From contig OW818699.1 in the NCBI GenBank assembly GCA_942493385.1, positions 1,686,808 through 1,750,807 on the forward strand: a stretch of 64,000 nucleotides of DNA, given 5' to 3'. The translations under genes and the position numbers were made by a program. The DNA comes from an uncultured Bacteroidales bacterium (GTDB taxonomy: Bacteria; Bacteroidota; Bacteroidia; Bacteroidales; UBA1402). Under the pieces are notes generated by a model. That model worked only from the letters and a program-made list of their open reading frames with translations. It made no database searches and was not told the origin of the DNA. Positions 1 through 64,000 of this stretch are shown one piece after another (within the stretch, counting starts at the first letter, position 1; each line of letters starts with the position of its first letter).

Positions 1-2171
1 GGGATGGTTTTGTATGGGTGAATGCCGGTGAAATCGGTAAAGAGGTGGATATGTTCAATACGAAGATTTTTGATATACGCACCAACAAAATACGTATCTA
101 TATGGCAGGTACTGTTGCCACCGGTATTTTTGAATGGAAAGCCACCGGAGTTGAAAGTGGACCATGTACTCCAAGTGTGTTGACACCGTATATCAAAGTT
201 GGCAACAAGGAAGTACTTCAAGCCAATGCTGGCTCCGTGATGCTTGGCGATTCTGTGATTTTCGATCCACAGGTAGCTGGTAATGGTACATGGGGATGGT
301 CTGGTCCAAATAATTTGTTGGTTTACAATCGAAAACTAACGCTCAGAAACCTACAACCGGCTCAAGCCGGCACCTATACGGCCAGTTACATCAATGATTG
401 CGGTTCCGTTTCAAAACAGTATTACTACTTGACCGTGGACAGTATCGGCGATCCCGGCGATCCAATGGTATGGCCCAGCTACAATCCTACCCTCAAATAC
501 AATTTCAAGGATGAATTCCCGGCATTGGCAATGCCTACCAGAGACAATGTCGATGCTACTCCTGTAGCCGGAACCATTTCTTCCGGTTGGTGGACTTTCA
601 AATGGGGTCCCAAAGCCAAATCGCTCATTGATAGTGCTTGTGTCATTCCCATGCTAGCTCGTTTGAACCAGGATTTTGCCTATTTCCGCGATTCCCTTGG
701 CTGGCCACCGGATAAACGTGTCAAGAATGGATACCGCAGTGCGGTTTATCTTTATGGTTCTGGAATGAATACGGACAACAAAGACAGTACGGCTTTGGGT
801 GGTTGGCAGGGTTCCATCGGCGGCTATCCAATGATCATTGCTTCGTACTATCCCATTTACAGCTTCAGCCCTAAATGCACCTATAACGACAAACTCGCAC
901 AGCAGGGCGCCATGGTACATGAAGGCATCCATTCCGTACTAGCCGACCTTCCTGGTTGCAAGAACGCTGCTTGGTTCCACGAAGGTGGAAACACCTGGTT
1001 GCAGCAAGAAATGGAATCCAGAAAATCCAACAATTACAGCAGCATGGGTTTTTTAAATGCTGCCTCCTTTATCGCCCCATTCATGCCCATCGAATGTTAC
1101 ACCGGCTGGCTTCAAGACGATTCTTTCGGTGGCCCGGCTGCCGAAGGCGTCAATATGAACAACGCTGCTGGTGCACAACTTTGCACCTGGCGTAATCTGC
1201 TTGGTGGTGTACAGTACAGCAATATTTTCCCCACCTTCCTAGGCATGACCTTGGGTTCGGGAAGTATTGCTTGGATTTGGAGAAACTGTCCCACCAGAGT
1301 CTTGGAAGGTGTGTCTGCCAAATTAGGTGACCGTGCCATGCGCAGGCTTATTACCGAATACCGTGCCAAACAAGCCACGCTGGACATGGGCAAATGGACC
1401 AATGCCACCAAAGCTTTGCTGAACAATAATTTCGGTGGAACCATTCAAGCCGAATGGCAGCCTTCTTGGAAAGCACCAGCCGCATGGTATGCTTCCCCAT
1501 ATGTCCGTACCACCACGAGTCCAACCGGTTTGATCACACCCGAATACAGAACCACCCCCGGATGGTCCGGTGCCAATCAGATTCCGCTTGCTGTGACCGG
1601 TAACGAAGTGATCATCAATTTCCAGCCTTTGTCTCCCAACATGACCTGTCAGCTATGTTACCGCACTCGTGCCGGCGCCATTGTCTATAGCAAGGTTGTG
1701 AATGGTGGAGATTGTACATTGAAGTTGAACTCAGTACCTGCAAACAACGTTGTCTTTGCAGTCATCTGCAACACCGATTATATTTACGAAGGCGACACCA
1801 CCCGTAAGAAGCATTTTGATTACCGTCTGCAGAAGGTCAAAGGGGTTACCACTGTAGCCCAATACACAGCCAGATGGTACGATTGGACTCAAACAATTGC
1901 TGTTGATGTGGCAACTCCCAAGGCTGCAGTTTCACCTATGACATTCAAGAACCCGATCCAACAAGGTGAAGATTTGAATTTGGTGTTTGAACAGCCATTA
2001 ACGGCACCCACCGAAATCATCATCCGAAACTTATACGGTCAGGTCGTCTTTAAGAAGTTGGTAGAAGGCACAACAACACTTCAAACCAACAGATACCTTC
2101 AATCTGGCATCTACTTGGTTTCTTCAAGAAGCTCAGGCAAGGAGCTAGTACAAAAACTACTAGTCAAATAA
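1..2171 (+). CDS. Secreted gluzincin-like (HExxH...E) protein with T9SS C-terminal sorting domain, 5'-partial
   Basis: The frame is open from the window edge (codons DGFVW precede the GTG at 18). No signal peptide follows any internal start, so the 5' end is probably upstream of the window. HEGIH at 918-932 and WFHEGG at 972-989 (Glu 16 aa after the second His) match the M1/peptidase-MA zinc-site layout. The C-terminus (...GIYLVSSRSSGKELVQKLLVK) resembles a type IX secretion sorting domain. Confidence 0.6.
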   Translation, partial: DGFVWVNAGEIGKEVDMFNTKIFDIRTNKIRIYMAGTVATGIFEWKATGVESGPCTPSVLTPYIKVGNKEVLQANAGSVMLGDSVIFDPQVAGNGTWGWSGPNNLLVYNRKLTLRNLQPAQAGTYTASYINDCGSVSKQYYYLTVDSIGDPGDPMVWPSYNPTLKYNFKDEFPALAMPTRDNVDATPVAGTISSGWWTFKWGPKAKSLIDSACVIPMLARLNQDFAYFRDSLGWPPDKRVKNGYRSAVYLYGSGMNTDNKDSTALGGWQGSIGGYPMIIASYYPIYSFSPKCTYNDKLAQQGAMVHEGIHSVLADLPGCKNAAWFHEGGNTWLQQEMESRKSNNYSSMGFLNAASFIAPFMPIECYTGWLQDDSFGGPAAEGVNMNNAAGAQLCTWRNLLGGVQYSNIFPTFLGMTLGSGSIAWIWRNCPTRVLEGVSAKLGDRAMRRLITEYRAKQATLDMGKWTNATKALLNNNFGGTIQAEWQPSWKAPAAWYASPYVRTTTSPTGLITPEYRTTPGWSGANQIPLAVTGNEVIINFQPLSPNMTCQLCYRTRAGAIVYSKVVNGGDCTLKLNSVPANNVVFAVICNTDYIYEGDTTRKKHFDYRLQKVKGVTTVAQYTARWYDWTQTIAVDVATPKAAVSPMTFKNPIQQGEDLNLVFEQPLTAPTEIIIRNLYGQVVFKKLVEGTTTLQTNRYLQSGIYLVSSRSSGKELVQKLLVK

Positions 2172-2175
2172 AGGA

Positions 2176-2209
2176 AAGCCCGGGCTGAAAAGTCCGGGCT
2201 TGCTTTTTT
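2176..2209. terminator. Bidirectional intrinsic terminator between convergent genes
   Basis: AAGCCCGG (2176-2183) and CCGGGCTT (2194-2201) form a perfect 8-bp stem with a 10-nt loop. It is followed by GCTTTTTT and preceded by an A-rich run. Confidence 0.6.
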
Positions 2210-2218
2210 AAGAGCGTT

Positions 2219-4300
2219 TTAACGCGACTTTGGTGTAAAGATAGTGGCAGGTTTCGGAGCCTTCATTCCAGTTCCTAGGTAGAAGCTCGGATACGGTGGT
2301 TGGTTGTAAGCCGTGTTTTGCCAGGAAATGGCGCAGCGGTACTGAGCATCATGCATCAACGTCACTAGGCGGAGATCCGTTGGAATGGTGGTGCTGAAAA
2401 TTCGCAATTCCTTGTTGTCCAGTGTACGGAGCATCACTTCTTCCCGCCAGTCACCGAATAAGTCGGCACTCAGGTTTGGCGTAGCCTTGGTTCCGTTGAT
2501 GGACATGCAGCTGTCTGCTTTGAACAATACCTCATCTTGACCTAATTCCCAGTTCCATTTGAAAATGGTGTTTTTGTCTAGTAATTCACGGTCCGGTGTT
2601 CCGTCCCACCAGATGCCAAAATTGCAAGAGCGGGGTTTCTTATCGGAAATCTTCACACCTTTTGAGGAATACAATCCATCGGTAGCCACACTCCAGCTTT
2701 CGTAACCCAAGTATCGAGGATCGATGTCGGCAGTCATGCCACGACCTGTGTCACCAGTACCGGGAAGACCCCAAAGAAGTTTGCCTGTTGCTGCGTCGCG
2801 CATGTGAGCTGCAGAATACCGACCACTTTTTTCATGTACCTGAAACACTTCCATACCTAGTCGTTCAGGATCCAAATCCGAGAAGTGACCTGCATCACCA
2901 TGGCCGTCGCCAGTGCTGTAAAGGCCCTTTCCGTCGTTGTCTATGACTGCAGAACCGTAAACAATTTCATCAAAACCATCATTGTCCACATCACCGACAC
3001 TTAGGTTGTGGTTGCCTTGGCCTGAAAAGGCCTTATTTCCCGGTTTTCCGTCGTAGCTGTCGAAAAACCAGCGTAAACTAAGTTTCCCGTCTTTCCATTC
3101 CCAAGCGGCAAGTGTCGCGCGGGTATAATAACCACGGCACATCACAGCCGACGGATGAACTCCGTCCAAATAGGCAACGGCAGCCAAATAACGGTCCATT
3201 CGGTTGCCACGATTGTCACCCCAAAGACCGGAATCGCCTCGAGCAGGCAAATAATCTACGGTGGAAAGCGCCTTTCCGGTGCTACCTTCAAAAACCGTCA
3301 AGTATTCAGGTCCGCTCATCACCATGCCAGCCAGAGGATTTTCACCTGTACCGCCACCAGGGCGTTGACCACCAAATCGTTGGCCACGGTCACGAAATCG
3401 TTGCCGAATGCTGTCCAAAGGCAAGTCAATCAGTGCGGTATCACCAGTAATGCGGAGTTGCGTCAGAGTCCAGGCACGTCGCAATGAATCAGCCCTTGGC
3501 CCGGTTGCATTCAAATCGGGCATTCGATTTCCACCTGCACCCATGCCTTTGAACGGATCCATGATGCCATCCTTCGTTTTGATGCGCCAGTCGGCCTTTG
3601 GATCTCCGATGTACTTTCCAATACCGTCTTTAGTACCGTCAGCTGTCTTGCAGATCATTTCAGCCTTTCCGTCACCGTCAAAGTCATAGACCAAAAATTG
3701 GGTATAGTGAGCACCTTCACGAATGTTGGTTCCCAGATTTATTTCCCACAACATCGTTCCATCAAGCTTATAAGCCTGAAATATTGGAGCGCTGGTAACA
3801 CCCCCTTGACTGTTGTCCCTTCCGGCACCAGTCATGTGCACCACGATTTCATATTCACCGTCACCGTCCAAATCGCCCGTCGAGCAGTCGCCTGCCGTAT
3901 AACGTTCGGGTGTGTTGAGCGGAATGGATAGGTATTGTTTTGGGGAATCCGGCTTTAAGGTGTAATTTCCTTCCGGAGCCCCTTCCGAACGCTTTAATAC
4001 AGGCTTTACAAAATAAGAGACGGTGGATTTTCCATCGGAAGCATCCGTAAAGTTCGTAACCAACAGCGGTTGTTCGTTGAGTTTGACAGCAGGCTTTCCA
4101 TCCGAACTGCGATACAGGTTGAAGGCAGTTCCCTCCACATCCGTACCCAATAACCTCCAACTTATGAATACGCTGTTTTCACTGGTTCTGAAGGCGACAA
4201 GGCCACGGTTCAGTGCTTCCATCTGTCTGGAATTGGCTGCAAATGAGGTGGTTGCTAGAAGTAAAGCAACCAAGGAAAATAGTAATTTACTTTTGAACAT
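2219..4300 (-). CDS. Rhamnogalacturonan lyase, PL11-like (FG-GAP beta-propeller)
   Basis: 693-aa ORF with a signal peptide (LLATTSFA). Repeated Ca-binding FG-GAP loops (GDLDGDGEYEIVV, DFDGDGKAEMI, GDVDNDGFDEIV) are as I recall them for YesW/YesX-type PL11 lyases. Family assigned from memory. Confidence 0.7.
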   Translation of the reverse strand: MFKSKLLFSLVALLLATTSFAANSRQMEALNRGLVAFRTSENSVFISWRLLGTDVEGTAFNLYRSSDGKPAVKLNEQPLLVTNFTDASDGKSTVSYFVKPVLKRSEGAPEGNYTLKPDSPKQYLSIPLNTPERYTAGDCSTGDLDGDGEYEIVVHMTGAGRDNSQGGVTSAPIFQAYKLDGTMLWEINLGTNIREGAHYTQFLVYDFDGDGKAEMICKTADGTKDGIGKYIGDPKADWRIKTKDGIMDPFKGMGAGGNRMPDLNATGPRADSLRRAWTLTQLRITGDTALIDLPLDSIRQRFRDRGQRFGGQRPGGGTGENPLAGMVMSGPEYLTVFEGSTGKALSTVDYLPARGDSGLWGDNRGNRMDRYLAAVAYLDGVHPSAVMCRGYYTRATLAAWEWKDGKLSLRWFFDSYDGKPGNKAFSGQGNHNLSVGDVDNDGFDEIVYGSAVIDNDGKGLYSTGDGHGDAGHFSDLDPERLGMEVFQVHEKSGRYSAAHMRDAATGKLLWGLPGTGDTGRGMTADIDPRYLGYESWSVATDGLYSSKGVKISDKKPRSCNFGIWWDGTPDRELLDKNTIFKWNWELGQDEVLFKADSCMSINGTKATPNLSADLFGDWREEVMLRTLDNKELRIFSTTIPTDLRLVTLMHDAQYRCAISWQNTAYNQPPYPSFYLGTGMKAPKPATIFTPKSR

Positions 4301-4371
4301 GTTGGTATGGTATCAGGTATAAAGTACAATAACCCTTAGACCTACAGCGATCAAATAGGTTTAAAAGTTGT

Positions 4372-6315
4372 CTATTTGTTGAATAAGCCCGAAAATCCCA
4401 CCTTGTCGGTTCCGAAATAAAATCCGGGATGAGGCGGCTGATTGTACCCAGCATTTTCTGTCGCTACGCCGATGCGGTAAATGGGATCCTGCATGAACGT
4501 GGTGATGCCGTGCTCCGTCGTTTTGTCGGTCATATAGATTCGGATTTCGCGTCCATCCTCGGTAGGCCATATGACTTCTTCACGCCAGTCTCCAAAAATA
4601 TCAGCCGACAAGCAGGGCGTAGCCTTGGTTCCATTGCACCAGCTGATACCTTTTCCTTTGCCGTTAAAAAGAAGGCTCGTGCCGTTGCCAGTCCATTTGT
4701 AGATGTAAATTTTATCCAGCAATTCACGGGTCAGGTCGCCGTCCCACCAGATAGCCATGTTATAAGGGGGAGTGACTTTGGACAGAAGTTTGCCTTTGGC
4801 GGAATAAAGTCCGTTGGTGCCTGAAGACCAAATTTCAAGCCCACGGCTTTCTGGATCGATGTCTGCACAAAGAGCACGACCAACGTCTTGTGTAGAGGGG
4901 TAACCCCAAATCAACTTGCCAGTTGCGGCATTTCGAAGGGATGAACCATTGGGACTGGGTGCATATTCGTGGCATTGCCAGACTTCGAGCCCAGGTTTGT
5001 CAGGATCGATATCCGTCAGGTGCATGGCATCGCCATGGCCCCAACCGGTGCTGTACAATCCAGTTCCGTCATCGTCTATGGCGCACGCCCCGTAAATGAT
5101 TTCATCCTTTCCGTCGTGATCTACGTCCCCGATACGAATGTTGTGGTTGCCCTGATTGGAATAAGCGATGTATTTTTGGTTGTTGGCGTGGGTGTCGAAT
5201 GTCCAGATCTTGGTCATTTTTCCGTTTCTGAAATTCCAGGCTTGTACCACGGACTTGCCGTTGTACCCTCTGCCTACAATGTACGAGGGGCGTTTTCCAT
5301 CCAAATAGGCTACGGCAGAAAGCTGCCTGTCCATGCGGTTTCCGTAATCGTCACCCCATTCAATCATATTGCCTCGGGGTATATAATCTACCCGGTCGAG
5401 TTCCTTGCCGGTAGTACCTTCTATCACAGAAATGAATTCGGGACCACTCAGGATTTTTCCATACGTACGGAGGCTGGCATCCTTGATGACATAGTCAACC
5501 ACACCGTCCATATTGAAATCGCCAATTTTCTTACCGTCGCCGAAAATGGTGCCCTCCGATGTTTTGCAGATCACTTCAGCCTTGCCATCTCCGTCGAAAT
5601 CAAAGACCATGAACGAAAAATACTGGGCGCCTTCACGGACGTTCTTACCAATGTCTATTTGCCAGAGCCTTTTTCCATCCAATTTATAAGCTTCCAAATG
5701 GTTCGTTCCTCCTGAAATTCCAGCTTGTGAACAGGCAAAATTTCCGATTTGGCGTTTTACAATAATTTCATATTCTCCGTCACCGTCCAAATCGCCCACG
5801 GAAGCATCGTTCGGCATGTATGCTCGGGTGGTATCCCAATCGATGGGTGGCAGCTTGATGGAAAGGTAGGGTACCGTTGCCCGTTCTGGCGTGAGCATGT
5901 AGGACACCGCTTTTTTTCGAGATTTGCTCTCCACCAGGATGTATTCCTGAGTGATGGTCGTGTCTACGGACTTGTCGACAAAATAGGTGGCTGTTTTCAA
6001 AGGCTTGTCGTTCAAACGAACTTCCTTTAATTTGGTCACACCTGGGACATGACTTTTACGATACAGGTCGAAACTCACTTTCTTTGAGTCTTCCACCAAT
6101 TTGCGCCAACTCACTGCCACATAACCTTTTCCCTGATGAATGGCAACCAATCCTCGACCCAATTTCTCGAGTTGAAGATTGTTGTAGTTCGGACCGATAG
6201 GGGCTTCGGCAGTGCTCTTCTCTTTTGCCTTTTTTTTGCTACTAGCCGACGGGCAAGTTAGTGAAAAAGCAATAATCCATAAAAATAGGAGTGTTTTGTT
6301 CATAACGATACACAT
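4372..6315 (-). CDS. Rhamnogalacturonan lyase, PL11-like (paralogue)
   Basis: 647-aa ORF with the same loop set (GDLDGDGEYEIIV, DFDGDGKAEVI, GDVDHDGKDEII) and collinear with the neighbouring gene. The true start may be the ATG at 6303 (MNKTLLFLWIIAF...). Confidence 0.7.
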   Translation of the reverse strand: MCIVMNKTLLFLWIIAFSLTCPSASSKKKAKEKSTAEAPIGPNYNNLQLEKLGRGLVAIHQGKGYVAVSWRKLVEDSKKVSFDLYRKSHVPGVTKLKEVRLNDKPLKTATYFVDKSVDTTITQEYILVESKSRKKAVSYMLTPERATVPYLSIKLPPIDWDTTRAYMPNDASVGDLDGDGEYEIIVKRQIGNFACSQAGISGGTNHLEAYKLDGKRLWQIDIGKNVREGAQYFSFMVFDFDGDGKAEVICKTSEGTIFGDGKKIGDFNMDGVVDYVIKDASLRTYGKILSGPEFISVIEGTTGKELDRVDYIPRGNMIEWGDDYGNRMDRQLSAVAYLDGKRPSYIVGRGYNGKSVVQAWNFRNGKMTKIWTFDTHANNQKYIAYSNQGNHNIRIGDVDHDGKDEIIYGACAIDDDGTGLYSTGWGHGDAMHLTDIDPDKPGLEVWQCHEYAPSPNGSSLRNAATGKLIWGYPSTQDVGRALCADIDPESRGLEIWSSGTNGLYSAKGKLLSKVTPPYNMAIWWDGDLTRELLDKIYIYKWTGNGTSLLFNGKGKGISWCNGTKATPCLSADIFGDWREEVIWPTEDGREIRIYMTDKTTEHGITTFMQDPIYRIGVATENAGYNQPPHPGFYFGTDKVGFSGLFNK

Positions 6316-6329
6316 TGGAGAATGAACTT

Positions 6330-6337
6330 CAAAGATA
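6330..6337 (-). promoter_or_regulatory. Bacteroidota -7 box (TATCTTTG) for the PL11 gene at 4372-6315
   Basis: The minus-strand sequence TATCTTTG matches the TAnnTTTG consensus. It lies 15-27 nt upstream of the candidate start codons. Confidence 0.35.
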
Positions 6338-6343
6338 GAAAAT

Positions 6344-6368
6344 CAACCATACTTAATAGGTATGGTTG
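6344..6368. promoter_or_regulatory. 9-bp perfect inverted repeat with 7-nt spacer (CAACCATAC-N7-GTATGGTTG)
   Basis: Read directly from the sequence. It sits where the -33 element of the PL11 promoter would be, in a divergent intergenic region. Confidence 0.3.
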
Positions 6369-6442
6369 GTGTAAAATTCATTATTTATCGTGATTTCAGT
6401 TTCAGCTAAGATAAACTACATTTGTATTCTAAAAACAAAACC

Positions 6443-6637
6443 ATGTTACAAACTATTGTCGCCGCAATAATCGTATTGATCGCTTTCATTTTTGTTTTGT
6501 TACCCTTGTTCACAAAGAAGAAACCGGACAATTCCTGCAATACCTGTTCATCAGGCGGTTGTGGCGGTTGCCCAATTTCGGAGGTAGCCCGAAACAAAGA
6601 TGCCGTTAACGATGGTTCAAAACCCGCCAAATCATAA
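6443..6637 (+). CDS. FeoB-associated Cys-rich small membrane protein-like
   Basis: One N-terminal TM helix (LQTIVAAIIVLIAFIFVLLPLF), then a KKK stretch and a Cys cluster (CNTCSSGGCGGC). The start is taken at the internal ATG; the ORF track starts at 6422. Confidence 0.5.
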   Translation: MLQTIVAAIIVLIAFIFVLLPLFTKKKPDNSCNTCSSGGCGGCPISEVARNKDAVNDGSKPAKS

Positions 6638-6687
6638 AAACCATTAATTATTCTGGTGTTTTTCACAAATACTAAAAGATTATCTTT

Positions 6688-6695
6688 TACATTTG
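6688..6695 (+). promoter_or_regulatory. -7 box TACATTTG upstream of the M13 peptidase gene
   Basis: Matches TAnnTTTG, 38 nt upstream of the ATG at 6733. Confidence 0.3.
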
Positions 6696-6732
6696 AATAA
6701 TTATACGTTACATACAACTACTTAAGTAAATT

Positions 6733-8757
6733 ATGCAAAAACGAATCGGACTTCTATTATTGACATCCTTCACACTAGTTTTCTCAGTTTTGGATGCAGG
6801 CATCGCTTCCGCCCAAGATCTGAATCTCTCCAACCTCGACCACACCGTTAAACCAGGAACCGATTTCTATCGTTTCGCTACGGGTGGTTGGTGCCTAGCA
6901 AATCCCATTCCGGACGAATTCGCCCGTTTTGGTTCCTTTGACAAATTGCGGGACGAAAACCAACGACAAATCCGTGAGCTCATACTTGAATTGGGCGCCA
7001 CCCGACACGAAAAAGGTACTTCAGCCCAAAAAATCGGGGACCTATTCCGCATCGGCAACGACAGCGTCAAACTTAACACTGAGGGTGCAAAGCCCTTGCA
7101 GGAGGGGCTCAAAGCGCTGCAATCATTGAAATCCCGTGAGGAAATCATCAAGGTGGCTGCCACCATGCGAAAGGACGGCCCCAATCCTTTCTTCGACATC
7201 TACATCGGTCCTGACGACAAGAACAGCAATGCCTATCTGCTCCAGTTCAGCCAAGGCGGACTTGGAATGGACGACCGCGATTACTATTTGGATGCTTCGT
7301 CCAAAGCACTGCGTGATGGATATCAGAAACTCATTCAGACCCAATTCGTAAACGCCGGTTATACGCCAGCCGTTGCCAAAAAAGCCGTTTCAGCCGTTAT
7401 GAAGATTGAAACGGCACTGGCCACATCGCATTTCACCAAAGAAAATTCTCGCATTCCCGAATTGAACTACCATAAATACTTGGTCGGCCAACTTAACGAT
7501 TCCGTCGCTGCTTTTCCCTGGAAAGTCTTTTTGGGAAGCCTAGGCGGTGCGGCTGAAACCTCCGTCAACGTCTGTCAAGTGGCACCCATGGTCACTGCTG
7601 TCAAACTCCTGCAAACCGTTCCGGTGGCTGAACTCAAACTCTACCTCCAATGGTGCCTCATCAACGAAGCGGCGTCTTATTTGAGCGACAACTTCGTGAA
7701 CGCCAACTTCGATTTCTACGGACGCCAAATGACTGGTTCCAAAGTCCTTCGTCCACGATGGAAACGTGTTCTGAGCAACATCGACAATTCTTTGGGCGAA
7801 GAGGTTGGCAAGCTGTACACCGCCAAATATTTCCCTGCAAAGGCTAAGGAACGCATGATCAAATTGGTGGACAACCTCAAACTTTCCTTGGGCGAACGCA
7901 TCGCCTCGCTGCCCTGGATGAGTCCGGAGACCAAAGCCAAGGCGCAGGAAAAGTTGAACGCGTTCATTGTAAAAATTGGTTATCCCGACACTTGGAAAGA
8001 TTATTCCTCGCTCGAAATCAAGGACGACAGCTATTGGGCCAACATATGCCGTGCCAACCTTTTTGACTACAACTACAATTTTGCCAAACTCGGCAAGCCC
8101 GTGGACAAGATGGAATGGTACATGACACCGCAGACGGTCAACGCCTATTACAACCCCACAACAAATGAAATCTGCTTCCCGGCTGGCATTCTGCAACCAC
8201 CTTTCTTCTACATGAATGCGGACGATGCGGTGAACTACGGTGCCATCGGCGTGGTCATCGGGCACGAAATGACGCACGGCTTCGACGATCAGGGTTGTAA
8301 ATACGATAAGAACGGGAACATGCTGAACTGGTGGAAACCCGAAGATGCTACCAAGTTTGACGCCCGCACCAAAGTGTTGGCCGATTATTTCAGCAAAATA
8401 GTCGTTTTGGACACGTTGCATGCGAATGGTACGTTCACCTTGGGTGAAAATATTGCCGACCACGGTGGGCTTCAGGTTTCGTACAACGCTTTTCTGAAAA
8501 CAGAACAAGGTAAGGCAGCCATGCTTTTGGGCGGTTTCAGCCCTGCGCAACGTTTCTTCCTATCGTATGCCAACCTTTGGGCCACCAATACCAGGGATGC
8601 CGAAATTGTTCGCTTGACCAAGCAAGACCCGCATTCGCTGGGTAAATGGAGAGTGGACGGCGCCCTGCCGCACATCGCCGCCTGGTACGACGCCTTTGGC
8701 ATCACTCCTGCCGATCCGATGTACCTGCCAGCCGAAAAGCGGGCATCCATCTGGTAA
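6733..8757 (+). CDS. M13 family zinc metallopeptidase (PepO/neprilysin-like)
   Basis: 674 aa with a signal peptide. The zinc site VIGHEMTHGFDD and the downstream GENIADHGG motif are the M13 signature. Confidence 0.85.
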   Translation: MQKRIGLLLLTSFTLVFSVLDAGIASAQDLNLSNLDHTVKPGTDFYRFATGGWCLANPIPDEFARFGSFDKLRDENQRQIRELILELGATRHEKGTSAQKIGDLFRIGNDSVKLNTEGAKPLQEGLKALQSLKSREEIIKVAATMRKDGPNPFFDIYIGPDDKNSNAYLLQFSQGGLGMDDRDYYLDASSKALRDGYQKLIQTQFVNAGYTPAVAKKAVSAVMKIETALATSHFTKENSRIPELNYHKYLVGQLNDSVAAFPWKVFLGSLGGAAETSVNVCQVAPMVTAVKLLQTVPVAELKLYLQWCLINEAASYLSDNFVNANFDFYGRQMTGSKVLRPRWKRVLSNIDNSLGEEVGKLYTAKYFPAKAKERMIKLVDNLKLSLGERIASLPWMSPETKAKAQEKLNAFIVKIGYPDTWKDYSSLEIKDDSYWANICRANLFDYNYNFAKLGKPVDKMEWYMTPQTVNAYYNPTTNEICFPAGILQPPFFYMNADDAVNYGAIGVVIGHEMTHGFDDQGCKYDKNGNMLNWWKPEDATKFDARTKVLADYFSKIVVLDTLHANGTFTLGENIADHGGLQVSYNAFLKTEQGKAAMLLGGFSPAQRFFLSYANLWATNTRDAEIVRLTKQDPHSLGKWRVDGALPHIAAWYDAFGITPADPMYLPAEKRASIW

Positions 8758-8767
8758 ATTCACTACC

Positions 8768-10753
8768 ATGCGACAGACTCATCATAGGCTTTTGGTTCTA
8801 ATCCTGCTGGTACTTGCGACCGGCAGGATGACGAACCTGCAAGCCGCTAGTGTGTCTGCACCCCCGGTACCGTATGAAGAAATGACCTATTCGCCTACGG
8901 GAACGACTTTTACAGTATGGTCGCCCAATGCCACGCAGGTTCGGGTTAATTTGTACAAAGAGGGCAGGGGAGGAGAAGCCTATCAGGAGATCCAACTTAA
9001 AAAAGAAGACCGAGGTTTCTGGAAAATGCACCTGCCTTCCGACCTCAAGGGCCTTTTCTATACGTTTCGAATTCTCTACAAAGACAACTGGCTGGGCGAA
9101 ACACCTGGCATTCTGGCTCGAGCAGTCGGTGTGAACGGTGCTCGCGGTGCCATCATCGATCTGAAACAGACCAATCCGCCGGATTGGGCATCGGATCAAC
9201 GCCCTGAAATGGGACCAAGTACCGACCTTTTGCTTTATGAACTGAACCTGCGTGATTTTTCCATGGGTAAACAGTCTGGCATGGTGAACAAGGGTAAGTA
9301 TTTGTCTTTGACCGAAGCTGGATCCACCAACAGCAATGCATTCTGCACAGGAATCGATCATCTAGTGGATTTTGGAGTAACCCACGTGCTCTTGATGCCG
9401 GTTTTTGATTTCGAAACAGACGATGAATCCAGACCAAAAGACGTCATCCGAAGCTGGAATTACCAACCCATCAATTTCAACGTGCCCGAAGGCATGTATT
9501 CCACCAAACCCTTCGATCCGGTTTCCCGCATCCTGGAATTCAAACAGATGGTTCAAGCGATGCACAAGGCAGGTCTCCGTGTGGTGATGGATGTAACTTT
9601 CGGACATACTTCCAATGTTCAGGAAAGCGGATTTTCGCTCACCCTTCCAGGTCTATGTTATCGGCTGAAGCCCGATGGCAGCCTTTCCAATGCTTCAGGA
9701 TATGGCAACGAACTGGCCACCGAACAACCTTTCACTAGGCAATATATTTTGCAAACGCTCCAATATTGGATCAAAGAATACCACCTGGATGGGTTTCGTT
9801 TCGACCAAATGGGGGTTATGGATATAGAAACCATCAATCAAATCAAGAAATCGATAGATGCCATCGATCCAACAATCTTCATTTGCGGTATTGGCGACGC
9901 CATCAATCCCTCCATCCTGCCAGAAATGGATCGTGCCTTGGCTTCCAACACCAAATTAATGCCTGGCATTGCCGTGTTTGACAAGGAATGGGAAAATGCG
10001 CTTCGAGGCAGTTCCAACGATTCAACAGACGCCGGTTTCCTACAAGGTCGTCCCGATTTGGAAGAATTCGTCCGCTTCGGAATTGTCGGCGGAATTCGTC
10101 ACCCTCAAGTAAATGCTGCAAATTCACCCGGTTTTATGGTCAACTACGCTGCGTCTCCCAAGGAAGTGATTCAGTATGCTTCCACGCATGTTGGCTTTAC
10201 GCTTTTCGATCAACTCAATGCTGGTCGAAAGGAAACGATGCAGCAAGTAACTAAGCGTGCAAAACTAGCCAACAGTCTGGTAATGACTTCCCAGGGCATT
10301 CCCTTTGTATTTTCAGGTGAAGAAATGATGCGCAGCCGCGGTGGCATTTCAAATACTGCTATGACACCCGACTCCCTAAGCCGTTTGGACTGGAAAAACA
10401 AAACCTATTACAACGATGTTTATGAGTTTTGCCGAGGCATGGTGGAGTTAAGAAAGCTGCACCCAGCTTTTCGAATGGCTTCTGCCACCCAAATACAAAA
10501 AAACCTGCGATTTTTAAATGCACCAGAAAAATGCGTGGTGGCTTATGTTCTTGAACCTCAATCGAATGGAGACTCTTGGAAAAGCATCTTGGTGATCCAT
10601 AATTCAAACGATCATCCAGTGAGCGTGCAGGTTCCTCCAGGTAAATGGACTACCGTCGTTCAAGATGGAAAAGTGGACATTTTGGGAATATCGGTATTTG
10701 ATGGAACACAAGCAAATGTTCCTCCGATTTCTACCCTGGTCGCTTATCAATAA
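8768..10753 (+). CDS. GH13 type-I-pullulanase-like protein, predicted catalytically impaired
   Basis: Start taken at the ATG at 8768, followed by a signal peptide (LLVLILLVLATG). GH13 region I VMDVTFGH and region II DGFRFDQMG are present. Region III reads ICGIGD where pullulanases have YGEGW. Region IV reads YASTHVGFTLFD where they have YVxxHDNxTLWD. Confidence 0.75.
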   Translation: MRQTHHRLLVLILLVLATGRMTNLQAASVSAPPVPYEEMTYSPTGTTFTVWSPNATQVRVNLYKEGRGGEAYQEIQLKKEDRGFWKMHLPSDLKGLFYTFRILYKDNWLGETPGILARAVGVNGARGAIIDLKQTNPPDWASDQRPEMGPSTDLLLYELNLRDFSMGKQSGMVNKGKYLSLTEAGSTNSNAFCTGIDHLVDFGVTHVLLMPVFDFETDDESRPKDVIRSWNYQPINFNVPEGMYSTKPFDPVSRILEFKQMVQAMHKAGLRVVMDVTFGHTSNVQESGFSLTLPGLCYRLKPDGSLSNASGYGNELATEQPFTRQYILQTLQYWIKEYHLDGFRFDQMGVMDIETINQIKKSIDAIDPTIFICGIGDAINPSILPEMDRALASNTKLMPGIAVFDKEWENALRGSSNDSTDAGFLQGRPDLEEFVRFGIVGGIRHPQVNAANSPGFMVNYAASPKEVIQYASTHVGFTLFDQLNAGRKETMQQVTKRAKLANSLVMTSQGIPFVFSGEEMMRSRGGISNTAMTPDSLSRLDWKNKTYYNDVYEFCRGMVELRKLHPAFRMASATQIQKNLRFLNAPEKCVVAYVLEPQSNGDSWKSILVIHNSNDHPVSVQVPPGKWTTVVQDGKVDILGISVFDGTQANVPPISTLVAYQ

Positions 10754-10755
10754 AT

Positions 10756-11376
10756 TTAGTGGATTACGTAGGTGCAGCGTCGATTGCCTTTCGCGGAATT
10801 TTCGGTACGCTCAATATGTAGCTTTTCTCCCAAAAGTTTATGGATGTTTTCGATTTCACCCTTGCAGAACCCGTTGCACTGGGCAGCAGCTTTGCCAATA
10901 GGGCAGTTGTTGTTTATGAAAAGCCAATAATCTCCCTCTTTGCTCCATTCGGCCATATAGCCCTCCCGAATCCTTATTTCTGTTAGCAGTTCCAACTTCT
11001 CATCCAACGAAGTTGCATTTTCAAGTGCCTTCTCATAGCGTTCAAAATCTTTTAATTTCTTGTCATCCAGCAGCAATTGAAGTGTATCAGGGCCCAATAG
11101 GCGTTGTACCGTTTCCAATAATTGTACGGTTAGGTTGGCATGATTGTCGGGGAATTGCTTGCCGGATAATGCGGTCAGACTGTACAAAATGGTGGGACGT
11201 CCCACACCCTTGGTACGACTTTCCGATTTAACGAACCCATGTTCTTCCAATTTCAGCAAGTGCAATCGCATGCCCTCACTGGTCATTCCGAAGTCTTTGG
11301 CCAAAACCGCAGCGGTCATGGAACCATTTATTTTCAAATGATTCAGAATCTTTTCGGGTGTCTTGTTGACATTCAT
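10756..11376 (-). CDS. Winged-HTH regulator with C-terminal Cys-rich sensor domain (COG2345/SufR-like)
   Basis: N-terminal wHTH (...GRPTILYSLT). The C-terminus carries four Cys (NNNCPI, AAQCNGFC, RRCTY). It is divergent from the sod gene. Confidence 0.55.
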   Translation of the reverse strand: MNVNKTPEKILNHLKINGSMTAAVLAKDFGMTSEGMRLHLLKLEEHGFVKSESRTKGVGRPTILYSLTALSGKQFPDNHANLTVQLLETVQRLLGPDTLQLLLDDKKLKDFERYEKALENATSLDEKLELLTEIRIREGYMAEWSKEGDYWLFINNNCPIGKAAAQCNGFCKGEIENIHKLLGEKLHIERTENSAKGNRRCTYVIH

Positions 11377-11419
11377 AGAATAAAATTGAAAAAGACAAGT
11401 AAAAACTTGGCAAATGTAC

Positions 11420-11427
11420 TATATTTG
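11420..11427 (+). promoter_or_regulatory. -7 box TATATTTG upstream of sod
   Basis: Matches TAnnTTTG, in the divergent regulator/sod intergenic region. Confidence 0.3.
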
Positions 11428-11451
11428 TGTTAAACAAACAACATAAATAGT

Positions 11452-12108
11452 ATGATAAACCTATTAATTCTCGGAATTAGCTTTCTGAATCTCACCATAT
11501 TGTCGTCTACATTGCCTGCAATGCCCTACGCGTATGATGCGCTGGAACCCAACATCGATGCAAAAACGATGGAAATTCATTACTCCAAGCATTATCAAAC
11601 CTACCTGACCAACTTTACAAAGGCTATAGCTGGTACGCCTGCAGAAGAAAAATCGGTGGAGGAAATCATGGCAACGGCCGATAAGAATGTGCCTGCCATC
11701 CGAAACAATGGGGGTGGCTATTACAATCACAACTTGTACTTTTCACTCTTGTCTCCGACACCGGCTTTGGCACCCTCGGGACCTCTGGCTCTGGCCATCG
11801 ACGCCAAATGGGGTAGCCTTGACAAATTCAAGGAAGCCATCAACAAAGCGGCTATGGGTCGATTCGGTTCAGGTTGGGCTTGGCTTGTCGTTCAAAATGG
11901 TGTGCTCGACATTTGCTCCACCCCCAATCAGGACAATCCACTCATGCCCGATGCCGGTTGCAGCGGAAAGCCAATCCTGTGCATCGATGTATGGGAGCAT
12001 GCCTATTATTTGAAGTTCCAGAATCGCCGTGCAGATTACCTCACTGCCTTCTGGAATGTCATGGATTGGGATGTTGTTGAGGCACTTTACGAGAAAGCCG
12101 TGCAATAA
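11452..12108 (+). CDS. sodA: Superoxide dismutase, Mn/Fe family (Mn-type or cambialistic signature)
   Basis: [42 protein letters not shown] and DVWEHAYYL carry all four metal ligands. The GG and NQD features are Mn-type. The start is ambiguous: the ATG at 11452 adds a hydrophobic 17-aa extension, the TTG at 11500 would give [10 protein letters not shown] (like E. coli SodA MSYTLPSLPY), and the ATG at 11521 would truncate the conserved N-terminus. Confidence 0.9.
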
Positions 12109-12171
12109 TTTCAGAATGATCGTTGGGTTTTCGGAATTTTTGTATCTTGGGAAGCCTAAACGCTCAGCTAA

Positions 12172-13191
12172 ATGAATATTCCGAAAAACCTGACTACTTT
12201 GGTGGCAGACAAGATACGTCTGGCTCAGACCGGTCTTGCCTATGATGAAGTGATTCTCGAAGACACCCATGTTCCGGTTCTGAAAAACGAATACCTGCTT
12301 TTTCTGAAACCTGAAATCACGATGCCTTCCGAAACCGTTCAACTTGAACCCGTCATCGACCTGATACTGGAACAAATGGACGCCTTCGGTTTTGTCATTC
12401 ACGATGTTCGCATCCTGGCTGCCAGTTATTTGGAAGCATTCAATCTTATTGATCAGCATTACGGTGTCATATCTCTGGTTTCCAATCAGGGCTTAATCGC
12501 AATGACAGAAGGCGCAAAAGCCCGCTTCAAGGAGCTATTTGGCGTGGAAGCCGATGAGTCCAACGTGTTGGGCGGTATGGAGTTCCTCCGGAAATACCCC
12601 TTCTTCAATTTCCATTCACTGGACTGTATGTGGCAAAATTCCGAGAACTTGAAGTTGGCCAGCGGCACCTACGTGGAAAAACTTCGGATAGACCAAGAAA
12701 CCGTCTATGTGCTCAACGCCTTTCACCCCAAACAACTCAGGCATTTTACGGAACCTGGACGCAGCATCGTCCTGTTCAATATTTCAGGAGACCGATCTTG
12801 GAAAGAAGCCAGGGAATCTTTTGCTGGCGCCACCGATCCAAGAAAGGCCGTTTCAGGCAGCCTCCGCCGTCTTTTGATGGAACACAAGGAGGAATTCGGC
12901 ATTCCCGAAGTGTCTCAGAGTTTCAACGGCATCCACCTTTCTGCAGGACCAGTTGAGGCACTGATCGAATTGCACCGATTTGATTCCGATCATTCCAGCC
13001 CCGAAGGTGAAAGCGATTTCAAAGACTTCTCCTTCGGAAAGGACTTGATCAAAACGTTCGGTGAAATACCCGAAGCGTTGCTGAACAATGAAACGATCGA
13101 ATTGGATGGCAAATCAACTTCTATATTTGACCTTACTGAAAATCTCGATTCTGACCAAGCGCTTCTTTTGTTGCAAAAATGTTTGAAATGA
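12172..13191 (+). CDS. NDK-fold (nucleoside-diphosphate-kinase-like) domain protein with insertions
   Basis: By hand alignment to NDK: YLLFLKPEIT matches TFIMIKPDGV, GATDPRKAVSGSLRR matches GETNPADSKPGTIRG, and FNGIHLSAGPVEA matches RNIIHGSDSVKSA with the His retained. Function unknown. Confidence 0.4.
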   Translation: MNIPKNLTTLVADKIRLAQTGLAYDEVILEDTHVPVLKNEYLLFLKPEITMPSETVQLEPVIDLILEQMDAFGFVIHDVRILAASYLEAFNLIDQHYGVISLVSNQGLIAMTEGAKARFKELFGVEADESNVLGGMEFLRKYPFFNFHSLDCMWQNSENLKLASGTYVEKLRIDQETVYVLNAFHPKQLRHFTEPGRSIVLFNISGDRSWKEARESFAGATDPRKAVSGSLRRLLMEHKEEFGIPEVSQSFNGIHLSAGPVEALIELHRFDSDHSSPEGESDFKDFSFGKDLIKTFGEIPEALLNNETIELDGKSTSIFDLTENLDSDQALLLLQKCLK

Positions 13192-13244
13192 TTTTTGTTC
13201 GTACAAGTTTTCCGCAGAATGATTGTATTAGAAATTGAATTGAG

Positions 13245-13252
13245 TAATTTTG
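13245..13252 (+). promoter_or_regulatory. -7 box TAATTTTG upstream of the V4R/kinase pair
   Basis: Matches TAnnTTTG, 18 nt upstream of the ATG at 13270. Confidence 0.3.
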
Positions 13253-13269
13253 AAGATATTTTGTAAGAC

Positions 13270-13779
13270 ATGAGCAAAGAACTTTTTTCTTGGTCTGAGT
13301 TGGGCGATATTGAGGAAGGTCGCCCCAATTTGGGTTTGTTTACACGAGTCGAAGTATATCGGTTGATGCAGTACACCATGAGAGCCGTGCTGGACGATGA
13401 GTATGGCGACGCTGAAACCCGACGCTTGCTTATCAAAGCCGGGCGCTTGTCTGGTGAGGAATTTTGCAAGAATAAGCTTGATGTTACGTTGCCAATCAAT
13501 AAGTTTATTGCTCGTTTGCATGAGATTCTGGAGGAAATGCGTATTGGCATACTGAAAGTTGAAAAAATTGACCTTGAAAAGATGAGTTTCACGGTCACCG
13601 TTTCCGAAGACCTCGATTGTTCCGGGCTTCCAGTGAACGGTTACACCGTCTGCGATTATGATGAAGGTTTTTTGGCTGGTATTTTTAAAGTCTATACAGG
13701 AAAAGAATTCATAGTAAAGGAAATCGATTGCTGGTCTACCGGCGATCGCACTTGTCGCTTCATCATCAATCCCATTTAA
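13270..13779 (+). CDS. V4R (4-vinyl-reductase-type) ligand-binding domain protein
   Basis: 169 aa. The C-terminal DCWSTGDRTCRFIINP matches the V4R Cys signature. Its stop TAA overlaps the kinase ATG (TAATG at 13777-13781). Confidence 0.55.
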   Translation: MSKELFSWSELGDIEEGRPNLGLFTRVEVYRLMQYTMRAVLDDEYGDAETRRLLIKAGRLSGEEFCKNKLDVTLPINKFIARLHEILEEMRIGILKVEKIDLEKMSFTVTVSEDLDCSGLPVNGYTVCDYDEGFLAGIFKVYTGKEFIVKEIDCWSTGDRTCRFIINPI

Positions 13780-14909
13780 TGGTAGTTATGACTTCAGCCG
13801 ACCATTCTATTCTAAATTCACTGAGCGATGTGCTCAAACAGCTTTTGCAAGGGCGCAAAGGGACTATCCGAATGGATGCTGTTCCTTCCTCGGAAGTGCC
13901 CGAAGTTCAAGAAATTCGTTCCTCTGTTGAATCACTTGTGAATCAATACAATGAAAGTTATGACTTTATTTTGGCAATGGCCAGAGGCGACTTGGAGAAA
14001 GAGCCTCCCAAACAAAATAGTTTTGTCACCCCTTTTAAGCAATTACAAGCAGATTTGAAACATCTGACATGGCAAATACAACAGATTTCTGAAGGTGACC
14101 TTGAGCAAAAAGTTTCATTCTCAGGCGATTTTTCACTTGCTATCAACCGGATGATTGAATCCCTTCGCGAAAAGCAACGCATCAGCGAATTGAACGAAAA
14201 ATACTTGGAAGATCTTAAAGAGTTGAATGCCAGTAAAGATAAATTGTTTTCCATCATTGCCCACGATCTTAAGAATCCATTCTCCGGATTGCTGAATCTC
14301 AGTGAATTGATTGTAAAGGATGTGCAAGATAAGAAGTACGATTCTGTAGAGGAATATGCATCCCTGCTTAAAACCTTCTCCGTTCAGGGATATAAATTAT
14401 TGATTAACCTTCTTGATTGGGCCAAAGTACAGTCCAACTCCATTTTAATAACTCTTAAACCCGTACAATTAAGTACTTTAGCTGAAGAAAATCGAGAGTT
14501 GATCGTGTCTGCTGCGATTCAAAAAAACATTTCCATTGTTTACAACATACCTGAGGAACTTCAAATCATTGCCGATTCCAACATGCTTCAGACCGTTTTA
14601 AGGAATTTACTGAGCAATGCAGTCAAATTTACTCCTGATAATGGTATTGTAACCCTTTCGGCAGTAAAAGTGGATGATAAGGTTTTGATCCGAGTTCATG
14701 ATACCGGTGTGGGCATTCAAGCCGTAAACCTGAAACGCTTGTTCCGCATTGACACCAGTTTCAGCACCAACGGCACCAACAATGAGTTTGGAACTGGTCT
14801 GGGTTTGATTTTATGCATGGATTACCTCAAGAAAATGGATAGTGATATTCAAGTGGAAAGCGAAGTGGGCAAGGGGTCTACCTTTAGTTTCTCGCTTCCG
14901 CTGGCCTAA
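13779..14909 (+). CDS. Soluble sensor histidine kinase (HAMP-like linker, HisKA, HATPase_c)
   Basis: H-box FSIIAHDLKNPF, N-box LLSNAVKFTPDNG, G1 HDTGVGI and G2 GTGLGL are all present. I saw no TM segment. The start is taken at the ATG overlapping the V4R stop. Confidence 0.85.
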   Translation: MVVMTSADHSILNSLSDVLKQLLQGRKGTIRMDAVPSSEVPEVQEIRSSVESLVNQYNESYDFILAMARGDLEKEPPKQNSFVTPFKQLQADLKHLTWQIQQISEGDLEQKVSFSGDFSLAINRMIESLREKQRISELNEKYLEDLKELNASKDKLFSIIAHDLKNPFSGLLNLSELIVKDVQDKKYDSVEEYASLLKTFSVQGYKLLINLLDWAKVQSNSILITLKPVQLSTLAEENRELIVSAAIQKNISIVYNIPEELQIIADSNMLQTVLRNLLSNAVKFTPDNGIVTLSAVKVDDKVLIRVHDTGVGIQAVNLKRLFRIDTSFSTNGTNNEFGTGLGLILCMDYLKKMDSDIQVESEVGKGSTFSFSLPLA

Positions 14910-14929
14910 CCAACCGATCGTTTAATACC

Positions 14930-15709
14930 ATGAACAGTCGAAAAATACGATTACTATTAGTCCTTTTTGTCGGACTCTTTTCCTGTTCGCCACCAATTTG
15001 GAATAAGTTGCAAAAAAGAGCGGCCAAAGCACCAGACTTTCAAGGTATACTGAACAGTGCGAAACCAACCTTGCTGGCCAAAGGCGATTTTTCAAATTGG
15101 CAGCTTCAATGGTTGGAAGAAGCCGAAAAGCCAGCCCGAATCCAATACTTAGCCAAAGATACCGCATTGGACATCGTTGCTCCAAAAGGTCTTACACTCT
15201 GGTTCAAGGATCCTTTTCAAGGAAATGTGACGTTTCGCTACCAAATGCGAGCTGTTTCCGGTCCCGATTCGCTGGATCGTTGCAGTGACCTGAATTGCTT
15301 CTGGATGGCTTCCGATCCGCTGCATCCCAATTCGATTTTTGCCCGCAAGGATTTCCGCGGTGGCGTTTTCGGCAAATCGTACAGCCTGGTGCTCTATTAC
15401 ATGGGCTTCGGCGGCAATAACAATACGACGACTCGTTTTAGAAAATACGATGGCGATTACGATGCTTTTATCCAAGGAAGGCAACGTCCGTCCATTCTGA
15501 AGGAATATACGGATTCGGAGCATCTCATCAAGCCAAACCACTGGTATTCGGTAGTTATCATCGTACATGACGGCTTGGTTGAATATTGGGTTGATGATGA
15601 ACTACTTGTTCATTATCAGGATGCTATACCCCTGACGAAGGGTTGGTTTGGTTTCAGAACTACTCAGAATCACCTTCAGATACGGCATTTCACTGTTGAA
15701 AGACCCTAA
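14930..15709 (+). CDS. Lipoprotein, concanavalin-A-like/DUF1961-DUF6250-like
   Basis: Lipobox VGLFSC. The body is beta-rich with W/F-rich motifs. The family name is a recollection only. Confidence 0.35.
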   Translation: MNSRKIRLLLVLFVGLFSCSPPIWNKLQKRAAKAPDFQGILNSAKPTLLAKGDFSNWQLQWLEEAEKPARIQYLAKDTALDIVAPKGLTLWFKDPFQGNVTFRYQMRAVSGPDSLDRCSDLNCFWMASDPLHPNSIFARKDFRGGVFGKSYSLVLYYMGFGGNNNTTTRFRKYDGDYDAFIQGRQRPSILKEYTDSEHLIKPNHWYSVVIIVHDGLVEYWVDDELLVHYQDAIPLTKGWFGFRTTQNHLQIRHFTVERP

Positions 15710-15826
15710 AACACCTTTTTTTTTCGCTGCATATTTTTACAGTATCATGTCGGATAAATATGCACTTAAATTCAATTTTTGTGCATTTTTTCGGACTATT
15801 TTTGCCTTTGCCCCCGATAAAACCGT

Positions 15827-15834
15827 TAACTTTG
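15827..15834 (+). promoter_or_regulatory. -7 box TAACTTTG upstream of the mce operon
   Basis: Matches TAnnTTTG. TTTG elements at 15801-15804 and 15807-15810 are possible -33 boxes. Confidence 0.3.
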
Positions 15835-15885
15835 CAGCGTTTTAAAAAACCGGTTATTAACCTTTGTCCGGGCTTGAAAACGTGA

Positions 15886-15901
15886 GTAGCCCATGGGCTA
15901 C
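15886..15901. promoter_or_regulatory. Perfect 16-bp palindrome GTAGCCCATGGGCTAC in the mce leader
   Basis: Read directly. It lies between the putative promoter and the ATG at 15932. Confidence 0.3.
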
Positions 15902-15931
15902 GAACACTCCGGATGAACCATTTTCCAACGT

Positions 15932-16342
15932 ATGAAACCATCGCACATTGAACATCTCGGAATCGCAGTCAACAGCCTTGAAGTAGCCATCCCATTTTAC
16001 GAAAAACTCTTAGGAACTGCATGTTACAACATTGAAGAAGTCCCTGAACAAAAAGTGAAAACTGCATTTTTCATGATCGGTCAAACCAAAATCGAATTGC
16101 TGGAATCGACCGACCCAGAAGGTCCCATCGGAAAATTCCTCGAAAACAAAGGCCCAGGTGTACACCATGTAGCATTCAATGTCGAAGGACTTCAGACTAC
16201 GCTCGAAGAAATTGAAGCCAATGGTATCCGCCTCATTGATAAGACTCCCCGAAAAGGAGCCGAAGGTATGAATATCGCTTTCCTGCATCCGAAGTCCACC
16301 CTTGGTGTTCTGATGGAACTATGTGAAAATCCCAACAAGTAA
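15932..16342 (+). CDS. mce: Methylmalonyl-CoA epimerase (VOC/glyoxalase fold)
   Basis: 136 aa with HIEHLGIAV...FYEKLLG and ...GPGVHHVAF motifs. It sits next to the carboxyltransferase gene. Confidence 0.8.
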   Translation: MKPSHIEHLGIAVNSLEVAIPFYEKLLGTACYNIEEVPEQKVKTAFFMIGQTKIELLESTDPEGPIGKFLENKGPGVHHVAFNVEGLQTTLEEIEANGIRLIDKTPRKGAEGMNIAFLHPKSTLGVLMELCENPNK

Positions 16343-16363
16343 ATTTCAATAATAATTTCACCT

Positions 16364-17917
16364 ATGAGTGCACAACTGGAAAAAGTAAAAGAGTTGATCG
16401 ACTTACGCATTGAAGCGCGTTTGGGCGGTGGTCAAAAAGCCATCGACAAACAGCACGACAAAGGCAAGTACACCGCCCGCGAACGTATCTCGATGTTGCT
16501 GGACGATGGCAGTTTTGAAGAATTCGACATGTTTGTCATACACCGTTGTACCAACTTCGGACAAGACAAAAAACATTTTCTCGGCGACGGCGTCGTAACT
16601 GGCTACGGAACGATCGAAGGCCGTCTGGTTTACGTTTTTGCTCAGGATTTCACCATTTGGGGCGGTTCTCTGTCCGAAACGATGGCCCAAAAGATATGCA
16701 AAGTGATGGACCAAGCCATGAAAATGGGTGCTCCTTGCATCGGTATCAACGACTCTGGTGGTGCCCGTATTCAGGAAGGTATCAACGCTTTGGCCGGTTA
16801 TGCCGAAATTTTCCAACGCAACATCATGGCTTCTGGTGTGATTCCTCAGATTTCCGGTATTTTTGGCCCTTGCGCAGGTGGTGCCGTTTATTCACCCGCT
16901 TTGACCGACTTCACCATCATGACCAAAGGAACTTCCTACATGTTCCTGACCGGTCCCAAAGTAGTCAAAACCGTTACTGGTGAAGACGTTACTCAGGAAC
17001 AACTTGGTGGTGCCTCCGTGCACGCCAGCAAATCCGGTGTCACTCATTTCGCAGTGGACGGCGAGGAAGAAGGTTTGGAACTCATCCGCAAACTCATTTC
17101 CTTCCTGCCACAAAACAACCTCGAAGAAACTCCCCGTCTGAAATGTACCGACCCCATCAACCGTTTGGACGACATTTTGAACGACATCATTCCCGATAGC
17201 CCCAACAAACCGTATGACATGTTCGAAGTTATCGGTGGTGTGGTTGACCACGGTGAATTCATGCAAGTACACGGCGATTTCGCCAAAAACATCATCATCG
17301 GTTTCGCCCGCTTCAACGGTCAAGCTGTTGGTATCGTAGCCAACCAGCCCAAAATGCTGGCCGGTGTGCTTGACAGCAACGCTTCCCGCAAGGCAGCCCG
17401 CTTCGTACGTTTCTGCGACGCCTTCAACATTCCCCTTGTTACACTGGTAGACGTTCCAGGTTTCCTTCCGGGTACCGGTCAGGAATACGGCGGTGTCATC
17501 ACCCACGGTGCCAAATTGCTCTACGCTTACGGCGAAGCAACCGTACCCAAGGTAACCGTTACTCTTCGCAAATCCTATGGTGGAGCACACATCGTAATGA
17601 GCTGCAAGCAATTGCGCGGCGACATCAACTACGCTTGGCCCACGGCTGAAATCGCCGTCATGGGTGCCTCGGGTGCTGTTGAAGTACTGTACGCCAAGGA
17701 AGTTGCCGCTTCTGCCGATCCCGCTGCCACGGCTGCCGCCAAGGAAAAGGAATACGCAGATGCCTTCCAGAATCCTTATCGTGCTGCCCAATACGGCTAC
17801 ATCGACGATGTCATCGAACCACGCAACACGCGTTTCCGCGTGATCCGCGCCCTCGAACAGCTGCAGACCAAGAAATTGGTCAACCCAGCCAAGAAACACG
17901 GTAACATACCCTTATAA
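16364..17917 (+). CDS. Acyl-CoA carboxyltransferase (methylmalonyl-CoA decarboxylase alpha / propionyl-CoA carboxylase beta type)
   Basis: 517 aa with the typical two crotonase-like halves ([22 protein letters not shown]..., [21 protein letters not shown]). Confidence 0.9.
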
Positions 17918-17927
17918 TTCTGAACAT

Positions 17928-18122
17928 ATGGCTATTTTTTATAACAGCGAAAAACAAGTGACCGAAGAGGTAGCAGCTGCCATCGGTTTGGCACTGTTCC
18001 ATCTGAACGAAGAAGTTCACGATGTGGAAAACGCCATTTTGACCTTTGGAAGTGCAGGTCGTACCTATTCCCCCTGGAGCTCCAAAATTTACGGTATCCG
18101 TCAGTTGCCCAACAGAAGATAA
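17928..18122 (+). CDS. Small OadG/MmdD-like subunit (no TM helix)
   Basis: 64 aa between the carboxyltransferase and BCCP genes. The EEVAAAIGLALFHL segment resembles the conserved C-terminal part of OadG-family proteins. Confidence 0.35.
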   Translation: MAIFYNSEKQVTEEVAAAIGLALFHLNEEVHDVENAILTFGSAGRTYSPWSSKIYGIRQLPNRR

Positions 18123-18141
18123 AACTAAAAAAAATCATACA

Positions 18142-18573
18142 ATGAAAGAATTCAAGTACACCATCAACGGAAATTCTTACACCGTTGAAATCATTAAAGA
18201 AGACGGTGCCGAAGTTGAACTGACTGTTAATGGTACAGCATATACCGTAGAAGTTGAAGAGGAAATCATCGAATTGCCCAAAAAGATCACGCGTCCTGCC
18301 GCCGCCCCGACCAAACCCACTGGTGAACCGGTACTGGGTGTCAAAAAGAACGTCTCCTCCGGTGGCGCCGTAAAAGCTCCGCTACCAGGTGTCATTCTCG
18401 AAGTGTGCGTCAAGGTTGGCGACACGGTGAAAGTAGGCGACAAAGTTCTGCTGCTCGAAGCCATGAAGATGGAAAACACCATTGCTAGCGACTTGGCTGG
18501 TAAGGTTCTGGAAATCAAAGTCGAAGCCGGCACCACTGTCCTAGAAGGTGCGGAAATGATCATGATCGGATAG
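18142..18573 (+). CDS. Biotin carboxyl carrier protein (biotinyl domain)
   Basis: Start at the ATG at 18142 (MKEFKYTING). Has a Pro/Ala linker and the biotinylation motif EAMKMEN. Confidence 0.85.
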   Translation: MKEFKYTINGNSYTVEIIKEDGAEVELTVNGTAYTVEVEEEIIELPKKITRPAAAPTKPTGEPVLGVKKNVSSGGAVKAPLPGVILEVCVKVGDTVKVGDKVLLLEAMKMENTIASDLAGKVLEIKVEAGTTVLEGAEMIMIG

Positions 18574-18597
18574 ATGTCTCAATAGAGCGTATTGCCC

Positions 18598-18635
18598 AAA
18601 AAAAAGAGCTTGTATTAATAATGCAGGCTCTTTTT
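18598..18635. terminator. Bidirectional intrinsic terminator (BCCP gene / gldL)
   Basis: AAAAAGAGC...GCTCTTTTT with additional imperfect inner pairing (TTGTATTA/TAATGCAG). An A-run lies on one side and a T-run on the other. Confidence 0.55.
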
Positions 18636-18654
18636 GGTATAAAACGATAAGTTT

Positions 18655-19488
18655 TTATTCTTTCTTCATCATTCCTATCATATTCTTATAATTCTTGTTC
18701 AGGGTCGAGAGGTTACTGTTGAGTTCTTTCATTTGGTCGCGGTATTTCTTAGTTTCGACAGCCGATTCGGACATATCCTTGAGATATTCTTCCGCACCCT
18801 GTACCTGAACCCGATAAATGGAATTCAACGTATTCAAATTTTTGTTGAGCGATTCCAGCTCCATCTGATATTTTTTGGACTCTTCCTCAATCGAAGTCAG
18901 CGAACTGGCAATGCTTTGATATTTGAAGACCGTCTTGGATGTAACTCGCAGGATGGATGATTCATAAGCTTTGGCCAGTCGTTCTAGCGATTCATCGGCA
19001 ATTTCGATGGTTTTCATGTATTTGGTCGAAGCCGCAAAGACATCGCCCATCGTATTCATGTGTTCAGCCGTGTCACCAAGCTTTCGCAGGCCATCTCCGA
19101 AGCGAAGCAATAAATCGGGCGTAATGTCACCATTCATCAACATCTCGTCAAATTTGGCCAGCGCCAGGGATCCATTGCCATCATCCACCAGCTTGCTGTT
19201 CACCCGACGTGGTACAATTTCCTCCTCTTCATCATCAGCACTCAGGATTACGTTTGGATAAACCAAAGGCGGATGTTCATCATCCTGACTTTCAAAAGCG
19301 TAAAAGAAGAAAATGATGGCTTCCGTCACCAAGCCGGCAGTTAGCATGTAATCCGCTCCTGCCCAATGCTCCAATTTGAATAGGGCACCTAATACAACGA
19401 CAGATGCGCCAAAACCATACAGTTTTGTCATGGCAGCCTTAAAGCCCCTGGTCTGCGTCAATCGTTGTATTTGTGCATCTAAGCCCAT
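18655..19488 (-). CDS. gldL: GldL/PorL-like motor protein
   Basis: KLYGFGASVVVLGALFKLEHW and LTAGLVTEAIIFFFYAFE are the two N-terminal TM helices characteristic of GldL. A cytoplasmic coiled-coil-like tail follows. Confidence 0.85.
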   Translation of the reverse strand: MGLDAQIQRLTQTRGFKAAMTKLYGFGASVVVLGALFKLEHWAGADYMLTAGLVTEAIIFFFYAFESQDDEHPPLVYPNVILSADDEEEEIVPRRVNSKLVDDGNGSLALAKFDEMLMNGDITPDLLLRFGDGLRKLGDTAEHMNTMGDVFAASTKYMKTIEIADESLERLAKAYESSILRVTSKTVFKYQSIASSLTSIEEESKKYQMELESLNKNLNTLNSIYRVQVQGAEEYLKDMSESAVETKKYRDQMKELNSNLSTLNKNYKNMIGMMKKE

Positions 19489-19520
19489 AGATCAAATTTT
19501 ATTGTAAAGATAATGCAATT

Positions 19521-21134
19521 TTACTTTATAGTAATGAAGAATGGTGGAAGATTCCGCTTATCATTTCCAGGTCCATTGACAATGATTTCTTCAAATAGTA
19601 GCACTTGTCCTCGATTCGTTCTCCGAATCTCCTGTATCATTTCATCCGTCAGATTATCGTTGGGTGAATCATAATTGTAGGTATTGAAACCACGATCCAT
19701 CGTCAACCTGAAACTTACGACCTGAAAAACGTAATTAAAATCAAAATCCACAGGCATCATCGGTACGATTTTTCCTGCCGAAAGGATATTTTCACGAGTA
19801 ACAAAGCCATCTTTTCTTCCGGAAATGGTAGGAGTCGGATCCGGTAGTTTCTTGATACGAAAAGTTTGCGTGCCTATCAACTTCAAACCATCATTCGACT
19901 TGATGGAAACCGATACGACCGCTTCTTTTGCTGTTGGTGGCACTATACAAATCCATCCGCTACTCTTAGGGTCCTGCTTGATAGTGCCGACAGATATGGT
20001 CGGAGAAAGGTTCTCCATCGGAATTCCAGTGATGGAAACGGACAGTGGATTTTCCACCCCAGCATAAAGTACGTTCATATTGGTGGGAGAAACCGTCACA
20101 ACAGGAGGTGCTACAAAATACTCCCCTTTGAAATGATAGGTCCGTTCACGTCCGGAAGCCGTAGGTACACTTACAAATCCAGCGTATTTTTGCATTCCTA
20201 AAGCAGTAGCTGGAAATTTGATATTTAATTTACCCTTATCCCTTGCTACGAGCGTAGCCTGGCCTTTTTGATCGACCGTCATGCTGTCCACTCCTTTCAT
20301 CAGGTATACGCTTGGACTTGGGGTGTGGCTGGTGTCATAAGCAGCCACAATCACTTCCGCTTCAAAATCATCACCCGTAAACAAATAATTAGTTTTTGGC
20401 AGCACCTTCGCTTCAATCCGGTCGTACTTGAAATCCTCGGCGATGCTTTCCCTAAGAAGTCCATTAACCACTTCCAATTCCGCATTGTTTACTTCCGAAA
20501 TCAATTTGTTCAGAATCGGAATATCGGCTGCCAGCGGAATATCATAGAAGTAATGGTGTTCCCAGCTTTGCAACTTGCCAAAAGCATCTTTGTATTTGTC
20601 CTTCGTGTCAAGACCCAATTGAATATCCTTCCTATTCGACGGATTGATCAGCTTCAAAATCTTTTCCCGATATGCACTTATCTTGTTTTTGAGTTCTCTT
20701 GCCTTACCCTTGGAGCCACTTTCCAAAGGTCCGATCATAATTTGCGTTGGTATCGTATAGTTATCCTTTTTCCGCAAATCTCTAATGCTCATTTTGCGGG
20801 CAGAATCCAAGGGTACCTTCTCTGTGACTGCAATTAATTCGTCTCGCATATTTGCGATGTAACTCACCATCTCGGTCGAAAGCTTCATGGCCACTTTTGC
20901 CTTATCCCAGAATGGACCGACCTCAATTTGGTTCATGGTGAACTCCTTCTGGAATTCTTCCACTGTCATTTTACGTTTATCCGGAAAACTTTCATTGGTT
21001 GAAAGCACGGTGTCATTCACCGTCGAGTAACCCTCCAGCACCTCTTTCGAAACATTCAGGGCCAGCATTGCCGTCAGCACGAGGTACATCATGCCAATGA
21101 GCTTTTGCCTGGGTGATTCTTTTTGGTGGGCCAT
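19521..21134 (-). CDS. gldM: GldM/PorM-like motor/periplasmic shaft protein
   Basis: The N-terminus SPRQKLIGMMYLVLTAMLALNVSKEVLEGY is the GldM signature TM region. Length is 537 aa. The GldM_C-like end reads ...LLFEEIIVNGPGNDKRNLPPFFITIK. Confidence 0.85.
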   Translation of the reverse strand: MAHQKESPRQKLIGMMYLVLTAMLALNVSKEVLEGYSTVNDTVLSTNESFPDKRKMTVEEFQKEFTMNQIEVGPFWDKAKVAMKLSTEMVSYIANMRDELIAVTEKVPLDSARKMSIRDLRKKDNYTIPTQIMIGPLESGSKGKARELKNKISAYREKILKLINPSNRKDIQLGLDTKDKYKDAFGKLQSWEHHYFYDIPLAADIPILNKLISEVNNAELEVVNGLLRESIAEDFKYDRIEAKVLPKTNYLFTGDDFEAEVIVAAYDTSHTPSPSVYLMKGVDSMTVDQKGQATLVARDKGKLNIKFPATALGMQKYAGFVSVPTASGRERTYHFKGEYFVAPPVVTVSPTNMNVLYAGVENPLSVSITGIPMENLSPTISVGTIKQDPKSSGWICIVPPTAKEAVVSVSIKSNDGLKLIGTQTFRIKKLPDPTPTISGRKDGFVTRENILSAGKIVPMMPVDFDFNYVFQVVSFRLTMDRGFNTYNYDSPNDNLTDEMIQEIRRTNRGQVLLFEEIIVNGPGNDKRNLPPFFITIK

Positions 21135-21218
21135 ACTTGATTACTTAATAAATAGGTCCAAGTCGGTTGTGTTTTTGAACATAAATTGTACCTTGATCGT
21201 TATCGTTTGTATGTATTG

Positions 21219-21226
21219 CAAAAGTA
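21219..21226 (-). promoter_or_regulatory. -7 box TACTTTTG upstream of gldM
   Basis: The minus-strand sequence matches TAnnTTTG, 85 nt upstream of the gldM ATG. No convincing -33 element was seen. Confidence 0.25.
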
Positions 21227-21325
21227 TTCGATGTTTTGCATATTTCCTAATGCGGCACATAATTCTCAAATTATCAGAAAAGAAGAATCCCAGCCAATTT
21301 CAGGCGCTATTTGGAGCATAATTTG

Positions 21326-21793
21326 TTATTGTAACCTATAATTCAAAGTTACTGCATAGGTGCCCGGGTGTAACTGCGAAAAATCAGAAATGAAAACATT
21401 CTGAGTAAGGATGACTGTTTTATTGCTTGCATACCATATACCTGTAATTATTGATTGATAATAGGTAGCGACGGTAACTAACCCTGTGGTGGAGCCTGCC
21501 CAATTACCACTAGGCTGTGCTGCCTGAACGGTATAGGTCATGCCAGGTGGGACAGAGTTGGATAAAATATCGATGTTTCCAACAATACCATCGCCTAAAA
21601 ATGGCCATGAATATTTGACAGATTGTGACGTGTAAGCAACTATTGGGTTAGCTGGAGTAGCTCCTGCTGTTGATGTTTGAAGCGTATAAGCGTTGGGACT
21701 CAATGTCAAAGGGGTTAAGGAAATCCTGCTTTGTGCCCAAGTACTACCACCCAACAAGGTAATAAACAATAGAAAAAAACATCTTTTATTCAT
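21326..21793 (-). CDS. Small secreted pilin-like protein (post-usher position)
   Basis: Signal peptide ending TWAQ. The mature N-terminus has alternating hydrophobics (RISLTPLTL). The C-terminus HPGTYAVTLNYRLQ resembles the GxY...Y-x-Q end of chaperone-usher/SCPU-type subunits. Confidence 0.45.
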   Translation of the reverse strand: MNKRCFFLLFITLLGGSTWAQSRISLTPLTLSPNAYTLQTSTAGATPANPIVAYTSQSVKYSWPFLGDGIVGNIDILSNSVPPGMTYTVQAAQPSGNWAGSTTGLVTVATYYQSIITGIWYASNKTVILTQNVFISDFSQLHPGTYAVTLNYRLQ

Positions 21794-21799
21794 AATCGG

Positions 21800-24424
21800 T
21801 CACTTTTTAATTAGATTATTCTGGAATTGAATTTGTCTTGCTTTCTTTTGAATGACGACATCAATTTTTTCGTGTTTCCCGGAAGTCAAATCAATGGTGA
21901 AATTACTATTTAAAAGTTTATAACCCAAAGGTATTCCATTAGGATATATTTTTATTTGCCATTTGTCTGGTCGTAAGTCATCAAAACGGAACGTACCTTC
22001 CTTGTTAGTATAAATTCGGTAAATATCCTTGCCGTTGCTTGCTTCCACAATGAGCTTTTCAATGGTTTCCTTGACTGGAATGTAGCCCTTTTGATTGGCA
22101 CGTTCATCTTCTTGAACCATTATTCGTCCTGAAATACTGCCCGAAGATGTTAAGGCACATTCAAACAACGTCACTTTGCTGGGTTCTACAAGAATCTTGA
22201 ATGGGCCTGGCGTTTCCGTTATCGTATTCAACCCCATGGAGGAAGCATCGATGTTCATCAGGTACTCTCCTACAGGAATTGCTGGAAACTTGAAATTGCC
22301 ATCTTTATCGGTAATGCAAATATTTCCGTTCAGATTCAACAAAAGCCCACCAACCTTTTCCACTCCATGATTGATGATCTTGCCGCTCACACTCCCAATA
22401 TTTTTCTTTTTAGCTATGGGCATGTTCAAATTGTGAACATAGCGCAATTGAACGTTGTATTCTTTTTTGTCAAGGGTGTTTTTAACTAGGTTGTAGTTGG
22501 CTGTCAGGTTTATTTCGTTGTTGTCGTTAATTCGTCCGAAAAGGTTCATCGAGAACAAACTTCTGTCTGAGGTATAGTAACGCCACTCATAATTACTGTT
22601 GTATTGCAGTGATAACGATAGGCGGTCCTTCATATTGGCAATAAATGAACCACCATAATAAAACTGATCAAAACCTGTCACATTTTTTTGCCCACCCTGA
22701 TAGGTGGAGAATGCACTGGCTGAAAAACTTTTATTGAATATGTAGAACATGGTAAAAGTACTGTTGTAGAACAACGACTCATCCACTACTATTCCGGGTA
22801 GATGATTTTGCATTTTTCCAACATCGGCAATCAGTGCCAGGTTGAACGACTTTAATTTGCTTTGAAGGGATATTCTACCACTTGTTTTGTCGTAATCAAA
22901 CAAAGGTGTTGGTGATTGGTCTTCTAAGCTAACCATATTGCCTGCCAAGGATAAGGTATTTTGCTGTGAAATTCTATAACTGGCAGTCATATTGATGTTT
23001 TTGCTGTGGGGCATGTTGGCATACAACGTATCCAATGCCATATTGGTGCTGTTTACGTCGTAATTGACCGAAAGTGAAAACTTCTTCAACTGAATGGCGG
23101 ACCCGACATTCATACGAAGGCTGTTGGTAACGAATCCAGGAAAATTGGGTTCTGCAAACAGGTATACCAAATGCGTGCTGAATTTGGGGATATTGAGATT
23201 TATGGTTGCCTTGTAAGCTTTTGTTAATTTTGAAGTGGCTTGTCCCATTGCCAGTTCTGCTTCCGTGCTGATAATGGAGAAAAGATTGTTGTGTGCAGAA
23301 ATCGTATACAATTGCGTGCGATTGTTCAATGTATCCGATTTCGTTAGGAATCCGGCCGACAATCCGTTCCTGGGGTCGAAATTGAACGATGAATAGGCCG
23401 CTGCCACTTGTTTGATTAGTGGATAATAACGTGGTACATTGTAGTAGGTCCCAATGGTCCATTTGTTCAAACGATACCGCAGTTCAAGCCCACGTCCGTT
23501 TCTGGAGGACTCTGTCAATTCACTTAATCCGAAATTATAGTCTCCTACAGCTGTAAAAAATTTTGAGGTACGAAATTTGAGATAATACTCATCATTCAAG
23601 CCAAATAATGGATTACCCGTTCTATCGGGACCGCGCAGGTGAAAATCAACGTTGGTATCCCCTTTTTTCCCAATCGCACCTGTACCCTGAATGTCGTACA
23701 TGCTACTTATCATTTGATTGCCCAACCGATTGCTGGCTGCAAAAATTCCAGATATTTTGATAGGAAAGCGTTCGTATTTGTCAAACTTGACCGCTTCAGA
23801 TGGAAATATGTCGTACGAAGAATACACTGAAGATTCTGTCTCCGGCTTGTCAACTACTTGCGCTATCAAAATGACCGATTGTTGCGTATGACCGTCAACT
23901 TTTTTTGCCGTTTTCGAATGAAAAGTTGTTACAATACCAGAATCCTTTGGAATGGAGAATTCTTCAATCTTACTTTCGGATCCCCTGAGTGTAGTCGTCT
24001 TTATTTTTACATCCAAATTGGAGAAATTCTGAATGAGATAACTTATGTTCACCTCATCACCTGAAAATATATACGAAGGAGATTTCAATTTTGTAATTGA
24101 AATCTCATATTTTGGCCTTACTTGAATGGGTATGTCAATTTTTCCGAACGGAATGTGACCAGGCAACTCCAACACTTCAACAGACAGATTAAAGTCACCG
24201 GCACGGATACTCTGTGATATTTGTATACCGATAACTTTTTTTAGACTGGAATTCTTTTCGATCTTGATGGATGAATAATCCGCAATCAACTTGCCGTTCA
24301 CTTCGTTGTTGCTAAACTTGATTTGAGCTTCTTTATCTTCGTTCGTAGGATTGTTGATCACTACAAGCATGTTGATGGTAGCGCCCGGTTCAACTTCTTT
24401 TTTTTGTGGTGAAAGTACCTTCAA
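21800..24424 (-). CDS. Outer-membrane beta-barrel protein with periplasmic beta-sandwich domains (usher-like); 5' end requires a frameshift to reach the ATG at 24501
   Basis: The track ORF starts at a TTG. The frame stays open 37 more codons upstream and encodes ...NRFNCFFLIVLRSSALA. Two N-terminal Ig/CARDB-like repeats cover about aa 1-215. A central ~470 aa has an amphipathic beta-strand pattern (LRYRLNKWTIGTYYN, SLSLQYNSNYEWRYY). Two C-terminal CarboxypepD_reg-like domains follow (GSVSGKIINHG...DKDGNFKF and GSISGRIMVQ...NKEGTFRFDDL). Confidence 0.5.
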   Translation of the reverse strand: MKVLSPQKKEVEPGATINMLVVINNPTNEDKEAQIKFSNNEVNGKLIADYSSIKIEKNSSLKKVIGIQISQSIRAGDFNLSVEVLELPGHIPFGKIDIPIQVRPKYEISITKLKSPSYIFSGDEVNISYLIQNFSNLDVKIKTTTLRGSESKIEEFSIPKDSGIVTTFHSKTAKKVDGHTQQSVILIAQVVDKPETESSVYSSYDIFPSEAVKFDKYERFPIKISGIFAASNRLGNQMISSMYDIQGTGAIGKKGDTNVDFHLRGPDRTGNPLFGLNDEYYLKFRTSKFFTAVGDYNFGLSELTESSRNGRGLELRYRLNKWTIGTYYNVPRYYPLIKQVAAAYSSFNFDPRNGLSAGFLTKSDTLNNRTQLYTISAHNNLFSIISTEAELAMGQATSKLTKAYKATINLNIPKFSTHLVYLFAEPNFPGFVTNSLRMNVGSAIQLKKFSLSVNYDVNSTNMALDTLYANMPHSKNINMTASYRISQQNTLSLAGNMVSLEDQSPTPLFDYDKTSGRISLQSKLKSFNLALIADVGKMQNHLPGIVVDESLFYNSTFTMFYIFNKSFSASAFSTYQGGQKNVTGFDQFYYGGSFIANMKDRLSLSLQYNSNYEWRYYTSDRSLFSMNLFGRINDNNEINLTANYNLVKNTLDKKEYNVQLRYVHNLNMPIAKKKNIGSVSGKIINHGVEKVGGLLLNLNGNICITDKDGNFKFPAIPVGEYLMNIDASSMGLNTITETPGPFKILVEPSKVTLFECALTSSGSISGRIMVQEDERANQKGYIPVKETIEKLIVEASNGKDIYRIYTNKEGTFRFDDLRPDKWQIKIYPNGIPLGYKLLNSNFTIDLTSGKHEKIDVVIQKKARQIQFQNNLIKK

Positions 24425-24470
24425 CTCCAGTTTACTATCAATAGCCAGAGCGGAAGAACGTAATACTATT

Positions 24471-24479
24471 AAAAAAAAA
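24471..24479 (-). repeat. T9 homopolymer (minus strand), either a -1 slippery site or an indel-prone tract at the usher-like gene 5' end
   Basis: The minus strand reads ATG TTT CGA ATC GTT TCA ATT GTT TTT TTT TAA. A -1 shift, or one extra T, joins MFRIVSIVFF to LIVLRSSALAIDSK... in the main frame. Confidence 0.6.
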
Positions 24480-24532
24480 CAATTGAAACGATTCGAAACA
24501 TCTATCAGGTTTTTGACAATCTGCGCCTCACC

Positions 24533-25333
24533 CTAAAAATAAAGTGTATATTCCAATCCAAATACATCATCATCCGCACCAGCGGCAACGATCATGGCCG
24601 TATATGTTTTTTTGGATGGAACACCCTCTAAGTCCAACTTGAATCGGGCTGAAGTGGTTGGATATAAACCACGTTTGGGTGCTGTAATTTTTTTAACCAA
24701 AATGCCGTCTTGATCATATAGTTCAATGCTGACTTCAGGAGCGATGTAGTGTTGACCTTCGTTCAACAAGTCGATGGCTAGGTAAAGTTTCTTGCCTTCT
24801 TCGGCTTTTATAAGGGTAGGATCCATGAACTTGAGTTTTCCTGTACCCCTATTGTTGATTTCATTGACTACTTGAACCGCATATCTTGTTGCAGTCCGAA
24901 TACTTAAGTCACCCTTCTGATTCGGGTCAATAGGATCAACACCTTCAACCATGATGACGCTCCAGTAAGAGCCAATGATGGAGTCGCCTTTTGGAACTGT
25001 TATTTCATATTCAACATTACGTGATTCCTTGCTTTTTAAGACGACAGTTCTTGGACTATATTGTATCCAACTGGCATTGGATCGTTTTTGTCCACCAGGT
25101 TCATCGTAAAAGGTTTGTTCTTGAAAGTTGAATAGGAAATCTGTTTGGTAGATTCTAACTTCCTGATCGGCGGCATCATTATTTTGAATCTTAATTTGTC
25201 CCTTGACAACATCACCGGGATTGGTATTGTATACTTGCTTTAAACTTCCAATAACTTCGACGGATGCCATTAAACCTACGGGAAGTAAAAATAAGTAGCA
25301 AATAAACAGGATAAGCTTTTTGTTTAGCATCAT
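24533..25333 (-). CDS. Periplasmic two-beta-sandwich protein (chaperone-like, PapD/DUF916-like pattern)
   Basis: Signal peptide (LLPVGLMA). The segments VVKGQIKIQNNDAADQEVRIY and YSPRTVVLKSKESRNVEYEITVP...SYWSVIMVEG resemble the Ig-like chaperone pattern. It lies immediately upstream of the barrel gene. The fold is not verified. Confidence 0.4.
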   Translation of the reverse strand: MMLNKKLILFICYLFLLPVGLMASVEVIGSLKQVYNTNPGDVVKGQIKIQNNDAADQEVRIYQTDFLFNFQEQTFYDEPGGQKRSNASWIQYSPRTVVLKSKESRNVEYEITVPKGDSIIGSYWSVIMVEGVDPIDPNQKGDLSIRTATRYAVQVVNEINNRGTGKLKFMDPTLIKAEEGKKLYLAIDLLNEGQHYIAPEVSIELYDQDGILVKKITAPKRGLYPTTSARFKLDLEGVPSKKTYTAMIVAAGADDDVFGLEYTLYF

Positions 25334-25393
25334 GGTTCTGATTTAAAGCATTAAGAATAAGTTAAAATGAGCTGGAAAACGTATCAAACACCG

Positions 25394-25401
25394 CAAATGT
25401 A
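25394..25401 (-). promoter_or_regulatory. -7 box TACATTTG upstream of the chaperone-like gene
   Basis: The minus-strand sequence matches TAnnTTTG, 61 nt upstream of the ATG at 25333. Confidence 0.3.
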
Positions 25402-25515
25402 TTCGTAGTTTCTTAAAAAACCTAATTTAACTTATTAAAATATACTTTTAGAACTAAAAAAAAAACTACTAAACCCTTTTGAACAGCTATTTTCAGTTTG
25501 TAAAGCGTAGAAATC

Positions 25516-26094
25516 CTATTGAACTGCCGTCAATGTAAAAGTGACAACAATTTGTGCACCAGTGGTGGCTCGTAGTGTTCCATACGTGGCTGGATTGACA
25601 TCCAACGCATAACTGAACTTCAATGGGTATCCGTCTGCTGCTCCCTTACCTGAATAACAGGATGCGATATTGGTAATAATCGGCCTGTCTGTACCATCCA
25701 AAGTTGTCGGAGCAATAAAGACTCCTGTTTCACCTGCAAAATTGGAGTTTGGTTGTAAAACCGAAAGTTCAAGATGGGTGCCTGGAGGTACGGTTCCTGC
25801 TGTAATCTTTGCCGAAAGTGTTCGAGTCATTGAAGAGGAGATCACAGAAGACATCAAGAGTCTGGCTGTAGAGTCAGATGCGCTTACTTCAACGGAAAGC
25901 CCGGCATCTTGCTGGTTTAATTGCAAATTGATGAGGTCGGCACTTGTTTTTACCAACGAGACTTCCGTAATTCCCAGCGTAATGGTCGTAGACGAAGAAT
26001 TGGTTGCGCTCGTAGAACCCTCCTGGGCGAAAACTCTATAACTGTTTAACAACAGTGCGCAAAATATTCCAATGATCGATAGCTTTTTATACAT
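25516..26094 (-). CDS. Secreted pilin-like paralogue P1
   Basis: Signal peptide ...RVFAQ. Family motifs are RLLMSS, TRTLSAKI, SCYSGKGAADGY and the C-terminal IVVTFTLTAVQ. Its ATG overlaps the upstream gene's stop (ATGTATAA). Confidence 0.5.
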   Translation of the reverse strand: MYKKLSIIGIFCALLLNSYRVFAQEGSTSATNSSSTTITLGITEVSLVKTSADLINLQLNQQDAGLSVEVSASDSTARLLMSSVISSSMTRTLSAKITAGTVPPGTHLELSVLQPNSNFAGETGVFIAPTTLDGTDRPIITNIASCYSGKGAADGYPLKFSYALDVNPATYGTLRATTGAQIVVTFTLTAVQ

Positions 26095-26650
26095 TGGTAT
26101 CGGATGCTACAGTGGAAATGGTATAAGTAACAATAATAGTTGCACTTCTAAGGATTGGCGCGTTTGGGATGGCCTTGTAAACGTATCGGATAACATAACC
26201 GTCATCCTCCGTTTTTCCCGACCAACAGGTTCCAATTCCTTCTGCAAGAGTTACTTCCGTTTCGTTCGAAAGTAGTTTTTCGCCCGTAAGAGAACCTCGA
26301 TTTTCTGGATAAACAAAATTACCGTTAGGTTCCTTCAATTCTACATGAAGTGTAGTGCCAACCAATGCCTCCGAAATTTTGGCGGTGATGGCTCTCGTTT
26401 CGCCGTTATTTACAAGTGACGAAATCCTTAATCGAGACTTGTCATTCTCGGCAGCTTGTTGAATCGCATCACCAGCCTCAACAGCACCCGCCAATATCAA
26501 CTTGACGGGTGGCCCTGCTACAGCCAGTAAAGCAGACCCAGCTACTTGGAGGTCAATGGATTGTGTAACAACCCTTGTGTCCTGAGCATAGACTGATAAG
26601 GGCATCAGCAATAAGGAAAGACCTATAAAATATACAAATACCCTTTTCAT
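26087..26650 (-). CDS. Secreted pilin-like paralogue P2
   Basis: Start taken at the ATG at 26650 (MKRVFVYFIGLSLLLMPLSVYAQ); the track begins at a TTG at 26671. Motifs are RLRISS, TRAITAKI, TCWSGKTEDDGY and IIVTYTIS. Confidence 0.5.
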   Translation of the reverse strand: MKRVFVYFIGLSLLLMPLSVYAQDTRVVTQSIDLQVAGSALLAVAGPPVKLILAGAVEAGDAIQQAAENDKSRLRISSLVNNGETRAITAKISEALVGTTLHVELKEPNGNFVYPENRGSLTGEKLLSNETEVTLAEGIGTCWSGKTEDDGYVIRYVYKAIPNAPILRSATIIVTYTISTVASDTNV

Positions 26651-26727
26651 AGTCGATATCATATCATACAATGTCTCTCAAACCTTAAAAGGTTCTAAAG
26701 ACATTTGAAAAAAAATTAACAACGAAA

Positions 26728-27324
26728 TTATACCGCTGCTGTGATCGTGTATGTAATGACTATGTTTTGACTTTGCATGAAGGTCGCATCGGCTTTTTTG
26801 GCATATCTATATGTTACAGTATAACCATCATTGTCACCCATGCCCGACCAGCAAGTTGTTATGTCAGAAACTATCGTCTTGCTCGAACCATCTGTCAATT
26901 CTTGTTCTGTAGCAGGTGTACCACCATTGGCTACTGCTGGAAGAAAACTTTCTGGTTTGGTGAGTGAAACGAAAAATTGGGTACCTGTATTTGTGATTGC
27001 AGGGGAAATGCTTGCAGTAATAGTCCTCGTTTTTCCACTCTCAACCAGGGAAGATATCCTAAGTCTCGTGTCCGAATTGCTGGCCTGATCCATGACGGCC
27101 GCACCAGCTTGTGTTGCTCCGGACAAGGACATCGAAACAGCTGTGGAAGTACCAGCATTAATGTTTGTATTGAAAACAGCCAACAATGCGGAGCCATTTA
27201 CTTGAAGGGCGATGTTCTGTGAGACATCAGCGCCGGAATTCCCTGGGTTTTGTGCCGTCGCGATCATAGGCAAAGTAGTGCCGATAAGTAAAGCGATGCA
27301 TTTTAATAACGATGTTTTTTTCAT
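26728..27324 (-). CDS. Secreted pilin-like paralogue P3
   Basis: 198 aa with signal peptide ...IATAQ. Motifs are RLRISS, TRTITASI, TCWSGMGDNDGY and NIVITYTITAAV. Confidence 0.5.
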   Translation of the reverse strand: MKKTSLLKCIALLIGTTLPMIATAQNPGNSGADVSQNIALQVNGSALLAVFNTNINAGTSTAVSMSLSGATQAGAAVMDQASNSDTRLRISSLVESGKTRTITASISPAITNTGTQFFVSLTKPESFLPAVANGGTPATEQELTDGSSKTIVSDITTCWSGMGDNDGYTVTYRYAKKADATFMQSQNIVITYTITAAV

Positions 27325-27409
27325 TTTATTGAATGTTTTAGCTTTTGGATGTTTCTCAGTTTATATCAACGACTTTGTAATGAGCAAAAGATAAGCCGAG
27401 ACTTCCAAA

Positions 27410-28006
27410 TTATACTTCGGCAGTAATTGTATAGGTGATGACGATGTTCTGACTTTGTAGGAAAGTAGCATCAACTTTCTTGGCATAACGGTAAGTGACA
27501 ACGTAACCATCCGTTGCACCTGTACCTGACCAGCAGGTTGTAATGGCAGAAACGACAGTCTTGGTTGTTCCGTCAGTCAGTTCTTGTTCAGCTGCAGCAG
27601 TTCCACCATTGGCAGCAACAGGTTGAAAGGTTCCGGGTCTTGTCAGTGCAACAAAAAACTGTGTTCCAGAAGTTGTAATTGCTGGAGCGATGGCTGCAGT
27701 AATGGTTCTGGTCTTGCCGCTTTCAACAAGTGACGAAATTCTAAGTCTGGTGTCAGCGTTTGTGGTTTGATCCAAAATGGCCGCACCAGCTTGTGTGGCA
27801 CCGGTCAATGACATGGAAACAGCCGTAGAAGTTCCTGCATCGGCATTGGTGTTTACAACCGCCAATAGAGCAGACCCGTCTACTTTAAGTGTAATATCCT
27901 GTGTAACAGTTGCAGCAGATCCGCCGGGATTTTGAGCGGAAGCGAAGAGGGGCATGGCTAAACAAGTCAATAATGCGATGCTTTTGACCAATGAAGACTT
28001 TTTCAT
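27410..28006 (-). CDS. Secreted pilin-like paralogue P4 (candidate major subunit)
   Basis: 198 aa with 146/198 identical positions to P3 by ungapped hand alignment. It follows a 312-bp regulatory gap that has its own -7 box. Confidence 0.5.
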   Translation of the reverse strand: MKKSSLVKSIALLTCLAMPLFASAQNPGGSAATVTQDITLKVDGSALLAVVNTNADAGTSTAVSMSLTGATQAGAAILDQTTNADTRLRISSLVESGKTRTITAAIAPAITTSGTQFFVALTRPGTFQPVAANGGTAAAEQELTDGTTKTVVSAITTCWSGTGATDGYVVTYRYAKKVDATFLQSQNIVITYTITAEV

Positions 28007-28057
28007 AATTTTTGTGTATTAAAATGATTGAAATTTGAGTTGCTATTTTATGGTTTA

Positions 28058-28065
28058 CAAAGATA
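28058..28065 (-). promoter_or_regulatory. -7 box TATCTTTG upstream of P4
   Basis: The minus-strand sequence matches TAnnTTTG, 52 nt upstream of the ATG at 28006. Confidence 0.35.
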
Positions 28066-28079
28066 GGTCAGAAAAACAG

Positions 28080-28106
28080 TTATGTACACTAGGTTTCCGT
28101 ACATAA
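28080..28106. promoter_or_regulatory. 8-bp perfect inverted repeat TTATGTAC-N11-GTACATAA
   Basis: Read directly. It overlaps the expected -33 region of the P4 promoter. On the minus strand it is followed by ACTGTTTTTC, so an operator or a weak terminator are both possible. Confidence 0.3.
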
Positions 28107-28318
28107 AAGATACGAAGTACCATTCTTTAAGGATACAAAGAGGAAACATGTTCCTAAGCATATCACTAGGCAAACCTAAATCATTTTTAGCAATGACAAC
28201 CATGGTATTTGCCTGATTATACTTCAGGATTACAGATATTTAGTATCAGTAAAATCCTTAGAAAAGACTTCCTCTTTTAAGAAGTTAAAAGTAGTCAAAA
28301 ATATTAACAGTCAGATAA

Positions 28319-28891
28319 TCAATTGCTTGTTATCGTGTATGTGACTGTTATCGGTGCATTGGCTATCGCTCTAAGTAGAGCATAGTTCGCTGGATCAACA
28401 CTCCAGTAGTAGGTGAGGTTGAACCCATTTGTTGACGAAGATCCGGTATACCCACTGCCAATGCTGTTTATAAGCGTTGTGTTGATATTCTTGAGCAAAG
28501 TGATCTGGCCCGATGGTGTTCCGCGGTTACCAGAACCTGAAGAAGAGCTAGACGCAGTCAGTTTGAGGAGCGTACCGGCAGGTACAAATCCGCTAGTGAC
28601 GGATGCCATGATCCTTCGAGTTTGGTTGGCTGGAGCAATGGATGTTAATTGCAAGTAAGATGCATTATTTGTTTTTGGAGAAGTTGTTTCCCCTGCAACT
28701 GAGGCCAATAAGTTCATACTGATTGTAGTCAAAGGATTAATTCGGATAAGGCTCACATCATTGATGGTTATAGTGAACACATTAGTAGTATAGACCTGAG
28801 CAGTTGCTTTTCCGTACAAGACCAGTGAAAGAACGATAAACAAAAGATACTTCCACCTATAGGTTGAATTTCGAATGGTGGTGTTATTCAT
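28319..28891 (-). CDS. Secreted pilin-like paralogue P5 (divergent, Cys-less motif)
   Basis: Signal peptide ...GKATAQ. Motifs are TRRIMASV, GSGYTGSSSTNGF and PITVTYTITSN. Its ATG overlaps the P6 stop (ATGAATAA). Confidence 0.45.
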   Translation of the reverse strand: MNNTTIRNSTYRWKYLLFIVLSLVLYGKATAQVYTTNVFTITINDVSLIRINPLTTISMNLLASVAGETTSPKTNNASYLQLTSIAPANQTRRIMASVTSGFVPAGTLLKLTASSSSSGSGNRGTPSGQITLLKNINTTLINSIGSGYTGSSSTNGFNLTYYWSVDPANYALLRAIANAPITVTYTITSN

Positions 28892-29453
28892 CTGAATTGA
28901 TTGTATAAATTACACGAATACGTAAATTGGCAAGTAGTTCGCTTTGAATGTAATCCGGATCATAGCCCGGTTTGAGTTCCCATGAAAAAGTTAGCAAGTG
29001 CCCTTTGTTATCTCCTTGGCCAGTGTAACAAGATCCAATATCTGTGATGATTGCCTGAGGTGCCGTAGATAAATAGATGGGAATGGCCGGTTTCCCAACT
29101 TGCCCGTAACCGGCACCGATATCTGGTCCGACTTTCAGCTTAATGGCGATTTCAGCAGGTAAGTCGCCTGAAGCAAGGCTTGCACAAATCGTATTGGTTG
29201 AATTGCTTACGATGACAGAGGAATAATTAATCCAAATCGTATCCACGGTCGATGGCGCTAGTTTCCGATCTTTGCCTTCGCCAGTGAAAAGAGAGAACTT
29301 GAGTTCGGAAGATCCCATGCTCAACTTGGCGCTTGGTGGTATGGCCATTTGGACCGGCAATTTGCCAGTGTTGTCGTTCTCTTGAGCTTGCAGGCGGAAG
29401 TCTGCAACAATCAAAAGCAATGTGAACATAAATACGTTGTACGTCATTCTCAT
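28884..29453 (-). CDS. Secreted pilin-like paralogue P6 (divergent)
   Basis: Start taken at the ATG at 29453 (MRMTYNVFMFTLLLIVADFRLQAQ), preceded by AAGGAGG-caag; the track begins at a TTG at 29474. Motifs are SCYTGQGDNKGH and RIRVIYTINSDE. Confidence 0.45.
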   Translation of the reverse strand: MRMTYNVFMFTLLLIVADFRLQAQENDNTGKLPVQMAIPPSAKLSMGSSELKFSLFTGEGKDRKLAPSTVDTIWINYSSVIVSNSTNTICASLASGDLPAEIAIKLKVGPDIGAGYGQVGKPAIPIYLSTAPQAIITDIGSCYTGQGDNKGHLLTFSWELKPGYDPDYIQSELLANLRIRVIYTINSDE

Positions 29454-29463
29454 CTTGCCTCCT

Positions 29464-30096
29464 TTAATATACAATGCCTTGCTTCATAGCATACTTGACC
29501 AGTTGGGCTAAGTTGTCAAACCCCATTTTGTCAAAGATGTTCTGTTTGTGTGTTCCAACCGTCTTAATGCTGATATAAAGAGATTCGGAAACTTCACGTA
29601 CAGATCTACCCTCAGCCAAAAGCCCTAGTATTTGTGTTTCCCGTTTTGTCAAAGTGGCAGATAAATTGGTGTTCCTTCCAAGGTATTCATCGATGATAAT
29701 GCTTTCAACATCCATACCCACTGCCTTTTTTCCATTATTTATTTGCCTGATGCCGTTCAATAAGTGTTCGAAAGTGCAGTTCTTCAAGTAATATCCATGA
29801 ACACCGGCTGTCAACGCTCCTTTAATATGTATTTTTTCAGAATGTGATGTTAATGCAATTATTTTGCAATTTGGGTGCTCCATCAGGATCATCTGAGTTG
29901 TTTCAATGCCCTTCAACCGAGGTAGACATATATCCATGATTACCATATTCGGTCGCTTTTCTTTTACCCTTGAAAGAACTTCAACCTGATCCTCTGCTTC
30001 TCCGATGGCTTCAATATCGTCGGTTTCGCTGAATCTGTAGGCAAGAAGTTCCCTGAACAACTTATTATCATCTGCAAGTAAAACAGATATCTTCAT
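29464..30096 (-). CDS. Response regulator, NarL/FixJ (LuxR-type HTH) family, no adjacent kinase
   Basis: Receiver domain (LLADDN..., MVIMDICLP, KIIALTSH) plus a C-terminal LuxR HTH (LTKRETQILGLLAEGRSVREVSESLYISIKTVGTHKQNIF). Confidence 0.85.
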   Translation of the reverse strand: MKISVLLADDNKLFRELLAYRFSETDDIEAIGEAEDQVEVLSRVKEKRPNMVIMDICLPRLKGIETTQMILMEHPNCKIIALTSHSEKIHIKGALTAGVHGYYLKNCTFEHLLNGIRQINNGKKAVGMDVESIIIDEYLGRNTNLSATLTKRETQILGLLAEGRSVREVSESLYISIKTVGTHKQNIFDKMGFDNLAQLVKYAMKQGIVY

Positions 30097-30156
30097 AGTA
30101 TGATGGTATGCTTAGTTGCTGAGAGCTTGATTTGGTCTGGAAATCATCCCTTGCAA

Positions 30157-30164
30157 CAAAAATA
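30157..30164 (-). promoter_or_regulatory. -7 box TATTTTTG upstream of the response-regulator gene
   Basis: The minus-strand sequence matches TAnnTTTG, 61 nt upstream of the ATG at 30096. Confidence 0.3.
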
Positions 30165-30316
30165 CGTATAAAATAGAACTTGTGGTCATTATTGCCTAAA
30201 AAGTTTGGGTGGATCGAAGTGAATACGGTCGTGTTATCGAACAGTGAGTAGTAGGTTCATTCCAATAAAATGTTGTTAAACATACTTTTCCCCCACTCAT
30301 TTTCACTTTCCTTTAC

Positions 30317-30324
30317 TATTTTTG
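30317..30324 (+). promoter_or_regulatory. -7 box TATTTTTG upstream of the PUL regulator gene
   Basis: Matches TAnnTTTG, 51 nt upstream of the ATG at 30375. Confidence 0.35.
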
Positions 30325-30330
30325 TTCAGT

Positions 30331-30354
30331 ATAGAACAGCATAGAACAGCATAG
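30331..30354 (+). repeat. Tandem 10-bp direct repeat ATAGAACAGC x2.4
   Basis: Reads atagaacagc atagaacagc atag and begins 6 nt after the -7 box. Confidence 0.8.
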
Positions 30355-30374
30355 CTCAAAAAACAAGTAAGTAT

Positions 30375-31358
30375 ATGGAAGTCAATTTCTTGTCAAATTC
30401 GACCAAGGTTAGGCAGATGGCGGAAGCCATTCGTATGGCCATCTCGCAAGGGGAATTCTCGGAGGGTGAGATGCTACCGTCCATCAATCAGATCAGTTCG
30501 AAATACAATGTGGCCCGCGATACGGCTTTCAAGGCATTTCAGGAATTGAAGCTGAAGGGAGTCATCGAATCGGCACCTACGAAAGGGTATTATGTATCGT
30601 CTTCAGTCAATAACATTCTGGTTTTGCTGGATATTTTCAGCCCCTATAAGAACGACCTTTACAATGCCCTGACCAAGAATCTGGGACCCCACAACCGGCT
30701 GGACCTGTATTTCCACCATTACAATGAGGCGCATTTCAACAACGTCATCATGAACAGTTTGGGCAAGTACAACCGGTACCTCATCATGAATCTTAAGAAC
30801 GACGTTTATTCTACGGTGCTTGACAACATTGACAAGAGTCGCATCCTGCTGCTGGACTTTGGGAAGTTCAACAAGGACGGTTTTGCGTATGTGTGCCAAG
30901 GTTTCGATACGACCTTGTATGAATGCCTGCAATCGGGAGTGGAGCTTTTCAGAAAATACAAGAAACTGAATTTTATATTTCCGTTGGATTCTGAGCATCC
31001 CAGAGGCGGTATTCAGTACTATGAGCAGTTCTGCAAGGAAAATCATATTAAGAGCAATCTGGTGAAGCGGCATGTGCAGGAATCGGATTTGGTGAAGGGA
31101 GAGGCCAACCTCATCGTTTCGCACGGGGATCTCATCGAGGCCATCAAAATTTGTAAGAACAATGGCTGGAAATTGGGGGAAGACATTGGGATAGTGACTT
31201 TCAACGATGCGCCCATGTTGGAAGTCATTGAAAACGGCATCACGTCCATTTCGGTGGATTTCAAGCAAATGGGGGCGCTGGCTGCCCGTTTCATCAACAA
31301 CAACGAACGCCTGCAAACGTATGTGCCGACCAAGCTCATCGTTCGCGGCTCGCTTTAA
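30375..31358 (+). CDS. GntR-type HTH / periplasmic-binding-protein (LacI-like sugar-binding) hybrid transcriptional regulator
   Basis: N-terminal GntR wHTH (LPSINQISSKYNVARDTAFKAFQELKLKGVIESAPTKGYYV). The ~250-aa C-terminal domain has the PBP type I pattern. Confidence 0.65.
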   Translation: MEVNFLSNSTKVRQMAEAIRMAISQGEFSEGEMLPSINQISSKYNVARDTAFKAFQELKLKGVIESAPTKGYYVSSSVNNILVLLDIFSPYKNDLYNALTKNLGPHNRLDLYFHHYNEAHFNNVIMNSLGKYNRYLIMNLKNDVYSTVLDNIDKSRILLLDFGKFNKDGFAYVCQGFDTTLYECLQSGVELFRKYKKLNFIFPLDSEHPRGGIQYYEQFCKENHIKSNLVKRHVQESDLVKGEANLIVSHGDLIEAIKICKNNGWKLGEDIGIVTFNDAPMLEVIENGITSISVDFKQMGALAARFINNNERLQTYVPTKLIVRGSL

Positions 31359-31368
31359 AATAAAAAAC

Positions 31369-32277
31369 ATGAAAAAACTGAAGGGAATCATTCCCCCTAT
31401 GATCACGCCGTTGCTGGACAACGACCGCTTGGATGTGAAAGGGGCCGAAAGGCTCATCGAGCACATGATAGCCGGTGGCATCCATGGACTTTTCATCCTC
31501 GGAACCACGGGTGAAGCACCCAGCCTGAGCTACCACCTGCGTTATCAGTTGGTGGAACTGGTCTGCAAGCAAGTGGCAGGTCGGATTCCCGTACTGGTGG
31601 GGATTACGGATACCTCGCTTTATGAAAGCGTGAAACTGGCTGAGCATTCCAAGCTTTGCGGAGCCTATGCCGTCGTTTCGGCACCACCGTATTATTATGC
31701 GCCTTCCCAACAAGAGTTGATCGAATACTACGAAAACCTGGCCGATGCGCTTCCGTTGCCTCTTTTCTTGTACAACATGCCCTCGCATGTCAAGGTTTCG
31801 TTCGAACCGGCCACGGTGAAAGCCATCGCACAGCATCCCAATGTGATAGGGCTCAAGGACAGTTCAGGCATCATGGTTTATTTTCATACCTTGATCCAGA
31901 TCATGAAGGACCAGCCCGATTTCTCTTTGCTGGTAGGTCCAGAAGAATTAACGGCCGAAGCGGTGCTTTTGGGTGCCGACGGTGGAGTAAACGGAGGGGC
32001 CAACATGTTTCCGAAACTCTATGTGGATTTATACAATGCCGCAGTTGACCGGGATATCGACCGGGTAAATGAGCTGCAGGTGCAGGTAATGGAAATTAGC
32101 AACACCATCTATAAGGTGGGCCGATATGGCTCGAGTTATTTGAAAGGGGTGAAGTGCACGTGCTCGCTTCTTGGTCTTTGTTCCGATTTCATGGCTGCGC
32201 CTTACCGTAAATTCCGACAGGAAGAACGGGATAAGGTGAAAGCGGTTTTGGAACGCCTGGGTTATAAAATTGCTTGA
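31369..32277 (+). CDS. DapA/dihydrodipicolinate-synthase-family class I aldolase or dehydratase
   Basis: Start at the ATG at 31369 (MKKLKGIIPPMITP). Has the GTTGE motif and the Schiff-base Lys context IGLKDSSG. Confidence 0.75.
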   Translation: MKKLKGIIPPMITPLLDNDRLDVKGAERLIEHMIAGGIHGLFILGTTGEAPSLSYHLRYQLVELVCKQVAGRIPVLVGITDTSLYESVKLAEHSKLCGAYAVVSAPPYYYAPSQQELIEYYENLADALPLPLFLYNMPSHVKVSFEPATVKAIAQHPNVIGLKDSSGIMVYFHTLIQIMKDQPDFSLLVGPEELTAEAVLLGADGGVNGGANMFPKLYVDLYNAAVDRDIDRVNELQVQVMEISNTIYKVGRYGSSYLKGVKCTCSLLGLCSDFMAAPYRKFRQEERDKVKAVLERLGYKIA

Positions 32278-32347
32278 ACGAAGTGATTTTCTCCATTCAT
32301 AAATCAATGACTATTTCGACAGAAGTCTTTACACGAATAATTTTAAA

Positions 32348-34039
32348 ATGAAAAACATTAAGAATCTTTTAGCATCAATCTGCTTGTTAGGTGCCGCCTC
32401 GTTTGCATATGCACAGTATCCAACCATACCCAAAGAGGTTCAGGCTGTATCCGATTCCATGATGGCCGGTTTCCGCCAAGCATCCGATTCTGCATGGGCC
32501 GTTGCATTACCCATCATTGAGAAGGAAGCCCTGGAGGGTCGTCCTTATATTCCGTGGGCCAACCGCCCCTACGATTTGCCCCAGGCTGAAATTCCTTCCT
32601 TCCCAGGTGCCGAAGGCGGGGGTTCATTCTCCTACGGTGGCCGGGGTGGCAAAGTTTTGGTTGTAACCAATCTGAACGACGCTGGGCCAGGATCCTTGCG
32701 TTGGGCTTGCGAACAAGGTGGTGCCCGCATCGTCGTGTTCAACGTTTCTGGTACCATTCATTTGAAGACACCGATATCCGTTCGTGCACCTTATATTACT
32801 ATTGCAGGACAAACTGCTCCTGGTGACGGTATTTGTGTGGCAAGCGAAAGCTTCTGGGTTGACACGCACGACGTGGTGGTTCGCCACATGCGTTTCCGCC
32901 GCGGTATCACCACCGTAGGTCGTCGCGACGACAGTTTTGGTGGCAATCCGGTGGGTAACATCATGTTGGACCACATTTCCGCCACTTGGGGATGCGACGA
33001 AAATATTTCCTTCTACCGCCACATGTTCAACGATGGCAACGGTGGCATCGACAAAAAGTTGGCCACCGTCAACGTAACCATCCAGAATTCCATTTCGGCA
33101 GAATGCTTGGATACTTGGAACCATTCGTTCGGCAGTACCCTGGGTGGGGAAAATACGACCTTCCTTCGCAACTTATATGCTTGTAATGCCGGCCGAAACC
33201 CATCTGTGGGCTGGAATGGTGTTTTTAATTTCACCAACAATGTCGTGTTCAATTGGGTACATCGCAGCATGGACGGTGGCGACTATACCGCCATGTTCAA
33301 CCTCATCAACAACTATTACAAGCCAGGGCCTCTAACCCCTAAGCAAGGACCCTTGTCACACCGTTTGGTCAAACCCGAATCCGGACGCAGCAATGTGAAG
33401 AAGAAAACTTACGGTCGCGTTTATGCCAATGGAAACATCATGGAAGGAAATGCTGCAGTAACCAAAGACAATTGGGACGGTGGTGTGCAAGTGGAAGATG
33501 AAGAAAATGCCGGCGAATACACCCAATCCATGAAAGTGACCAGACCTTTCCCCATGCCAGCTGTAACTATTATGCCTGCTCAAAAGGCCTTTGGTTTTGT
33601 GATGGACAATTGCGGTGCAACCTATCCCAGAAGAGACGTAGTGGACACCCGAATCGTGAAAAATACACGCACTGGTGTCATTCAGGTGAAGGAAAACGTC
33701 AATTTGGACGAAATTCCAAAGTTTAAATACCGTCGTTTGCCGGTGGATTCGTACAAGCAAGGCATCATCACGGACATCAGCCAAGTTGGTGGTTGGCCGG
33801 AACTGAAAGGTACGCCCCGCAGCGACCGCGACAAGGATGGCATGCCGGACAGCTGGGAAACCAAATACGGTCTGAATCCTGACAATGCGGCCGATGCCAT
33901 TGCCGACTGCAACGGGGACGGTTACACCAACATCGAAAAGTACATCAATGGGATGAATCCGAAAAAGAAAATTGACTGGACCAATGCGAAGAATAATTTC
34001 GACACGTTGGCAAAGAAAAAAGGAGACCTTTCTGAATGA
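32348..34039 (+). CDS. Pectate lyase, PL1-like, with C-terminal Ca-binding (thrombospondin-3/dockerin-like) repeats
   Basis: Signal peptide. Contains AEGGGSFSYGGRGGKVLVVTNLNDAGPGSLRWA...ITIAGQTAPGDGI and the repeat DKDGMPDSWETKYGLNP...DCNGDGYTNIEKY. No T9SS sorting domain. Confidence 0.7.
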   Translation: MKNIKNLLASICLLGAASFAYAQYPTIPKEVQAVSDSMMAGFRQASDSAWAVALPIIEKEALEGRPYIPWANRPYDLPQAEIPSFPGAEGGGSFSYGGRGGKVLVVTNLNDAGPGSLRWACEQGGARIVVFNVSGTIHLKTPISVRAPYITIAGQTAPGDGICVASESFWVDTHDVVVRHMRFRRGITTVGRRDDSFGGNPVGNIMLDHISATWGCDENISFYRHMFNDGNGGIDKKLATVNVTIQNSISAECLDTWNHSFGSTLGGENTTFLRNLYACNAGRNPSVGWNGVFNFTNNVVFNWVHRSMDGGDYTAMFNLINNYYKPGPLTPKQGPLSHRLVKPESGRSNVKKKTYGRVYANGNIMEGNAAVTKDNWDGGVQVEDEENAGEYTQSMKVTRPFPMPAVTIMPAQKAFGFVMDNCGATYPRRDVVDTRIVKNTRTGVIQVKENVNLDEIPKFKYRRLPVDSYKQGIITDISQVGGWPELKGTPRSDRDKDGMPDSWETKYGLNPDNAADAIADCNGDGYTNIEKYINGMNPKKKIDWTNAKNNFDTLAKKKGDLSE

Positions 34040-34692
34040 AAAAGTTTATTCTTTTATATGTGTTGACCCTGATGCTGTTGCCGGCTTTTGCCCAGCAACA
34101 GCAATCGGCGGATGCCTACCTTAAAGTATTGACTGGTCGTTCTGAGAAAATCGTACAGACACTGGGCATCACGGACTCAACCCAATTTAAAAGGGTGGTC
34201 CATGCTTTGGTCAATCAGTACGCCACGGTGGGCAGAATTCAGGATGTAGCCGATTCTACCGTCAAGGCTTTGAGAACCGAGGGTTTGGATAAGGAAGCAC
34301 TGGCAGTTCAGATCAAAGCCTTCCAGAATGAACGGGATGCGCAATTGTACGCCCAGCATGCAGTCTTTTTTGCCCAATTGTCGGCTGAACTCAATCCGGA
34401 ACAGATTGAAGCTGTAAAAAACGGTCTGACTTATAATGTGCTGAACGTCACCTACAAGGCCACTTTGGAAATGATTCCCAGCCTTAAGGACGATGAAAAG
34501 CTGCAAATCCGGATTTGGTTGCTGGAAGCCCGCGAACGCGCCATCGACGCCTCCTCGTCCGACTCGAAACACGGTTGGTTCGGCAAATACAAAGGCCGCA
34601 TCAACAATTACCTGGCTGCCCGTGGTTACAATTTGACCAAAGAACGGGAAGCTTGGACTGAACGCATCAAACAACAAAAAACCAATCCATGA
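34036..34692 (+). CDS. DUF3826-like secreted protein
   Basis: 218 aa, helical, with a signal peptide. It has the genomic context typical of pectin PULs. The family name is from memory. Confidence 0.4.
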   Translation: MKKFILLYVLTLMLLPAFAQQQQSADAYLKVLTGRSEKIVQTLGITDSTQFKRVVHALVNQYATVGRIQDVADSTVKALRTEGLDKEALAVQIKAFQNERDAQLYAQHAVFFAQLSAELNPEQIEAVKNGLTYNVLNVTYKATLEMIPSLKDDEKLQIRIWLLEARERAIDASSSDSKHGWFGKYKGRINNYLAARGYNLTKEREAWTERIKQQKTNP

Positions 34693-37600
34693 GTACTTTT
34701 CGGGGTTTGATTTTCCTTTTGCTGACAACGCTGGCTGTTTCTGCTCAGAAACCGGCGATTCCAGTGCTGCCGATAAGTCTTGGTCAAGACGGCAAGCTGG
34801 CTTATGTAGTTGACGAGAAAGGCAATCGGATACCCGATTTTTCCTTCTGTGGATTTGAAAAGTCTGAGAAACCCATCCCGTTCATACCAGTTCGGGTGGT
34901 GGTTTCTCCCATTCAAGGGGATGCGACCAGTCGTATTCAGACAGCTTTGGATTATGTGGCAGGTCTGCCTGCTGATGCTCAAGGCATTCGTGGAGCTGTT
35001 TTGTTGCAGAAAGGACGTTATGAAGTAGCCGGAAGCCTCAAAATTGCTGCCTCTGGTGTGGTTTTGCGCGGTTCTGGCATGGTCGAGGGCGGAACACTGC
35101 TCTTTGCCTCAGGCGACGATCGCGAAACGCTGATCCGCTTGGTCGGTGGCAAGCCAACAATTGGAGCGGGGATGCCCGTTACTAATTCGTATCTGCCCGT
35201 CAATGCGATGAAGCTCACCGTAGCTTCAACCAATTTTAAAACAGGCGATCGCATTCGAATTCGCCGTCCGTCCACTAGGGAATGGATCAGAGCCACCGGA
35301 ACCGAAAGTTTCGGAGGTGCCGAATCCGCCATCGGATGGAAGCCAGGCAATCAGGACATTTTCTGGGATCGTACCGTCAAGGTGGTTTCAGGCAACGAAC
35401 TCCAACTGGACGCGCCGCTCACCACCGATATGGATCCCATTTATGCCGTGGATACCGTCTATGCCGTTTCCTGGCCGGGTCGAATGCATCATTCAGGCAT
35501 TGAAAACCTGCAATTGGAATCCGCTTGGGATTCCAACAACCCGAAAGACGAGAACCACCGTTGGATGGCCATCGTGCTTGAAAACATTGAAAACAGCTGG
35601 GTGCGTCGCGTGGCATTCCGTCATTTTGCCGGTTCAGCCGTTTATGCGCTTGAAACTGCAGCTCAAATTACGGTGGAAGATTGCAAATCGTTTGAACCCA
35701 TCTCCGAAATTGGGGGCTACCGCCGGAACACGTTCCTCAACGACGGACAACTCAATTTGTTCCAGCGCTGCTGGGCCGAACAAGGCTTTCACGATTTCGC
35801 CCTCGGGCAATGTGCTGCCGGTCCGAATGCGTTTGTGCAGTGTTTTTCTTCTTTGCCGTACAGTTTCAGTGGAACGCTTGGTTCCTGGGCATCCGGCGTC
35901 TTGTTCGACAACGTCCGTGTGGACGGCAATGCGCTGAATCTTTCCAACCGCCGTCAAGATGGCCAAGGGGCAGGCTGGTCGGCAGCAAACTCCATGATTT
36001 GGCAATGCAAGGCTGCCGTGATCGATTGCCCCAAGCCGCCGATGGCGCAGAATTGGGCCTTCGGAAACTGGTGCCAGTTCCAAGGCGACGGATTTTGGAC
36101 CGCTTCCAGTGAAAGTGTTTCGCCACAAAGCCTTTATTACGGACAATTGACCGATCGCCTCGGTTCGCTGGTGGCTTGGGCAGGTTTGTTGCCAGAAAAA
36201 GGCGAAGCTTCCAGCAGTCCAACCTACGAAGTGGCTGCCGCATTGACTCGGGAAGCCTGGCAACCGGCTTTAACACTTTCCCAGTGGATCGATATCTTGA
36301 TTTTGCTTCAACCCATTTCACTGGATGCAACCGGCTCCAAAAAGCTGGAAGAACTCAAATTGACACCAAATAAGGCGGTTCCTTTTGCCGCACCCATGAC
36401 CGTCACCAACGGATGGCTGGTTCGTGGCAACAGTTTGGTGCTTGGCGCTCGTCGTGGAGTCAGCTGGTGGAACGGCAATTTGAAAAGCAATTTTCTGAAA
36501 TCGGGAGCCAGCCCGCATTTGACACGTTGGGTGCCAGGTCGCACCGGTACCGGATTGACCGACGATCTGCAGGAACTCACAGACAAAATGCTTAAAGATG
36601 GTGTGGTGGCTACCGATTACAATTATGCCCTCTGGTACGAACGCCGCCGCGACGACCACATTCACGAACGCCGCATGGACGGGGATGTTTGGGCACCTTT
36701 CTACGAAGTTCCTTTTGCCAGAAGCGGCCAAGGACGTGCCTACGACGGTTTGAGCAAATACGATTTGACCAAATGGAACACCTGGTACTGGAGACGCCTC
36801 AAAACCTATGCCGATTTGGCCGATCAAAAGGGTTTGGTACTATTCAATCAGAATTTCTTCCAGCACAATATTATTGAAGCAGGTGCGCATTGGGCCGATT
36901 TTCCCTGGAGAACAGCCAACAACATCAACTCGACTGGGTTCCCTGAGCCTGTGAATTTTGCTGGTGACAAACGGATCTTTTTTGCCGAACAATTTTATGA
37001 TTTGTCGAACGCCACCCGTAAAGCCTTGTTCGAACGCTACATACGACAGTGTTTGAACAATTTTATGGACAACAACGGTGTCATCCAATTCATCGGTCAC
37101 GAATACACCGGACCGAAAGCATTCGTGGAATTCTGGCTCGACGTGATTGGCGCTTGGGAACAGGAAACAGGCAAAAACGCCTTAGTTTGTCTGAGCACTA
37201 CCAAAGATGTTCAGGATTCCATACTTGCTGAACCCAAGTACAACAAATTGGTGGAAATCATCGATACCAAATACTGGCGGTACGAAGCCAATGGCAAACT
37301 ATACGCGCCTCCTGGTGGAATGAATTTGGCACCTCGTCAACATTTGCGTTTGAAACAGCGGAAAATTGACCTTGTGAAAGGCAATGCGCCCTCTGTGAAA
37401 GCTTCAGCGGCACTTAGCAACGACGACATCCTATACTGGACCGTTCGTGATTACCGTGATTTGTATCCCGAAAAGGCGGTCATTTATTCTTCCGATGTCG
37501 CTTGGGTCGGTTGGTCCGCATTCATGGGCGGCGGTTCCGTTTGCGGCTTGCCTGCGAATCTTTCCAAAGCCTTTTTAGAATCGGTGGTACATTTAAAACC

Positions 37601-37841
37601 GATGGACAGTCTGGATCCGGAGCGTTTTTGGCTTTTGGGAAATGCTGCTGCAGGTTATGCCTTGTATGTAAAAAAAGGCACGACTGCCGAATTGGATCTG
37701 ACTTCGGCACTTGGTACCTTTAAAGCACAATGGATTGACTCCCGTAGCGGGCAGATCATTGGTAAAGCATTCAAATTAACTGGTGGCAAGCAAATTTCGC
37801 TTCCAGCAACCAGCCAAACAATTTTATGGTTGTCTAAATGA
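34689..37841 (+). CDS. Large right-handed beta-helix (pectate-lyase-3-like N-terminus) protein, probable glycan-active enzyme
   Basis: Signal peptide. The N-terminal GDATSRIQTALDYVAGL...AVLLQKGRYEVAGSLKIAASGVVLRGSG is typical of Pectate_lyase_3/GH28-related folds. The C-terminal ~450 aa are uncharacterised (DUF6298-like by recollection). Confidence 0.4.
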   Translation: MSTFRGLIFLLLTTLAVSAQKPAIPVLPISLGQDGKLAYVVDEKGNRIPDFSFCGFEKSEKPIPFIPVRVVVSPIQGDATSRIQTALDYVAGLPADAQGIRGAVLLQKGRYEVAGSLKIAASGVVLRGSGMVEGGTLLFASGDDRETLIRLVGGKPTIGAGMPVTNSYLPVNAMKLTVASTNFKTGDRIRIRRPSTREWIRATGTESFGGAESAIGWKPGNQDIFWDRTVKVVSGNELQLDAPLTTDMDPIYAVDTVYAVSWPGRMHHSGIENLQLESAWDSNNPKDENHRWMAIVLENIENSWVRRVAFRHFAGSAVYALETAAQITVEDCKSFEPISEIGGYRRNTFLNDGQLNLFQRCWAEQGFHDFALGQCAAGPNAFVQCFSSLPYSFSGTLGSWASGVLFDNVRVDGNALNLSNRRQDGQGAGWSAANSMIWQCKAAVIDCPKPPMAQNWAFGNWCQFQGDGFWTASSESVSPQSLYYGQLTDRLGSLVAWAGLLPEKGEASSSPTYEVAAALTREAWQPALTLSQWIDILILLQPISLDATGSKKLEELKLTPNKAVPFAAPMTVTNGWLVRGNSLVLGARRGVSWWNGNLKSNFLKSGASPHLTRWVPGRTGTGLTDDLQELTDKMLKDGVVATDYNYALWYERRRDDHIHERRMDGDVWAPFYEVPFARSGQGRAYDGLSKYDLTKWNTWYWRRLKTYADLADQKGLVLFNQNFFQHNIIEAGAHWADFPWRTANNINSTGFPEPVNFAGDKRIFFAEQFYDLSNATRKALFERYIRQCLNNFMDNNGVIQFIGHEYTGPKAFVEFWLDVIGAWEQETGKNALVCLSTTKDVQDSILAEPKYNKLVEIIDTKYWRYEANGKLYAPPGGMNLAPRQHLRLKQRKIDLVKGNAPSVKASAALSNDDILYWTVRDYRDLYPEKAVIYSSDVAWVGWSAFMGGGSVCGLPANLSKAFLESVVHLKPMDSLDPERFWLLGNAAAGYALYVKKGTTAELDLTSALGTFKAQWIDSRSGQIIGKAFKLTGGKQISLPATSQTILWLSK

Positions 37842-40564
37842 AGCCCAAAAAGATGAAGCATGTTAAAAAGCTGTCGATAGGAATCCTATTCTTACTGTTC
37901 CCCCTGTTGGTGGGCGCTGCAGCTAAACCCGTCTACTTTTTCACCTCCTTCAACGAACCGGCTACGGACGGCTTGCGCCTGTTGTACAGCTACGACGCCA
38001 GGCATTGGACCGACCTTGGTGCCATCTTTCTAAAACCCCAAGTCGGCAAACAAAAGGTCATGCGCGACCCATCCATCGTTCAGGGCCCAGACGGAACTTT
38101 CCATTTGGTCTGGACATCCAGCTGGGGCGGCGACCTTGGTTTCGGCTATGCCTCGTCCAAAGATCTCTTGACCTGGTCTGAACAAAGGTTCGTACCCGTC
38201 ATGGCGCACGATACCAGTACGGTCAATGTCTGGGCGCCCGAGTTGTTTTACGACGCGGCAACCAAGAAATTCGTCATCGTTTGGTCCTCCACCGTGCCCT
38301 TTAAGTTTGCCAAGGGCGTTGAGGATGAACGGAACAACCACCGACTTTATTACACCACGACCACCGATTTCAAGACGTTTTCCAAGGCCAAACTGTTTTT
38401 TGATCCGGGTTACAGCGTCATCGACGCCACTATTCTCAATCGCGGCAAGAGCGATTACGTCCTGGTTTTTAAGGATAACACCAGGCCTGAACGCGACATC
38501 AAAGTAGCATTCGGCAAAACAGCACTCGGACCCTGGACCAACAGCTCCAAGGCGTTAAGTGACTTCTTCACCGAAGGCCCAACCACCGTCCAAGTGGGAG
38601 CGGAGTGGCTCATTTATTACGACTCCTACCGAAAAAAATGCTACGAGGCGCTTAAAACCAGTGATTTCAAGACTTTCCAAAATGCCACTGCCGAAATCGA
38701 ACTTCCAAAAGGTCACAAACACGGCACCATTTTTAAGGGAGACGAAACCCTGCTGAACAAATTGCAGTTGGCCACTGATCCGTCCAAAATGGTGCATTAC
38801 AGCGGAACCACCCTTTCCAACGTAGATTACCACCACGGCATGCTCACTCCGGCTGTAGGCGTACACAACATCCAAGTGATGCGAGCCTCTCGCGAACATC
38901 CTGAACTGACCGACAATCAAGGTTTTACCTACAACCATGCACCCATGATGGCGTATTGGAACAACACCATATATATAGAGTACCTAAGCAATCCGGTTGG
39001 CGAGCACGTTCCACCCGGTCAAACGCTGCTGTTGAAATCCACCGATTTGGGCAAGACTTGGTCGAAACCCGATCTCCTATTCCCACCCTACAAAGTACCG
39101 GACGGTTTTAAAAAAGAAGGAAACGAAACGGTGGCCAAGAACCTGCTTGGCGTGATGCATCAGCGTGTCGGTTTTTATGTTTCCAAGGCAGACCGTCTGT
39201 TGGCACTGGCGTATTACAGCGTGGCCATGGATGCCAAGGATGATCCGAACGATGGAAACGGTTTCGGTCGGGTAGTTCGTGAAGTCAAAAGAGATGGAAG
39301 TTACGGCCCCATTTATTTCATACGCTATAACCACGGTTTCTCTGAAAAAAATACCAATTACCCTTTCTATGCCAGCAGCAAAGACGTCGGTTTCGTACAA
39401 GCTTGCGAGGAATTCCTGAACAATCCGCTCTACATGATGCAAACCGTGGAGGAAGGCGACCGAAACGACCCGAAGATTCCCTTGCTGAAACCTTTTAAAG
39501 CGTTCTGCTATTATCATTTACCTGACGGAAACGTGGTGGCATTGTGGAAACATGCGCTGACCTCGGTGAGCACCGATGGTGGATTCACTTGGAAAGAACC
39601 GGTGCAGCGTGCCTTTGGTTTCGTGAACAGCAATGCCAAAATTTGGGGGCAACGCACCTCCGACGGCCATTATGCCACCGTCTACAATCCGTCCGAATTC
39701 CGCTGGCCGCTGGCCCTTTCGGTAAGTCAGGACGGTCTGGATTATAAGAACTTACTGCTGGTTCACGGCGAAATATCGCCCATGCGCTACGGCGGCAATT
39801 ACAAATCGTATGGTCCTCAGTACGTCCGAGGAATTCAAGAAGGGGAGGGCAGCCCCCCCGACGGTAAGATGTGGGTGACTTACAGCATGAACAAGGAAGA
39901 CATCTGGGCAGCCTCGATACCCGTGCCCATCCGTTCGGAAGTGACCCAGCACGCGAACGATGTTTTTGACAGCCTGCCCGACAACCACGAGCTGGATTGG
40001 TGGAATACCTGCAGTCCCGCCTGGGCGCCAGTTGCCATCTCGCGCAAAGACAGTGTCAAATGCCTCACCCTGAGCGATAAGGATGCCTTCGATTATGCCA
40101 AGGCTGAACGCGTCATTCCGTCTTCCACCCATTTCAAAGCTGTTTTCACCTTGAACGCCGCTCAAACGGACCAACAACTCGACATGGAGTTACTCAACGC
40201 CCAAGGCCTGCCTTCCATCCGAATTAGCCTGATGCCAGGCGGTACGATTCGTTCCAAAACCGGAGCCCGATTCTCAGGCGCTGGCAACTACGAAGCCAAT
40301 AAGGACTACACCTTCGAAATCCGCGTGAACACCAAAATCCGAACGTTTGAACTCTGGATGAACGGCCAAAAGAAGCTCACCAACATCTTTTACCAACCTG
40401 CAGCCGAAATCAGCCGAATCGCCTTCCGCACGGGAGAACCACGGCTGAACCCGACACCGGAGACCCCTGCCGACAATATGTCCGACCTACCTGAAACCGG
40501 GAAATTGATTCCCGAAGCGAAGTTTTACTTGAAATCGTTCAAAACAGAACCCATCAACGAATGA
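37838..40564 (+). CDS. Multidomain glycoside hydrolase: GH43-like + BNR/sialidase-like propeller + LamG-like domain
   Basis: GH43 motifs MRDPSIVQGPDGTFHLVWT and VWAPELFYD. Asp-boxes STDLGKTW (39038-39061) and STDGGFTW (39569-39592). The C-terminal region is ConA/LamG-like. Confidence 0.6.
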   Translation: MKPKKMKHVKKLSIGILFLLFPLLVGAAAKPVYFFTSFNEPATDGLRLLYSYDARHWTDLGAIFLKPQVGKQKVMRDPSIVQGPDGTFHLVWTSSWGGDLGFGYASSKDLLTWSEQRFVPVMAHDTSTVNVWAPELFYDAATKKFVIVWSSTVPFKFAKGVEDERNNHRLYYTTTTDFKTFSKAKLFFDPGYSVIDATILNRGKSDYVLVFKDNTRPERDIKVAFGKTALGPWTNSSKALSDFFTEGPTTVQVGAEWLIYYDSYRKKCYEALKTSDFKTFQNATAEIELPKGHKHGTIFKGDETLLNKLQLATDPSKMVHYSGTTLSNVDYHHGMLTPAVGVHNIQVMRASREHPELTDNQGFTYNHAPMMAYWNNTIYIEYLSNPVGEHVPPGQTLLLKSTDLGKTWSKPDLLFPPYKVPDGFKKEGNETVAKNLLGVMHQRVGFYVSKADRLLALAYYSVAMDAKDDPNDGNGFGRVVREVKRDGSYGPIYFIRYNHGFSEKNTNYPFYASSKDVGFVQACEEFLNNPLYMMQTVEEGDRNDPKIPLLKPFKAFCYYHLPDGNVVALWKHALTSVSTDGGFTWKEPVQRAFGFVNSNAKIWGQRTSDGHYATVYNPSEFRWPLALSVSQDGLDYKNLLLVHGEISPMRYGGNYKSYGPQYVRGIQEGEGSPPDGKMWVTYSMNKEDIWAASIPVPIRSEVTQHANDVFDSLPDNHELDWWNTCSPAWAPVAISRKDSVKCLTLSDKDAFDYAKAERVIPSSTHFKAVFTLNAAQTDQQLDMELLNAQGLPSIRISLMPGGTIRSKTGARFSGAGNYEANKDYTFEIRVNTKIRTFELWMNGQKKLTNIFYQPAAEISRIAFRTGEPRLNPTPETPADNMSDLPETGKLIPEAKFYLKSFKTEPINE

Positions 40565-42111
40565 AACGAATATTCCTCCTACTGCTCCTGCTGACCAGTC
40601 TCAGTCTCAGTCAAGCTGCGAAAAAACCCGTCAAAACGCCCCCAGATCTTTTGAAAAAGACTGATTTCAAGCATTTTGTGGATTATTTCAACCGCATGGA
40701 GGATGAAAACATCGTTCAGGCGATACCCAACGATTCGGCCTGGAATTGGATGCAGGCCAACATTCCGTTCTTTGACTGTCCGCAAGACAATTTCACAGAA
40801 ATGTACTATTACCGTTGGTGGACCTATCGTAAGCACATCAAGCAAACACCCATCGGAAAAGTGGTCACCGAGTTTCTGGTAAACCGTTCGTACGCTGACA
40901 AATACAACCTAATTGCTTGTGCCATCGGTCACCATCTTTACGAAGGACGCTGGCTCAACAACAACTGTTTCCTGGAAGAAAACCTCAAAGCTTGGTACCG
41001 AGGCAATGAAGGCAAGCCGATGAACAAGCTCCACAAGTTCAGCAGTTGGACAGCGGATGCCGTTTGGAACAAATTCCTAGTGGATGCAGACACCGCATTC
41101 GTATTGGATTTGATGCCCGATTTGGAAACCGATTTTGCTTGGTGGGAAAGCAACCACCGCTTGCCAAACGGTTTGTACTGGCAAGGCGACGTGCAGGACG
41201 GCATGGAAGAATCCTTAAGTGGCGGTCGGAACAAAAAACACGCCAGACCCACCATCAACAGCTACATGTATGGCAATGCCAACGCTTTGTCCAACATGGC
41301 TTTATTAAAAGGTGATGTAACCAAAGCCAAATACTTTGCAGGTAAAGCCTTCGAAATCAAGAACCTGACCGAACGCCTGCTTTGGAACGACGATCAGCGT
41401 TTCTTTGAAACCCGCTGGCCCAACGATACCATTTGCGGCATTCGCGAAGCCATTGGTTTCATCCCCTGGTACTTCAACCTCCCCGACCAAGGCAGTGAGG
41501 ACGCTTGGAAGCAAGTAGCTGACGAGCAAGGTTTCAAAGCCCCTTATGGAATAACCACTGCTGAACGCAGACACCCAGCCTTCCGAACCCATGGGGTGGG
41601 GAAGTGCGAGTGGGACGGTGCCGTCTGGCCGTTCGCCACGTCACAAACCTTGACTGCCATGGCCAACGTATTCAACAACTATTCCTCGATAAGCGCACCC
41701 GATACGCTTTACTTCCAATTGTTGCAAACCTACGTCGAATCCCAGTACCACCGCGGTCGCCCCTACATCGGCGAATACTTGGATGAAACCACCGGTTACT
41801 GGCTCAAAGGCGATCAGGAACGGAGCAGATACTACAACCATTCCACATTCAACGACCTTATCATCAGCGGTTTGCTCGGACTGAGGCCTTCGGCAGGTAA
41901 CGTATTGGAAATCAATCCGATCATTCCTGAGAAACAATGGGATTGGTTCTGTCTGGACGGAGTGAGTTACCACGGTCAAAAAATTTCCGTGCGCTGGGAC
42001 AAAACCGGCCTGAAATACGGTAAAGGAAAAGGTTTCCAAGTTTATGTGAACAAACAGCCAGTAGCGGCTGCCGCGCATATCGGTCGATTACGAATTACAC
42101 TGAAAAAATGA
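40561..42111 (+). CDS. (alpha/alpha)6-barrel glycoside-hydrolase-like protein
   Basis: 516 aa with a signal peptide. Helical-repeat pattern, with WDGAVWPFATSQT resembling GH15/37/63/142-type barrels. The family is not resolved. Confidence 0.4.
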   Translation: MKRIFLLLLLLTSLSLSQAAKKPVKTPPDLLKKTDFKHFVDYFNRMEDENIVQAIPNDSAWNWMQANIPFFDCPQDNFTEMYYYRWWTYRKHIKQTPIGKVVTEFLVNRSYADKYNLIACAIGHHLYEGRWLNNNCFLEENLKAWYRGNEGKPMNKLHKFSSWTADAVWNKFLVDADTAFVLDLMPDLETDFAWWESNHRLPNGLYWQGDVQDGMEESLSGGRNKKHARPTINSYMYGNANALSNMALLKGDVTKAKYFAGKAFEIKNLTERLLWNDDQRFFETRWPNDTICGIREAIGFIPWYFNLPDQGSEDAWKQVADEQGFKAPYGITTAERRHPAFRTHGVGKCEWDGAVWPFATSQTLTAMANVFNNYSSISAPDTLYFQLLQTYVESQYHRGRPYIGEYLDETTGYWLKGDQERSRYYNHSTFNDLIISGLLGLRPSAGNVLEINPIIPEKQWDWFCLDGVSYHGQKISVRWDKTGLKYGKGKGFQVYVNKQPVAAAAHIGRLRITLKK

Positions 42112-44867
42112 AGAAATTAAGGTTGTTGATTCTATTTCTGAGTCTGTCCGCCGCCGTTATGGCTTCCGGTTTGACAGTGACTTCTGCCACCTGCGACTAC
42201 AGGGTTGATCCGCTGTTGGTTGCATCCGACCAACCCCGCTTCGGCTGGGAACTGGCTTCGGACGTGGAGGGTGCCAAACAAACTGCCTATCAACTCCTGG
42301 TGAGCAGCAGCACTGATGCGATCGGCGATTGCTGGAAAACCGGAAAGGTCGAATCCGATCAAAGTCAGTTCATCACTTACAATGGTGCAAGGCTCTATCC
42401 TGGAAAAACCTATTATTGGTCGGTTCAGGTTTGGGATCAACTAAATCAACCTTCCATCATCAAAACTGGAACTTTCACCTTGGCTCCATCCGTGGAGGAA
42501 TTGTCCGCGGCAAGGTGGATCGGAGCCATTACCAAGATTGACAGTCACTTGCCTGCGGGTAGAAAAGACTGGCACGGACCTTCACCCAAAAAAGAAAAGG
42601 TGCGCTATGCATGGAGCGCCATCAACCAACTCGCTTTGAAGAGCATTCAGGTTCGCAAAGCATGCACGCTTGAAAAAAAGGTTGCCCAAGCCCGAGTTTA
42701 CATCAGTGGCCTAGGCCATTACGAACTTACCATCAACGGAAAACGCATCGGTAAGAGTCAGTTCGATCCGCTCTGGAGTGATTACGACAAAACGGTCTAT
42801 TATTCTGCCTACGACGTTCAAGAAAACTTGCAAAAGGGTGAGAATGTGATCGGTGTGCTGCTTGGAAACGGTTTCTACAATGCCGTGGGCGACCGCTACA
42901 ACAAAATCTGGATCAGTTTCGGCCCGCCAACTCTGTTGCTTCGCATGGAAGTGACCTTCAAAGACGGCAGCACCAAGACCATTCTGACCGACGCGAGTTG
43001 GAAATACCACGAAAGCCCCATCACCTTCAACAACATTTACGGCGGCGAAAGTTACGATGCCAACCACGAACAGGCAGGTTGGAACAAGCCCGGTTTCGGC
43101 GATGCCAACTGGAAACCCGTCGTGGTTCAGGAAGCCCCTCTTGGCCAACTTCGTCCGCAAACGGCTCCTGCCATTGAGGAAATGAAATCGTACGACGTGA
43201 AATCCGTTAAAAACCTGGCACCTGGTTCCAACGTACTGAACATGGGTCAGAACCTGTCCGGTTATCCCGTCATCAAAGTGAAAGGCCCCAAAGGCTCCAA
43301 AATCAAGATCATACCTGGCGAACTCTTGGAAAACGACCGTGTCTCGCAAAAACGCAGCGGTGGTCCGTATTATTTTGAATACACCCTGAAGGGCGAAGGC
43401 GTGGAAACCTGGTCTCCCCGGTTCAGCTATTACGGCTATCAATATTTGCAGCTGGACAGCGCCGATTTGTACAAAAGTGAAAAAGGTAGCAAGCGCCCTG
43501 TCGTACTGGATGTCAAGTCCGAATTCGTCTACAATTCCACTCCTGAAACCGGTACGTTCAACTGCTCCAACGATTTGTTCAACCGCACGCATGAACTCAT
43601 TCAAAATGCCGTCAAGAGCAACTTTCAGGCTGTTTTCACCGACTGTCCCCACCGCGAAAAACTGGGTTGGTTGGAAGAAACCTATCTGAACGGACCAGGC
43701 TTGCTTTACAATTACGACCTGACCACCTTCATGCCCAAAATGGTGCAGGACATGCTGGATGCACAGAATCCCAATGGATTGGTTCCTTCCATCGCACCAG
43801 AATACGTCGAATTTGAAGGTGGTTTCATCGATTCTCCAGAGTGGGGCGTGGCCGCCGTCATCGTGCCATGGATGTATTATGAATCGTACGGTGATGCCAG
43901 CTTGATCCGTAAATCCTACGACATGATGAAATCCTACGTGGATTACCTCACGACGAAATCCGACAGCGGAATCGTCTCACACGGCTTGGGCGACTGGTAC
44001 GACTATGGCACCCACGCGGCCGGTTATGCAAAGAATTCCCCAATCAATGTTTCGGCAACCTCTCACTATTATTATGCCATCGATTATTTGGTGCGTTCGG
44101 CTCAATTGCTTGGCATTCAAAATGATGCATCTCAATATATGGCGCTTAAGAATTATGTGAAGGATGCTTACAACCGGAAGTTTTTTAACAAGGAGACCAA
44201 GCAATACGGTTCTGCCAGCCAGTTCTGCAACGCCGTTTCCCTTTACATGGGTCTGGTCGAACCAGAAAACAAGGAAGCTGTGCTGAACAACCTGCTGGAG
44301 GATATTAAGTTGCACGGAAATCGCCTGACAACGGGTGATATCGGCAATCGCTACCTTTTCCAGACCTTGGCTGTAAACGATAAGAACGAGGTGATGTACC
44401 GAATGACCAACCACTACGATGTCCCAGGTTACGGCTTCCAGCTCCAGTTCGGCGTCACCACTTTGACCGAGCAATGGGATCCCCGCCGCGGCTCCTCCTG
44501 GAACCATTTTATGATGGGTCAGATTGACGAGTGGTTCTACAAAACCCTGGCCGGCATCCAACCCGATCCAGCCCAACCCGGCTACAAGCATTTCCTGGTC
44601 AAACCTACACCGGTAGGAGATTTGACTTCCGTTTCTGCAACGCACAAAACCTTGTATGGAACCATTCGGGTTGATTGGAAAAAAACGGCCGAACAGTTCG
44701 AATTGGTGCTCGATGTGCCCGTCAACACCACAGCAACGGTGGTGATGCCGGGAAAAGGACGTATTAAGGATTGGAAGGGAAAAGGACAAGATCTTGGTAG
44801 TGGTCAGTTGGAATGCGAACCAGGACAACACCGTATTGTGTTCTTAAACATACCTAAGAACGAATAG
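42108..44867 (+). CDS. alpha-L-rhamnosidase, GH78
   Basis: 919 aa with ARWIGA, FDPLWSDYDKTVYY, TDCPHREKLGWLEE and a six-hairpin region, as in the bacterial rhamnosidase architecture. Confidence 0.8.
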   Translation: MKKLRLLILFLSLSAAVMASGLTVTSATCDYRVDPLLVASDQPRFGWELASDVEGAKQTAYQLLVSSSTDAIGDCWKTGKVESDQSQFITYNGARLYPGKTYYWSVQVWDQLNQPSIIKTGTFTLAPSVEELSAARWIGAITKIDSHLPAGRKDWHGPSPKKEKVRYAWSAINQLALKSIQVRKACTLEKKVAQARVYISGLGHYELTINGKRIGKSQFDPLWSDYDKTVYYSAYDVQENLQKGENVIGVLLGNGFYNAVGDRYNKIWISFGPPTLLLRMEVTFKDGSTKTILTDASWKYHESPITFNNIYGGESYDANHEQAGWNKPGFGDANWKPVVVQEAPLGQLRPQTAPAIEEMKSYDVKSVKNLAPGSNVLNMGQNLSGYPVIKVKGPKGSKIKIIPGELLENDRVSQKRSGGPYYFEYTLKGEGVETWSPRFSYYGYQYLQLDSADLYKSEKGSKRPVVLDVKSEFVYNSTPETGTFNCSNDLFNRTHELIQNAVKSNFQAVFTDCPHREKLGWLEETYLNGPGLLYNYDLTTFMPKMVQDMLDAQNPNGLVPSIAPEYVEFEGGFIDSPEWGVAAVIVPWMYYESYGDASLIRKSYDMMKSYVDYLTTKSDSGIVSHGLGDWYDYGTHAAGYAKNSPINVSATSHYYYAIDYLVRSAQLLGIQNDASQYMALKNYVKDAYNRKFFNKETKQYGSASQFCNAVSLYMGLVEPENKEAVLNNLLEDIKLHGNRLTTGDIGNRYLFQTLAVNDKNEVMYRMTNHYDVPGYGFQLQFGVTTLTEQWDPRRGSSWNHFMMGQIDEWFYKTLAGIQPDPAQPGYKHFLVKPTPVGDLTSVSATHKTLYGTIRVDWKKTAEQFELVLDVPVNTTATVVMPGKGRIKDWKGKGQDLGSGQLECEPGQHRIVFLNIPKNE

Positions 44868-44884
44868 CTTATTGACGGATTTAG

Positions 44885-44892
44885 TATCTTTG
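44885..44892 (+). promoter_or_regulatory. -7 box TATCTTTG upstream of the first SusC gene
   Basis: Matches TAnnTTTG, 93 nt upstream of the ATG at 44985. Confidence 0.35.
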
Positions 44893-44900
44893 TCAGTAAT

Positions 44901-44918
44901 CAGGACAGAGCAGGACAG
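44901..44918 (+). repeat. Direct repeat CAGGACAG-AG-CAGGACAG (10-bp period)
   Basis: Read directly. It begins 8 nt after the -7 box. Confidence 0.8.
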
Positions 44919-44984
44919 TTCAAAAAATACACGATGTTGATTCGAGAATAATCGATTGATAACATGAATTTGATTCTAACTTAA

Positions 44985-47900
44985 ATGAAAAACACCAAAT
45001 CGGAAGAATTGAAAAGAATTGTGCTTCTTTTCGCAATGTGCATGCTGAGTTTCAGCGTTATGGCTCAGCAAAGTCGTTCCGTTTCGGGAACGGTGAAAGA
45101 TGCTGGCGGAGAGCCTTTAATCGGCGCTTCGGTCACTGTAAAGGGCATTTCCACAAGTGTGATTACCAACGTCAACGGTGCATTTACAACCACTGTCCCA
45201 CAAGGGAAAAACGTCCTTGTCGTGTCGTATCTCGGTTATGCTTCGCAGGAAGTTGACATTGCGGGTAAAGCCGCTGTTTCGGTTATCCTTAAGGAAGACA
45301 ACAACCAGCTCGAAGATGTCGTTGTCGTTGGATACGGTGTGCAGAGAAAGAAAGATTTGACTGGAGCCGTTGCCACCATTAAGGCGGGACAAATTATGGC
45401 CATGCCTGTTGTTCAGGCTGCCGAAGCCTTGCAAGGACGTGTTGCCGGATTGGATGTGACCCGTGGAAATGGCGACGCAGGCGAAGGTGTTACCATTCGT
45501 TTGCGCGGAAACCGTTCTGTTTCAACGGATAAAAACGAGTTGGCAAATTACAACCAACCGCTGACTATTGTGGATGGCATGCAAGGCGTTTCGCTGGATG
45601 ATATTACGCCTTCCGATATTCTTACCATCGACGTATTGAAAGATGCCGCTTCCACTGCAATTTACGGCGCACGTGGTGCAAACGGCGTCATTATCGTAAC
45701 TACCAAATCGGGTCAAGCTGGTCAAGCACGGTTGAGCTTTAATTCATATGGTGGTGTTTCCGATGTGGCAAGTTACGGCAGATACATGAATACCCAAGAA
45801 TATGTAGCCTATCAGATAGAACGAAACAGAGGGTTGACGGCCAATGCCTCCAATGCCTGGCTTGGAGTGACTAAAACGGCTGAAGAGATTTTTTCGCCCG
45901 ACCAATTGGCAAAAATAAATGCGGGAAACGACACGTATTTTCCAGGTGTTGTTTTGCAATCGGGTATCCAGCAAGAATACAATTTTAACCTAAGCGCAGG
46001 AAACGAAAACACCAAAGTGTATCTTTCGGGAAGCATTTACGACGAAGAGGGCATACTCAAACGCGACCATTTCCGCCGTTACACAGGCAGAATGAATATC
46101 GAACAGAAAGTATTCAACTGGTTGGATATGGGAATGCGCATGCAAATGGCTTACAGCAACAATGACAAGAGGCAAGACCCGATGAATGTAGCCCGCCGCA
46201 TTCCGCCCTTTGAAACGCTGTACGACGAGAATGGAAATTTGATTCTAAATCCTGCCAACATCAGTAGCGGTGCCAATCCACTGCTTGACGAAGACCCAGC
46301 CAACTGGCAAAACACGATTTACGGAACACGTTTTTCTGGTGCGGCCTATGTGTACATTAAACCATTCAAGGGATTATCGCTGCGATCAAATCTGGGTATT
46401 TCGGCAGACAACACCATTAATGGCCTGTATTACAGCGCCAATTCGGTGAAGGCCATTACCAGCAGCGATCACAAAAACGGCGGAACTCAAAAAACACAAA
46501 GCGACTACCGCCGTTACCAATGGGAAAATATTCTGACTTACAATAAGACCTTTGCCGATATTCACAACCTGACCCTTACAGGGATTCAGTCGCTTGAACA
46601 TTCCATCAGCACAGGCATGACTTTCGCCAATGCCAATCCACCCAGATACCCTACCATGCTTTGGCATGAAACGTTGACAAACACTACCGGTTTGACAGGA
46701 GCCTATATCGACCGCGAATACGTTTCGCTGGCAGGACGTGTCAATTATATTTTGCTGAGTAAATACATTTTCAACGCCTCGATGCGCTACGACGCTTCGT
46801 CGAAAGTAAACGGAAACTGGGCAAGTTTCCCTTCTGCAGGGGCTGCATGGCGTGTTAGTGACGAAAGTTTTGTCAAAGACGTTTCAGTCATGGATTTTCT
46901 AAGTAACCTGAAACTAAGAGGAAGTTGGGGGGTCTCCGGTAACGACAATACGGACGACTATATTTCGCAAACCGCTCTTGCCGAAATCAGCAATTTTACA
47001 TGGAACGGAACATCAATTGCCTCGGCTTACCGTTTGGGCGATATGCTGGGGAACAAAGACTTAACATGGGAACGCACGGCTACGTACGACTTGGGAGTGG
47101 ATTTGGGATTATTCAAAAATCGCGTAAACATCACTTTCGACTTATATAATTCAACAACGACCAATCTACTCGCTATAATGCAAGTTCCATCCATTGCAGG
47201 TGCCACCCAAACCTATAAAAACTTTGGAGAAGTAAGCAACAAGGGTTACGAAATTCTGCTCGAAACCTACAACCTGAAAAGCAAAAACTTCCAGTGGAAC
47301 ACTACCGTTACTTTTGCCCAAAACAAGGAAGAAATCGTTTCGTTGCCTGGGGGCAAGAGCATTGCGGACGGGCAGCTTTATTCACGGGATGTACTTATCA
47401 TCGGTTCTCCGGTAGAAGTGCTCTACGGTTATAAGATTGATGGAGTATGGAACATTGACGAAGCCAGCGAAGCGGCTCTGTATGGAGCGGTTCCTGGCGA
47501 TGTGAAATTTCACGATGTGCCCGATGAGAACGGCGTGATTGACCATGCATTGAACCCAAATTCCGACCGTATGGTAATTGGCAAAGTTGCGCCCGACTTT
47601 TACGGCAGCATCAGCAATGATTTTTACTATAAAGGTTTTGACCTGACGATTTTTGCCACTTTCCGTGAAAATTTTTGGTACGCTTCCGACTTTGTAAATA
47701 AATACGAACCGAACAGCGAAAAGAACAACGGACCGCTTATGAATTACTGGACGCCCGAGAACCCTACTGGAACATTTCCGCGCCCGGGCACCACTTGGAG
47801 TAAAAATCAACCTGAAAAAGCGCACTCTTTGACGTTTGTGAACAATTCATATCTGAAAATCAAGAACATTACATTGGGTTATACGTTGCCCGTAAAGCTG

Positions 47901-48074
47901 TCACAAAAAATCGCCATCAATAAATTGCGCTTGTGGGCCTCGGCTAAAAATATGTTTATCTGGCAAAAAGACCCAGCAGGATTCGACCCGGAAAACGTAA
48001 ACAATCTCGGAGAACTGATGACCGACCATCCACTCAACAAATTGGTCACTTTTGGATTGAATGTAGAATTTTAA
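44985..48074 (+). CDS. SusC/RagA-family TonB-dependent outer-membrane transporter
   Basis: The N-terminus has a signal peptide and a CarboxypepD_reg-like domain (VSGTVKDAGGEPLIGASVTVKG), followed by a plug and barrel. The protein ends in F. The next gene is SusD-like. Confidence 0.9.
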   Translation: MKNTKSEELKRIVLLFAMCMLSFSVMAQQSRSVSGTVKDAGGEPLIGASVTVKGISTSVITNVNGAFTTTVPQGKNVLVVSYLGYASQEVDIAGKAAVSVILKEDNNQLEDVVVVGYGVQRKKDLTGAVATIKAGQIMAMPVVQAAEALQGRVAGLDVTRGNGDAGEGVTIRLRGNRSVSTDKNELANYNQPLTIVDGMQGVSLDDITPSDILTIDVLKDAASTAIYGARGANGVIIVTTKSGQAGQARLSFNSYGGVSDVASYGRYMNTQEYVAYQIERNRGLTANASNAWLGVTKTAEEIFSPDQLAKINAGNDTYFPGVVLQSGIQQEYNFNLSAGNENTKVYLSGSIYDEEGILKRDHFRRYTGRMNIEQKVFNWLDMGMRMQMAYSNNDKRQDPMNVARRIPPFETLYDENGNLILNPANISSGANPLLDEDPANWQNTIYGTRFSGAAYVYIKPFKGLSLRSNLGISADNTINGLYYSANSVKAITSSDHKNGGTQKTQSDYRRYQWENILTYNKTFADIHNLTLTGIQSLEHSISTGMTFANANPPRYPTMLWHETLTNTTGLTGAYIDREYVSLAGRVNYILLSKYIFNASMRYDASSKVNGNWASFPSAGAAWRVSDESFVKDVSVMDFLSNLKLRGSWGVSGNDNTDDYISQTALAEISNFTWNGTSIASAYRLGDMLGNKDLTWERTATYDLGVDLGLFKNRVNITFDLYNSTTTNLLAIMQVPSIAGATQTYKNFGEVSNKGYEILLETYNLKSKNFQWNTTVTFAQNKEEIVSLPGGKSIADGQLYSRDVLIIGSPVEVLYGYKIDGVWNIDEASEAALYGAVPGDVKFHDVPDENGVIDHALNPNSDRMVIGKVAPDFYGSISNDFYYKGFDLTIFATFRENFWYASDFVNKYEPNSEKNNGPLMNYWTPENPTGTFPRPGTTWSKNQPEKAHSLTFVNNSYLKIKNITLGYTLPVKLSQKIAINKLRLWASAKNMFIWQKDPAGFDPENVNNLGELMTDHPLNKLVTFGLNVEF

Positions 48075-48088
48075 AGGGAAATAATCGT

Positions 48089-49816
48089 ATGAAAAGTTTA
48101 AAAACAACGATACTTATTTGCGGAATTGCATCGATGCTCGTTTTTTCCGCCTGCGAAGATTTTCTTTCGCCTTTCAATCCGAAAGGAGTCACCGAAGAAA
48201 TGCTTTACGCCACCGAAGACGGTTTTGAAGCGGGCGTAAATGCGTCCTATTCCTATCTTCGCCGACTTTGGGGATTGAAACAGGGGCAATACTGGATGGA
48301 ATTTGGCACCGACCTTTGGACAAACGGCGGTGTTACAGATAACAGCACCGACCTAGGCCTGTTAAGTTATCAGAACCTTACCGGAGGTGATGAATGGCTC
48401 AGCAATCTTTGGAGGCAAAGCTACTATGCCATTAATCAATGCAATACCATGCTCGCTTATGTGCAAAACGCCAAGCCGCAAGTACGCAAAGCCCGCGAAG
48501 CTGAATTGCGCGTGCTGCGTTCGTATTTTTGGTGGGTGCTTACAGAGCAATTCGGCGACATCCATTTTATGACAAGAGCCAACGCCGGAGGCGAAATCAA
48601 AGGCCTGAAAACGACTCCTGACAACGTGTATGAACAAATCTTCTTGGATCTGGAATTTGCCGTGACAGAAAACAATTTGCCTAACACCTCTCCCGATCTG
48701 GGACGTATTACAAAACCAGTTGCCGAAGCGTTGTTGGCGCGTATCTGTCTGACACGCGGCCGTAACGCCGAAGCCATTACGTATGCCAAAAACGTCATCG
48801 ATAATTACAGTTATGAACTCGAAACGCCGGTCAATCTGTGGGATGCGACGAAGCAGCGCATTAACAAGGAGGCCGTATGGACACTTTTCCGGTACACGAA
48901 CAATCAAATGAATGGTGGTGTGGAATTTCCCTCTGCGATGTTTGTGCCGCAATACACGATATTAGCAACCACTGTTGCTAAGTGCGGTTTTATGCAAGGA
49001 AACTACAACGACATCGATGGACGAATGCAAGGAGGGCTCATCATGCCCACGTATCGTTTACTCGATTTGTACGACCAAACAAGTGATGCGCGTTTTGCCG
49101 CTACCTTTAAAAATGTTTGGAGAGCAAACAACAATTCTACAGTTGCACTCATAAAAAATGCGGCTTATCCAAAGTGGACAGCCGAAGAAGCCACTGCCTA
49201 CGGCGTACCCTCACTTAGCGGACAATACCGTTTTAATATGGGCGATACGTCATTGGTGCTGGTTTTCAACAATCCATCGGCAAAACGATTCCCCTATGTT
49301 CGTTATACGGTACTTGACGAAGCCTTTTTGTACGATACGCTAACCAAAGCCCCGAGAGAACGCCGAGTTTATTTTCAGTTTCGAAAATATGTTGAACCCA
49401 CACAAACTTCAAACAGCACCGGAAGCCGCGATTATTTTATGATTCGTTTGGCGGAAATGTATCTGATTATTGCTGAAGCCGATTTCAAACTCAACGGCTC
49501 AAACTGTACCGATGGCATTCAGGCATTGAATGAACTTCGCGCTAAACGTGCGTTGCCGACAGCCAATGCTTCGTTTACCAATGTGGCCTCCATTCCGGAC
49601 ATCAACTTTATTTTGGACGAACGTGCCCGTGAACTCTGTGGCGAGCAACTCCGCTGGTTTGACCTGAAGCGTACAGGAAAATTGGTGGAATACGTACGGG
49701 CTTACAATCCAGACGCCAGTATCGAAGATTTCCACGTTTTGCGTCCCTATCCAACAGCGCAGATCGAGCAAATGTCGAATCCGGAAGATTTTGTACAAGT
49801 AGGCTACAACCCTTAA
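48089..49816 (+). CDS. SusD/RagB-family lipoprotein
   Basis: Lipobox LVFSAC. Has the TPR-like helical pattern, and the position after SusC fits. Confidence 0.85.
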   Translation: MKSLKTTILICGIASMLVFSACEDFLSPFNPKGVTEEMLYATEDGFEAGVNASYSYLRRLWGLKQGQYWMEFGTDLWTNGGVTDNSTDLGLLSYQNLTGGDEWLSNLWRQSYYAINQCNTMLAYVQNAKPQVRKAREAELRVLRSYFWWVLTEQFGDIHFMTRANAGGEIKGLKTTPDNVYEQIFLDLEFAVTENNLPNTSPDLGRITKPVAEALLARICLTRGRNAEAITYAKNVIDNYSYELETPVNLWDATKQRINKEAVWTLFRYTNNQMNGGVEFPSAMFVPQYTILATTVAKCGFMQGNYNDIDGRMQGGLIMPTYRLLDLYDQTSDARFAATFKNVWRANNNSTVALIKNAAYPKWTAEEATAYGVPSLSGQYRFNMGDTSLVLVFNNPSAKRFPYVRYTVLDEAFLYDTLTKAPRERRVYFQFRKYVEPTQTSNSTGSRDYFMIRLAEMYLIIAEADFKLNGSNCTDGIQALNELRAKRALPTANASFTNVASIPDINFILDERARELCGEQLRWFDLKRTGKLVEYVRAYNPDASIEDFHVLRPYPTAQIEQMSNPEDFVQVGYNP

Positions 49817-49869
49817 TAAACATGTTCTTAAACATCTTTAAACAACGCATCGCACACAAAAAAAATTCC

Positions 49870-49877
49870 TATTTTTG
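49870..49877 (+). promoter_or_regulatory. -7 box TATTTTTG inside the PUL
   Basis: Matches TAnnTTTG, 83 nt upstream of the ATG at 49960. Confidence 0.3.
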
Positions 49878-49884
49878 TATTGAT

Positions 49885-49906
49885 AGTACAGTACAGCACA
49901 GCACAG
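49885..49906 (+). repeat. Pentamer repeats AGTAC AGTAC AGCAC AGCAC AG (ACAG every 5 bp)
   Basis: Read directly. It begins 7 nt after the -7 box. Confidence 0.8.
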
Positions 49907-49959
49907 AAGTTTCAATCAATTTAACTAGTATATGTTTAACCTTTAATACAATAACCATT

Positions 49960-51183
49960 ATGAAAAAAATCTCTACTCTTTGCTTTATGGTTGCAGGTAC
50001 ACTGTTTGTCAGTGCACAAACAATTCCTCATTCTGGACCCACTCGGAGTCTTGGCGAAGTATCAACCGACTCGCTCGGTTATTACCATGCACCCAAAACA
50101 GGCTGGTCTATTGCTCCCACCACCGATTTCCCGTTGGTCATGGATGTATCGTTTGACAGTTGGACACTAAACCACGACAAGGCAAACTCTAGCAATGCAA
50201 CCAAAGGACGTGCACTTGCCGCTACTTATGCTGATTGGAATCAAACAGTCAATATGACAGGACCTTTGACAGGACAAACGGCTCAAATCAGTATTGTTAA
50301 ATGTGCCGTGGCTCCACTAGGGCTTTCACAAAACAAAATTGAATTTACCAAACCAGCAAGTGATATTTTCTTGGGAAGTAACACGAACTACGACAATGGA
50401 CAAATTCCTGATCCCGAAGATGCCACCCCTCTATCGGTAGGTTTCCTTGAAGTAAGTCGCTGCAACAGCAATGGAACAGGCGCCAACCTTTCGATTGCAG
50501 GTGCAAAACATGGTACGGTCATAACCCCTGGCATAAAAGGCGCTTTGGTTGTGCAATATTCCTTTTCAAGTATCGGCGGTTCCAAGCGCGCTTTGAAGCT
50601 TGAACGCTCTGTAAATGGTGGCGCTACCTGGCAAATTGTCCGTAATCCTATGAAGACTACGGTTCAATGGAACCAAAGAGACTCTTCTGCCGCCGATGTG
50701 ACTTATCCAAGTGGCGCTACGGATGTACCAACCATTGATAAACCCTTCAAAAGCGCTTATTACTGTTCGGGCGCAGGTGTGCGTATGGAAGATTTTATTG
50801 GCAACGGCGAGGAAACCGTTATGCTTCGCTTTACCATAAACGACTGCTGGAAAGACGATGCTGCCCGCGATACGACAACTTCAACAGGTCATGCAACAGG
50901 TCATGCGGAAACACAAGACTATCGACTGCACAATATTAAGATCATTGCTACAGCCAATGCACAATTGGCAGGTGTCAATAACGCCAAAGTTTCCACAACT
51001 AACGTACTAGGTGGCCTTGGAAAGGTGGAATTGCGTGGAGCTATTTCCGAAGGCAGCATCTACAATGGAATCGGGCAGAAGGTGGCTGATTTTTCAGCAG
51101 GAAATCAAACGATCAAACTCAGCTCTGGCATTTATATGGTTGTTGAGCGCAATCAACCGGTAGTTAAAGTAATAGTTAGATAA
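49960..51183 (+). CDS. Secreted protein of unknown function with T9SS C-terminal sorting domain (SGBP position in PUL)
   Basis: Start at the ATG at 49960 (MKKISTLCFMVAGTLFVSAQ). The C-terminus ...IKLSSGIYMVVERNQPVVKVIVR is T9SS-CTD-like. Confidence 0.55.
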   Translation: MKKISTLCFMVAGTLFVSAQTIPHSGPTRSLGEVSTDSLGYYHAPKTGWSIAPTTDFPLVMDVSFDSWTLNHDKANSSNATKGRALAATYADWNQTVNMTGPLTGQTAQISIVKCAVAPLGLSQNKIEFTKPASDIFLGSNTNYDNGQIPDPEDATPLSVGFLEVSRCNSNGTGANLSIAGAKHGTVITPGIKGALVVQYSFSSIGGSKRALKLERSVNGGATWQIVRNPMKTTVQWNQRDSSAADVTYPSGATDVPTIDKPFKSAYYCSGAGVRMEDFIGNGEETVMLRFTINDCWKDDAARDTTTSTGHATGHAETQDYRLHNIKIIATANAQLAGVNNAKVSTTNVLGGLGKVELRGAISEGSIYNGIGQKVADFSAGNQTIKLSSGIYMVVERNQPVVKVIVR

Positions 51184-51198
51184 TTAAGATGTCTAATG

Positions 51199-51239
51199 AG
51201 GGCACCAACTCAGCGTTCGCACGTTGAACTTGGTGCCCT
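51199..51239 (+). other. Intergenic stem-loop (10-bp perfect stem AGGGCACCAA/TTGGTGCCCT, 21-nt loop)
   Basis: Read directly. No T-run follows, so it is not a canonical terminator. Confidence 0.4.
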
Positions 51240-51284
51240 TCAGAAACAGATGTTACACCCTTACATTTTTTAAATATTATCACC

Positions 51285-52748
51285 ATGAAACCAACCAAAT
51301 CAAAGAAAACGAACCTGCTGTTAATGGGAGCGGTATTCTGTTTTACCGCTTTTTCGTGCGTCGATGGCTACCATGACGATACCGTATGGTCATCGAGCGT
51401 AAAGAATACCCAGCTTGAATCGCCTGCAGCCGATCAAATTACTGTCAATTTCAGCGCTGACGGTACCGGTCAGACCATTAATTGGCCTCTTGTACCAGGT
51501 GCAGGTGGCTATCAGGTCACTGTCTACAACGTGGACGACCCTGCAAATCCTGTTTTGATTGGCGAAGAAAACGAGGTGGTCGATGGCATCTCAACGACTC
51601 GTCCCTCCACCGAAGATACGCGATTCAAAGTGGTGATCAAGACGTTGGGCAATGCTAAGAACAACAATTTGGAGGCAGTAGCCCCCACCGAAAAGGCCTA
51701 CGACAACATGTTGGCCGTTACGGCAATTATACCTGACGGAACCAATCTGAGTGACTATTTCAAAGCCAATCCAATTCCTGCAAGTCCTACAGAACTTTGT
51801 TACGAATTGGTAGCTGGTGGTATTTACACGATGAGCGACACCATTTCAATAAGGCAAACGACGGTTACCATTCGAGGCGACAAAGTGGTACATCCCAAAA
51901 TTACGGTGACCGATGGTTCCTTTGTGAATGGCGGAGCAGGTTTCAAGTTGAAATTCATCGATATGGATTATGCTGGTTTTACTGGTTTGGCAACAACGGC
52001 CGTCATACTGATGGATGCCAATATTGCAACTACGGGATTATCAACAGGTGGATATGTGGTGGTACCTACAACAGCACCCATTGCCATTCAATCCTGTAAG
52101 ATTACCGGATTAAAGTATTATTTGTTTTTTGATAGTAGTAAAAAGTATGCTATAGGCACCTTCCTGATCAAGGATTGCATCATTGGCAGGAGTTTGAATC
52201 AAAGTCTGAGTGCCGAAATTCGTTTTGGTGCAGGTATGGTAAAAGATCTGACCATCACGAAAAGTACGTTTTATAGCGAAGTGGCCGATGGAAGCAACCG
52301 GTTTATCCAGATATCATCTTCAAATGTGAGCAGCGTTAAACCTGCTACCGAAACTTGGGCAAGTGGAAGCCTTACGGTTACGAATTCTACCTTCCTTCAG
52401 TGCTGTAAAACAACCCAGTCATTCAATTCCAATGGAGCCATGAGGCAGGTAGGCGACAAAGTGACCATCATGAACAATATTTTTGTCGATTCCTTTAACC
52501 AGGAGGCCATTCGTCGATTCCGCTCTTCCAACACAACACCAGTTTTTACGGGCGGATATAATTCATATTGGTACAATGGCATTTTCCCATTGAATGAAAA
52601 GACTCATGCACAAGGCGACAACAGCGGAACGATTATTGAAACCGATCCACAGCTGACCCGTGAGGCAGGAACTGCAAACTTTACACTCGCAGGCCCCGAT
52701 CAAATAGCTGCAAGAACAGGAGACCCCCGCTGGTTGCCCGCTTTATAA
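51285..52748 (+). CDS. Lipoprotein with FN3-like and beta-helix-like regions (DUF4957/DUF5123-like PUL protein)
   Basis: Lipobox TAFSC. Has an FN3-like GAGGYQVTVYNVDDPANPV segment and the C-terminal GDPRWLPAL. The family name is from memory. Confidence 0.45.
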   Translation: MKPTKSKKTNLLLMGAVFCFTAFSCVDGYHDDTVWSSSVKNTQLESPAADQITVNFSADGTGQTINWPLVPGAGGYQVTVYNVDDPANPVLIGEENEVVDGISTTRPSTEDTRFKVVIKTLGNAKNNNLEAVAPTEKAYDNMLAVTAIIPDGTNLSDYFKANPIPASPTELCYELVAGGIYTMSDTISIRQTTVTIRGDKVVHPKITVTDGSFVNGGAGFKLKFIDMDYAGFTGLATTAVILMDANIATTGLSTGGYVVVPTTAPIAIQSCKITGLKYYLFFDSSKKYAIGTFLIKDCIIGRSLNQSLSAEIRFGAGMVKDLTITKSTFYSEVADGSNRFIQISSSNVSSVKPATETWASGSLTVTNSTFLQCCKTTQSFNSNGAMRQVGDKVTIMNNIFVDSFNQEAIRRFRSSNTTPVFTGGYNSYWYNGIFPLNEKTHAQGDNSGTIIETDPQLTREAGTANFTLAGPDQIAARTGDPRWLPAL

Positions 52749-52783
52749 AATAGTACCATGCATGAACATAAATAAAGAGAAAC

Positions 52784-55700
52784 ATGAAACAGTTTAAAAA
52801 CATAATTTGCTTGCTGTTGTTTGCGCTTGCATTACCTGCAATGGCTCAGCAAACACGTACAATAAAAGGAACGGTGCTTTACGATAACGCCGAAGCCGTT
52901 ATTGGAGCGAGTGTGGCAGTTCCTGGTACTAATGTCGGTACGATAACCGATGCCAACGGAAAATTTTCCTTGCTTAACGTTCCGGCTGCAAGCAAAACAG
53001 TACTGATCTCCTATCTTGGTCACAAAAGCCAAACCATTGACATTGTTGGTAAATCCGAAATCAATGTGACGCTCGTGTCTTCAGTTGCAACCGATTTGAA
53101 CGAGGTTGTGATTGTAGGTTATGGTACCCAGAAAAAAGCACACCTTACTGGTTCCATCGCGACAACTTCACCGGTAGAAATTCTTGATTTGTCAGCAACC
53201 AGTTTGTCTGCCACCTTAGAAGGCTTGATGGCAGGTGTCAGCGTCAGCCAAACGAGCAATCGTCCGGGAGAACCGGCTCGTATTTCGATTCGCGGTCAAA
53301 CGACTCCGCTTTATGTAATTGACGACTATGTATGTCCGGTCGAAGATGGCGAGCGCATGTTCAACAACCTTGACCCAACGATGATTGAAGGCATCTCCGT
53401 ACTGAAAGATGCTTCAGCGGCCATTTATGGTGCTCGGTCTGCACAAGGTGTCGTCCTAGTCAAAACCAAACGAGGTCAGATAAGCAAACCAAAAATCTCG
53501 TACAACGGGCAATTTGGGTATACCGACGAGTTTTACCGCTCAAAAATGATGGATTCGTACAATTATGGCCAAACATGGAATGCCATTCGCGTTGCCGATC
53601 CTACACAAAGTGGTTTCGACCCGTTGAAACACCTTTATCAGGCAGACGAACTGGAAGCCATGAAATCGCTCGATTACGATTTGTTGGATAAATACTGGAG
53701 TTCGGCTTTGACTCAAAAACACGGTGTCAATGTTAGTGGCGGTACCGAAGCTGCTACCTATTTTGCTGGTGTATCGTACATTACGCAGGACGGTAATATG
53801 GGCAAAATTGACTACGACCGTTGGAACTACAACGCTGGTATGGATGCAAAAATAAACAAATGGACAAAGGCATCGTTGTCGGTTTCTGGCGACTATGGTC
53901 AAACCACAAAATCGAACAACAAAGTAGGTGGGACGAATGCTGAGAAAGATTACGTCATGTTGCTGACCCGTCCGCGCTATATACCCGAGTACATCACAGA
54001 CCCGGCAACTGGCATGGAATATGCCATTGCACCTTATGGTATTACAAACGGTATGTTGGAGCAAACGCAAAACTACCATTACGACGTCATCGAGAACTTA
54101 GGCAATTTTTCGAAAAATATGCCCCAAAATATGACGCTTAGCGGATCGATCGACTACGAATTCGGATGGAGCAAGATACTGAAGGGCTTGAAACTGAAGG
54201 CTGTCTATTCAAAAAGTATCAGTACTACCCACAGCAATGAATTTGGTTCGGAATACTCCCTGTATCGATTCCCCGATGGCGTTAATGGACGCGGCGGTAG
54301 TGGCAATCACTTATATGTTGGTACGGATGGTTATCCGCTCAATTATGGCAACATCACGACAGTCAATGTGATCAACGGAAGCAGCAGCTACTTGAAAAGA
54401 GAAATGGGTCGCAGCGACAGTTATCAGTTGAATTTTGTTGCATCGTATGCCCGTACGTTTGGCAAACACGACGTGAGCGGTTTGTTCACGGTCGAAAAAT
54501 CAGAGCGCGAATACGAATATGTATGGGGTAATGTAAATTTACCCTACACGTTTACCAATTATCAGTCGAATGGAGCAAGTGGCGACCAAACCACTGCGTT
54601 CAGCCGTTCTGAATCGGGCGTTTTGTCGTACGTTGGTCGTTTGAATTACGTTTATGATGGTAAATATCTAGCTGAATTCTTGATACGTAGTGATGCGAGT
54701 ACCAAATTCGCTCCCGAAAACTATTGGGGAACATTTCCTTCGTTTTCTGCCGGTTGGATTATTTCGGAAGAAAATTGGTTTAAGGAAAGCGTGCTCTTTG
54801 TAGATTTCTTGAAAATTCGCGGTTCGTTTGGTATGCTTGGACGCGACAACATCGATTCTTGGGCTTGGGCACAATTTTACGGAAACGAAGTGATCAAAGG
54901 TCCGATCTTTGGTAACAACCCTGACCAGAATGCAGGTCCTCACTTCCAATTACCGAACGCTGTACCAAACCGTAATTCCCACTGGGACAAGAGTTACAAG
55001 TCAAATCTTGGTATGGATTTGAACATTTTGAAAAGTCGCTTGTCACTTTCTCTTGACGGCTATTACGATCAGAATCGCGACGTTTTCATGTCCATCAGCA
55101 ATGCACCCGATTATCCCACAACGGTTGGTGCTCAGGCTTCACCTTCCAACTGGGGTTCGACCGACAATTATGGTGTTGAACTTTCGTTGGGTTGGCGTGA
55201 CAAGATTGGCAAGGATTTCAAATACCATGTACGTCTGAATACTGGATACACCGACAACAAACTCATCAAGTATCCTTTTGCTGCCGAAGCTACCCGTCCG
55301 TTGGACGCAGCTGTGCCAAACGAACGCTCCGACCGCGGTTTGTGGGGATATGAGTGCCTCGGAATGTTCCGTTCGTATCAGGACATCGCCGAATACTTCG
55401 CCGAAAACAGTCTGATCACCTACATGGGTAACACGCAGGCCGATATTCACCCAGGAACGTTGATTTACAAGGATGTTCGCGGCTCGCAAAAGTCGGACGG
55501 TACGTTCTACGAAACTGGTGATCCACTCGACCCAGAGGGCAACAAAGTAGATGGCAACGACCGGATAAAAATATCGAATCGTAGCAACAACATTTATGGT
55601 TTTACGATGAATTTTGGTGCTGAATATAAGAGTTTTTCTATTAGTGCGCAATTAGGTGCAAGCTGGGGCAGCTATACCATGATGCCTACGCAAGCCATCA

Positions 55701-56128
55701 CCAACAAAAGCGTTGTTTCCACCGCTTCGGGTTATGATGTGATGCAATACACGAATTTGCCGTCTTTCTGGACGGGAAACATGTATGTTTATGAAGATGT
55801 CCTTGATGCGCAAGGCAGAACTGTAGCCACACAGAACCGCGATGCAATCTACCCCAACTTGCGTTTTGCTGGGATGAATTCGGTAGCTTCCACTTTTTGG
55901 AAAGTAAACAATGCCAACGTGATGTTACGTAACCTGACAGTTGCTTACTCGCTACCAAAGAATTTGGTTCAAAAGGTTGGTATCGAAAGTTGCAGACTCA
56001 ATTTGACAGGCCAAAATCTGCTCGACTTCTACAACCCATATCCCGATAAGTTTATGAGTCAGAATTCCAGCTTCAGTGTCTATCCTACGTTACGGAAATT
56101 CACTCTAGGTGTAAATGTTACATTCTAA
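52784..56128 (+). CDS. SusC/RagA-family TonB-dependent outer-membrane transporter (second)
   Basis: IKGTVLYDNAEAVIGASVAVPGT N-terminal domain, then plug and barrel. The protein ends in F. Confidence 0.9.
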   Translation: MKQFKNIICLLLFALALPAMAQQTRTIKGTVLYDNAEAVIGASVAVPGTNVGTITDANGKFSLLNVPAASKTVLISYLGHKSQTIDIVGKSEINVTLVSSVATDLNEVVIVGYGTQKKAHLTGSIATTSPVEILDLSATSLSATLEGLMAGVSVSQTSNRPGEPARISIRGQTTPLYVIDDYVCPVEDGERMFNNLDPTMIEGISVLKDASAAIYGARSAQGVVLVKTKRGQISKPKISYNGQFGYTDEFYRSKMMDSYNYGQTWNAIRVADPTQSGFDPLKHLYQADELEAMKSLDYDLLDKYWSSALTQKHGVNVSGGTEAATYFAGVSYITQDGNMGKIDYDRWNYNAGMDAKINKWTKASLSVSGDYGQTTKSNNKVGGTNAEKDYVMLLTRPRYIPEYITDPATGMEYAIAPYGITNGMLEQTQNYHYDVIENLGNFSKNMPQNMTLSGSIDYEFGWSKILKGLKLKAVYSKSISTTHSNEFGSEYSLYRFPDGVNGRGGSGNHLYVGTDGYPLNYGNITTVNVINGSSSYLKREMGRSDSYQLNFVASYARTFGKHDVSGLFTVEKSEREYEYVWGNVNLPYTFTNYQSNGASGDQTTAFSRSESGVLSYVGRLNYVYDGKYLAEFLIRSDASTKFAPENYWGTFPSFSAGWIISEENWFKESVLFVDFLKIRGSFGMLGRDNIDSWAWAQFYGNEVIKGPIFGNNPDQNAGPHFQLPNAVPNRNSHWDKSYKSNLGMDLNILKSRLSLSLDGYYDQNRDVFMSISNAPDYPTTVGAQASPSNWGSTDNYGVELSLGWRDKIGKDFKYHVRLNTGYTDNKLIKYPFAAEATRPLDAAVPNERSDRGLWGYECLGMFRSYQDIAEYFAENSLITYMGNTQADIHPGTLIYKDVRGSQKSDGTFYETGDPLDPEGNKVDGNDRIKISNRSNNIYGFTMNFGAEYKSFSISAQLGASWGSYTMMPTQAITNKSVVSTASGYDVMQYTNLPSFWTGNMYVYEDVLDAQGRTVATQNRDAIYPNLRFAGMNSVASTFWKVNNANVMLRNLTVAYSLPKNLVQKVGIESCRLNLTGQNLLDFYNPYPDKFMSQNSSFSVYPTLRKFTLGVNVTF

Positions 56129-56143
56129 TAAAAACTTGCAGCA

Positions 56144-58318
56144 ATGAATAAAATCATGAATAAATTAGTTTTAACCACAGTCCTGGCAGCAAGTCTTTTG
56201 TTTAATTCAGGATGTAGTGACGATTTCCTCAAAGAAAAAAGGGATTACAGCAAACTTTCACCCGATTTGTACAACGACTATATGGGTGCCAAGATGCGTG
56301 TGGAGGATATCTACCTTCGACTTTTGCCGAATGCCAATGATGGTCTGATGTACCGCAGTCCAAGTGGCGGAAAAGCAGATATTCTATCTCAATGCACCGA
56401 GGAATTTTCGGGACTTTCTGATTTTGTAAATCCCGATGTGATCATTACCTCTTCGAGCAATCTTGCCGATTGGTTTCATGTCAACAAACAAACTAGTGCC
56501 GGTCCTTGGGGCGAAATCCGCAATTGCAATGATGTTATTGAGGGTGTCTCTAACAGTACGCTAGCAGAAAACCAAAAACGAGAGTTGCTCGGACAGGTTT
56601 ATTTTTTCCGTGCATGGCAGTATTACTTGCTTGTAAAGACCTATGGCGGCGTACCAATTATTGATGAGGTGCAGTTGACCGATGTGAGCGAGGCTGCAAA
56701 TTTGGCTCGACCACGTTCCACTACCAAAGCTTGCATCGACTTTATCTGCGACGATTTGGAAACAGCTGCCGGTATGTTGCCACTCCGTTGGGGCTCTTCC
56801 GATTTTGGCCGAATTACAAAGGGTGCAGCGTATGCGTTGGCTGGCAGAGCACGTCTGCTCTATGCAAGTCCGTTGTTCAATCGCACTGATGATGTAACAC
56901 GTTGGCAAACAGCTTACGATGCCAATAAAATGGCATTGGATTCCTTGACTGCAGGCGGTTTTGGTTTGGCCTACAAGGACGCTCCCGGCATCAATGCCGC
57001 TGGTTTTTCGAAACTGTTTTCGGACTACAACAGCAACGAAGCCGTTTTTGTGACGCTTTACAACCGTGTTCACGATGACAATGCGGCACATGAAATCTAT
57101 CGCAACAACAAAAGGGAACAAGGTTTGCGTCCCTCAAATGCTGCCGGTGGCACCAGCAATACCGGTATTAACGCCAATTCGCTGATGTTGGACTTGTTCC
57201 CAATGGCAGATGGAAAGAAACCGACAGAAGTGGGCACTTACAATTACAGTTCATTGAAATTCTTTGAAAACCGCGACCCGCGTTTCTATCGCACCTTTGC
57301 TTTTCCAGGTGTCTTTTGGAGATTTGAAGGGAATCCGTTGACTTGGACTCCACCCGTACCATCGAATGCCGTTTACAACGGTACGGATTATGTTTTGTGG
57401 AATTATGCATGGTATGCCGATCTTACGAAACAGGACGATCCAAATATTGGTGGATATGGAGCCGACAGATTGGGCCAAAATTACCGTGGTGTCTATGTTC
57501 GCAAGCGTTCAAACGATTTCGACATGACCACTCCAACCCCAACTTGTCTTTATCGTTGGCCTTCCACTTCTGCCGAAAATAGAGCTGGTGCTTTCGGTGA
57601 AGGTGCCTTGCCTCACATGGAAATCCGTTATGCCGAAGTAATGCTCAACTTTGCTGAAGCTGCCTGTGGTATTGGTAATACAGCCGAAGCGATTCAGGTG
57701 TTGAAAGACATCCGTCAGCGCGCAGGTTATACCAATGCGACCGATAATTACGGTTTGAACGTAGGCGAATTGGCCGATCGTGCCAAACTCTTTGCTGCAA
57801 TCCTATACGAACGCCAGATTGAATTGGCTTATGAAGGTAAACGTTTTGACGACATGCGTCGCTGGCTGCTTTGGGACGGAGGAGCATCATTCACTGGTGG
57901 GGATGGAGCACCTTCAACTTGGACACTAACCGGTTTTGCAGCAAATACCTGTACCTTTCTTGGTGTGACACCTTTCAACGGCAGTCGACGCGACAATGTT
58001 GAACTTGCTGCGAAAGCAGTCGCTGTTGAAGCACAGGGAAGTGACCCAATTGCAGCCAATCGTCCGGCTCCGCTCGATTTGAAAACGGATCTAAGTACTC
58101 AATTTGCAGGCCTGGCATCTTTTTACGACACGTATTTGAAACGTAAGATACGCTTGGGAGATGAAGTTGGTAAAGTGGTGGCATTCAAGCCACAATATTA
58201 TTTTATTGGCTTGACAAGTGCCGCACAAACCAACAACATCACTCTGCTGCAAACAATTGGCTGGGCTGATGTCAATAACGGCAATGCAAACGGCACGTTC
58301 GACCCACTTGCAGAATAA
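56144..58318 (+). CDS. SusD/RagB-family lipoprotein (second, long: 724 aa)
   Basis: Lipobox FNSGC. Has SusD-like motifs (YFFRAWQYYLLVKTYGGVPI, MLNFAEAA). Confidence 0.85.
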   Translation: MNKIMNKLVLTTVLAASLLFNSGCSDDFLKEKRDYSKLSPDLYNDYMGAKMRVEDIYLRLLPNANDGLMYRSPSGGKADILSQCTEEFSGLSDFVNPDVIITSSSNLADWFHVNKQTSAGPWGEIRNCNDVIEGVSNSTLAENQKRELLGQVYFFRAWQYYLLVKTYGGVPIIDEVQLTDVSEAANLARPRSTTKACIDFICDDLETAAGMLPLRWGSSDFGRITKGAAYALAGRARLLYASPLFNRTDDVTRWQTAYDANKMALDSLTAGGFGLAYKDAPGINAAGFSKLFSDYNSNEAVFVTLYNRVHDDNAAHEIYRNNKREQGLRPSNAAGGTSNTGINANSLMLDLFPMADGKKPTEVGTYNYSSLKFFENRDPRFYRTFAFPGVFWRFEGNPLTWTPPVPSNAVYNGTDYVLWNYAWYADLTKQDDPNIGGYGADRLGQNYRGVYVRKRSNDFDMTTPTPTCLYRWPSTSAENRAGAFGEGALPHMEIRYAEVMLNFAEAACGIGNTAEAIQVLKDIRQRAGYTNATDNYGLNVGELADRAKLFAAILYERQIELAYEGKRFDDMRRWLLWDGGASFTGGDGAPSTWTLTGFAANTCTFLGVTPFNGSRRDNVELAAKAVAVEAQGSDPIAANRPAPLDLKTDLSTQFAGLASFYDTYLKRKIRLGDEVGKVVAFKPQYYFIGLTSAAQTNNITLLQTIGWADVNNGNANGTFDPLAE

Positions 58319-58334
58319 TAATCCAAAAACTTAG

Positions 58335-58366
58335 GAGGCGGGCATCAAAATCCGCCTCTTTTGTTT
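58335..58366 (+). terminator. Intrinsic terminator after the second SusD gene
   Basis: GAGGCGG (58335-58341) and CCGCCTC (58352-58358) form the stem, followed by TTTTGTTT. Confidence 0.55.
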
Positions 58367-58402
58367 GTATATTGATAATACCTAAAGAATAGCGTAAAAA
58401 TT

Positions 58403-60145
58403 ATGAAACATTTTTCTTTAATCTCTCTCTTTGTCGTTTTTGCGCAAATATCCTTGCAAGCCCAAACCAAAGCCTTCCCTACAGCGGAAGGTTTTGGTTC
58501 TATGGCTTCAGGTGGACGTGGCGGTGTGGTCATCGAAGTGACCAACTTGGAAGACGATGCAACAGGTGCCACTGTGGGCAGTCTTCGTTGGGCGCTGAAT
58601 CAAAGCAAGACCGTGCCGGCCACTATTGTGTTCCGAGTAGGGGGCATCATCAAATTGGTGGCCGACTTGCGTAGCACACGCACTGCTGGTACCACCATTG
58701 CCGGTCAAACGGCTCCTGGTGACGGCATCACCATACGGGGTGCCAAAACAAACCTGGGAGGAAGTGTCAATCTCGTAGTCCGAAACATCCGTTTCCGCAT
58801 CGGATTGAAGGGCGATACGTTATTTGCGGCAGGAGGTTCCATCGGTATCGAGAATGCCAGCAACTTCATTTTGGATCATTGCGTTTTCGGCTGGTCGGGT
58901 GAGGAAAACATGACCATGTACGACAACATCTCAACCACGGTGCAATGGAGCATCATCCACGAAGGTTTGTACGCCAGCGGACATGCCAAAGGCGCACGGA
59001 GTTATGGAACCCAATGGGGCGGACAAGGTGCAACTTATCATCACAACCTGTTGGCGCACAACTACAACCGAAGCCCCCGTTTTAATGGGGCCCGCAGCAA
59101 CGACCGGAACGCACTGATCGACTTTGTGAACAATGTGAACTACAATTGGGGAAAATCAAACTCCTGTTATGGTAGCGACTTCGATTCTGGGGGATTGACC
59201 AACCGCACCAATATGGTCAATAATTACTACAAGCCCGGTCTAGTGCGACCTGGAACAAGCAACTCCTTTTTCACTCAGGCCTCTTTCGGAAGTCAAACCA
59301 CCGCACAAATTCCTGTTTTTTACATGAACGGAAATTACATGGAGGGTTCGGCAAACGCAACCAACAATACCGACAATTACAATGGTTTGGATGCGGGTGC
59401 CTATACCGCAAAATCGATTGCCAAAACGGCATTGATTTCTGCCACCCCGTTTTCGATAACCTATCCAGTAACGACCGAATCGGCAGCCAACGCCTATAGC
59501 ACTGTTTTATCCAAAGCAGGCACCATTAAGCGCGATTCCGCAGAGCGTCGTGTCGTCAATGAGGTACGAACAGGCACCGCCTCTGGTAAAGGAACCTCTG
59601 TGAGGTATTTGAATTCGGACGGAACAACCTATTCGAACAACGGATTTTACAACGTAGCCAAAGGCATCATCGATAATCCATCATTAGCTTTTGGATCTGA
59701 AATTGCATACCCATCCACCATATGGACCAGCACCATTGTGGATGCGGATCACGACGGAATGGACGATGCTTGGGAACTCGCAAAAGGATTGGATCCTGCA
59801 AATGCAGAAGACCGAAATACCCTTTCGCCAAGTGGTTACACCGCCCTGGAAGTCTATCTGAACAGCCTGATGGGGGAGGAAATACTTTTCAGTACCGGTA
59901 TGAAATCGAACACTGTCTCCCACGGCATCGGCTTTATCCACAATCCAGCAAGCGATGTGATCAACTTGTTCAGCCCTGAAGCCATCAACCGATATCGCGT
60001 TTGTGATGTATCTGGCAAATGCCGTCAACAAGGTCATGAAGCAGGTATGACCAGTTTTGATGCTGCATTACTACCCAAAGGCCTTTATTTTTTAGCTTTA
60101 GAAACCGAATCCGGCAACAACGTTACTTTGAAATTCATTAAGTAA
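58403..60145 (+). CDS. Pectate lyase, PL1-like, with Ca-binding repeat and T9SS C-terminal sorting domain
   Basis: AEGFGSMASGGRGGVVIEVTNLEDD...GSLRWA...TIAGQTAPGDGI parallels the lyase at 32348. Also has DADHDGMDDAWELAKGLDP and the CTD ...GLYFLALETESGNNVTLKFIK. Confidence 0.7.
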   Translation: MKHFSLISLFVVFAQISLQAQTKAFPTAEGFGSMASGGRGGVVIEVTNLEDDATGATVGSLRWALNQSKTVPATIVFRVGGIIKLVADLRSTRTAGTTIAGQTAPGDGITIRGAKTNLGGSVNLVVRNIRFRIGLKGDTLFAAGGSIGIENASNFILDHCVFGWSGEENMTMYDNISTTVQWSIIHEGLYASGHAKGARSYGTQWGGQGATYHHNLLAHNYNRSPRFNGARSNDRNALIDFVNNVNYNWGKSNSCYGSDFDSGGLTNRTNMVNNYYKPGLVRPGTSNSFFTQASFGSQTTAQIPVFYMNGNYMEGSANATNNTDNYNGLDAGAYTAKSIAKTALISATPFSITYPVTTESAANAYSTVLSKAGTIKRDSAERRVVNEVRTGTASGKGTSVRYLNSDGTTYSNNGFYNVAKGIIDNPSLAFGSEIAYPSTIWTSTIVDADHDGMDDAWELAKGLDPANAEDRNTLSPSGYTALEVYLNSLMGEEILFSTGMKSNTVSHGIGFIHNPASDVINLFSPEAINRYRVCDVSGKCRQQGHEAGMTSFDAALLPKGLYFLALETESGNNVTLKFIK

Positions 60146-60146
60146 A

Positions 60147-61037
60147 ATGACCAACAAGAAATTTTCCGGTGTCGTGGTGCCTATGGTTACGCCACTGAGC
60201 CCTGAACTGCGAATCGATACGGATGCAGTGGCACGCATCATCCGATTATTCGCCGCAAACGGTATTGATCCCTTGGTGCTCGGTACGACTGGTGAGTCCA
60301 GTTCCATCAGCAAAAAGAGCAGTTTTGAGCTGGTCGCTGCTGCCATAGCGGCTAAAGCGCCCAACCAACGTATTTACGCCGGTTTGGTGGGAAATCAAAT
60401 CAAAGCCCTGATTAAACGCGGAAACCGATACCTTGAAATGGGCGTGGATGCCGTTGTGGCCACCTTACCATCGTACTATGTGTTGACTCCGGAACAGATG
60501 TACACCTATTATAGGCATATGGCCAACAGTTTGGAGGGTCCCCTTCTGATGTACAACATAAAGGCCACCACACAAATGAGCATACCGTTGGAGCAAGTCG
60601 AAAAACTGAGTCATCACCCCAACATCTACGGACTCAAAGATTCAGAACGGGATGAAGAACGCATGAAAGCGTGCATTGAAAGCTATAAGGATAGACCCGA
60701 CTTCTCCTATTTTTGTGGCTGGGGCGCCCAAAGTGCCGGAAGTTTGAAATTGGGAGCGGACGGCATCGTTCCGAGTACCGGTAACATCGTCCCTGAACTG
60801 TACAAGGCACTCTATCAGGCTGCTTTGAAGGGCGATTTTGAAACAGCCGACCAATTTCAAGTCCAAACCGATGATGTGGCCGTGTTGTACCAGAAGGACA
60901 GAACCCTTGGCCAATCACTGGCAGCGCTTAAAGTGATGATGCACAGCAAAGGCCTATGCGGTACCACGATGATGCCACCACTTACGGAGCTTTCTCAAAA
61001 AGAAGTTGATCAAATTAATGTAGAATTTGTAAAATAA
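60147..61037 (+). CDS. DapA/dihydrodipicolinate-synthase-family class I aldolase (second)
   Basis: VVPMVTPL, LGTTGES and YGLKDSER motifs. Confidence 0.75.
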   Translation: MTNKKFSGVVVPMVTPLSPELRIDTDAVARIIRLFAANGIDPLVLGTTGESSSISKKSSFELVAAAIAAKAPNQRIYAGLVGNQIKALIKRGNRYLEMGVDAVVATLPSYYVLTPEQMYTYYRHMANSLEGPLLMYNIKATTQMSIPLEQVEKLSHHPNIYGLKDSERDEERMKACIESYKDRPDFSYFCGWGAQSAGSLKLGADGIVPSTGNIVPELYKALYQAALKGDFETADQFQVQTDDVAVLYQKDRTLGQSLAALKVMMHSKGLCGTTMMPPLTELSQKEVDQINVEFVK

Positions 61038-61046
61038 CTCATTGTC

Positions 61047-62603
61047 ATGCTAGGACACACCATCCACTGGATCGATACCCTCATCGTTTTCGCCTCCGTT
61101 TTGGCTACCATTGGCGTCGGCCTGTATTTTGCCAAACGGCAGAAAAGCTCCGACCATTACTTTTCCGGAGGTCAGAACATTCCCGCCTGGGCCATCGGTC
61201 TTTCCATCTTTGCCACCCTAATCAGCAGCGTCACCTTTTTGGCCTATCCTGCAGCCGCCTACAAATCCAACTGGATTCTGCTGGTGCAAGGGTTGATGGT
61301 GCCGCTGGTACTGGTCTGCATCATCTGGCTCGTCGTACCACTGTATCGAAAAGCAATTAGACTCAGTGCCTACGAGTATTTTGAACGCCGCTTCGGTTTT
61401 GGTGCGCGCGTGTACAGTTCCTTAGCCTTCATGCTCACCCATTTCTCCAAAATGGGAACCGTATTGTACTTGGTATGTTTGGTGCTCAATACCTTGAGCG
61501 GCATTCCAATTATGACACTAATTATTGGTATCGGTCTTTGCATCGTATTCCTTACTCTGGTCGGCGGCATCGAAGCCGTCATTTGGATGGATGTGATTCA
61601 GGGCTTTATGATCATCGGTGGCGGACTGCTTTGCCTGGGTCTACTTTTATTCAGACCCGAAGCCGGCCCCGTAGCCACCCTTCAACAAGCCTGGGATATG
61701 GGCAAGATTGGATTCGGCCCCTACGATTTCAGCTTTACCCAACTGACATTCTGGGTGATGGCCATCAATGGCGCCTTCTACGCCCTACAAAAATACGGCA
61801 CCGACCAGACCATCGTGCAACGCTACCTAGTTGCAAAATCCGATAAAGATGCCAAAAAAGCCTCCTACATCGGCGTTCTTACCACGGTGCCAGTCTGGTT
61901 GCTCTTCATGCTCATCGGTTCGCTGCTCTATGTCTTTTACCACAACGGTACCGCCGTCCTTCCCGAAGGCATGAAAGCCGACGAAGTATTCCCTTATTTC
62001 ATGGGCACCCAACTTCCTGTAGGTGTCGTGGGGCTCGTGCTTTCAGCCATCGTCGCCGCCGCCTTTTCTACCCTGGCTTCGGATATGAACTGCCTCTCCG
62101 CCATTGGCGTTGAAGACTATTATCAACGGCTGAACCCGAACATCACGGACAAGCAACGCCTAAAGATGGGCCGCATGCTCGTAGGCATTTCAGGCATCGC
62201 CATGATGGGAGTGGCCAGCCTCTACGTCATCTGGCAAGGCGAAGGCGTGCTCGGCATGGTGTTCGAACTTTACGCCATATTCTCTGCCGGAATCGTGGGC
62301 ATCTTCCTGCTCGGTCTCTTTTCGACCCGTGCCAACAAACAAGGCCTGTACATCGGTATCGGCGTGACCGTGCTGTTTACGGCCTATGCCATGCTCACCT
62401 CCACCAAGTTTGAAGTTGGTGGCGAAGAACGCATCTTGCTAGATCTGGGCAATTGGAACTTCACCCAACACAAATACATGCTGGGCGTTTACAGCCACCT
62501 CATCGTCATCTTTGTAGGCTATGGCGCCAGTCTCTTTTTCAAAAAACCGAAACTGGGCGAACAACTCACCATATACAGTTTCCTCGAAGCAAGAAAAAAA
62601 TGA
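61047..62603 (+). CDS. Sodium:solute symporter (SSF) family transporter
   Basis: 518 aa with roughly 13 hydrophobic helices. Has the SSF-like YFSGGQNIPAW and GGIEAVIWMDVIQ motifs. Confidence 0.8.
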   Translation: MLGHTIHWIDTLIVFASVLATIGVGLYFAKRQKSSDHYFSGGQNIPAWAIGLSIFATLISSVTFLAYPAAAYKSNWILLVQGLMVPLVLVCIIWLVVPLYRKAIRLSAYEYFERRFGFGARVYSSLAFMLTHFSKMGTVLYLVCLVLNTLSGIPIMTLIIGIGLCIVFLTLVGGIEAVIWMDVIQGFMIIGGGLLCLGLLLFRPEAGPVATLQQAWDMGKIGFGPYDFSFTQLTFWVMAINGAFYALQKYGTDQTIVQRYLVAKSDKDAKKASYIGVLTTVPVWLLFMLIGSLLYVFYHNGTAVLPEGMKADEVFPYFMGTQLPVGVVGLVLSAIVAAAFSTLASDMNCLSAIGVEDYYQRLNPNITDKQRLKMGRMLVGISGIAMMGVASLYVIWQGEGVLGMVFELYAIFSAGIVGIFLLGLFSTRANKQGLYIGIGVTVLFTAYAMLTSTKFEVGGEERILLDLGNWNFTQHKYMLGVYSHLIVIFVGYGASLFFKKPKLGEQLTIYSFLEARKK

Positions 62604-63748
62604 AAACCATCCAACTGCAACATCCCAAACGAACCGTCTTCGGGCCGGGTTGCCTGAACGACTTGGCTGCAGACCGCCTGATCACAGTGTCTCAACGCAT
62701 CTTGTTGCTCGTTGCCACACCTTTATATATAGTAATGAAACCATTGGTCGAATCGTTTCGGTCGGCCGGGAAACAGGTGGACGTCTATGAATTCATTTTC
62801 CCGGGTGAACCCACGTTCAAACAAATGGACGAAATGCTGGTTCATTCCCAAGAGTTCCAACCCGATTGCGTCATCGGTATCGGAGGCGGCAGCGTGCTCG
62901 ACTGTGCCAAACTGTTGGCCGCACTCACCAATAGCAAGCAACTTTTACGCGAAGTGCCAGGCATCAACATCCTTCAAGGCCGTAGCATCAACCTCCTTTG
63001 CGTGCCAACCACATCAGGCACCGGCAGCGAAATGTCGCCCATCGCCATCCTGCTCGATACGGATACCAACGAAAAAAAAGGCATCATCAGCCCCGACCTG
63101 GTGGCCGACGCCGCTTACATCGACCCGGCACTGACCTTGACCCTTCCTAAAAAGCTTACTGCCGAAACCGGTTTCGACGCCCTCTGCCATTGCATCGAAG
63201 CCTACACCAACAAGTTTGCCCATCCTGCAGTGGATATTTACGCCCTCAAAGGCATCCAACTTATTAGCGCCAACCTGCTGAAAGCATGTCAGGACGGCAG
63301 CAACCTCGAAGCCCGCATTGCTCTGTCAATGGCCTCCATGTACGGCGGCCTATGCCTTGGCCCGGTAAACACCTCTGCCGTGCATGCCCTTTCTTATGGA
63401 CTTGGTGGAAAATACCATGTTTCGCATGGCCTCGCCAACGCCATTCTTTTGCCCGAAGTCCTGCTGTTCAATCTGCCAGCATGTGTGGAACGCACCGCAG
63501 AAATCGCCCTTGCACTTGGCGTCCGCAAAGGCCCCGATGCAGAAACCACCGCTTTGGCAGGCATTCAGAAAATCCGCGAACTGTCCATCGCCTGCGGCAT
63601 TCCACAGCACTTGTCCGAAATCGGCATTCAAGAAGCAGACCTACCCGAACTTGCTACCATTGCTCTAAATGTAAAAAGACTGCTGAACAACAACCCCAGA
63701 GAAGTCAGAATGGAAGATGCATTGAGTATCTTTACGCTCCTCCTATGA
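62600..63748 (+). CDS. Iron-containing (group III) alcohol dehydrogenase
   Basis: Start at the ATG at 62600, which overlaps the transporter stop (ATGA). Has GGGSVLDCAK and His-rich metal-site segments (CHCIEAYT, HALSYGLGGKYHVSHG). Confidence 0.8.
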   Translation: MKTIQLQHPKRTVFGPGCLNDLAADRLITVSQRILLLVATPLYIVMKPLVESFRSAGKQVDVYEFIFPGEPTFKQMDEMLVHSQEFQPDCVIGIGGGSVLDCAKLLAALTNSKQLLREVPGINILQGRSINLLCVPTTSGTGSEMSPIAILLDTDTNEKKGIISPDLVADAAYIDPALTLTLPKKLTAETGFDALCHCIEAYTNKFAHPAVDIYALKGIQLISANLLKACQDGSNLEARIALSMASMYGGLCLGPVNTSAVHALSYGLGGKYHVSHGLANAILLPEVLLFNLPACVERTAEIALALGVRKGPDAETTALAGIQKIRELSIACGIPQHLSEIGIQEADLPELATIALNVKRLLNNNPREVRMEDALSIFTLLL

Positions 63749-63758
63749 ATAGACTCCT

Positions 63759-64000
63759 ATGAACAAAATGACACCCATCATCGGCATCAGCATGGGCGAT
63801 CCTGCTGGGATCGGTCCTGAAATCATCGTCAAAGCCTTCTTGCAAAAGGAGGTCCATGATCGTTGCCGTCCGCTGGTGGTCGGTGATGCGGCTGTGATGA
63901 AATACGCCGTGAAACTCCTTGGCGCAACCCTGAACGTGGTTTCCATCAATACGGTCTCTGAGGCAATTTTCTCTCCCGAAACCTTGAATGTGTTCGACCT
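63759..64000 (+). CDS. PdxA-family (4-hydroxythreonine-4-phosphate / 4-phospho-tetronate) dehydrogenase, 3'-partial
   Basis: Not in the ORF track because it runs off the window. My translation is MNKMTPIIGISMGDPAGIGPEIIVKAF..., the PdxA N-terminal signature. Confidence 0.65.
   Translation, partial: MNKMTPIIGISMGDPAGIGPEIIVKAFLQKEVHDRCRPLVVGDAAVMKYAVKLLGATLNVVSINTVSEAIFSPETLNVFD

Follow-up and report, generated by a model that had tools for sequence, protein, structure and literature searches.

A fimbria-like locus joining an usher-like outer membrane protein to a diverged GldM-GldL motor pair in an uncultured Bacteroidales bacterium

Twelve minus-strand open reading frames (ORFs) form a single locus within the 64,000-nucleotide stretch of Bacteroidales DNA analyzed here (the window), and the gene calls of the original prediction hold, with all twelve at matching coordinates. 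The genes and associated features are listed below, beginning with the first gene of the locus.

29464..30096, minus strand: NarL/LuxR-type response regulator, locus gene 1 (Response_reg 5e-23, GerE 4e-17)
28884..29453 (ORF reaches 29474 from a TTG), minus strand: small secreted subunit sm1, likely start ATG 29453 after AGGAGG; from paralogue alignment
28319..28891, minus strand: small secreted subunit sm2, 190 aa; from paralogue alignment, orthogroup kept in relatives
27410..28006, minus strand: small secreted subunit sm3, 198 aa, candidate major subunit; AlphaFold2 model
26728..27324, minus strand: small secreted subunit sm4, 198 aa, 74% identical to sm3
26087..26671, minus strand: small secreted subunit sm5, 194 aa from a TTG; from paralogue alignment
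25516..26094, minus strand: small secreted subunit sm6, 192 aa; from paralogue alignment and relatives
24533..25333, minus strand: 266-aa periplasmic protein, candidate chaperone, distant WxLIP (DUF916/DUF3324) relative
21800..24501, minus strand: usher-like outer membrane protein, ~900 aa if intact; 874-aa ORF at 21800-24424 owing to a frameshift
24471..24479, minus strand: run of nine Ts (T9) within the signal-peptide coding region of the usher-like gene; site of the frameshift
21326..21793, minus strand: divergent subunit-like secreted protein, 155 aa, 3' of the usher-like gene; weak paralogy to the small proteins
21135..21325, minus strand: 191-nt spacer 5' of gldM, with a TACTTTTG (Bacteroidota -7-like) motif at 21219-21226
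19521..21134, minus strand: GldM paralogue, 537 aa, cluster-linked clade; four GldM Pfam domains, TIGR03517
18655..19488, minus strand: GldL paralogue, 277 aa, downstream of gldM, cluster-linked clade; GldL_N 2e-23
18598..18635, no strand: hairpin between convergent genes, flanked by A8 and T8; from sequence and fold energy

All of the gene junctions claimed beforehand were seen, namely 8-nt overlaps at 28884-28891 and 26087-26094, a 6-nt gap at 21794-21799, a separation of 32 nt between gldM and gldL (19489-19520), and a response regulator stop codon that sits within TAAAGGAGG and is followed by an ATG at 29453. The start of sm1 therefore most likely lies at 29453 and not at the TTG at 29474, and the true start of sm5 probably also lies later than its TTG. 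Tight packing describes these short junctions but not the locus as a whole, which has three wider gaps of 312 nt (28007-28318), 182 nt (25334-25515), and 191 nt (21135-21325), each containing a minus-strand TAnnTTTG motif; across the whole window the frequency of this motif is not above chance. The gap preceding gldM measures just 5 to 15 nt in relatives, so that a separate promoter for gldM at the TACTTTTG motif of the 191-nt spacer is only a possibility. A bidirectional terminator had been placed at 18598-18635 and is probable, as a hairpin with A8/T8 flanks exists there, but its fold is modest (-11.3 kcal/mol, z = -1.7) and a terminator scan did not pick it up. The same arrangement of genes recurs in dozens of independent contigs, far beyond chance.

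GldL and GldM (PorL and PorM) constitute the proton-driven motor of type IX secretion and gliding, outside which they are not normally known, and are canonically encoded in the order gldK-gldL-gldM-gldN. The identities proposed for the two genes at the end of the locus were borne out: the 537-aa protein has all four Pfam GldM domains, reaches 339 bits against TIGR03517 (cutoff, 180 bits), and has the N-terminal Arg-Gln motif (R9 and Q10, both invariant), while the 277-aa protein contains GldL_N, matches GldL in solved GldLM structures, and conserves the transmembrane motifs. Both are full-length, keep the core motor motifs, and match solved GldLM/PorLM complexes. Their divergence from the canonical motor is nonetheless considerable. 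The 537-aa GldM is 28% identical to PorM and to F. johnsoniae GldM, and the cluster-linked copies of GldM and of GldL each form a monophyletic clade of their own (30/30 neighbor-joining bootstraps in both cases), with identities of at least 41% within the GldM clade against a median of 33% to canonical copies. Conservation of the GldM transmembrane segment is equal in both clades (0.79-0.84) and all four periplasmic domains have diverged between them, as would be expected if an unchanged motor core acted on another target in the periplasm. Gene order is likewise distinct, gldM-gldL at this locus being the inverse of the canonical gldL-gldM: in the canonical loci sampled, gldL lies immediately upstream of gldM in 76 of the classifiable loci, and gldK and gldN flank the pair in 75 and 72 of all 79, whereas neither gldK nor gldN was found near cluster-linked copies in 1.13 Mb of such loci, where the neighbor is the usher-like module.

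The motor genes are syntenic with the module among relatives. A GldM of the same clade adjoins the cluster in 45 of the 46 informative loci, i.e., those with enough flank to judge GldM linkage; it directly follows the module in 40, and in five the gldM(-gldL) genes are divergently placed at the other end, where their continued linkage in spite of the move indicates selection for linkage. The common gene order is found in loci L001, L005-L008, and L088 onward, and linkage persists across usher identities of 34 to 85%. About half of the related loci possess GldM without GldL, making GldM the near-universal partner and a private GldL optional. Genes downstream of GldM in the GldM-only loci are unrelated housekeeping genes; GldL must thus be supplied from elsewhere, pointing to a further gldL(M) locus in the same genomes. 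Distantly related modules (the L002, L166, and L167 types and L004) operate without GldM, a point against the coupling proposed below. Taken across loci, the GldM/GldL paralogue clades are physically linked to the module almost always and to gldK/gldN never. We therefore give practically no credence to the reading that a fimbria-like cluster happens to lie beside housekeeping type IX secretion system (T9SS) motor genes, even though the 537-aa protein would be called PorM/GldM under the NCBIfam equivalog model: linkage that survives rearrangement, separate clades for both motor proteins, inverted gene order, and the lack of gldK/gldN exclude chance adjacency and support the claim of a motor distinct from the housekeeping one.

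The large protein encoded upstream of this motor had been described as an 874-aa outer membrane barrel with periplasmic beta-sandwich domains. Its AlphaFold2 model (pLDDT 87.7) agrees with this architecture, comprising two N-terminal beta-sandwiches (1-207), a barrel (217-672) of about 24-26 strands (26 strand segments in the model), and two C-terminal sandwiches (676-860); the ORF does read 874 aa, but it is truncated by a frameshift. The nine best PDB matches in Foldseek are all FimD (E 3.6e-15 to 2e-11), with an alignment spanning ~780 columns at 10% identity, and PapC (3e-10) and TonB-dependent transporters (1e-8 to 1e-7) also match. From the model, we confidently predict an outer membrane barrel with the domain order and fold of an usher. 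The expected profile matches did not materialize, as none of the locus products is hit by an Usher, PapD, or fimbrial model of Pfam or NCBIfam, and the module is thus better said to work like the chaperone-usher family than to be a member of it. Further departures from classical ushers are the lack of a plug domain inserted in the barrel sequence and the resemblance of the two N-terminal domains to the 266-aa chaperone-like protein itself (hhalign 75%, E 2.5e-5).

This barrel could alternatively be an energized gate or transporter that works as TonB-dependent transporters do, with GldM in the role of TonB, transport in either direction, and the small proteins serving as nonpolymerizing surface-exposed binding proteins or released factors. 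Among the structural matches, the outer membrane barrels ranking behind ushers are TonB-dependent transporters (E about 1e-8), the protein carries CarboxypepD_reg-like domains as do Bacteroidota SusC proteins, and, to our knowledge, every known 5:2 motor acts on an outer membrane or cell wall target. TonB-dependent machinery has also been listed among the protein export routes of bacteria (PMC9127263). We nevertheless find this explanation improbable: there is neither a Plug domain nor a TonB box in the usher-like protein, its CarboxypepD_reg-like domains are C-terminal and not N-terminal, usher matches are better than those to transporters by 7 orders of magnitude and cover the full length, and multiple paralogous subunits with a chaperone-like partner fit fiber assembly better. 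The likeness to TonB-ExbBD (and TolQR, MotAB, AglQRS, and ZorAB) is one of concept, an inner membrane ion-driven motor acting across the periplasm on an outer membrane barrel, but the motor at this locus is of the GldLM family and its barrel lies beside subunit and chaperone genes.

The gene for the 266-aa protein always lies directly upstream of the usher-like gene. Its product carries a signal peptide and is, by sequence, a distant WxLIP relative and candidate chaperone: all six members of its family match WxLIP_PGBD (best 1.3e-5) and one of the six matches WxLIP_HBD (4e-9), with the matches of most members falling below Pfam gathering thresholds. It is not PapD-like in sequence, and PapD_N/C profiles match no product. 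WxLIP is reportedly built of two perpendicular IgG-like domains, one of which, in an AlphaFold2 prediction, lends a strand to the partner WxL domain (PMC10599100). Completing a small partner in this way is the donor-strand principle of chaperones. Compared to the WxL/WxLIP (DUF916-DUF3324) clusters of Firmicutes, however, the 266-aa protein has no C-terminal membrane helix, the locus contains no WxL-domain proteins, and the host is diderm, with an outer membrane barrel and a motor.

Six paralogous subunits of ~190 aa, each with a signal peptide, and the divergent 155-aa protein make up the remaining secreted products. The 155-aa protein is 17% identical to the small proteins, with a C-terminal strand in common, and its gene, a position filled by a 160-170-aa gene in loci with inspected gene calls, stands where chaperone-usher operons have their tip or adaptor subunit. 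Orthologues of sm5 in L093, L099, L110, and L121 are 60-65% identical, and in L093 and L099 an sm1 orthologue sits with the divergently placed gldM-gldL. The AlphaFold2 model of sm3 (pLDDT 87.7) shows seven strands in a beta-sandwich, together with an N-terminal segment (residues 25-44) that is flexible yet conserved; sm3 has no sequence match in Pfam, NCBIfam, or the PDB, and the small proteins match none of the Pfam models at E<=0.1. Top Foldseek matches of the modeled subunit are SafA, CfaB, Hyper2/CanA cannulae, FimG, CS17, and CsuA/B, so the predicted pilin fold finds donor-strand subunits as its best matches, but at low statistical strength (E of at least 0.02, TM 0.3-0.4), and the model weakly suggests that the small subunits share this fold.

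As claimed, the small proteins are devoid of the T9SS C-terminal domain, with no Por_Secre_tail match even at E<=1. Two proteins with such a domain, where three had been announced, were found in the window, at 58403-60145 (E 1e-7) and at 18-2171 (E 4.6e-4, below Pfam's cutoff). Could the locus be an accessory branch of the type IX secretion/gliding apparatus, its small proteins being cargo or adhesins and not a donor-strand polymer? In that case the GldM paralogue would dock onto housekeeping GldL and perhaps also onto the GldK/N ring, with the usher-like barrel as a specialized translocon, anchor, or track element. Half of the loci have GldM alone, the conservation of its transmembrane segment matches that of canonical copies, so that housekeeping GldL is probably usable, and host genomes do contain T9SS cargo (58403-60145 in the window; neighbors of L004). 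Yet the small proteins have no sorting domain of this kind, the module is never accompanied by gldK, gldN, or other T9SS genes, some related modules have no GldM at all, and the order subunit-chaperone-usher-subunit together with the FimD-like fold points to a self-contained export route; we consider an accessory branch unlikely.

On balance, we lean toward a surface fiber or polymer of small beta-sandwich subunits whose assembly is coupled to a dedicated proton-driven GldM(-GldL) motor. Subunits would be exported by Sec, held by the WxLIP-like protein via strand complementation, and passed to the usher-like pore, where donor-strand exchange, with the conserved N-terminal segment and its alternating hydrophobic pattern as the donor strand, would polymerize them into a product emerging at the cell surface. 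A GldM dimer anchored in a GldL pentamer, either private or, where the locus has no gldL, housekeeping, would span the periplasm and, instead of a GldK/GldN ring, engage the periplasmic domains of the usher-like protein, a contact that we infer purely from linkage. We likewise infer the donor-strand polymerization and the motor's job, for which we prefer that proton flow gates or drives translocation through a barrel with no built-in plug; alternatively, the motor might rotate or retract the fiber. The tests run came out in favor of a fiber module with a GldLM-type motor, and literature searches found no published description of an usher-like module with a GldM-GldL motor, consistent with the original view that the combination matches no described system. 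The recurrence of an usher-like module with a diverged GldM-GldL in dozens of related genomes points to a new powered cell-envelope machine.

Such a machine would share with classical chaperone-usher pili (Fim, Pap, and the archaic Csu) a series of subunits, chaperone-like protein, large outer membrane protein, and subunit-like gene, an outer membrane protein whose large barrel lies between N-terminal domains in the periplasm and a C-terminal pair of beta-sandwiches, and subunits that are small beta-sandwiches, but its chaperone-like protein is WxLIP-like and its motor has no counterpart. Classical chaperone-usher assembly requires no energy input, leaving a motor without an obvious job there, which counts against the proposed coupling. 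Type V pili (FimA/Mfa1) are Bacteroidota fibers in which small beta-sandwich subunits exchange strands; their pilins are lipoprotein precursors matured by proteolysis, with no usher, chaperone, or motor. Phylum and, if our proposal is correct, strand exchange would thus be shared, whereas the subunits of this locus lack a lipobox and carry sites for signal peptidase I in which position +1 is Gln.

In this strain the usher-like gene is frameshifted, and the system may consequently be off or decaying. The T9 tract breaks the frame between signal peptide and mature protein, and adding a single T brings back ATG 24501 together with the signal peptide MFRIVSIVFFLIVLRSSALA/IDSK; a close relative, L088, 85% identical, has T10 and an intact frame, and NCBI annotates merely an 856-aa internal product. 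The tract reflects either an error of sequencing or a phase variant in the OFF state. That the system is inactive in this genome, through a pseudogenized or phase-OFF usher-like gene, is an improbable reading and one that concerns the state of the locus and not the type of system, given that homopolymer miscounts are a frequent assembly error, the other 874 codons are undamaged and share 81-87% identity with full-length relatives, and every other gene in the locus is intact. Expression in this strain may also depend on T9/T10 slippage. Locus expression is probably controlled by a linked NarL-type two-component system: the LuxR-type response regulator was correctly identified from its Response_reg and GerE domains, most related loci likewise begin with an orthologous regulator, and 16 of them include a linked HisKA_3 kinase.

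The twelve consecutive minus-strand open reading frames (ORFs) that the original prediction had placed at 18655-30096 were recovered exactly as described, together with the 8-nt overlaps at 28884-28891 and 26087-26094, the 6-nt gap at 21794-21799, the 32 nt separating gldM from gldL, and the stop codon of the response regulator (RR) gene lying inside TAAAGGAGG, immediately 5' of the ATG at 29453. Minor corrections concern spacing and termination. Short gaps and overlaps are indeed frequent, but the packing is not uniform, with spacers of 312, 182, and 191 nt, and the proposed terminator hairpin does occur at 18598-18635, between an A8 and a T8 run, as a modest fold (-11.3 kcal/mol, z = -1.7). 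Pfam assigns the RR to the NarL/LuxR type. Its gene is followed by those of six small secreted paralogues (sm1-sm6), a 266-aa periplasmic protein, an usher-like outer membrane protein, a seventh small protein (155 aa), GldM, and GldL, and the order subunit(s)-chaperone-usher-tip subunit that characterizes chaperone-usher operons was found both at this locus and in its relatives. The main genes and promoter-like motifs are as follows.

18655-19488, minus strand, gldL paralogue
19521-21134, minus strand, gldM paralogue
21800-24424, minus strand, usher-like gene, 874-aa ORF (21800-24501, ~900 aa, if the frame is intact)
24533-25333, minus strand, 266-aa WxLIP-like candidate chaperone
21219-21226, minus strand, TAnnTTTG motif (Bacteroidota -7-like) in long intergenic spacer
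25394-25401, minus strand, TAnnTTTG motif in long intergenic spacer
28058-28303, minus strand, TAnnTTTG motif in long intergenic spacer
30157-30164, minus strand, TAnnTTTG motif in long intergenic spacer

The presence of a minus-strand TAnnTTTG motif in each of the 312-, 182-, and 191-nt spacers hints at possible transcription units comprising RR-sm1-sm2, sm3-sm6, the 266-aa/usher-like/155-aa genes, and gldM-gldL, though across the whole window the motif is not enriched, its count being not above chance. A scan for sigma-70 promoters and terminators returned background level only.

The anticipated 874-aa outer membrane barrel stood in its architecture and not in its length. An AF2 model (pLDDT 87.7, 100-sequence alignment) shows two N-terminal sandwiches (residues 1-207), a barrel of 26 strand segments without an inserted plug domain (217-672), and two C-terminal sandwiches (676-860), but the ORF itself is cut short, its frame being broken at 24471-24479 by a T9 run (gene sense, within signal-peptide codons). 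With a single T added, the frame again takes in ATG 24501 and the signal peptide MFRIVSIVFFLIVLRSSALA/IDSK, in agreement with homologues of ~900 aa. In the related locus L088, where the usher-like protein is ~84-85% identical, the same tract is T10 and the gene is intact. Either the assembly has miscounted this homopolymer or the tract is an ON/OFF switch that works by strand slippage; that the locus is OFF or decaying in this strain through the frameshift strikes us as improbable.

When the model was compared with the PDB using Foldseek, ranks 1-9 were all FimD (~780 columns, E 3.6e-15 to 2e-11), followed by PapC (E 3e-10) and then TonB-dependent transporters (1e-8 to 1e-7). The modelled protein therefore has the usher fold, which in ushers comprises an N-terminal periplasmic domain, a 24-strand barrel, and two C-terminal Ig-like domains, and differs in having no plug domain inserted in the barrel. 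At the sequence level there was no match to Usher (PF00577) in Pfam at E<=1 or in NCBIfam, and a 100-sequence profile found no sequence match in the PDB. The transporter matches bear on a reading of the barrel as a TonB-like energised gate for proteins that do not polymerise; in contrast to TonB-dependent transporters (22-strand barrel), the usher-like protein has no Pfam match to the Plug domain, which the genuine SusC proteins of the window do match, and we regard such a gate as a poor candidate.

In an hhalign profile comparison, the two N-terminal periplasmic domains of the usher-like protein (residues 1-162) look homologous to the 266-aa protein (probability 75%, E 2.5e-5), so that a second copy of the chaperone-like module may be built into the pore. 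The 266-aa protein itself gave no PapD_N or PapD_C match in Pfam, and its family profile found nothing meaningful in the PDB. Its sequence comes nearest to the WxLIPs of Firmicutes: all six family members tested matched WxLIP_PGBD (DUF916) weakly (best 1.3e-5) and one of the six matched WxLIP_HBD (DUF3324; 4e-9), the window's own protein giving a weak E of 0.094 in the same Pfam comparison. Firmicute WxLIPs have 337-365 aa, consist of two perpendicular Ig-like domains, and are predicted to insert a strand into a small partner protein (PMC10599100). Given that the 266-aa protein is shorter and ends (...EYTLYF) directly after the family-aligned region, there is no room for the C-terminal membrane helix of a WxLIP, and the locus also differs from WxL/WxLIP clusters in having no WxL-domain partners, with no WxL-domain Pfam match among the small proteins.

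The six small proteins are clear paralogues, 20-74% identical to sm3, and the 155-aa protein is a distant relative; all have signal-peptidase-I-type signals (ending ...A/Q), and none matches Pfam or NCBIfam. In the AF2 model of the 198-aa sm3 (pLDDT 87.7, 83-sequence alignment), seven strands form a sandwich, and ahead of it lies an N-terminal stretch (residues 25-44) that is flexible yet conserved, with hydrophobic residues alternating along it. Foldseek matches to the PDB were weak (best E 0.02-0.17, none below 0.02), and the top ones were mostly donor-strand fibre subunits (SafA, CfaB, the Hyper2/CanA cannulae, FimG, CS17, and CsuA/B); the subunit-family profile found nothing meaningful in the PDB. 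Within the fibre proposal given below, donor-strand polymerisation of the small proteins has about an even chance of being correct. An hhalign comparison of the small proteins with the 266-aa protein showed no relationship (probability 10.6%).

The motor genes were correctly named in the original prediction. GldM contains all four Pfam domains (GldM_1st to GldM_4th) and scores 339 bits against the NCBIfam PorM/GldM equivalog TIGR03517, GldL contains GldL_N, and both match the solved GldLM and PorLM complexes. GldM retains the invariant Arg9-Gln10 pair near its N terminus, and GldL its transmembrane motifs. To our knowledge, GldLM/PorLM motors have so far been described solely in type IX secretion (T9SS) and gliding, which they power by acting on the GldK/N ring. 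For canonical comparison we used a sample of GTDB genomes scanned with the GldM alignment, where 79 canonical loci and one cluster-linked locus were among the matches listed, which nowhere set two loci of a single genome side by side; in these canonical loci (at least 79), gldL lies immediately upstream of gldM in almost every one, with gldK (FGE-sulfatase domain) before the pair and gldN after it. The present locus shares the GldL and GldM family domains with the T9SS core but has the order M-L, inverse to canonical K-L-M-N, and neither the 64-kb window nor the 86 usher-cluster loci examined (1.13 Mb total) contained a GldK or GldN homologue. Cluster-linked GldM (46 sequences) separates cleanly from canonical copies, and cluster-linked GldL (26 sequences) likewise forms its own bipartition against them, each in 30/30 neighbor-joining bootstraps; within GldM, the transmembrane segment shows the same degree of conservation in the two clades, whereas divergence affects all four periplasmic domains. 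Because the order is inverted, gldK and gldN are missing, and both proteins fall in clades of their own, the two motor proteins are not those of the T9SS core operon.

A rival reading makes the module an accessory part of the T9SS or of the gliding machinery. The window's genome does encode T9SS cargo, as seen in two sorting-domain proteins:

18-2171, T9SS sorting-domain protein (E 4.6e-4)
58403-60145, T9SS sorting-domain protein (E 1e-7)

Unlike these, none of the seven small proteins matches Por_Secre_tail at E<=1, as had been noted from the sequence. We consider an accessory T9SS branch unlikely.

The homologues of the 874-aa protein, none of which has a name, all come from MAGs of Bacteroidales or Bacteroidota, and their contexts repeat the order RR, small proteins, 263-aa protein, ~900-aa protein, ~165-aa protein, and GldM with or without GldL; the best 120 GldM matches (>=47% identity) and the list of usher homologues had 39 same-sized contigs in common. 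A metagenome scan with the usher alignment yielded 78 loci, and among scan loci and other retrieved loci, 46 were informative in having at least 3.3 kb of downstream flank. Cluster-type GldM lies directly downstream in 40 of these 46, followed by GldL in 20 and without any GldL in the other 20. Five further loci (L093, L099, L110, L121, and L143) have gldM(-gldL) at the opposite end of the cluster, divergent from the RR, and the linkage has therefore survived rearrangement. The predicted synteny thus holds at 45 of 46 informative loci, the sole exception being L161, a distant family member (25% identical). L004 had no GldM within reach, its downstream flank being too short for the census. Chance adjacency of the cluster and the motor genes is effectively refuted by this linkage together with the separate clades, the inverted order, and the lack of gldK and gldN. 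Within the fibre proposal given below, we consider it highly probable that GldM is functionally coupled to the usher-like module.

Where GldL is missing, the loci are the following.

GldM-only loci: L005, L006, L008, L111-L115, L123, L126-L137, L141, L144, L147, L150, L154

Downstream genes in GldM-only loci are unrelated housekeeping genes (nitroreductase, S51 peptidase, BamB-like), and GldL must there come from another locus; a 288-aa gene after GldM in some of them was considered as a divergent GldL and rejected, as it encodes a nitroreductase-ferredoxin. Since canonical gldL adjoins gldM in almost every sampled locus, it is very likely that GldM-only genomes, among them GCA_018653615.1, encode a canonical gldM in addition to the cluster-linked one, and the arrangement suggests an alternative GldM shaft sharing the housekeeping GldL stator.

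Relatives of the locus also differ in which parts are conserved. L088 is ~84-85% identical to the window in the usher-like protein, 91% in GldL, and 67% in GldM, and L089, another related locus, is 66%, 95%, and 89% identical, respectively, a mosaic which suggests that the locus has recombined or exchanged modules. The sm1 orthologue of L093 and L099 has moved together with gldM(-gldL), and a tie between sm1 and the motor is possible. In L001 (Bacteroidales MAG GCA_054813595.1), a complete CheA/MCP/CheW/CheR cluster, unusual in Bacteroidales, occupies positions 1-5122 and is divergent from the RR. It is absent from every other locus, so chemosensory control was rejected and the two probably adjoin by coincidence.

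In textbooks, chaperone-usher assembly stands as the example of fibre export without an energy source at the outer membrane. The locus resembles it in gene order and usher fold and differs in that its products match no Usher, PapD, or fimbrial sequence model. Conserved synteny, phylogeny, and fold evidence support the central interpretation of the original prediction; the composition of the locus, the modelled folds, the paralogy, and the conserved linkage are established. On balance we lean toward a surface fibre passing through the usher-like pore and coupled to a GldM(-GldL) motor. We propose that the WxLIP-like protein would hold Sec-exported subunits by complementing their fold with a strand, and that these would then pass to the usher-like pore and polymerise by donor-strand exchange into a surface fibre. 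A GldM dimer in a GldL pentamer would reach the periplasmic domains of the usher-like protein, replacing the GldK/N ring, so that proton-motive force could gate or drive translocation through a barrel without a built-in plug; alternatively, the motor output might be rotation or retraction of the fibre. The strongest form of this proposal, a new class of powered appendage in which a donor-strand fibre is extruded, spun, or reeled in through an usher-like pore by a GldLM-type rotary proton motor, is at present a long shot.

In the literature library searched, including for GldL/GldM together with usher, there was no account of a GldLM pair tied to an usher-like module. Within that scope, the earlier statement that the combination matches no described system stands. 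A distinct GldM(-GldL) clade sitting nearly always beside an usher-like barrel points to a motor family re-targeted to a second outer membrane machine, and the linkage suggests that an usher-type pore could couple to proton-motive force. Were the powered-appendage reading true, it would add a third GldLM output to T9SS secretion and SprB-based gliding, and provide the first energised relative of the chaperone-usher pathway. The cluster offers a system for asking how the GldM tip passes work to its outer membrane partner, a question that the T9SS poses too, with a far simpler partner set, one barrel versus the large GldK/GldN ring. From the GldM-only loci comes the further prospect of one GldL stator serving alternative GldM shafts.

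Beyond the GldM-linked loci, a profile search of 1.84 billion representatives (50% identity) retrieved 4,793 usher-like relatives at E<=1e-3, 1,161 of them at E<=1e-30, and the best 150 of the 4,793 were mostly full-length at ~900 aa. This large uncharacterised superfamily is paired with WxLIP-like proteins, a conceptual link between Gram-positive WxL clusters and a diderm fibre pathway. Its distant members lie in minimal modules that lack GldM and comprise one small protein, one protein of ~270 aa and one of 900-944 aa, and in some cases a second small protein:

Loci with distant family members, minimal modules without GldM: L002, L003, L157, L158, L161, L166-L168

Since distant members have this minimal form, the GldM-linked form is a derived subfamily, to which further subunit paralogues, a two-component system, and the motor have been added.

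The flanks of the locus in the window (2219-6315 and 32348-60145) form a rhamnogalacturonan-type polysaccharide utilisation region encoding two family-11 RG lyases, an alpha-L-rhamnosidase, a BT_1020-like beta-propeller protein, DUF6298 and DUF3826 proteins, and two SusC/SusD pairs.

Follow-up and report, generated by a model that had tools for sequence, protein, structure and literature searches.

Does a gldM-gldL pair found in reversed order, without gldK or gldN nearby, represent the displaced motor of the type IX secretion system, or a separate motor serving another machine? This question arises from a 64,000-nucleotide stretch of DNA (hereafter the window) of an uncultured Bacteroidales bacterium, which belongs to a contig of 4,119,755 bp. 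The first-pass annotation had noticed the inverted order, the 32-nt gap between the two full-length genes and the lack of gldK and gldN, and all these observations were confirmed. In detail, GldM matches TIGR03517 (PorM/GldM equivalog) with 338.9 bits against a cut-off of 180 and all four Pfam GldM domains (GldM_1st, 2nd, 3rd and 4th) end to end, whereas GldL matches TIGR03513 with 123.7 bits against a cut-off of 68.3 (residues 19-273) and Pfam GldL_N with 82.7 bits. These matches are far beyond chance (E = 5.5e-101 and 1.1e-35). Both proteins align along their full length with solved chains, that is, GldM with PorM 7cmg over residues 7-534, and GldL with 7sau, 7sax, 7saz, 6ys8 and 7sat.

No GldK (FGE-sulfatase), GldN or PorP/SprF was found in the window, either by Pfam scans of the large ORFs or by a phmmer scan of all ORFs of at least 70 aa with verified GldK, GldN and PorP queries. 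In order to establish the canonical order, 80 loci were fetched from species-representative genomes (loci are hereafter denoted by L numbers). Of these, 54 read PorP-K-L-M-N in an automated census which included the other loci and the window, and all other canonical variants also have L before M and N after.

The residues needed for proton coupling are retained. Arg9 and Tyr17 (F. johnsoniae numbering) are located in the transmembrane (TM) helix of the window's GldM, and Arg9 is present in 10 of 10 module sequences and Tyr17 in all those shown. The GldL of the window carries Tyr24, Lys38, His41 and Glu56, which correspond to Tyr13, Lys27, His30 and the invariant intramembrane Glu (E49) of F. 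johnsoniae, and these four are conserved in all six GldL sequences linked to this module. They are the residues shown to matter in F. johnsoniae (10.1101/2020.05.11.089193). The values of dN were 0.06-0.13 with saturated dS, in agreement with purifying selection. The pair is hereafter referred to as GldM' and GldL'.

The pair is the 3' end of a module of approximately 11.4 kb and 12 genes (30096-18655, minus strand), a context which the first-pass annotation did not recognize. Its features, in the order of transcription, are as follows.

29464..30096, minus strand: NarL/LuxR-type response regulator (Pfam Response_reg plus GerE), first gene of the module, found at the same position in L001, L003, L005, L087, L094 and L095
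28884..29474, minus strand: small secreted subunit of class s1 (196 aa), with a signal peptide, positional orthologs in L001, L003 and L005 and no Pfam family; it aligns with all other subunit classes
28319..28891, minus strand: small secreted subunit of class s2 (190 aa)
27410..28006, minus strand: small secreted subunit s3 (198 aa), tandem duplicate of s4 (74% identity)
26728..27324, minus strand: small secreted subunit s4 (198 aa)
26087..26671, minus strand: small secreted subunit s5 (194 aa)
25516..26094, minus strand: small secreted subunit of class s6 (192 aa), the best-conserved class, 62-64% identical to its L001 and L003 orthologs
24533..25333, minus strand: periplasmic two-Ig-domain WxLIP/PapD-like protein (266 aa), putative chaperone, 62-74% conserved across loci
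21800..24501, minus strand: usher-like outer-membrane protein; the ORF 24424..21800 (874 aa) lacks a signal peptide, and the true start is probably the ATG at 24501, separated from the ORF by a -1 frameshift
24471..24479, minus strand: T9 homopolymer (A9 on the plus strand) that breaks the signal-peptide codons of the barrel
21326..21793, minus strand: seventh subunit paralog, class x (155 aa), lacking the N-terminal segment of approximately 15-20 residues of the other classes
21135..21325, minus strand: 191-nt intergenic spacer before gldM', unique to this genome, with a TAnnTTTG-type motif at 21226..21219
19521..21134, minus strand: GldM' (537 aa), a TM helix plus periplasmic domains D1-D4
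18655..19488, minus strand: GldL' (277 aa), two TM helices plus a cytoplasmic tail
18598..18635, minus strand: hairpin followed by a U-run directly after gldL' (terminator-like), between convergent genes, with a modest stability (-11.3 kcal/mol, z = -2.0)

In a promoter scan which does not cover Bacteroidetes promoters, sigma-70-type hits were no more frequent than in shuffled sequence.

The module recurs as a unit in many uncultivated Bacteroidales. The same gene series is found in L001, L003, L005, L007, L094 and L095 with different flanks, and the members are labelled Paludibacter, Prolixibacteraceae, Porphyromonadaceae and Lentimicrobiaceae. The census gives C-B-M-L (as in the window) or C-B-M, and no K, N or PorP occurs within 10 kb of any module locus. 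The class x gene always lies between the barrel (B) and gldM', and the gap between x and gldM' is only 3-12 nt in the other loci. The barrel family is small (114 proteins) and shares more than 20 contigs with the GldM' hits. Moreover, the distances of GldM' track those of the barrel (r = 0.92), and the respective M-C correlation is 0.95. A chance adjacency of the M-L pair to the barrel was rejected on the basis of the synteny census.

Module-linked GldM' sequences form a monophyletic clade (95% bootstrap), separate from all 70 canonical-order GldMs, and the sister of this clade is a canonical PorP-K-L-M-N operon (L011/L012, 100%). In agreement with this, a search among 1.84 billion representatives showed a score gap of 730, 473, then 402 bits. 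On the contrary, GldL' groups with a different canonical clade (78%) and never with L011/L012 (0%). Many modules have GldM' but no GldL' (L008, L009, L031 and L087-89), others have both, and a distant relative (L090) has neither. The motor was thus recruited stepwise, which explains the M-L order.

These results make it very unlikely that the pair is the ordinary, single-copy type IX motor of this lineage, displaced from gldK and gldN and placed next to an unrelated cluster by accident of rearrangement. In favor of such a scenario are the scores above the equivalog cut-offs, the retention of the coupling residues and the presence of type IX cargo in the genome, with a Por_Secre_tail hit of 32.4 bits at 58403-60145; the rest of the 4.12-Mb genome, however, was not inspected for a canonical gldKLMN. 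Against it, the M'(L') genes are linked to the barrel module in every locus seen, across different flanks, and M' and L' derive from different canonical lineages. In addition, modules without gldL require another gldL in their genomes, and gldL was adjacent to gldM in essentially all canonical loci that retained both genes. Canonical operons also exist in Lentimicrobiaceae (L012, L015, L036 and others). A second, canonical motor beside this one is thus an inference for the genome examined here.

The nature of the neighboring barrel is the next question. The AF2 model (pLDDT 86) predicts two N-terminal Ig-like domains, a barrel of roughly 24-27 strands and two C-terminal beta-sandwich domains. 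The top 10 PDB fold matches are FimD/PapC ushers (E = 1.5e-14 to 9e-10), aligned over about 740-820 columns, but the TM-scores are only 0.26-0.37. By sequence, there are only weak CarboxypepD_reg/SpaA-type hits on the C-terminal domains and no hit to Usher (PF00577) at E <= 0.01. The model shows no domain-sized insertion between barrel strands (217-685), that is, no inserted plug domain, although a terminal domain could plug the pore.

The 266-aa protein is modelled (AF2, pLDDT 77) as a signal peptide followed by two beta-sandwich domains. Its best PDB fold matches are WxLIP 9i1y/9i25 (E = 1.7e-9), followed by FimC, CfaA, CsuC, Caf1M, YadV and CupB2 (E = 1e-8 to 1e-7, target-normalised TM-scores of 0.47-0.56). 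There is no PapD Pfam hit, WxLIP_PGBD is hit only weakly (E = 0.09), and a search of the family profile against PDB returned nothing. However, its homolog in L090 (hhalign probability 99.95%) scores 36.9 bits on WxLIP_HBD (cut-off 28.9) and 25.6 bits on WxLIP_PGBD (cut-off 27.3). A conserved loop of low pLDDT at residues 67-93 matches the WxLIP hairpin that completes the WxL beta-sandwich (PMC10599100). The protein ends in a beta-strand (...VFGLEYTLYF), and no C-terminal helix is present in the model.

The small subunits of approximately 170 aa have no detectable relative by sequence. The subunit profile gave nothing against PDB, the scans against Pfam were negative, and none of the 26 subunits examined, nor those of L090, hit the WxL domain (E <= 10 for the 26). 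All classes except x share an N-terminal alternating-hydrophobic segment. In the absence of models for these proteins, a fibre built by strand exchange is conjecture.

An alternative is that the barrel is not a fibre assembly platform but an energised outer-membrane gate (TonB-like logic) for import or export of something else, with the small proteins as periplasmic or surface binding proteins. TonB-dependent transporters are indeed the next-best fold class (E around 1e-7), no usher-type plug insertion is seen, no pilin family was detected, and the coupling of an inner-membrane 5:2 motor to an outer-membrane barrel is the Ton/Tol paradigm (PMC9389320, PMC12905483). Nevertheless, the usher matches are about 7 orders of magnitude better and cover the whole length, including the terminal domains. 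A WxLIP/PapD-like protein with a conserved strand-donating hairpin is encoded next to the barrel, and the multiple paralogs in conserved positional classes, one without the N-terminal segment, are typical of fibre operons. This alternative is therefore considered unlikely.

In the window itself, the barrel gene has a -1 frameshift in the T-tract, which was not seen in the first-pass annotation. Adding one T restores MFRIVSIVFFLIVLRSSALA... in frame, intact relatives have T10 (L093) or C+T9 (L092) at this site, and the deposited annotation calls an N-terminally shortened product of 856 aa. This could mean that the module is switched off or decaying in this genome, so that the M-L pair has no current function here. 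However, the 874 codons after the slip are intact, dN/dS against intact relatives (0.02-0.06) is the same as between two intact relatives, and all other module genes are intact. A single-base change in a homopolymer of 9-10 nt is as likely a sequencing error or a reversible slipped-strand switch, and decay seems very improbable.

The first-pass annotation had proposed a paralogous or rewired motor that docks to something other than the GldK/N ring, with the C-terminal periplasmic domains of the 874-aa barrel as the candidate partner. The core of this idea, a rewired motor with the barrel as its partner, is supported by the synteny, the separate clade and the correlated distances, but the physical coupling remains inferred, as does the barrel domain involved. 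Domain D4 of GldM' was examined for faster divergence as a sign of a changed partner and none was found (33% identity to canonical, against 37-38% among canonical). Furthermore, the related module L090 has no GldM, so the motor is not intrinsically required by this kind of machine.

It is also possible, though unlikely, that GldM'L' is a separately regulated isoform that still plugs into the regular GldK/N ring or gliding track, the fibre module being only co-regulated with it, for example as a surface adhesin set moved by the normal gliding or type IX apparatus. The TM helix and D4 are no more diverged from canonical ones than the rest of GldM', the GldL-less modules show that GldM' can presumably pair with canonical GldL, the module has its own response regulator, and in the window gldM' has a separate upstream spacer of 191 nt. 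On the other hand, the small subunits carry no type IX C-terminal sorting domain, and a dedicated usher-like barrel and a chaperone-like protein are always present, so an export route independent of type IX secretion is encoded. In other loci, gldM' is tightly packed after the post-barrel subunit gene.

Conclusively, the reading that we favor, with moderate confidence, is that gldM'-gldL' encode a dedicated, functional GldLM-type proton-driven motor, a ring of five GldL' around a GldM' dimer that spans the periplasm, which belongs to a conserved chaperone-usher-like/WxL-like surface-fibre module and not to the type IX secretion core. In the proposed working, the seven small paralogs are exported by Sec and held in the periplasm by the 266-aa protein, whose conserved hairpin completes their beta-sandwich. 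They are then passed to the usher-like barrel and assembled or exposed at the cell surface, with the N-terminally shorter paralog as a specialised end subunit. The distal domains of GldM' would engage the periplasmic Ig-like or prealbumin-like domains of the barrel and transmit pmf-derived torque or conformational work to gate translocation or to move the fibre, and the NarL-type regulator would control the module. Fibre formation, strand complementation and the use of the motor's work are inferred.

A more far-reaching possibility, which we hold only tentatively, is a new class of cell-envelope machine, that is, a chaperone-usher-like platform evolutionarily linked to the Gram-positive WxL/WxLIP complexes that has captured a GldLM rotary motor. 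This would be the first energy-coupled "usher", with a pmf-driven extruded, rotated or retracted surface fibre in Bacteroidota, and a third client for GldLM-type motors besides type IX secretion and gliding. No description of such a system was found in the literature. GldLM is one of only a few known families of ion-driven rotary motors, and a conserved, selected paralog hard-wired to a different outer-membrane machine would show that it is a portable power unit, as ExbBD/TolQR are. It would also challenge the view that usher-type fibre assembly needs no energy input, extend chaperone-usher-like systems to Bacteroidota and link them structurally to the poorly understood WxL/WxLIP clusters of Firmicutes.

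Compared with the GldLM/PorLM motor of the gldKLMN/porKLMN operon (6ys8, 7sat-7saz, 7cmg), the proteins belong to the same families at full length and have the same essential residues, and thus most likely the same 5:2 proton-driven rotary mechanism. They differ in the M-L order (L then M in all 70 canonical loci), in the lack of adjacent gldK, gldN or porP, in their position at the end of a usher/WxLIP-like module, in their different canonical origins and in that GldL' is optional.

With the chaperone-usher pili (FimC/FimD, PapD/PapC, CsuC/CsuD, Caf1M) the module shares the operon logic of several small secreted paralogous subunits, a periplasmic two-Ig-domain protein and an outer-membrane protein of approximately 900 aa with beta-sandwich domains at both ends of a large barrel. 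However, there is no sequence match to Pfam Usher, PapD_N/C or fimbrial families, the TM-scores to ushers are low, no plug is inserted in the barrel and the host phylum is not known for this pathway. The classical pathway needs no energy source, whereas this module carries a pmf motor.

With the WxL/WxLIP (DUF916-DUF3324) clusters of Firmicutes (Enterococcus, Lactobacillus; PMC10599100) it shares the best structural match of the 266-aa protein, the two-domain order, the long conserved hairpin in domain 1, which is disordered when modelled alone, and the cluster logic of one WxLIP-like protein plus two or more small beta-rich secreted proteins, one of which may carry extra domains. On the contrary, the host is diderm, the WxLIP-like protein has no C-terminal membrane anchor, the small proteins do not match the WxL Pfam domain, and an outer-membrane barrel and a motor are added.

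Finally, TonB-ExbBD and TolQRA resemble this system by analogy only, in the concept of a proton-driven inner-membrane motor whose periplasm-spanning subunit acts on a specific outer-membrane beta-barrel encoded with it or served by it. The motor proteins have no detectable sequence relationship here, as no ExbB/ExbD or TonB domains were found, GldM is a rigid dimeric four-domain rod rather than a TonB-type linker, and the barrel has no TonB-dependent plug.

The minus strand carries a 537-aa ORF and, 32 nt further on, a 277-aa ORF. The first matches the PorM/GldM equivalog model at 338.9 bits (cut-off 180) and all four Pfam GldM domains, whereas the second matches the PorL/GldL equivalog at 123.7 bits (cut-off 68.3) and GldL_N. 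Both align over their whole length with experimentally solved GldL/GldM and PorL/PorM chains. Pfam scans of the large ORFs of the window found no GldK, GldN or PorP in the 64 kb, and a phmmer scan of every window ORF of at least 70 aa with verified GldK, GldN and PorP queries gave the same result. The inverted order of the two genes and the absence of gldK and gldN from the window, as described in the first-pass annotation, are thus confirmed. The features of the window which are considered here are the following:

18-2171 and 58403-60145, plus strand: two proteins ending in type IX secretion C-terminal sorting domains
2219-6315 and 32348-60145: large polysaccharide-utilisation loci
30096 to 18655, minus strand: the gene unit that ends in gldM and gldL
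26728-28006: small subunits s3 and s4 of this unit
24501: ATG, the putative start of the barrel gene, and 24471-24479, minus strand: T9 homopolymer within its signal-peptide codons
21135-21325: 191-nt spacer before gldM, with the motif TACTTTTG at 21226..21219 (minus strand)
21134..19521, minus strand: gldM (537 aa)
19488..18655, minus strand: gldL (277 aa)
18598-18635: hairpin plus U-run between the convergent gldL and the biotin-carboxyl-carrier gene

The rest of the window is typical of Bacteroidales. It holds rhamnogalacturonan and RG-II type polysaccharide-utilisation loci, with two family-11 rhamnogalacturonan lyases, BT_1020-like, DUF6298 and DUF3826 genes, a rhamnosidase and two SusC/SusD pairs, which suggests a pectin / RG-II degrading anaerobe. 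Of the two proteins with type IX sorting domains, one is above Pfam's cut-off (32.4 bits) and one is below (20.9 bits), and a type IX system is therefore expected somewhere in this genome.

The pair is the tail of a larger unit. In detail, upstream of gldM and on the same strand lie a NarL/LuxR-type response regulator, six paralogous proteins of ~190 aa with signal peptides, a 266-aa secreted protein, an 874-aa ORF (the barrel) and a 155-aa protein. The six small proteins and the 155-aa protein are all homologous to one another and fall into positional classes that are conserved between genomes. The 155-aa class lacks the N-terminal ~15-20-residue alternating-hydrophobic segment that all other classes have. 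Subunits s3 and s4 are a recent tandem duplication (74% identical), and the number of middle-class subunits varies between genomes from 0 to 3. The hairpin with its U-run follows right after gldL (-11.3 kcal/mol, z = -2.0), although it was missed by the terminator scan because its loop is long. The spacer between the 155-aa gene and gldM is 191 nt only in this genome, as compared with 3-12 nt in the other loci. Its motif seems to fit the Bacteroides -7 promoter consensus TAnnTTTG and may be an internal promoter for the two motor genes.

The unit is conserved as such in other genomes. Homologs of this GldM at 80%, 64% and 54% identity lie in the same gene series, and two of the three have completely different flanks. 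A scan of one genome per species returned 80 loci, which were classified, together with the other loci retrieved and the window, by ORF calling and phmmer. In 54 loci the order is PorP-K-L-M-N, and about 18 are truncated or duplicated variants of that order, with L always before M and N after. One of these, the canonical-order locus L011, was confirmed domain by domain with Pfam. On the contrary, every locus with the barrel and the 266-aa protein (the latter scored as the chaperone) reads chaperone-barrel-M-L or chaperone-barrel-M, with no K, N or PorP within 10 kb.

The same picture was obtained when the search started from the barrel instead of from GldM. Two further barrel homologs, whose contigs were absent from the GldM hit list, also sit in complete modules ending in GldM-GldL. 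One of these contigs carries two complete modules in tandem (locus L095, 68-13765), of which the first ends with the barrel and the short subunit and has no motor genes, whereas the second ends with GldM and GldL, and one motor pair may serve two barrels. At another module locus, L094, chemotaxis-type genes (MCP, two CheW, CheR; 1-3122) lie next to the module on the opposite strand in a Bacteroidales MAG, which is unusual for the order. Pairwise distances of the module-linked GldM (hereafter GldM', with its partner as GldL') correlate with those of the barrel (r = 0.92) and of the 266-aa protein (r = 0.95).

The phylogeny offers an explanation for the inverted order. Against 1.84 billion representative proteins, the GldM of the window scores 730 bits to its own clade, then 473, and then a continuum from 402 downward. 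In neighbour-joining trees with 100 bootstraps, module-linked GldM' is monophyletic (95%), and its sister is the pair from the canonical-order loci L011 and L012 (100%). The GldM' clade splits into a subclade with GldL' and a subclade without (100% each). GldL' is also monophyletic (100%), but it never groups with the GldL of L011/L012 (0%) and groups instead with a different canonical clade (78%).

Several module loci end with GldM' and have no gldL at all, namely L008, L009, L031 and the widespread L087-L089 type, which is found on 22 contigs. In the last type (L087/L088, 11655-13166, minus strand), a hybrid histidine kinase with a HisKA_3 domain, the usual partner class of NarL/LuxR regulators, converges on gldM' and is a likely cognate sensor for the regulator of the module; the window has no such kinase next to its module. 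In the module locus L013 (11708-13375), a second GldM-like protein of 555 aa lies directly after GldM'. It has all four periplasmic domains, but its N-terminus is replaced and lacks the Arg9/Tyr17 helix, and it is thus a motor-uncoupled GldM periplasmic rod. A distant relative of the module (L090, 28% barrel identity) has subunits, a WxLIP-type protein, the barrel and a two-domain subunit, but no motor gene in the 1.1 kb that remain before the contig end. The two-domain subunit of this locus, encoded by the gene after the barrel (12754-13785), is a subunit domain fused to an extra C-terminal domain of ~170 aa, and resembles a two-domain tip adhesin or a 'long WxL' protein.

The simplest history is that of a module alone, followed by capture of a gldM copy at its 3' end and then by capture of a gldL copy from another lineage behind it, an order of events that yields M before L. 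Since GldM needs a GldL ring, the modules without gldL imply a second gldL in those genomes, and in essentially all canonical loci that retained both genes gldL was adjacent to gldM. This is our main, though indirect, argument that GldM' is an extra copy. The synteny census, the separate clade, the different origins of GldM' and GldL' and the GldL-less modules contradict the alternative of a displaced single-copy type IX motor, which is nevertheless not formally excluded for this genome without a search of the rest of its chromosome.

The motor itself looks functional. Work on F. johnsoniae identified GldL Glu49 and GldM Tyr17 as invariant, with GldL Tyr13 and GldM Arg9 important and GldL Lys27 and His30 contributing (10.1101/2020.05.11.089193; 10.1101/2022.01.28.478170). 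The window has GldM' Arg9 and Tyr17, and GldL' Tyr24, Lys38, His41 and Glu56. The Arg is present in 10 of 10 module GldM' and the GldL motifs in all six GldL'. Non-synonymous divergence is low while synonymous sites are saturated. The TM helix of GldM' is 81-86% identical to canonical ones, which fits its apparent ability to use a foreign GldL. Domain D4 is not more diverged than D1-D3, so the sequence gives no sign of a partner switch, and it remains possible that GldM'L' is an alternative motor isoform feeding the ordinary GldK/N ring.

Regarding the barrel, an AlphaFold2 model built on 40 homologs (pLDDT 86) shows two N-terminal Ig-like domains, a barrel of roughly 24-27 strands and two C-terminal beta-sandwich domains. 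Its ten best PDB matches are the pilus ushers FimD and PapC (E = 1.5e-14 to 9e-10, aligned over the full length), and the next class, the TonB-dependent transporters, starts near 1e-7. However, TM-scores are low (0.26-0.37), there is no Pfam Usher match, and no plug-domain insertion is seen in the model. A TonB-like energised gate, rather than a fibre platform, is less consistent with these fold matches and with the operon logic.

In the window, the barrel gene is split by a -1 frameshift inside its signal-peptide codons at the T9 homopolymer, and the deposited annotation calls an N-terminally shortened product of 856 aa. This suggests a dead copy in this genome. However, 874 intact codons follow the slip, and dN/dS is 0.02-0.06, the same as between two intact relatives. 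Moreover, intact close relatives have T10 (L093) or C+T9 (L092) at the same site. These results point to a sequencing error or to a reversible slip, that is, a slipped-strand on/off switch.

The model of the 266-aa protein (pLDDT 77) has two beta-sandwich domains, and its best matches are the Enterococcus WxL-interacting protein (9i1y, 9i25) and then a long list of chaperone-usher chaperones. The window protein hits Pfam WxLIP_PGBD only weakly (E = 0.09), but its homolog in L090 (hhalign probability 99.95%) scores above the cut-off on WxLIP_HBD and just below it on WxLIP_PGBD. The only poorly modelled region of the protein, residues 67-93, is among its most conserved. In WxLIP, the corresponding hairpin is disordered alone and becomes a strand that completes the beta-sandwich of the WxL partner (PMC10599100). 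As for the small subunits, no relatives were found in Pfam or PDB by sequence.

Taken together, the module combines an intact GldLM-type motor, a barrel predicted to be an usher-like outer-membrane protein, a WxLIP/PapD-like periplasmic protein and a family of secreted paralogous subunits, all under strict co-inheritance. From these we infer that the 266-aa protein caps subunits by strand insertion, that the barrel exports or assembles them, with the N-terminally short class as an end subunit, and that GldM', spanning the periplasm from a GldL' (or borrowed GldL) ring, delivers proton-motive work to the periplasmic domains of the barrel. The physical coupling of the motor to the barrel and the nature of the product remain inferences. 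The first-pass annotation had proposed a paralogous or rewired motor module docking to something other than the GldK/N ring, with the neighboring 874-aa barrel as a candidate, and this interpretation is supported in its core and extended.

Full-text searches found no description of a GldLM pair attached to such a module, nor of chaperone-usher-like systems in Bacteroidota, and all database names for the barrel, the 266-aa protein and the subunits are 'hypothetical protein'. What appears to be new is the context in which a known motor is placed, with a real chance that the whole module is a new class of machine. The pair seems to work like GldLM and is a member of both protein families, but it is not a member of the gldKLMN operon architecture. 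The surrounding machine resembles chaperone-usher pili in architecture and predicted fold, and WxL/WxLIP clusters in its chaperone-like component, but it fails sequence membership in the usher, PapD and WxL families.

Follow-up and report, generated by a model that had tools for sequence, protein, structure and literature searches.

Gene content and constraint at the locus

The window, a 64-kb stretch of DNA from an uncultured Bacteroidales bacterium, carries on its minus strand a locus headed, by synteny, by a LuxR/NarL-type response regulator gene (29464..30096). Downstream are six paralogous genes (25516..29474) for secreted proteins of 190-198 aa, putative fibre subunits that have no sequence match in Pfam, NCBIfam or the PDB, their profile returning merely insignificant Ig light-chain matches (E 0.3). 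These are followed by a gene for a secreted, 266-aa protein whose predicted fold is chaperone-like, with two Ig-like domains (24533..25333; TAG at 24535-24533) and by the body of a large usher-like gene (21800..24472), which reads from a Leu codon, TTA (24472-24470), to a stop at 21802-21800. Directly after the usher-like gene comes one for a 155-aa subunit-like protein (21326..21793), and then (18655..21134) a GldM-like (19521-21134) and a GldL-like (18655-19488) gene, recognised by the Pfam domains GldM_1st-4th and GldL_N; synteny across ~45 loci shows that gldM-gldL homologues are conserved directly downstream of the locus. Literature searches turned up no relevant account of a chaperone-usher-like system in Bacteroidota or of an usher linked to GldLM.

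The AF2 model of the usher-like protein (pLDDT 87) comprises two N-terminal beta-sandwiches, a large beta-barrel (~residues 217-685) and two C-terminal prealbumin-like domains, in that order, and Foldseek ranks the ushers FimD and PapC as its best matches (E 6e-15 to 1e-8, at a TM of only 0.29-0.36). For the 266-aa protein (AF2 pLDDT 80; homologues 64-94% identical), a Foldseek search of the PDB returned WxLIP (E 2e-11) and then the chaperones FimC, Caf1M, CfaA and CsuC (E 1e-10 to 1e-8), with a TM on target of 0.5-0.6 for the chaperones. Pfam identifies only C-terminal CarboxypepD_reg/SpaA domains in the usher-like protein, Usher PF00577, PF00345 and PapD_N/PapD_C gave no Pfam match at E <= 0.1, and sequence-profile searches of the PDB with the usher-like, chaperone-like and subunit families returned nothing significant. 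The labels 'usher-like' and 'chaperone', attached to these proteins in an initial annotation of the locus, hold in the predicted models at the level of fold only (FimD/PapC for the first, FimC/Caf1M/WxLIP for the second) and do not extend to Pfam membership.

Purifying selection acts strongly on the body of the usher-like gene, which shows no decay: dN/dS is 0.028 between the window and orthologous locus L003 and 0.066 between the window and L004, and the window's dN is not raised. No other gene is disrupted, either in the operon or elsewhere in the 64 kb. The ORF pairs 30375/31207, 61047/62453 and 6733/8696, considered as extra frameshifts, all proved to be start-codon over-extensions.

Frame structure at the T9 tract

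The sole ATG (24501-24499, minus strand) opens a 10-codon ORF (24469..24501), which reads ATG TTT CGA ATC GTT TCA ATT GTT TTT TTT TAA (MFRIVSIVFF*). Its TAA (24471-24469) takes as its first base the last T of a T9 homopolymer (24479-24471) lying in the signal-peptide codons of the usher-like gene, the only homopolymer of at least 9 bases in the coding regions of the window. The gene body, 874 codons without a start codon, is in the -1 frame relative to this ATG; from the upstream TAG onward, 36 codons of the body frame (GEAQIVKNLIDVSNRFNCFFLIVLRSSALAIDSKLE) are free of stops and include no ATG, GTG or TTG before a TTG is reached at 24424. A further tract, A8 (24398-24405; CAA AAA AAA GAA, or QKKE), is in frame, undisrupted and conserved in orthologues. 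On recheck, the frame layout, the sole ATG and the positions of T9 and A8 were all as initially annotated.

In the ATG frame, GT T_TTT_TTT TAA also constitutes a perfect X_XXY_YYZ slippery heptamer with the 0-frame stop directly after it. No downstream stimulatory structure was found (91 nt fold at -13.2 kcal/mol, z +1.33), nor was any surrounding structure in the 101 nt around the site (z +0.30). The T run was considered as a terminator and ruled out, as it has no GC-rich stem.

With one T added, the gene again encodes a precursor of 900 aa, which signal peptidase is predicted to cut at ALA|IDSK, between 24443 and 24442; the N-termini of homologues agree, which bears out the proposal that the ATG and signal peptide are part of the large gene. 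Nearly all of the 94 homologues found are 896-902 aa long and cover 100% of the repaired 900-aa query, and ~90 of about 900 aa start with an in-frame Met and a signal peptide. The repaired N-terminus that had been put forward (MFRIVSIVFFLIVLRSSALAIDSKLELKVLSPQKKEVEPG) is nearly identical to the genuine N-termini of the closest homologues: the closest reads MLRIVSIAFFLIVLSSSALA|IDSK, the same as the repaired window sequence, P0002 reads MLRIVSIAFFLIVLSSSALAIDSKLELKVLSPQKKEVEPG, near-identical to it, and orthologues begin with MLRIVSIAFFLIVL... This match shows that the resemblance is not due to chance, and we read the ATG and the short ORF as the gene's true start together with the n/h-region of its signal peptide, severed by the frame change.

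At the DNA level, close orthologues align with the window base for base except at the tract, where they have 10 bases against 9: T10 in L004/L006/L076-79, C+T9 in L003/L080 and CTC+T7 in L005. The 31-nt spacer from the upstream stop to the ATG (24502..24532) is kept in the DNA alignments of close orthologues, and the ATG and its context are conserved in the window, yet out of frame. Among the 54 loci examined, the majority carry an in-frame ATG and signal peptide. Some orthologues use TTG or GTG starts, and in several the usher start is apparently weakened otherwise, for example by an out-of-frame ATG overlapping a TTG start. The sister lineage with T10 is in frame in 5/5 contigs from different samples, after 19 further places carrying mostly the same neighbouring proteins had been collapsed. 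In a distant lineage, L029 (the same as L075) carries a T13 at the corresponding site, out of frame, in assemblies that are apparently short-read metagenomic ones.

Several other candidate disruptions among the homologues were followed up. The short homologue P0067, checked for a further frameshift, is L029/L075 itself, with its genuine out-of-frame T13. P0074 (L073) has a 7-nt tandem duplication and an in-frame TTG start, P0089 (L074) has an in-frame ATG and owes its truncation to the gene caller, and L011, taken for start-less, has an in-frame ATG 24 codons upstream that overlaps the 3' end of the 266-aa gene. By cluster look-up, the window's proteins occur in one NCBI record only; exact-protein look-up of the 266-aa and annotated 856-aa proteins yielded no other contigs of the same strain, and a scan of a genome collection yielded two distant loci only.

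From the encoded peptide and the window's codon usage, T10 is expected ~2.9% of the time. In a set of 36 orthologues, the T runs within the first 30 codons do not exceed those of a synonymous-codon simulation (median P 0.54), and P is below 0.1 in three loci only: L003 and L004, which belong to the window's own clade, and L001 (P 0.097). Within the window's clade, the T9-T10 tract exceeds the codon-usage expectation (P ~0.02-0.03 per locus, with the loci sharing one ancestral event).

Origin and consequences of the one-T deficit

Taken together, these findings make it highly probable that T9 represents a lineage-specific, non-programmed one-T homopolymer indel and not a conserved programmed frameshift. 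In its normal form the gene is a single uninterrupted ORF, leading from the ATG through a Sec signal peptide (MFRIVSIVFFLIVLRSSALA|IDSK) to a mature outer-membrane protein of ~880 aa with the usher-like fold. The signal-peptide core, Val-Phe-Phe-Leu (GTT TTT TTT TTA), is one T short in the window, and the missing T throws the ATG and first 10 codons into the +1 frame relative to the rest and converts TTA-A into TAA. The slippery heptamer and the adjoining stop are explained in the same way, because both are an automatic by-product of removing one T from GTT TTT TTT TTA A.

Four explanations had originally been offered, of which homopolymer error and slipped-strand length change now lead, while ribosomal frameshifting and non-canonical initiation are unsupported. 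The T may be missing from the organism's DNA through a recent slipped-strand deletion, for which we put the chances at close to even and which would switch the usher off, or almost so, and the fibre with it. With a probability only a little lower, it may be missing from the record alone, as a homopolymer under-call. The division between mutation and artefact is one that we infer; the two are about equally likely and are inseparable from sequence alone.

Transcriptional slippage is the best-documented bypass of a T9 frameshift in bacteria (PMC1088944, PMC6260861) and is missing from the four original explanations. Nine-base A/T runs are prone to slippage and able to rescue disrupted ORFs (PMC1088944), and U insertion by the E. 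coli RNA polymerase rescues -1 reporters at 5% on T7 and 10% on T8, rising with length (PMC6260861). If T9 is genuine, RNA polymerase would be expected to slip on the T9/A9 template and to add a U in a few to ~10% of transcripts, recreating the exact wild-type precursor, so that the gene would be leaky; -1 ribosomal slippage on U_UUU_UUU next to the UAA would make a much smaller contribution. By analogy with E. coli, Thermus and Shigella, we infer that some full-length protein probably leaks through in this way.

A genuine T9 could also be the product of selection, the T tract being a contingency locus that reversibly switches the usher and the whole fibre, with T10 ON and T9 OFF. The tract sits among the signal-peptide codons at the 5' end of a gene for a surface organelle and sets that gene's frame, the gene body is intact and constrained, and T9 (OFF) and T10 (ON) alleles occur in sister lineages, the window and its sister being different species. 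The clade's excess over codon-usage expectation (P ~0.02-0.03) points the same way, and the out-of-frame T13 at the same place in a second lineage shows that frameshifts of this kind arise repeatedly and keeps a selected ON/OFF switch conceivable. Against this, T runs are not over-long across the family, the sister lineage reads T10 in frame in every one of its five contigs, and a C interrupts the tract in L003/L080 and L005. Phase variation, as initially suggested, keeps its frame-setting tract, lacks enrichment across the family and finds weak support; we regard it as unlikely. Similarly improbable is a fuller version in which a genuine T9 would be the OFF or low state of a reversible switch, leaky by RNA-polymerase slippage, controlling the pore of an undescribed Bacteroidales chaperone-usher-like fibre system genetically coupled to a GldM-GldL-type proton-driven motor, with the independent T13 allele as a second instance.

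Programmed recoding, in which a fixed T9 would be decoded by transcriptional slippage or by -1 frameshifting on U_UUU_UUU_UAA to set a low usher:chaperone ratio, is very unlikely. The heptamer is perfect and its stop immediate, T9 is long enough for bacterial RNA polymerases to slip on (PMC1088944, PMC6260861), mxiE and tssM are precedents, and several orthologues seem to weaken the usher start by other means. However, the split is found in no close orthologue and is lacking in nearly all of the ~90 homologues, and only the distant L029/L075 (T13) shares an out-of-frame tract. The 0-frame product is a 10-aa peptide for which a function is implausible, the heptamer with its stop follows automatically from a 1-nt deletion, and the site is without a stimulatory structure. 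In E. coli, heptamers without a stimulator shift ~2-10 times over a background of ~0.05%, well under 1%, and U_UUU_UUU shifts weakly when no stimulator accompanies it (PMC4066793). Programmed -1 frameshifting, as first proposed, is unsupported: relatives are in frame, RNA structure is lacking and the heptamer is a by-product of deletion.

Least credible of all is initiation in the body frame itself, whether from a non-AUG codon ahead of the tract, from TTG 24424 or from the annotated internal ATG: the frame is open back to 24532, some orthologues use TTG or GTG and the public annotation (P0001, 856 aa) begins at an internal Met, but the 36 upstream codons include no ATG, GTG or TTG, the conserved ATG and its context are still present out of frame, and any start in the body frame, TTG 24424 and the internal ATG included, would forfeit the signal peptide that the homologues all carry, which is incompatible with a beta-barrel protein.

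Under the one-T deficit that we favour, the public 856-aa model, which lacks a signal peptide, would be better annotated either as a precursor of 900 aa whose homopolymer is discrepant or as an allele carrying a frameshift. Should T9 be real, the strain probably makes little or no fibre, and it would be a naturally occurring example in which to study transcriptional slippage in Bacteroidota. Greater value attaches to the setting: the broken gene, which encodes the putative pore, belongs to a chaperone-usher-like operon that is conserved and unannotated and has gldM-gldL homologues behind it in every case. This operon is more interesting than the tract and merits study whatever the tract proves to be.

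Comparison with known systems

The T9 tract resembles sites at which non-programmed transcriptional slippage rescues genes disrupted by indels, in that a sense T9 directly precedes a premature stop and one U in the mRNA restores the long ORF; examples include E. coli reporters, poly(A) genes of Buchnera/Blochmannia, the A11 of Citrobacter rodentium tssM and the T run of Shigella mxiE (PMC1088944, PMC4256274, PMC6260861, PMC5009743). The splits of mxiE and tssM are conserved, and each of their two products matters, whereas the split in the window is unique to one genome record and its short product is 10 aa. The programmed -1 sites of dnaX (A_AAA_AAG) and IS3/IS911 likewise share with the window an X_XXY_YYZ heptamer with perfect -1 re-pairing, and the window site differs from them in lacking a stimulator, conservation and a functional 0-frame product.

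Repeat-mediated phase variation of surface proteins is familiar from Neisseria, in the CTCTT repeat of opa and the poly-G of pilC. As in the CT repeat of Helicobacter pylori oipA (PMC10564699), a hypermutable 5' signal-peptide repeat sets the frame of an outer-membrane or surface-organelle gene. Phase-variation tracts are conserved, population-polymorphic and over-long, whereas the window's tract is not family-enriched and is C-interrupted in close relatives, and the five contigs read from its sister lineage are monomorphic (T10).

The locus as a whole is most readily compared with chaperone-usher pili (FimC/FimD, PapD/PapC, Caf1M/Caf1A, CsuC/CsuD), with which it shares a matching gene set and order: several small secreted subunits, a periplasmic protein of two Ig domains and an outer-membrane barrel of ~900 aa with flanking beta-sandwiches. 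It departs from them in having neither PF00577 nor PF00345, in the low TM of its usher-like protein (0.29-0.36) and its CarboxypepD_reg-like C-terminal domains, and in a 266-aa protein whose best fold match is the Gram-positive WxLIP. Unlike these systems, it resides in Bacteroidales, with gldM-gldL homologues as its invariable neighbours.

Sequence at the start of the usher-like gene

The start of the usher-like gene was read on the minus strand at positions 24300-24700 of the window, with both frames translated, and every element described in the initial annotation (TAG, open frame, lone ATG, T9 and A8) was present. The upstream 266-aa gene ends in a TAG (24535-24533), after which the usher-like frame runs through 36 codons without a stop to the TTG at 24424, the start of the listed 874-aa ORF (21800-24424); translation of these 36 codons yielded no ATG, GTG or TTG. 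The only ATG ahead of the usher-like body (24501-24499) lies in the other frame and reads MFRIVSIVFF followed by TAA, the first base of which is the last T of the T9 tract (24479-24471), while the A8 tract lies at 24398-24405. The longest homopolymer of the window, a minus-strand T10 (25456-25465), sits in the 183 nt that separate the 266-aa gene from the last subunit gene, and no GC-rich terminator stem was detected beside it.

Searching with the 900-aa protein obtained by adding one T returned 94 homologues, nearly all of 896-902 aa and covering 97-100% of the query. Those with the highest identity (87, 85 and 81%) start with MLRIVSIAFFLIVLSSSALAIDSK, MLRIVSIVFFLFIICSSSALAIDSK and MARIVSIALFFFVLGTSALAVDSK, matching the N-terminus reconstructed in the initial annotation almost residue for residue. 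When orthologous DNA was aligned, the spacer, ATG and flanking codons matched the window exactly, and ten bases stood opposite its G+T9: C+T9 in two loci (L003, L080), T10 in six (L004, L006, L076-79) and CTC+T7 in one (L005). Because orthologues have ten bases here, the window lacks one T of what is otherwise a conserved single ORF; comparison of orthologous loci, a check proposed earlier, thus found one continuous ORF in close orthologues and a missing T in the window. With T9, the usher-like body shares its frame with the 266-aa gene (24425-24535), and since only the TAG and 36 sense codons lie between them, read-through of the TAG would fuse the two proteins; this shared frame is probably a coincidence of the deletion, as T10 puts the two genes in different frames.

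The feature of the record is real and was correctly read. The public annotation hides the lesion: its model (P0001, 856 aa, 21800-24370) begins at the internal Met of MLVVINNPTNEDK and carries neither a signal peptide nor a frameshift flag.

Origin of the missing T

The usher-like gene body has undergone no long-term decay: dN/dS of the window is 0.028 against L003 and 0.066 against L004, rough values because dS is near saturation, and its dN is not raised against the L003 versus L004 comparison. Ten homopolymers of at least 8 bases occur in the window, among which the T9 is the only one both at least 9 bases long and inside a gene. All other genes of the window are intact; three suspicious overlapping ORF pairs were considered as further frameshifts and rejected as start-codon over-extensions. 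As the gene body is undecayed and the other genes are intact, the lesion is very recent, reversible, bypassed or artefactual.

The best explanation, and very probably the correct one, is that a ten-base tract lost a single T in a lineage-specific, non-programmed event. This likelihood is shared roughly evenly between a recent slip mutation, which would leave the usher-like gene in an OFF or leaky state, and an assembly that under-called the homopolymer; sequence alone cannot separate the two. Look-ups for a further assembly or for reads of the same strain found none.

Evolved phase variation at the tract is an unlikely alternative. Using the window's own codon usage (TTT making up 0.49 of Phe codons), a T run of at least 10 arose in 2.9% of synonymous re-codings of the repaired peptide. 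For 36 orthologues whose starts are clean, the longest run of T within codons 1-30 was not above that simulated (median P 0.54), with P < 0.1 at only three loci, L003 and L004 of the window's own clade and L001 (0.097). In the T10 sister lineage, all five contigs read, each from a different sample, carry T10 in frame; 19 further sister-lineage places, outside these five contigs, were collapsed as sharing most of their neighbouring proteins. Mutations clearly concentrate at this site, although the tract does not resemble a contingency tract shared across the family.

Programmed recoding is more doubtful still. The heptamer and adjoining stop that the initial annotation called a perfect slippery site are indeed present, but they are no evidence of design: removing one T from GTT TTT TTT TTA ATA gives GTT TTT TTT TAA, so that heptamer and stop are automatic by-products of the deletion. 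Nor was a stimulatory RNA structure found, as shuffled sequences fold at least as well as the 91 nt that follow the tract (z +1.33), and the 101 nt around the tract give z +0.30. In E. coli, -1 shifting at heptamers that lack a stimulator is only 2-10-fold above a background of about 0.055%, and UUUUUUU is under-represented in genes, a bias for which transcriptional slippage and indel mutation probably account (PMC4066793). Non-canonical initiation, in which translation would begin in the usher-like frame itself, is the least probable of all.

Transcriptional slippage was absent from the earlier list of explanations. If the T9 is genuine, RNA-level slippage would most likely be the source of residual full-length usher-like protein. 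With the RNA polymerase of E. coli, which favours poly(T), insertion rescues -1 reporters at a rate of 5% on T7 and of 10% on T8, climbing with length (PMC6260861); Shigella mxiE, Thermus dnaX and Citrobacter tssM are among the functional precedents. No terminator-like hairpin was found before the T9 run.

Start regions in other lineages

One metagenome scan yielded 67 loci. In most of them the 266-aa gene closes with a conserved ...GLEYTLYF* and is followed at once by an in-frame ATG and a signal peptide. Among the loci examined, a T-tract split is confined to the window and one distant orthologue (~47% identity), whose sequence is identical in a JGI and an ENA metagenome assembly (L029 and L075). 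There, the ATG frame reads MKVESATALPFFFFF and then a T13 (L029 4014-4026; L075 1421-1433); the mature protein lies in the -1 frame, which would need one more T or two fewer. This T13 is a further out-of-frame T tract in the signal-peptide core, independent of the one in the window. The gene is called as a truncated 862-aa product (P0067), and RNA polymerase slippage on the T13 should produce transcripts in all frames.

Other loci depart from the common arrangement in different ways. Six (L016, L030, L019-L021 and L073) have an in-frame TTG start with an overlapping out-of-frame ATG 7 nt upstream (ATGAAAATTGA, ATGAACTTTGAGG, ATGAAAGTTGAAAGTTGC), an arrangement that in L073 originated in a 7-nt tandem duplication, and three (L023, L035, L064) have a mini-ORF of 2-3 codons (ATG NNN TAA) ahead of a TTG or GTG start. 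These putative decoy starts may hold usher translation low relative to the upstream gene. The start region of the usher-like gene is evolutionarily labile.

Protein folds and the conserved operon

Pfam matched only C-terminal CarboxypepD_reg/SpaA-type domains in the usher-like protein, and NCBIfam gave no meaningful match. Its AF2 model (82 sequences, pLDDT 87) has a large barrel flanked by two beta-sandwiches on the N-terminal side and two on the C-terminal side. The ushers FimD and PapC lead its PDB matches (E 6e-15 to 1e-8, TM 0.29-0.36), with TonB-dependent receptors ranking behind. The 266-aa protein (24533-25333; AF2 pLDDT 80) belongs to no Pfam family; among PDB folds it matches WxLIP of the Enterococcus faecium WxL loci best (E 2e-11), just ahead of the Gram-negative pilus chaperones FimC, Caf1M, CfaA, CsuC, FaeE, SafB and EcpB. 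Given these matches, the labels usher-like and chaperone-like hold at the level of fold, but not as sequence-family membership. The 266-aa protein is far better conserved among homologues than the usher-like protein (64-94% versus 34-87% identity).

The frameshifted gene lies in a conserved, unannotated operon (18177-30096 of the window, minus strand; L001-L066), which we consider more notable than the frameshift, itself of low interest. Its order is a LuxR-type response regulator, paralogous secreted proteins of ~195 aa (six of 190-198 aa encoded ahead of the 266-aa and usher-like genes), the 266-aa chaperone-like protein, the ~900-aa usher-like protein, a small subunit-like protein, GldM-like and GldL-like proteins and a conserved 128-aa protein. 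In ~45 of the ~50 loci with enough downstream sequence, the usher-like gene is followed by GldM, across usher identities of 34-87%. A limited literature search found no description of a chaperone-usher-like, GldLM-linked system, and the coupling of a fibre or pore system with a proton-driven motor would, if true, be new. In contrast to canonical gldKLMN, the operon has no adjacent gldK or gldN and places gldM before gldL, the reverse of the canonical order.
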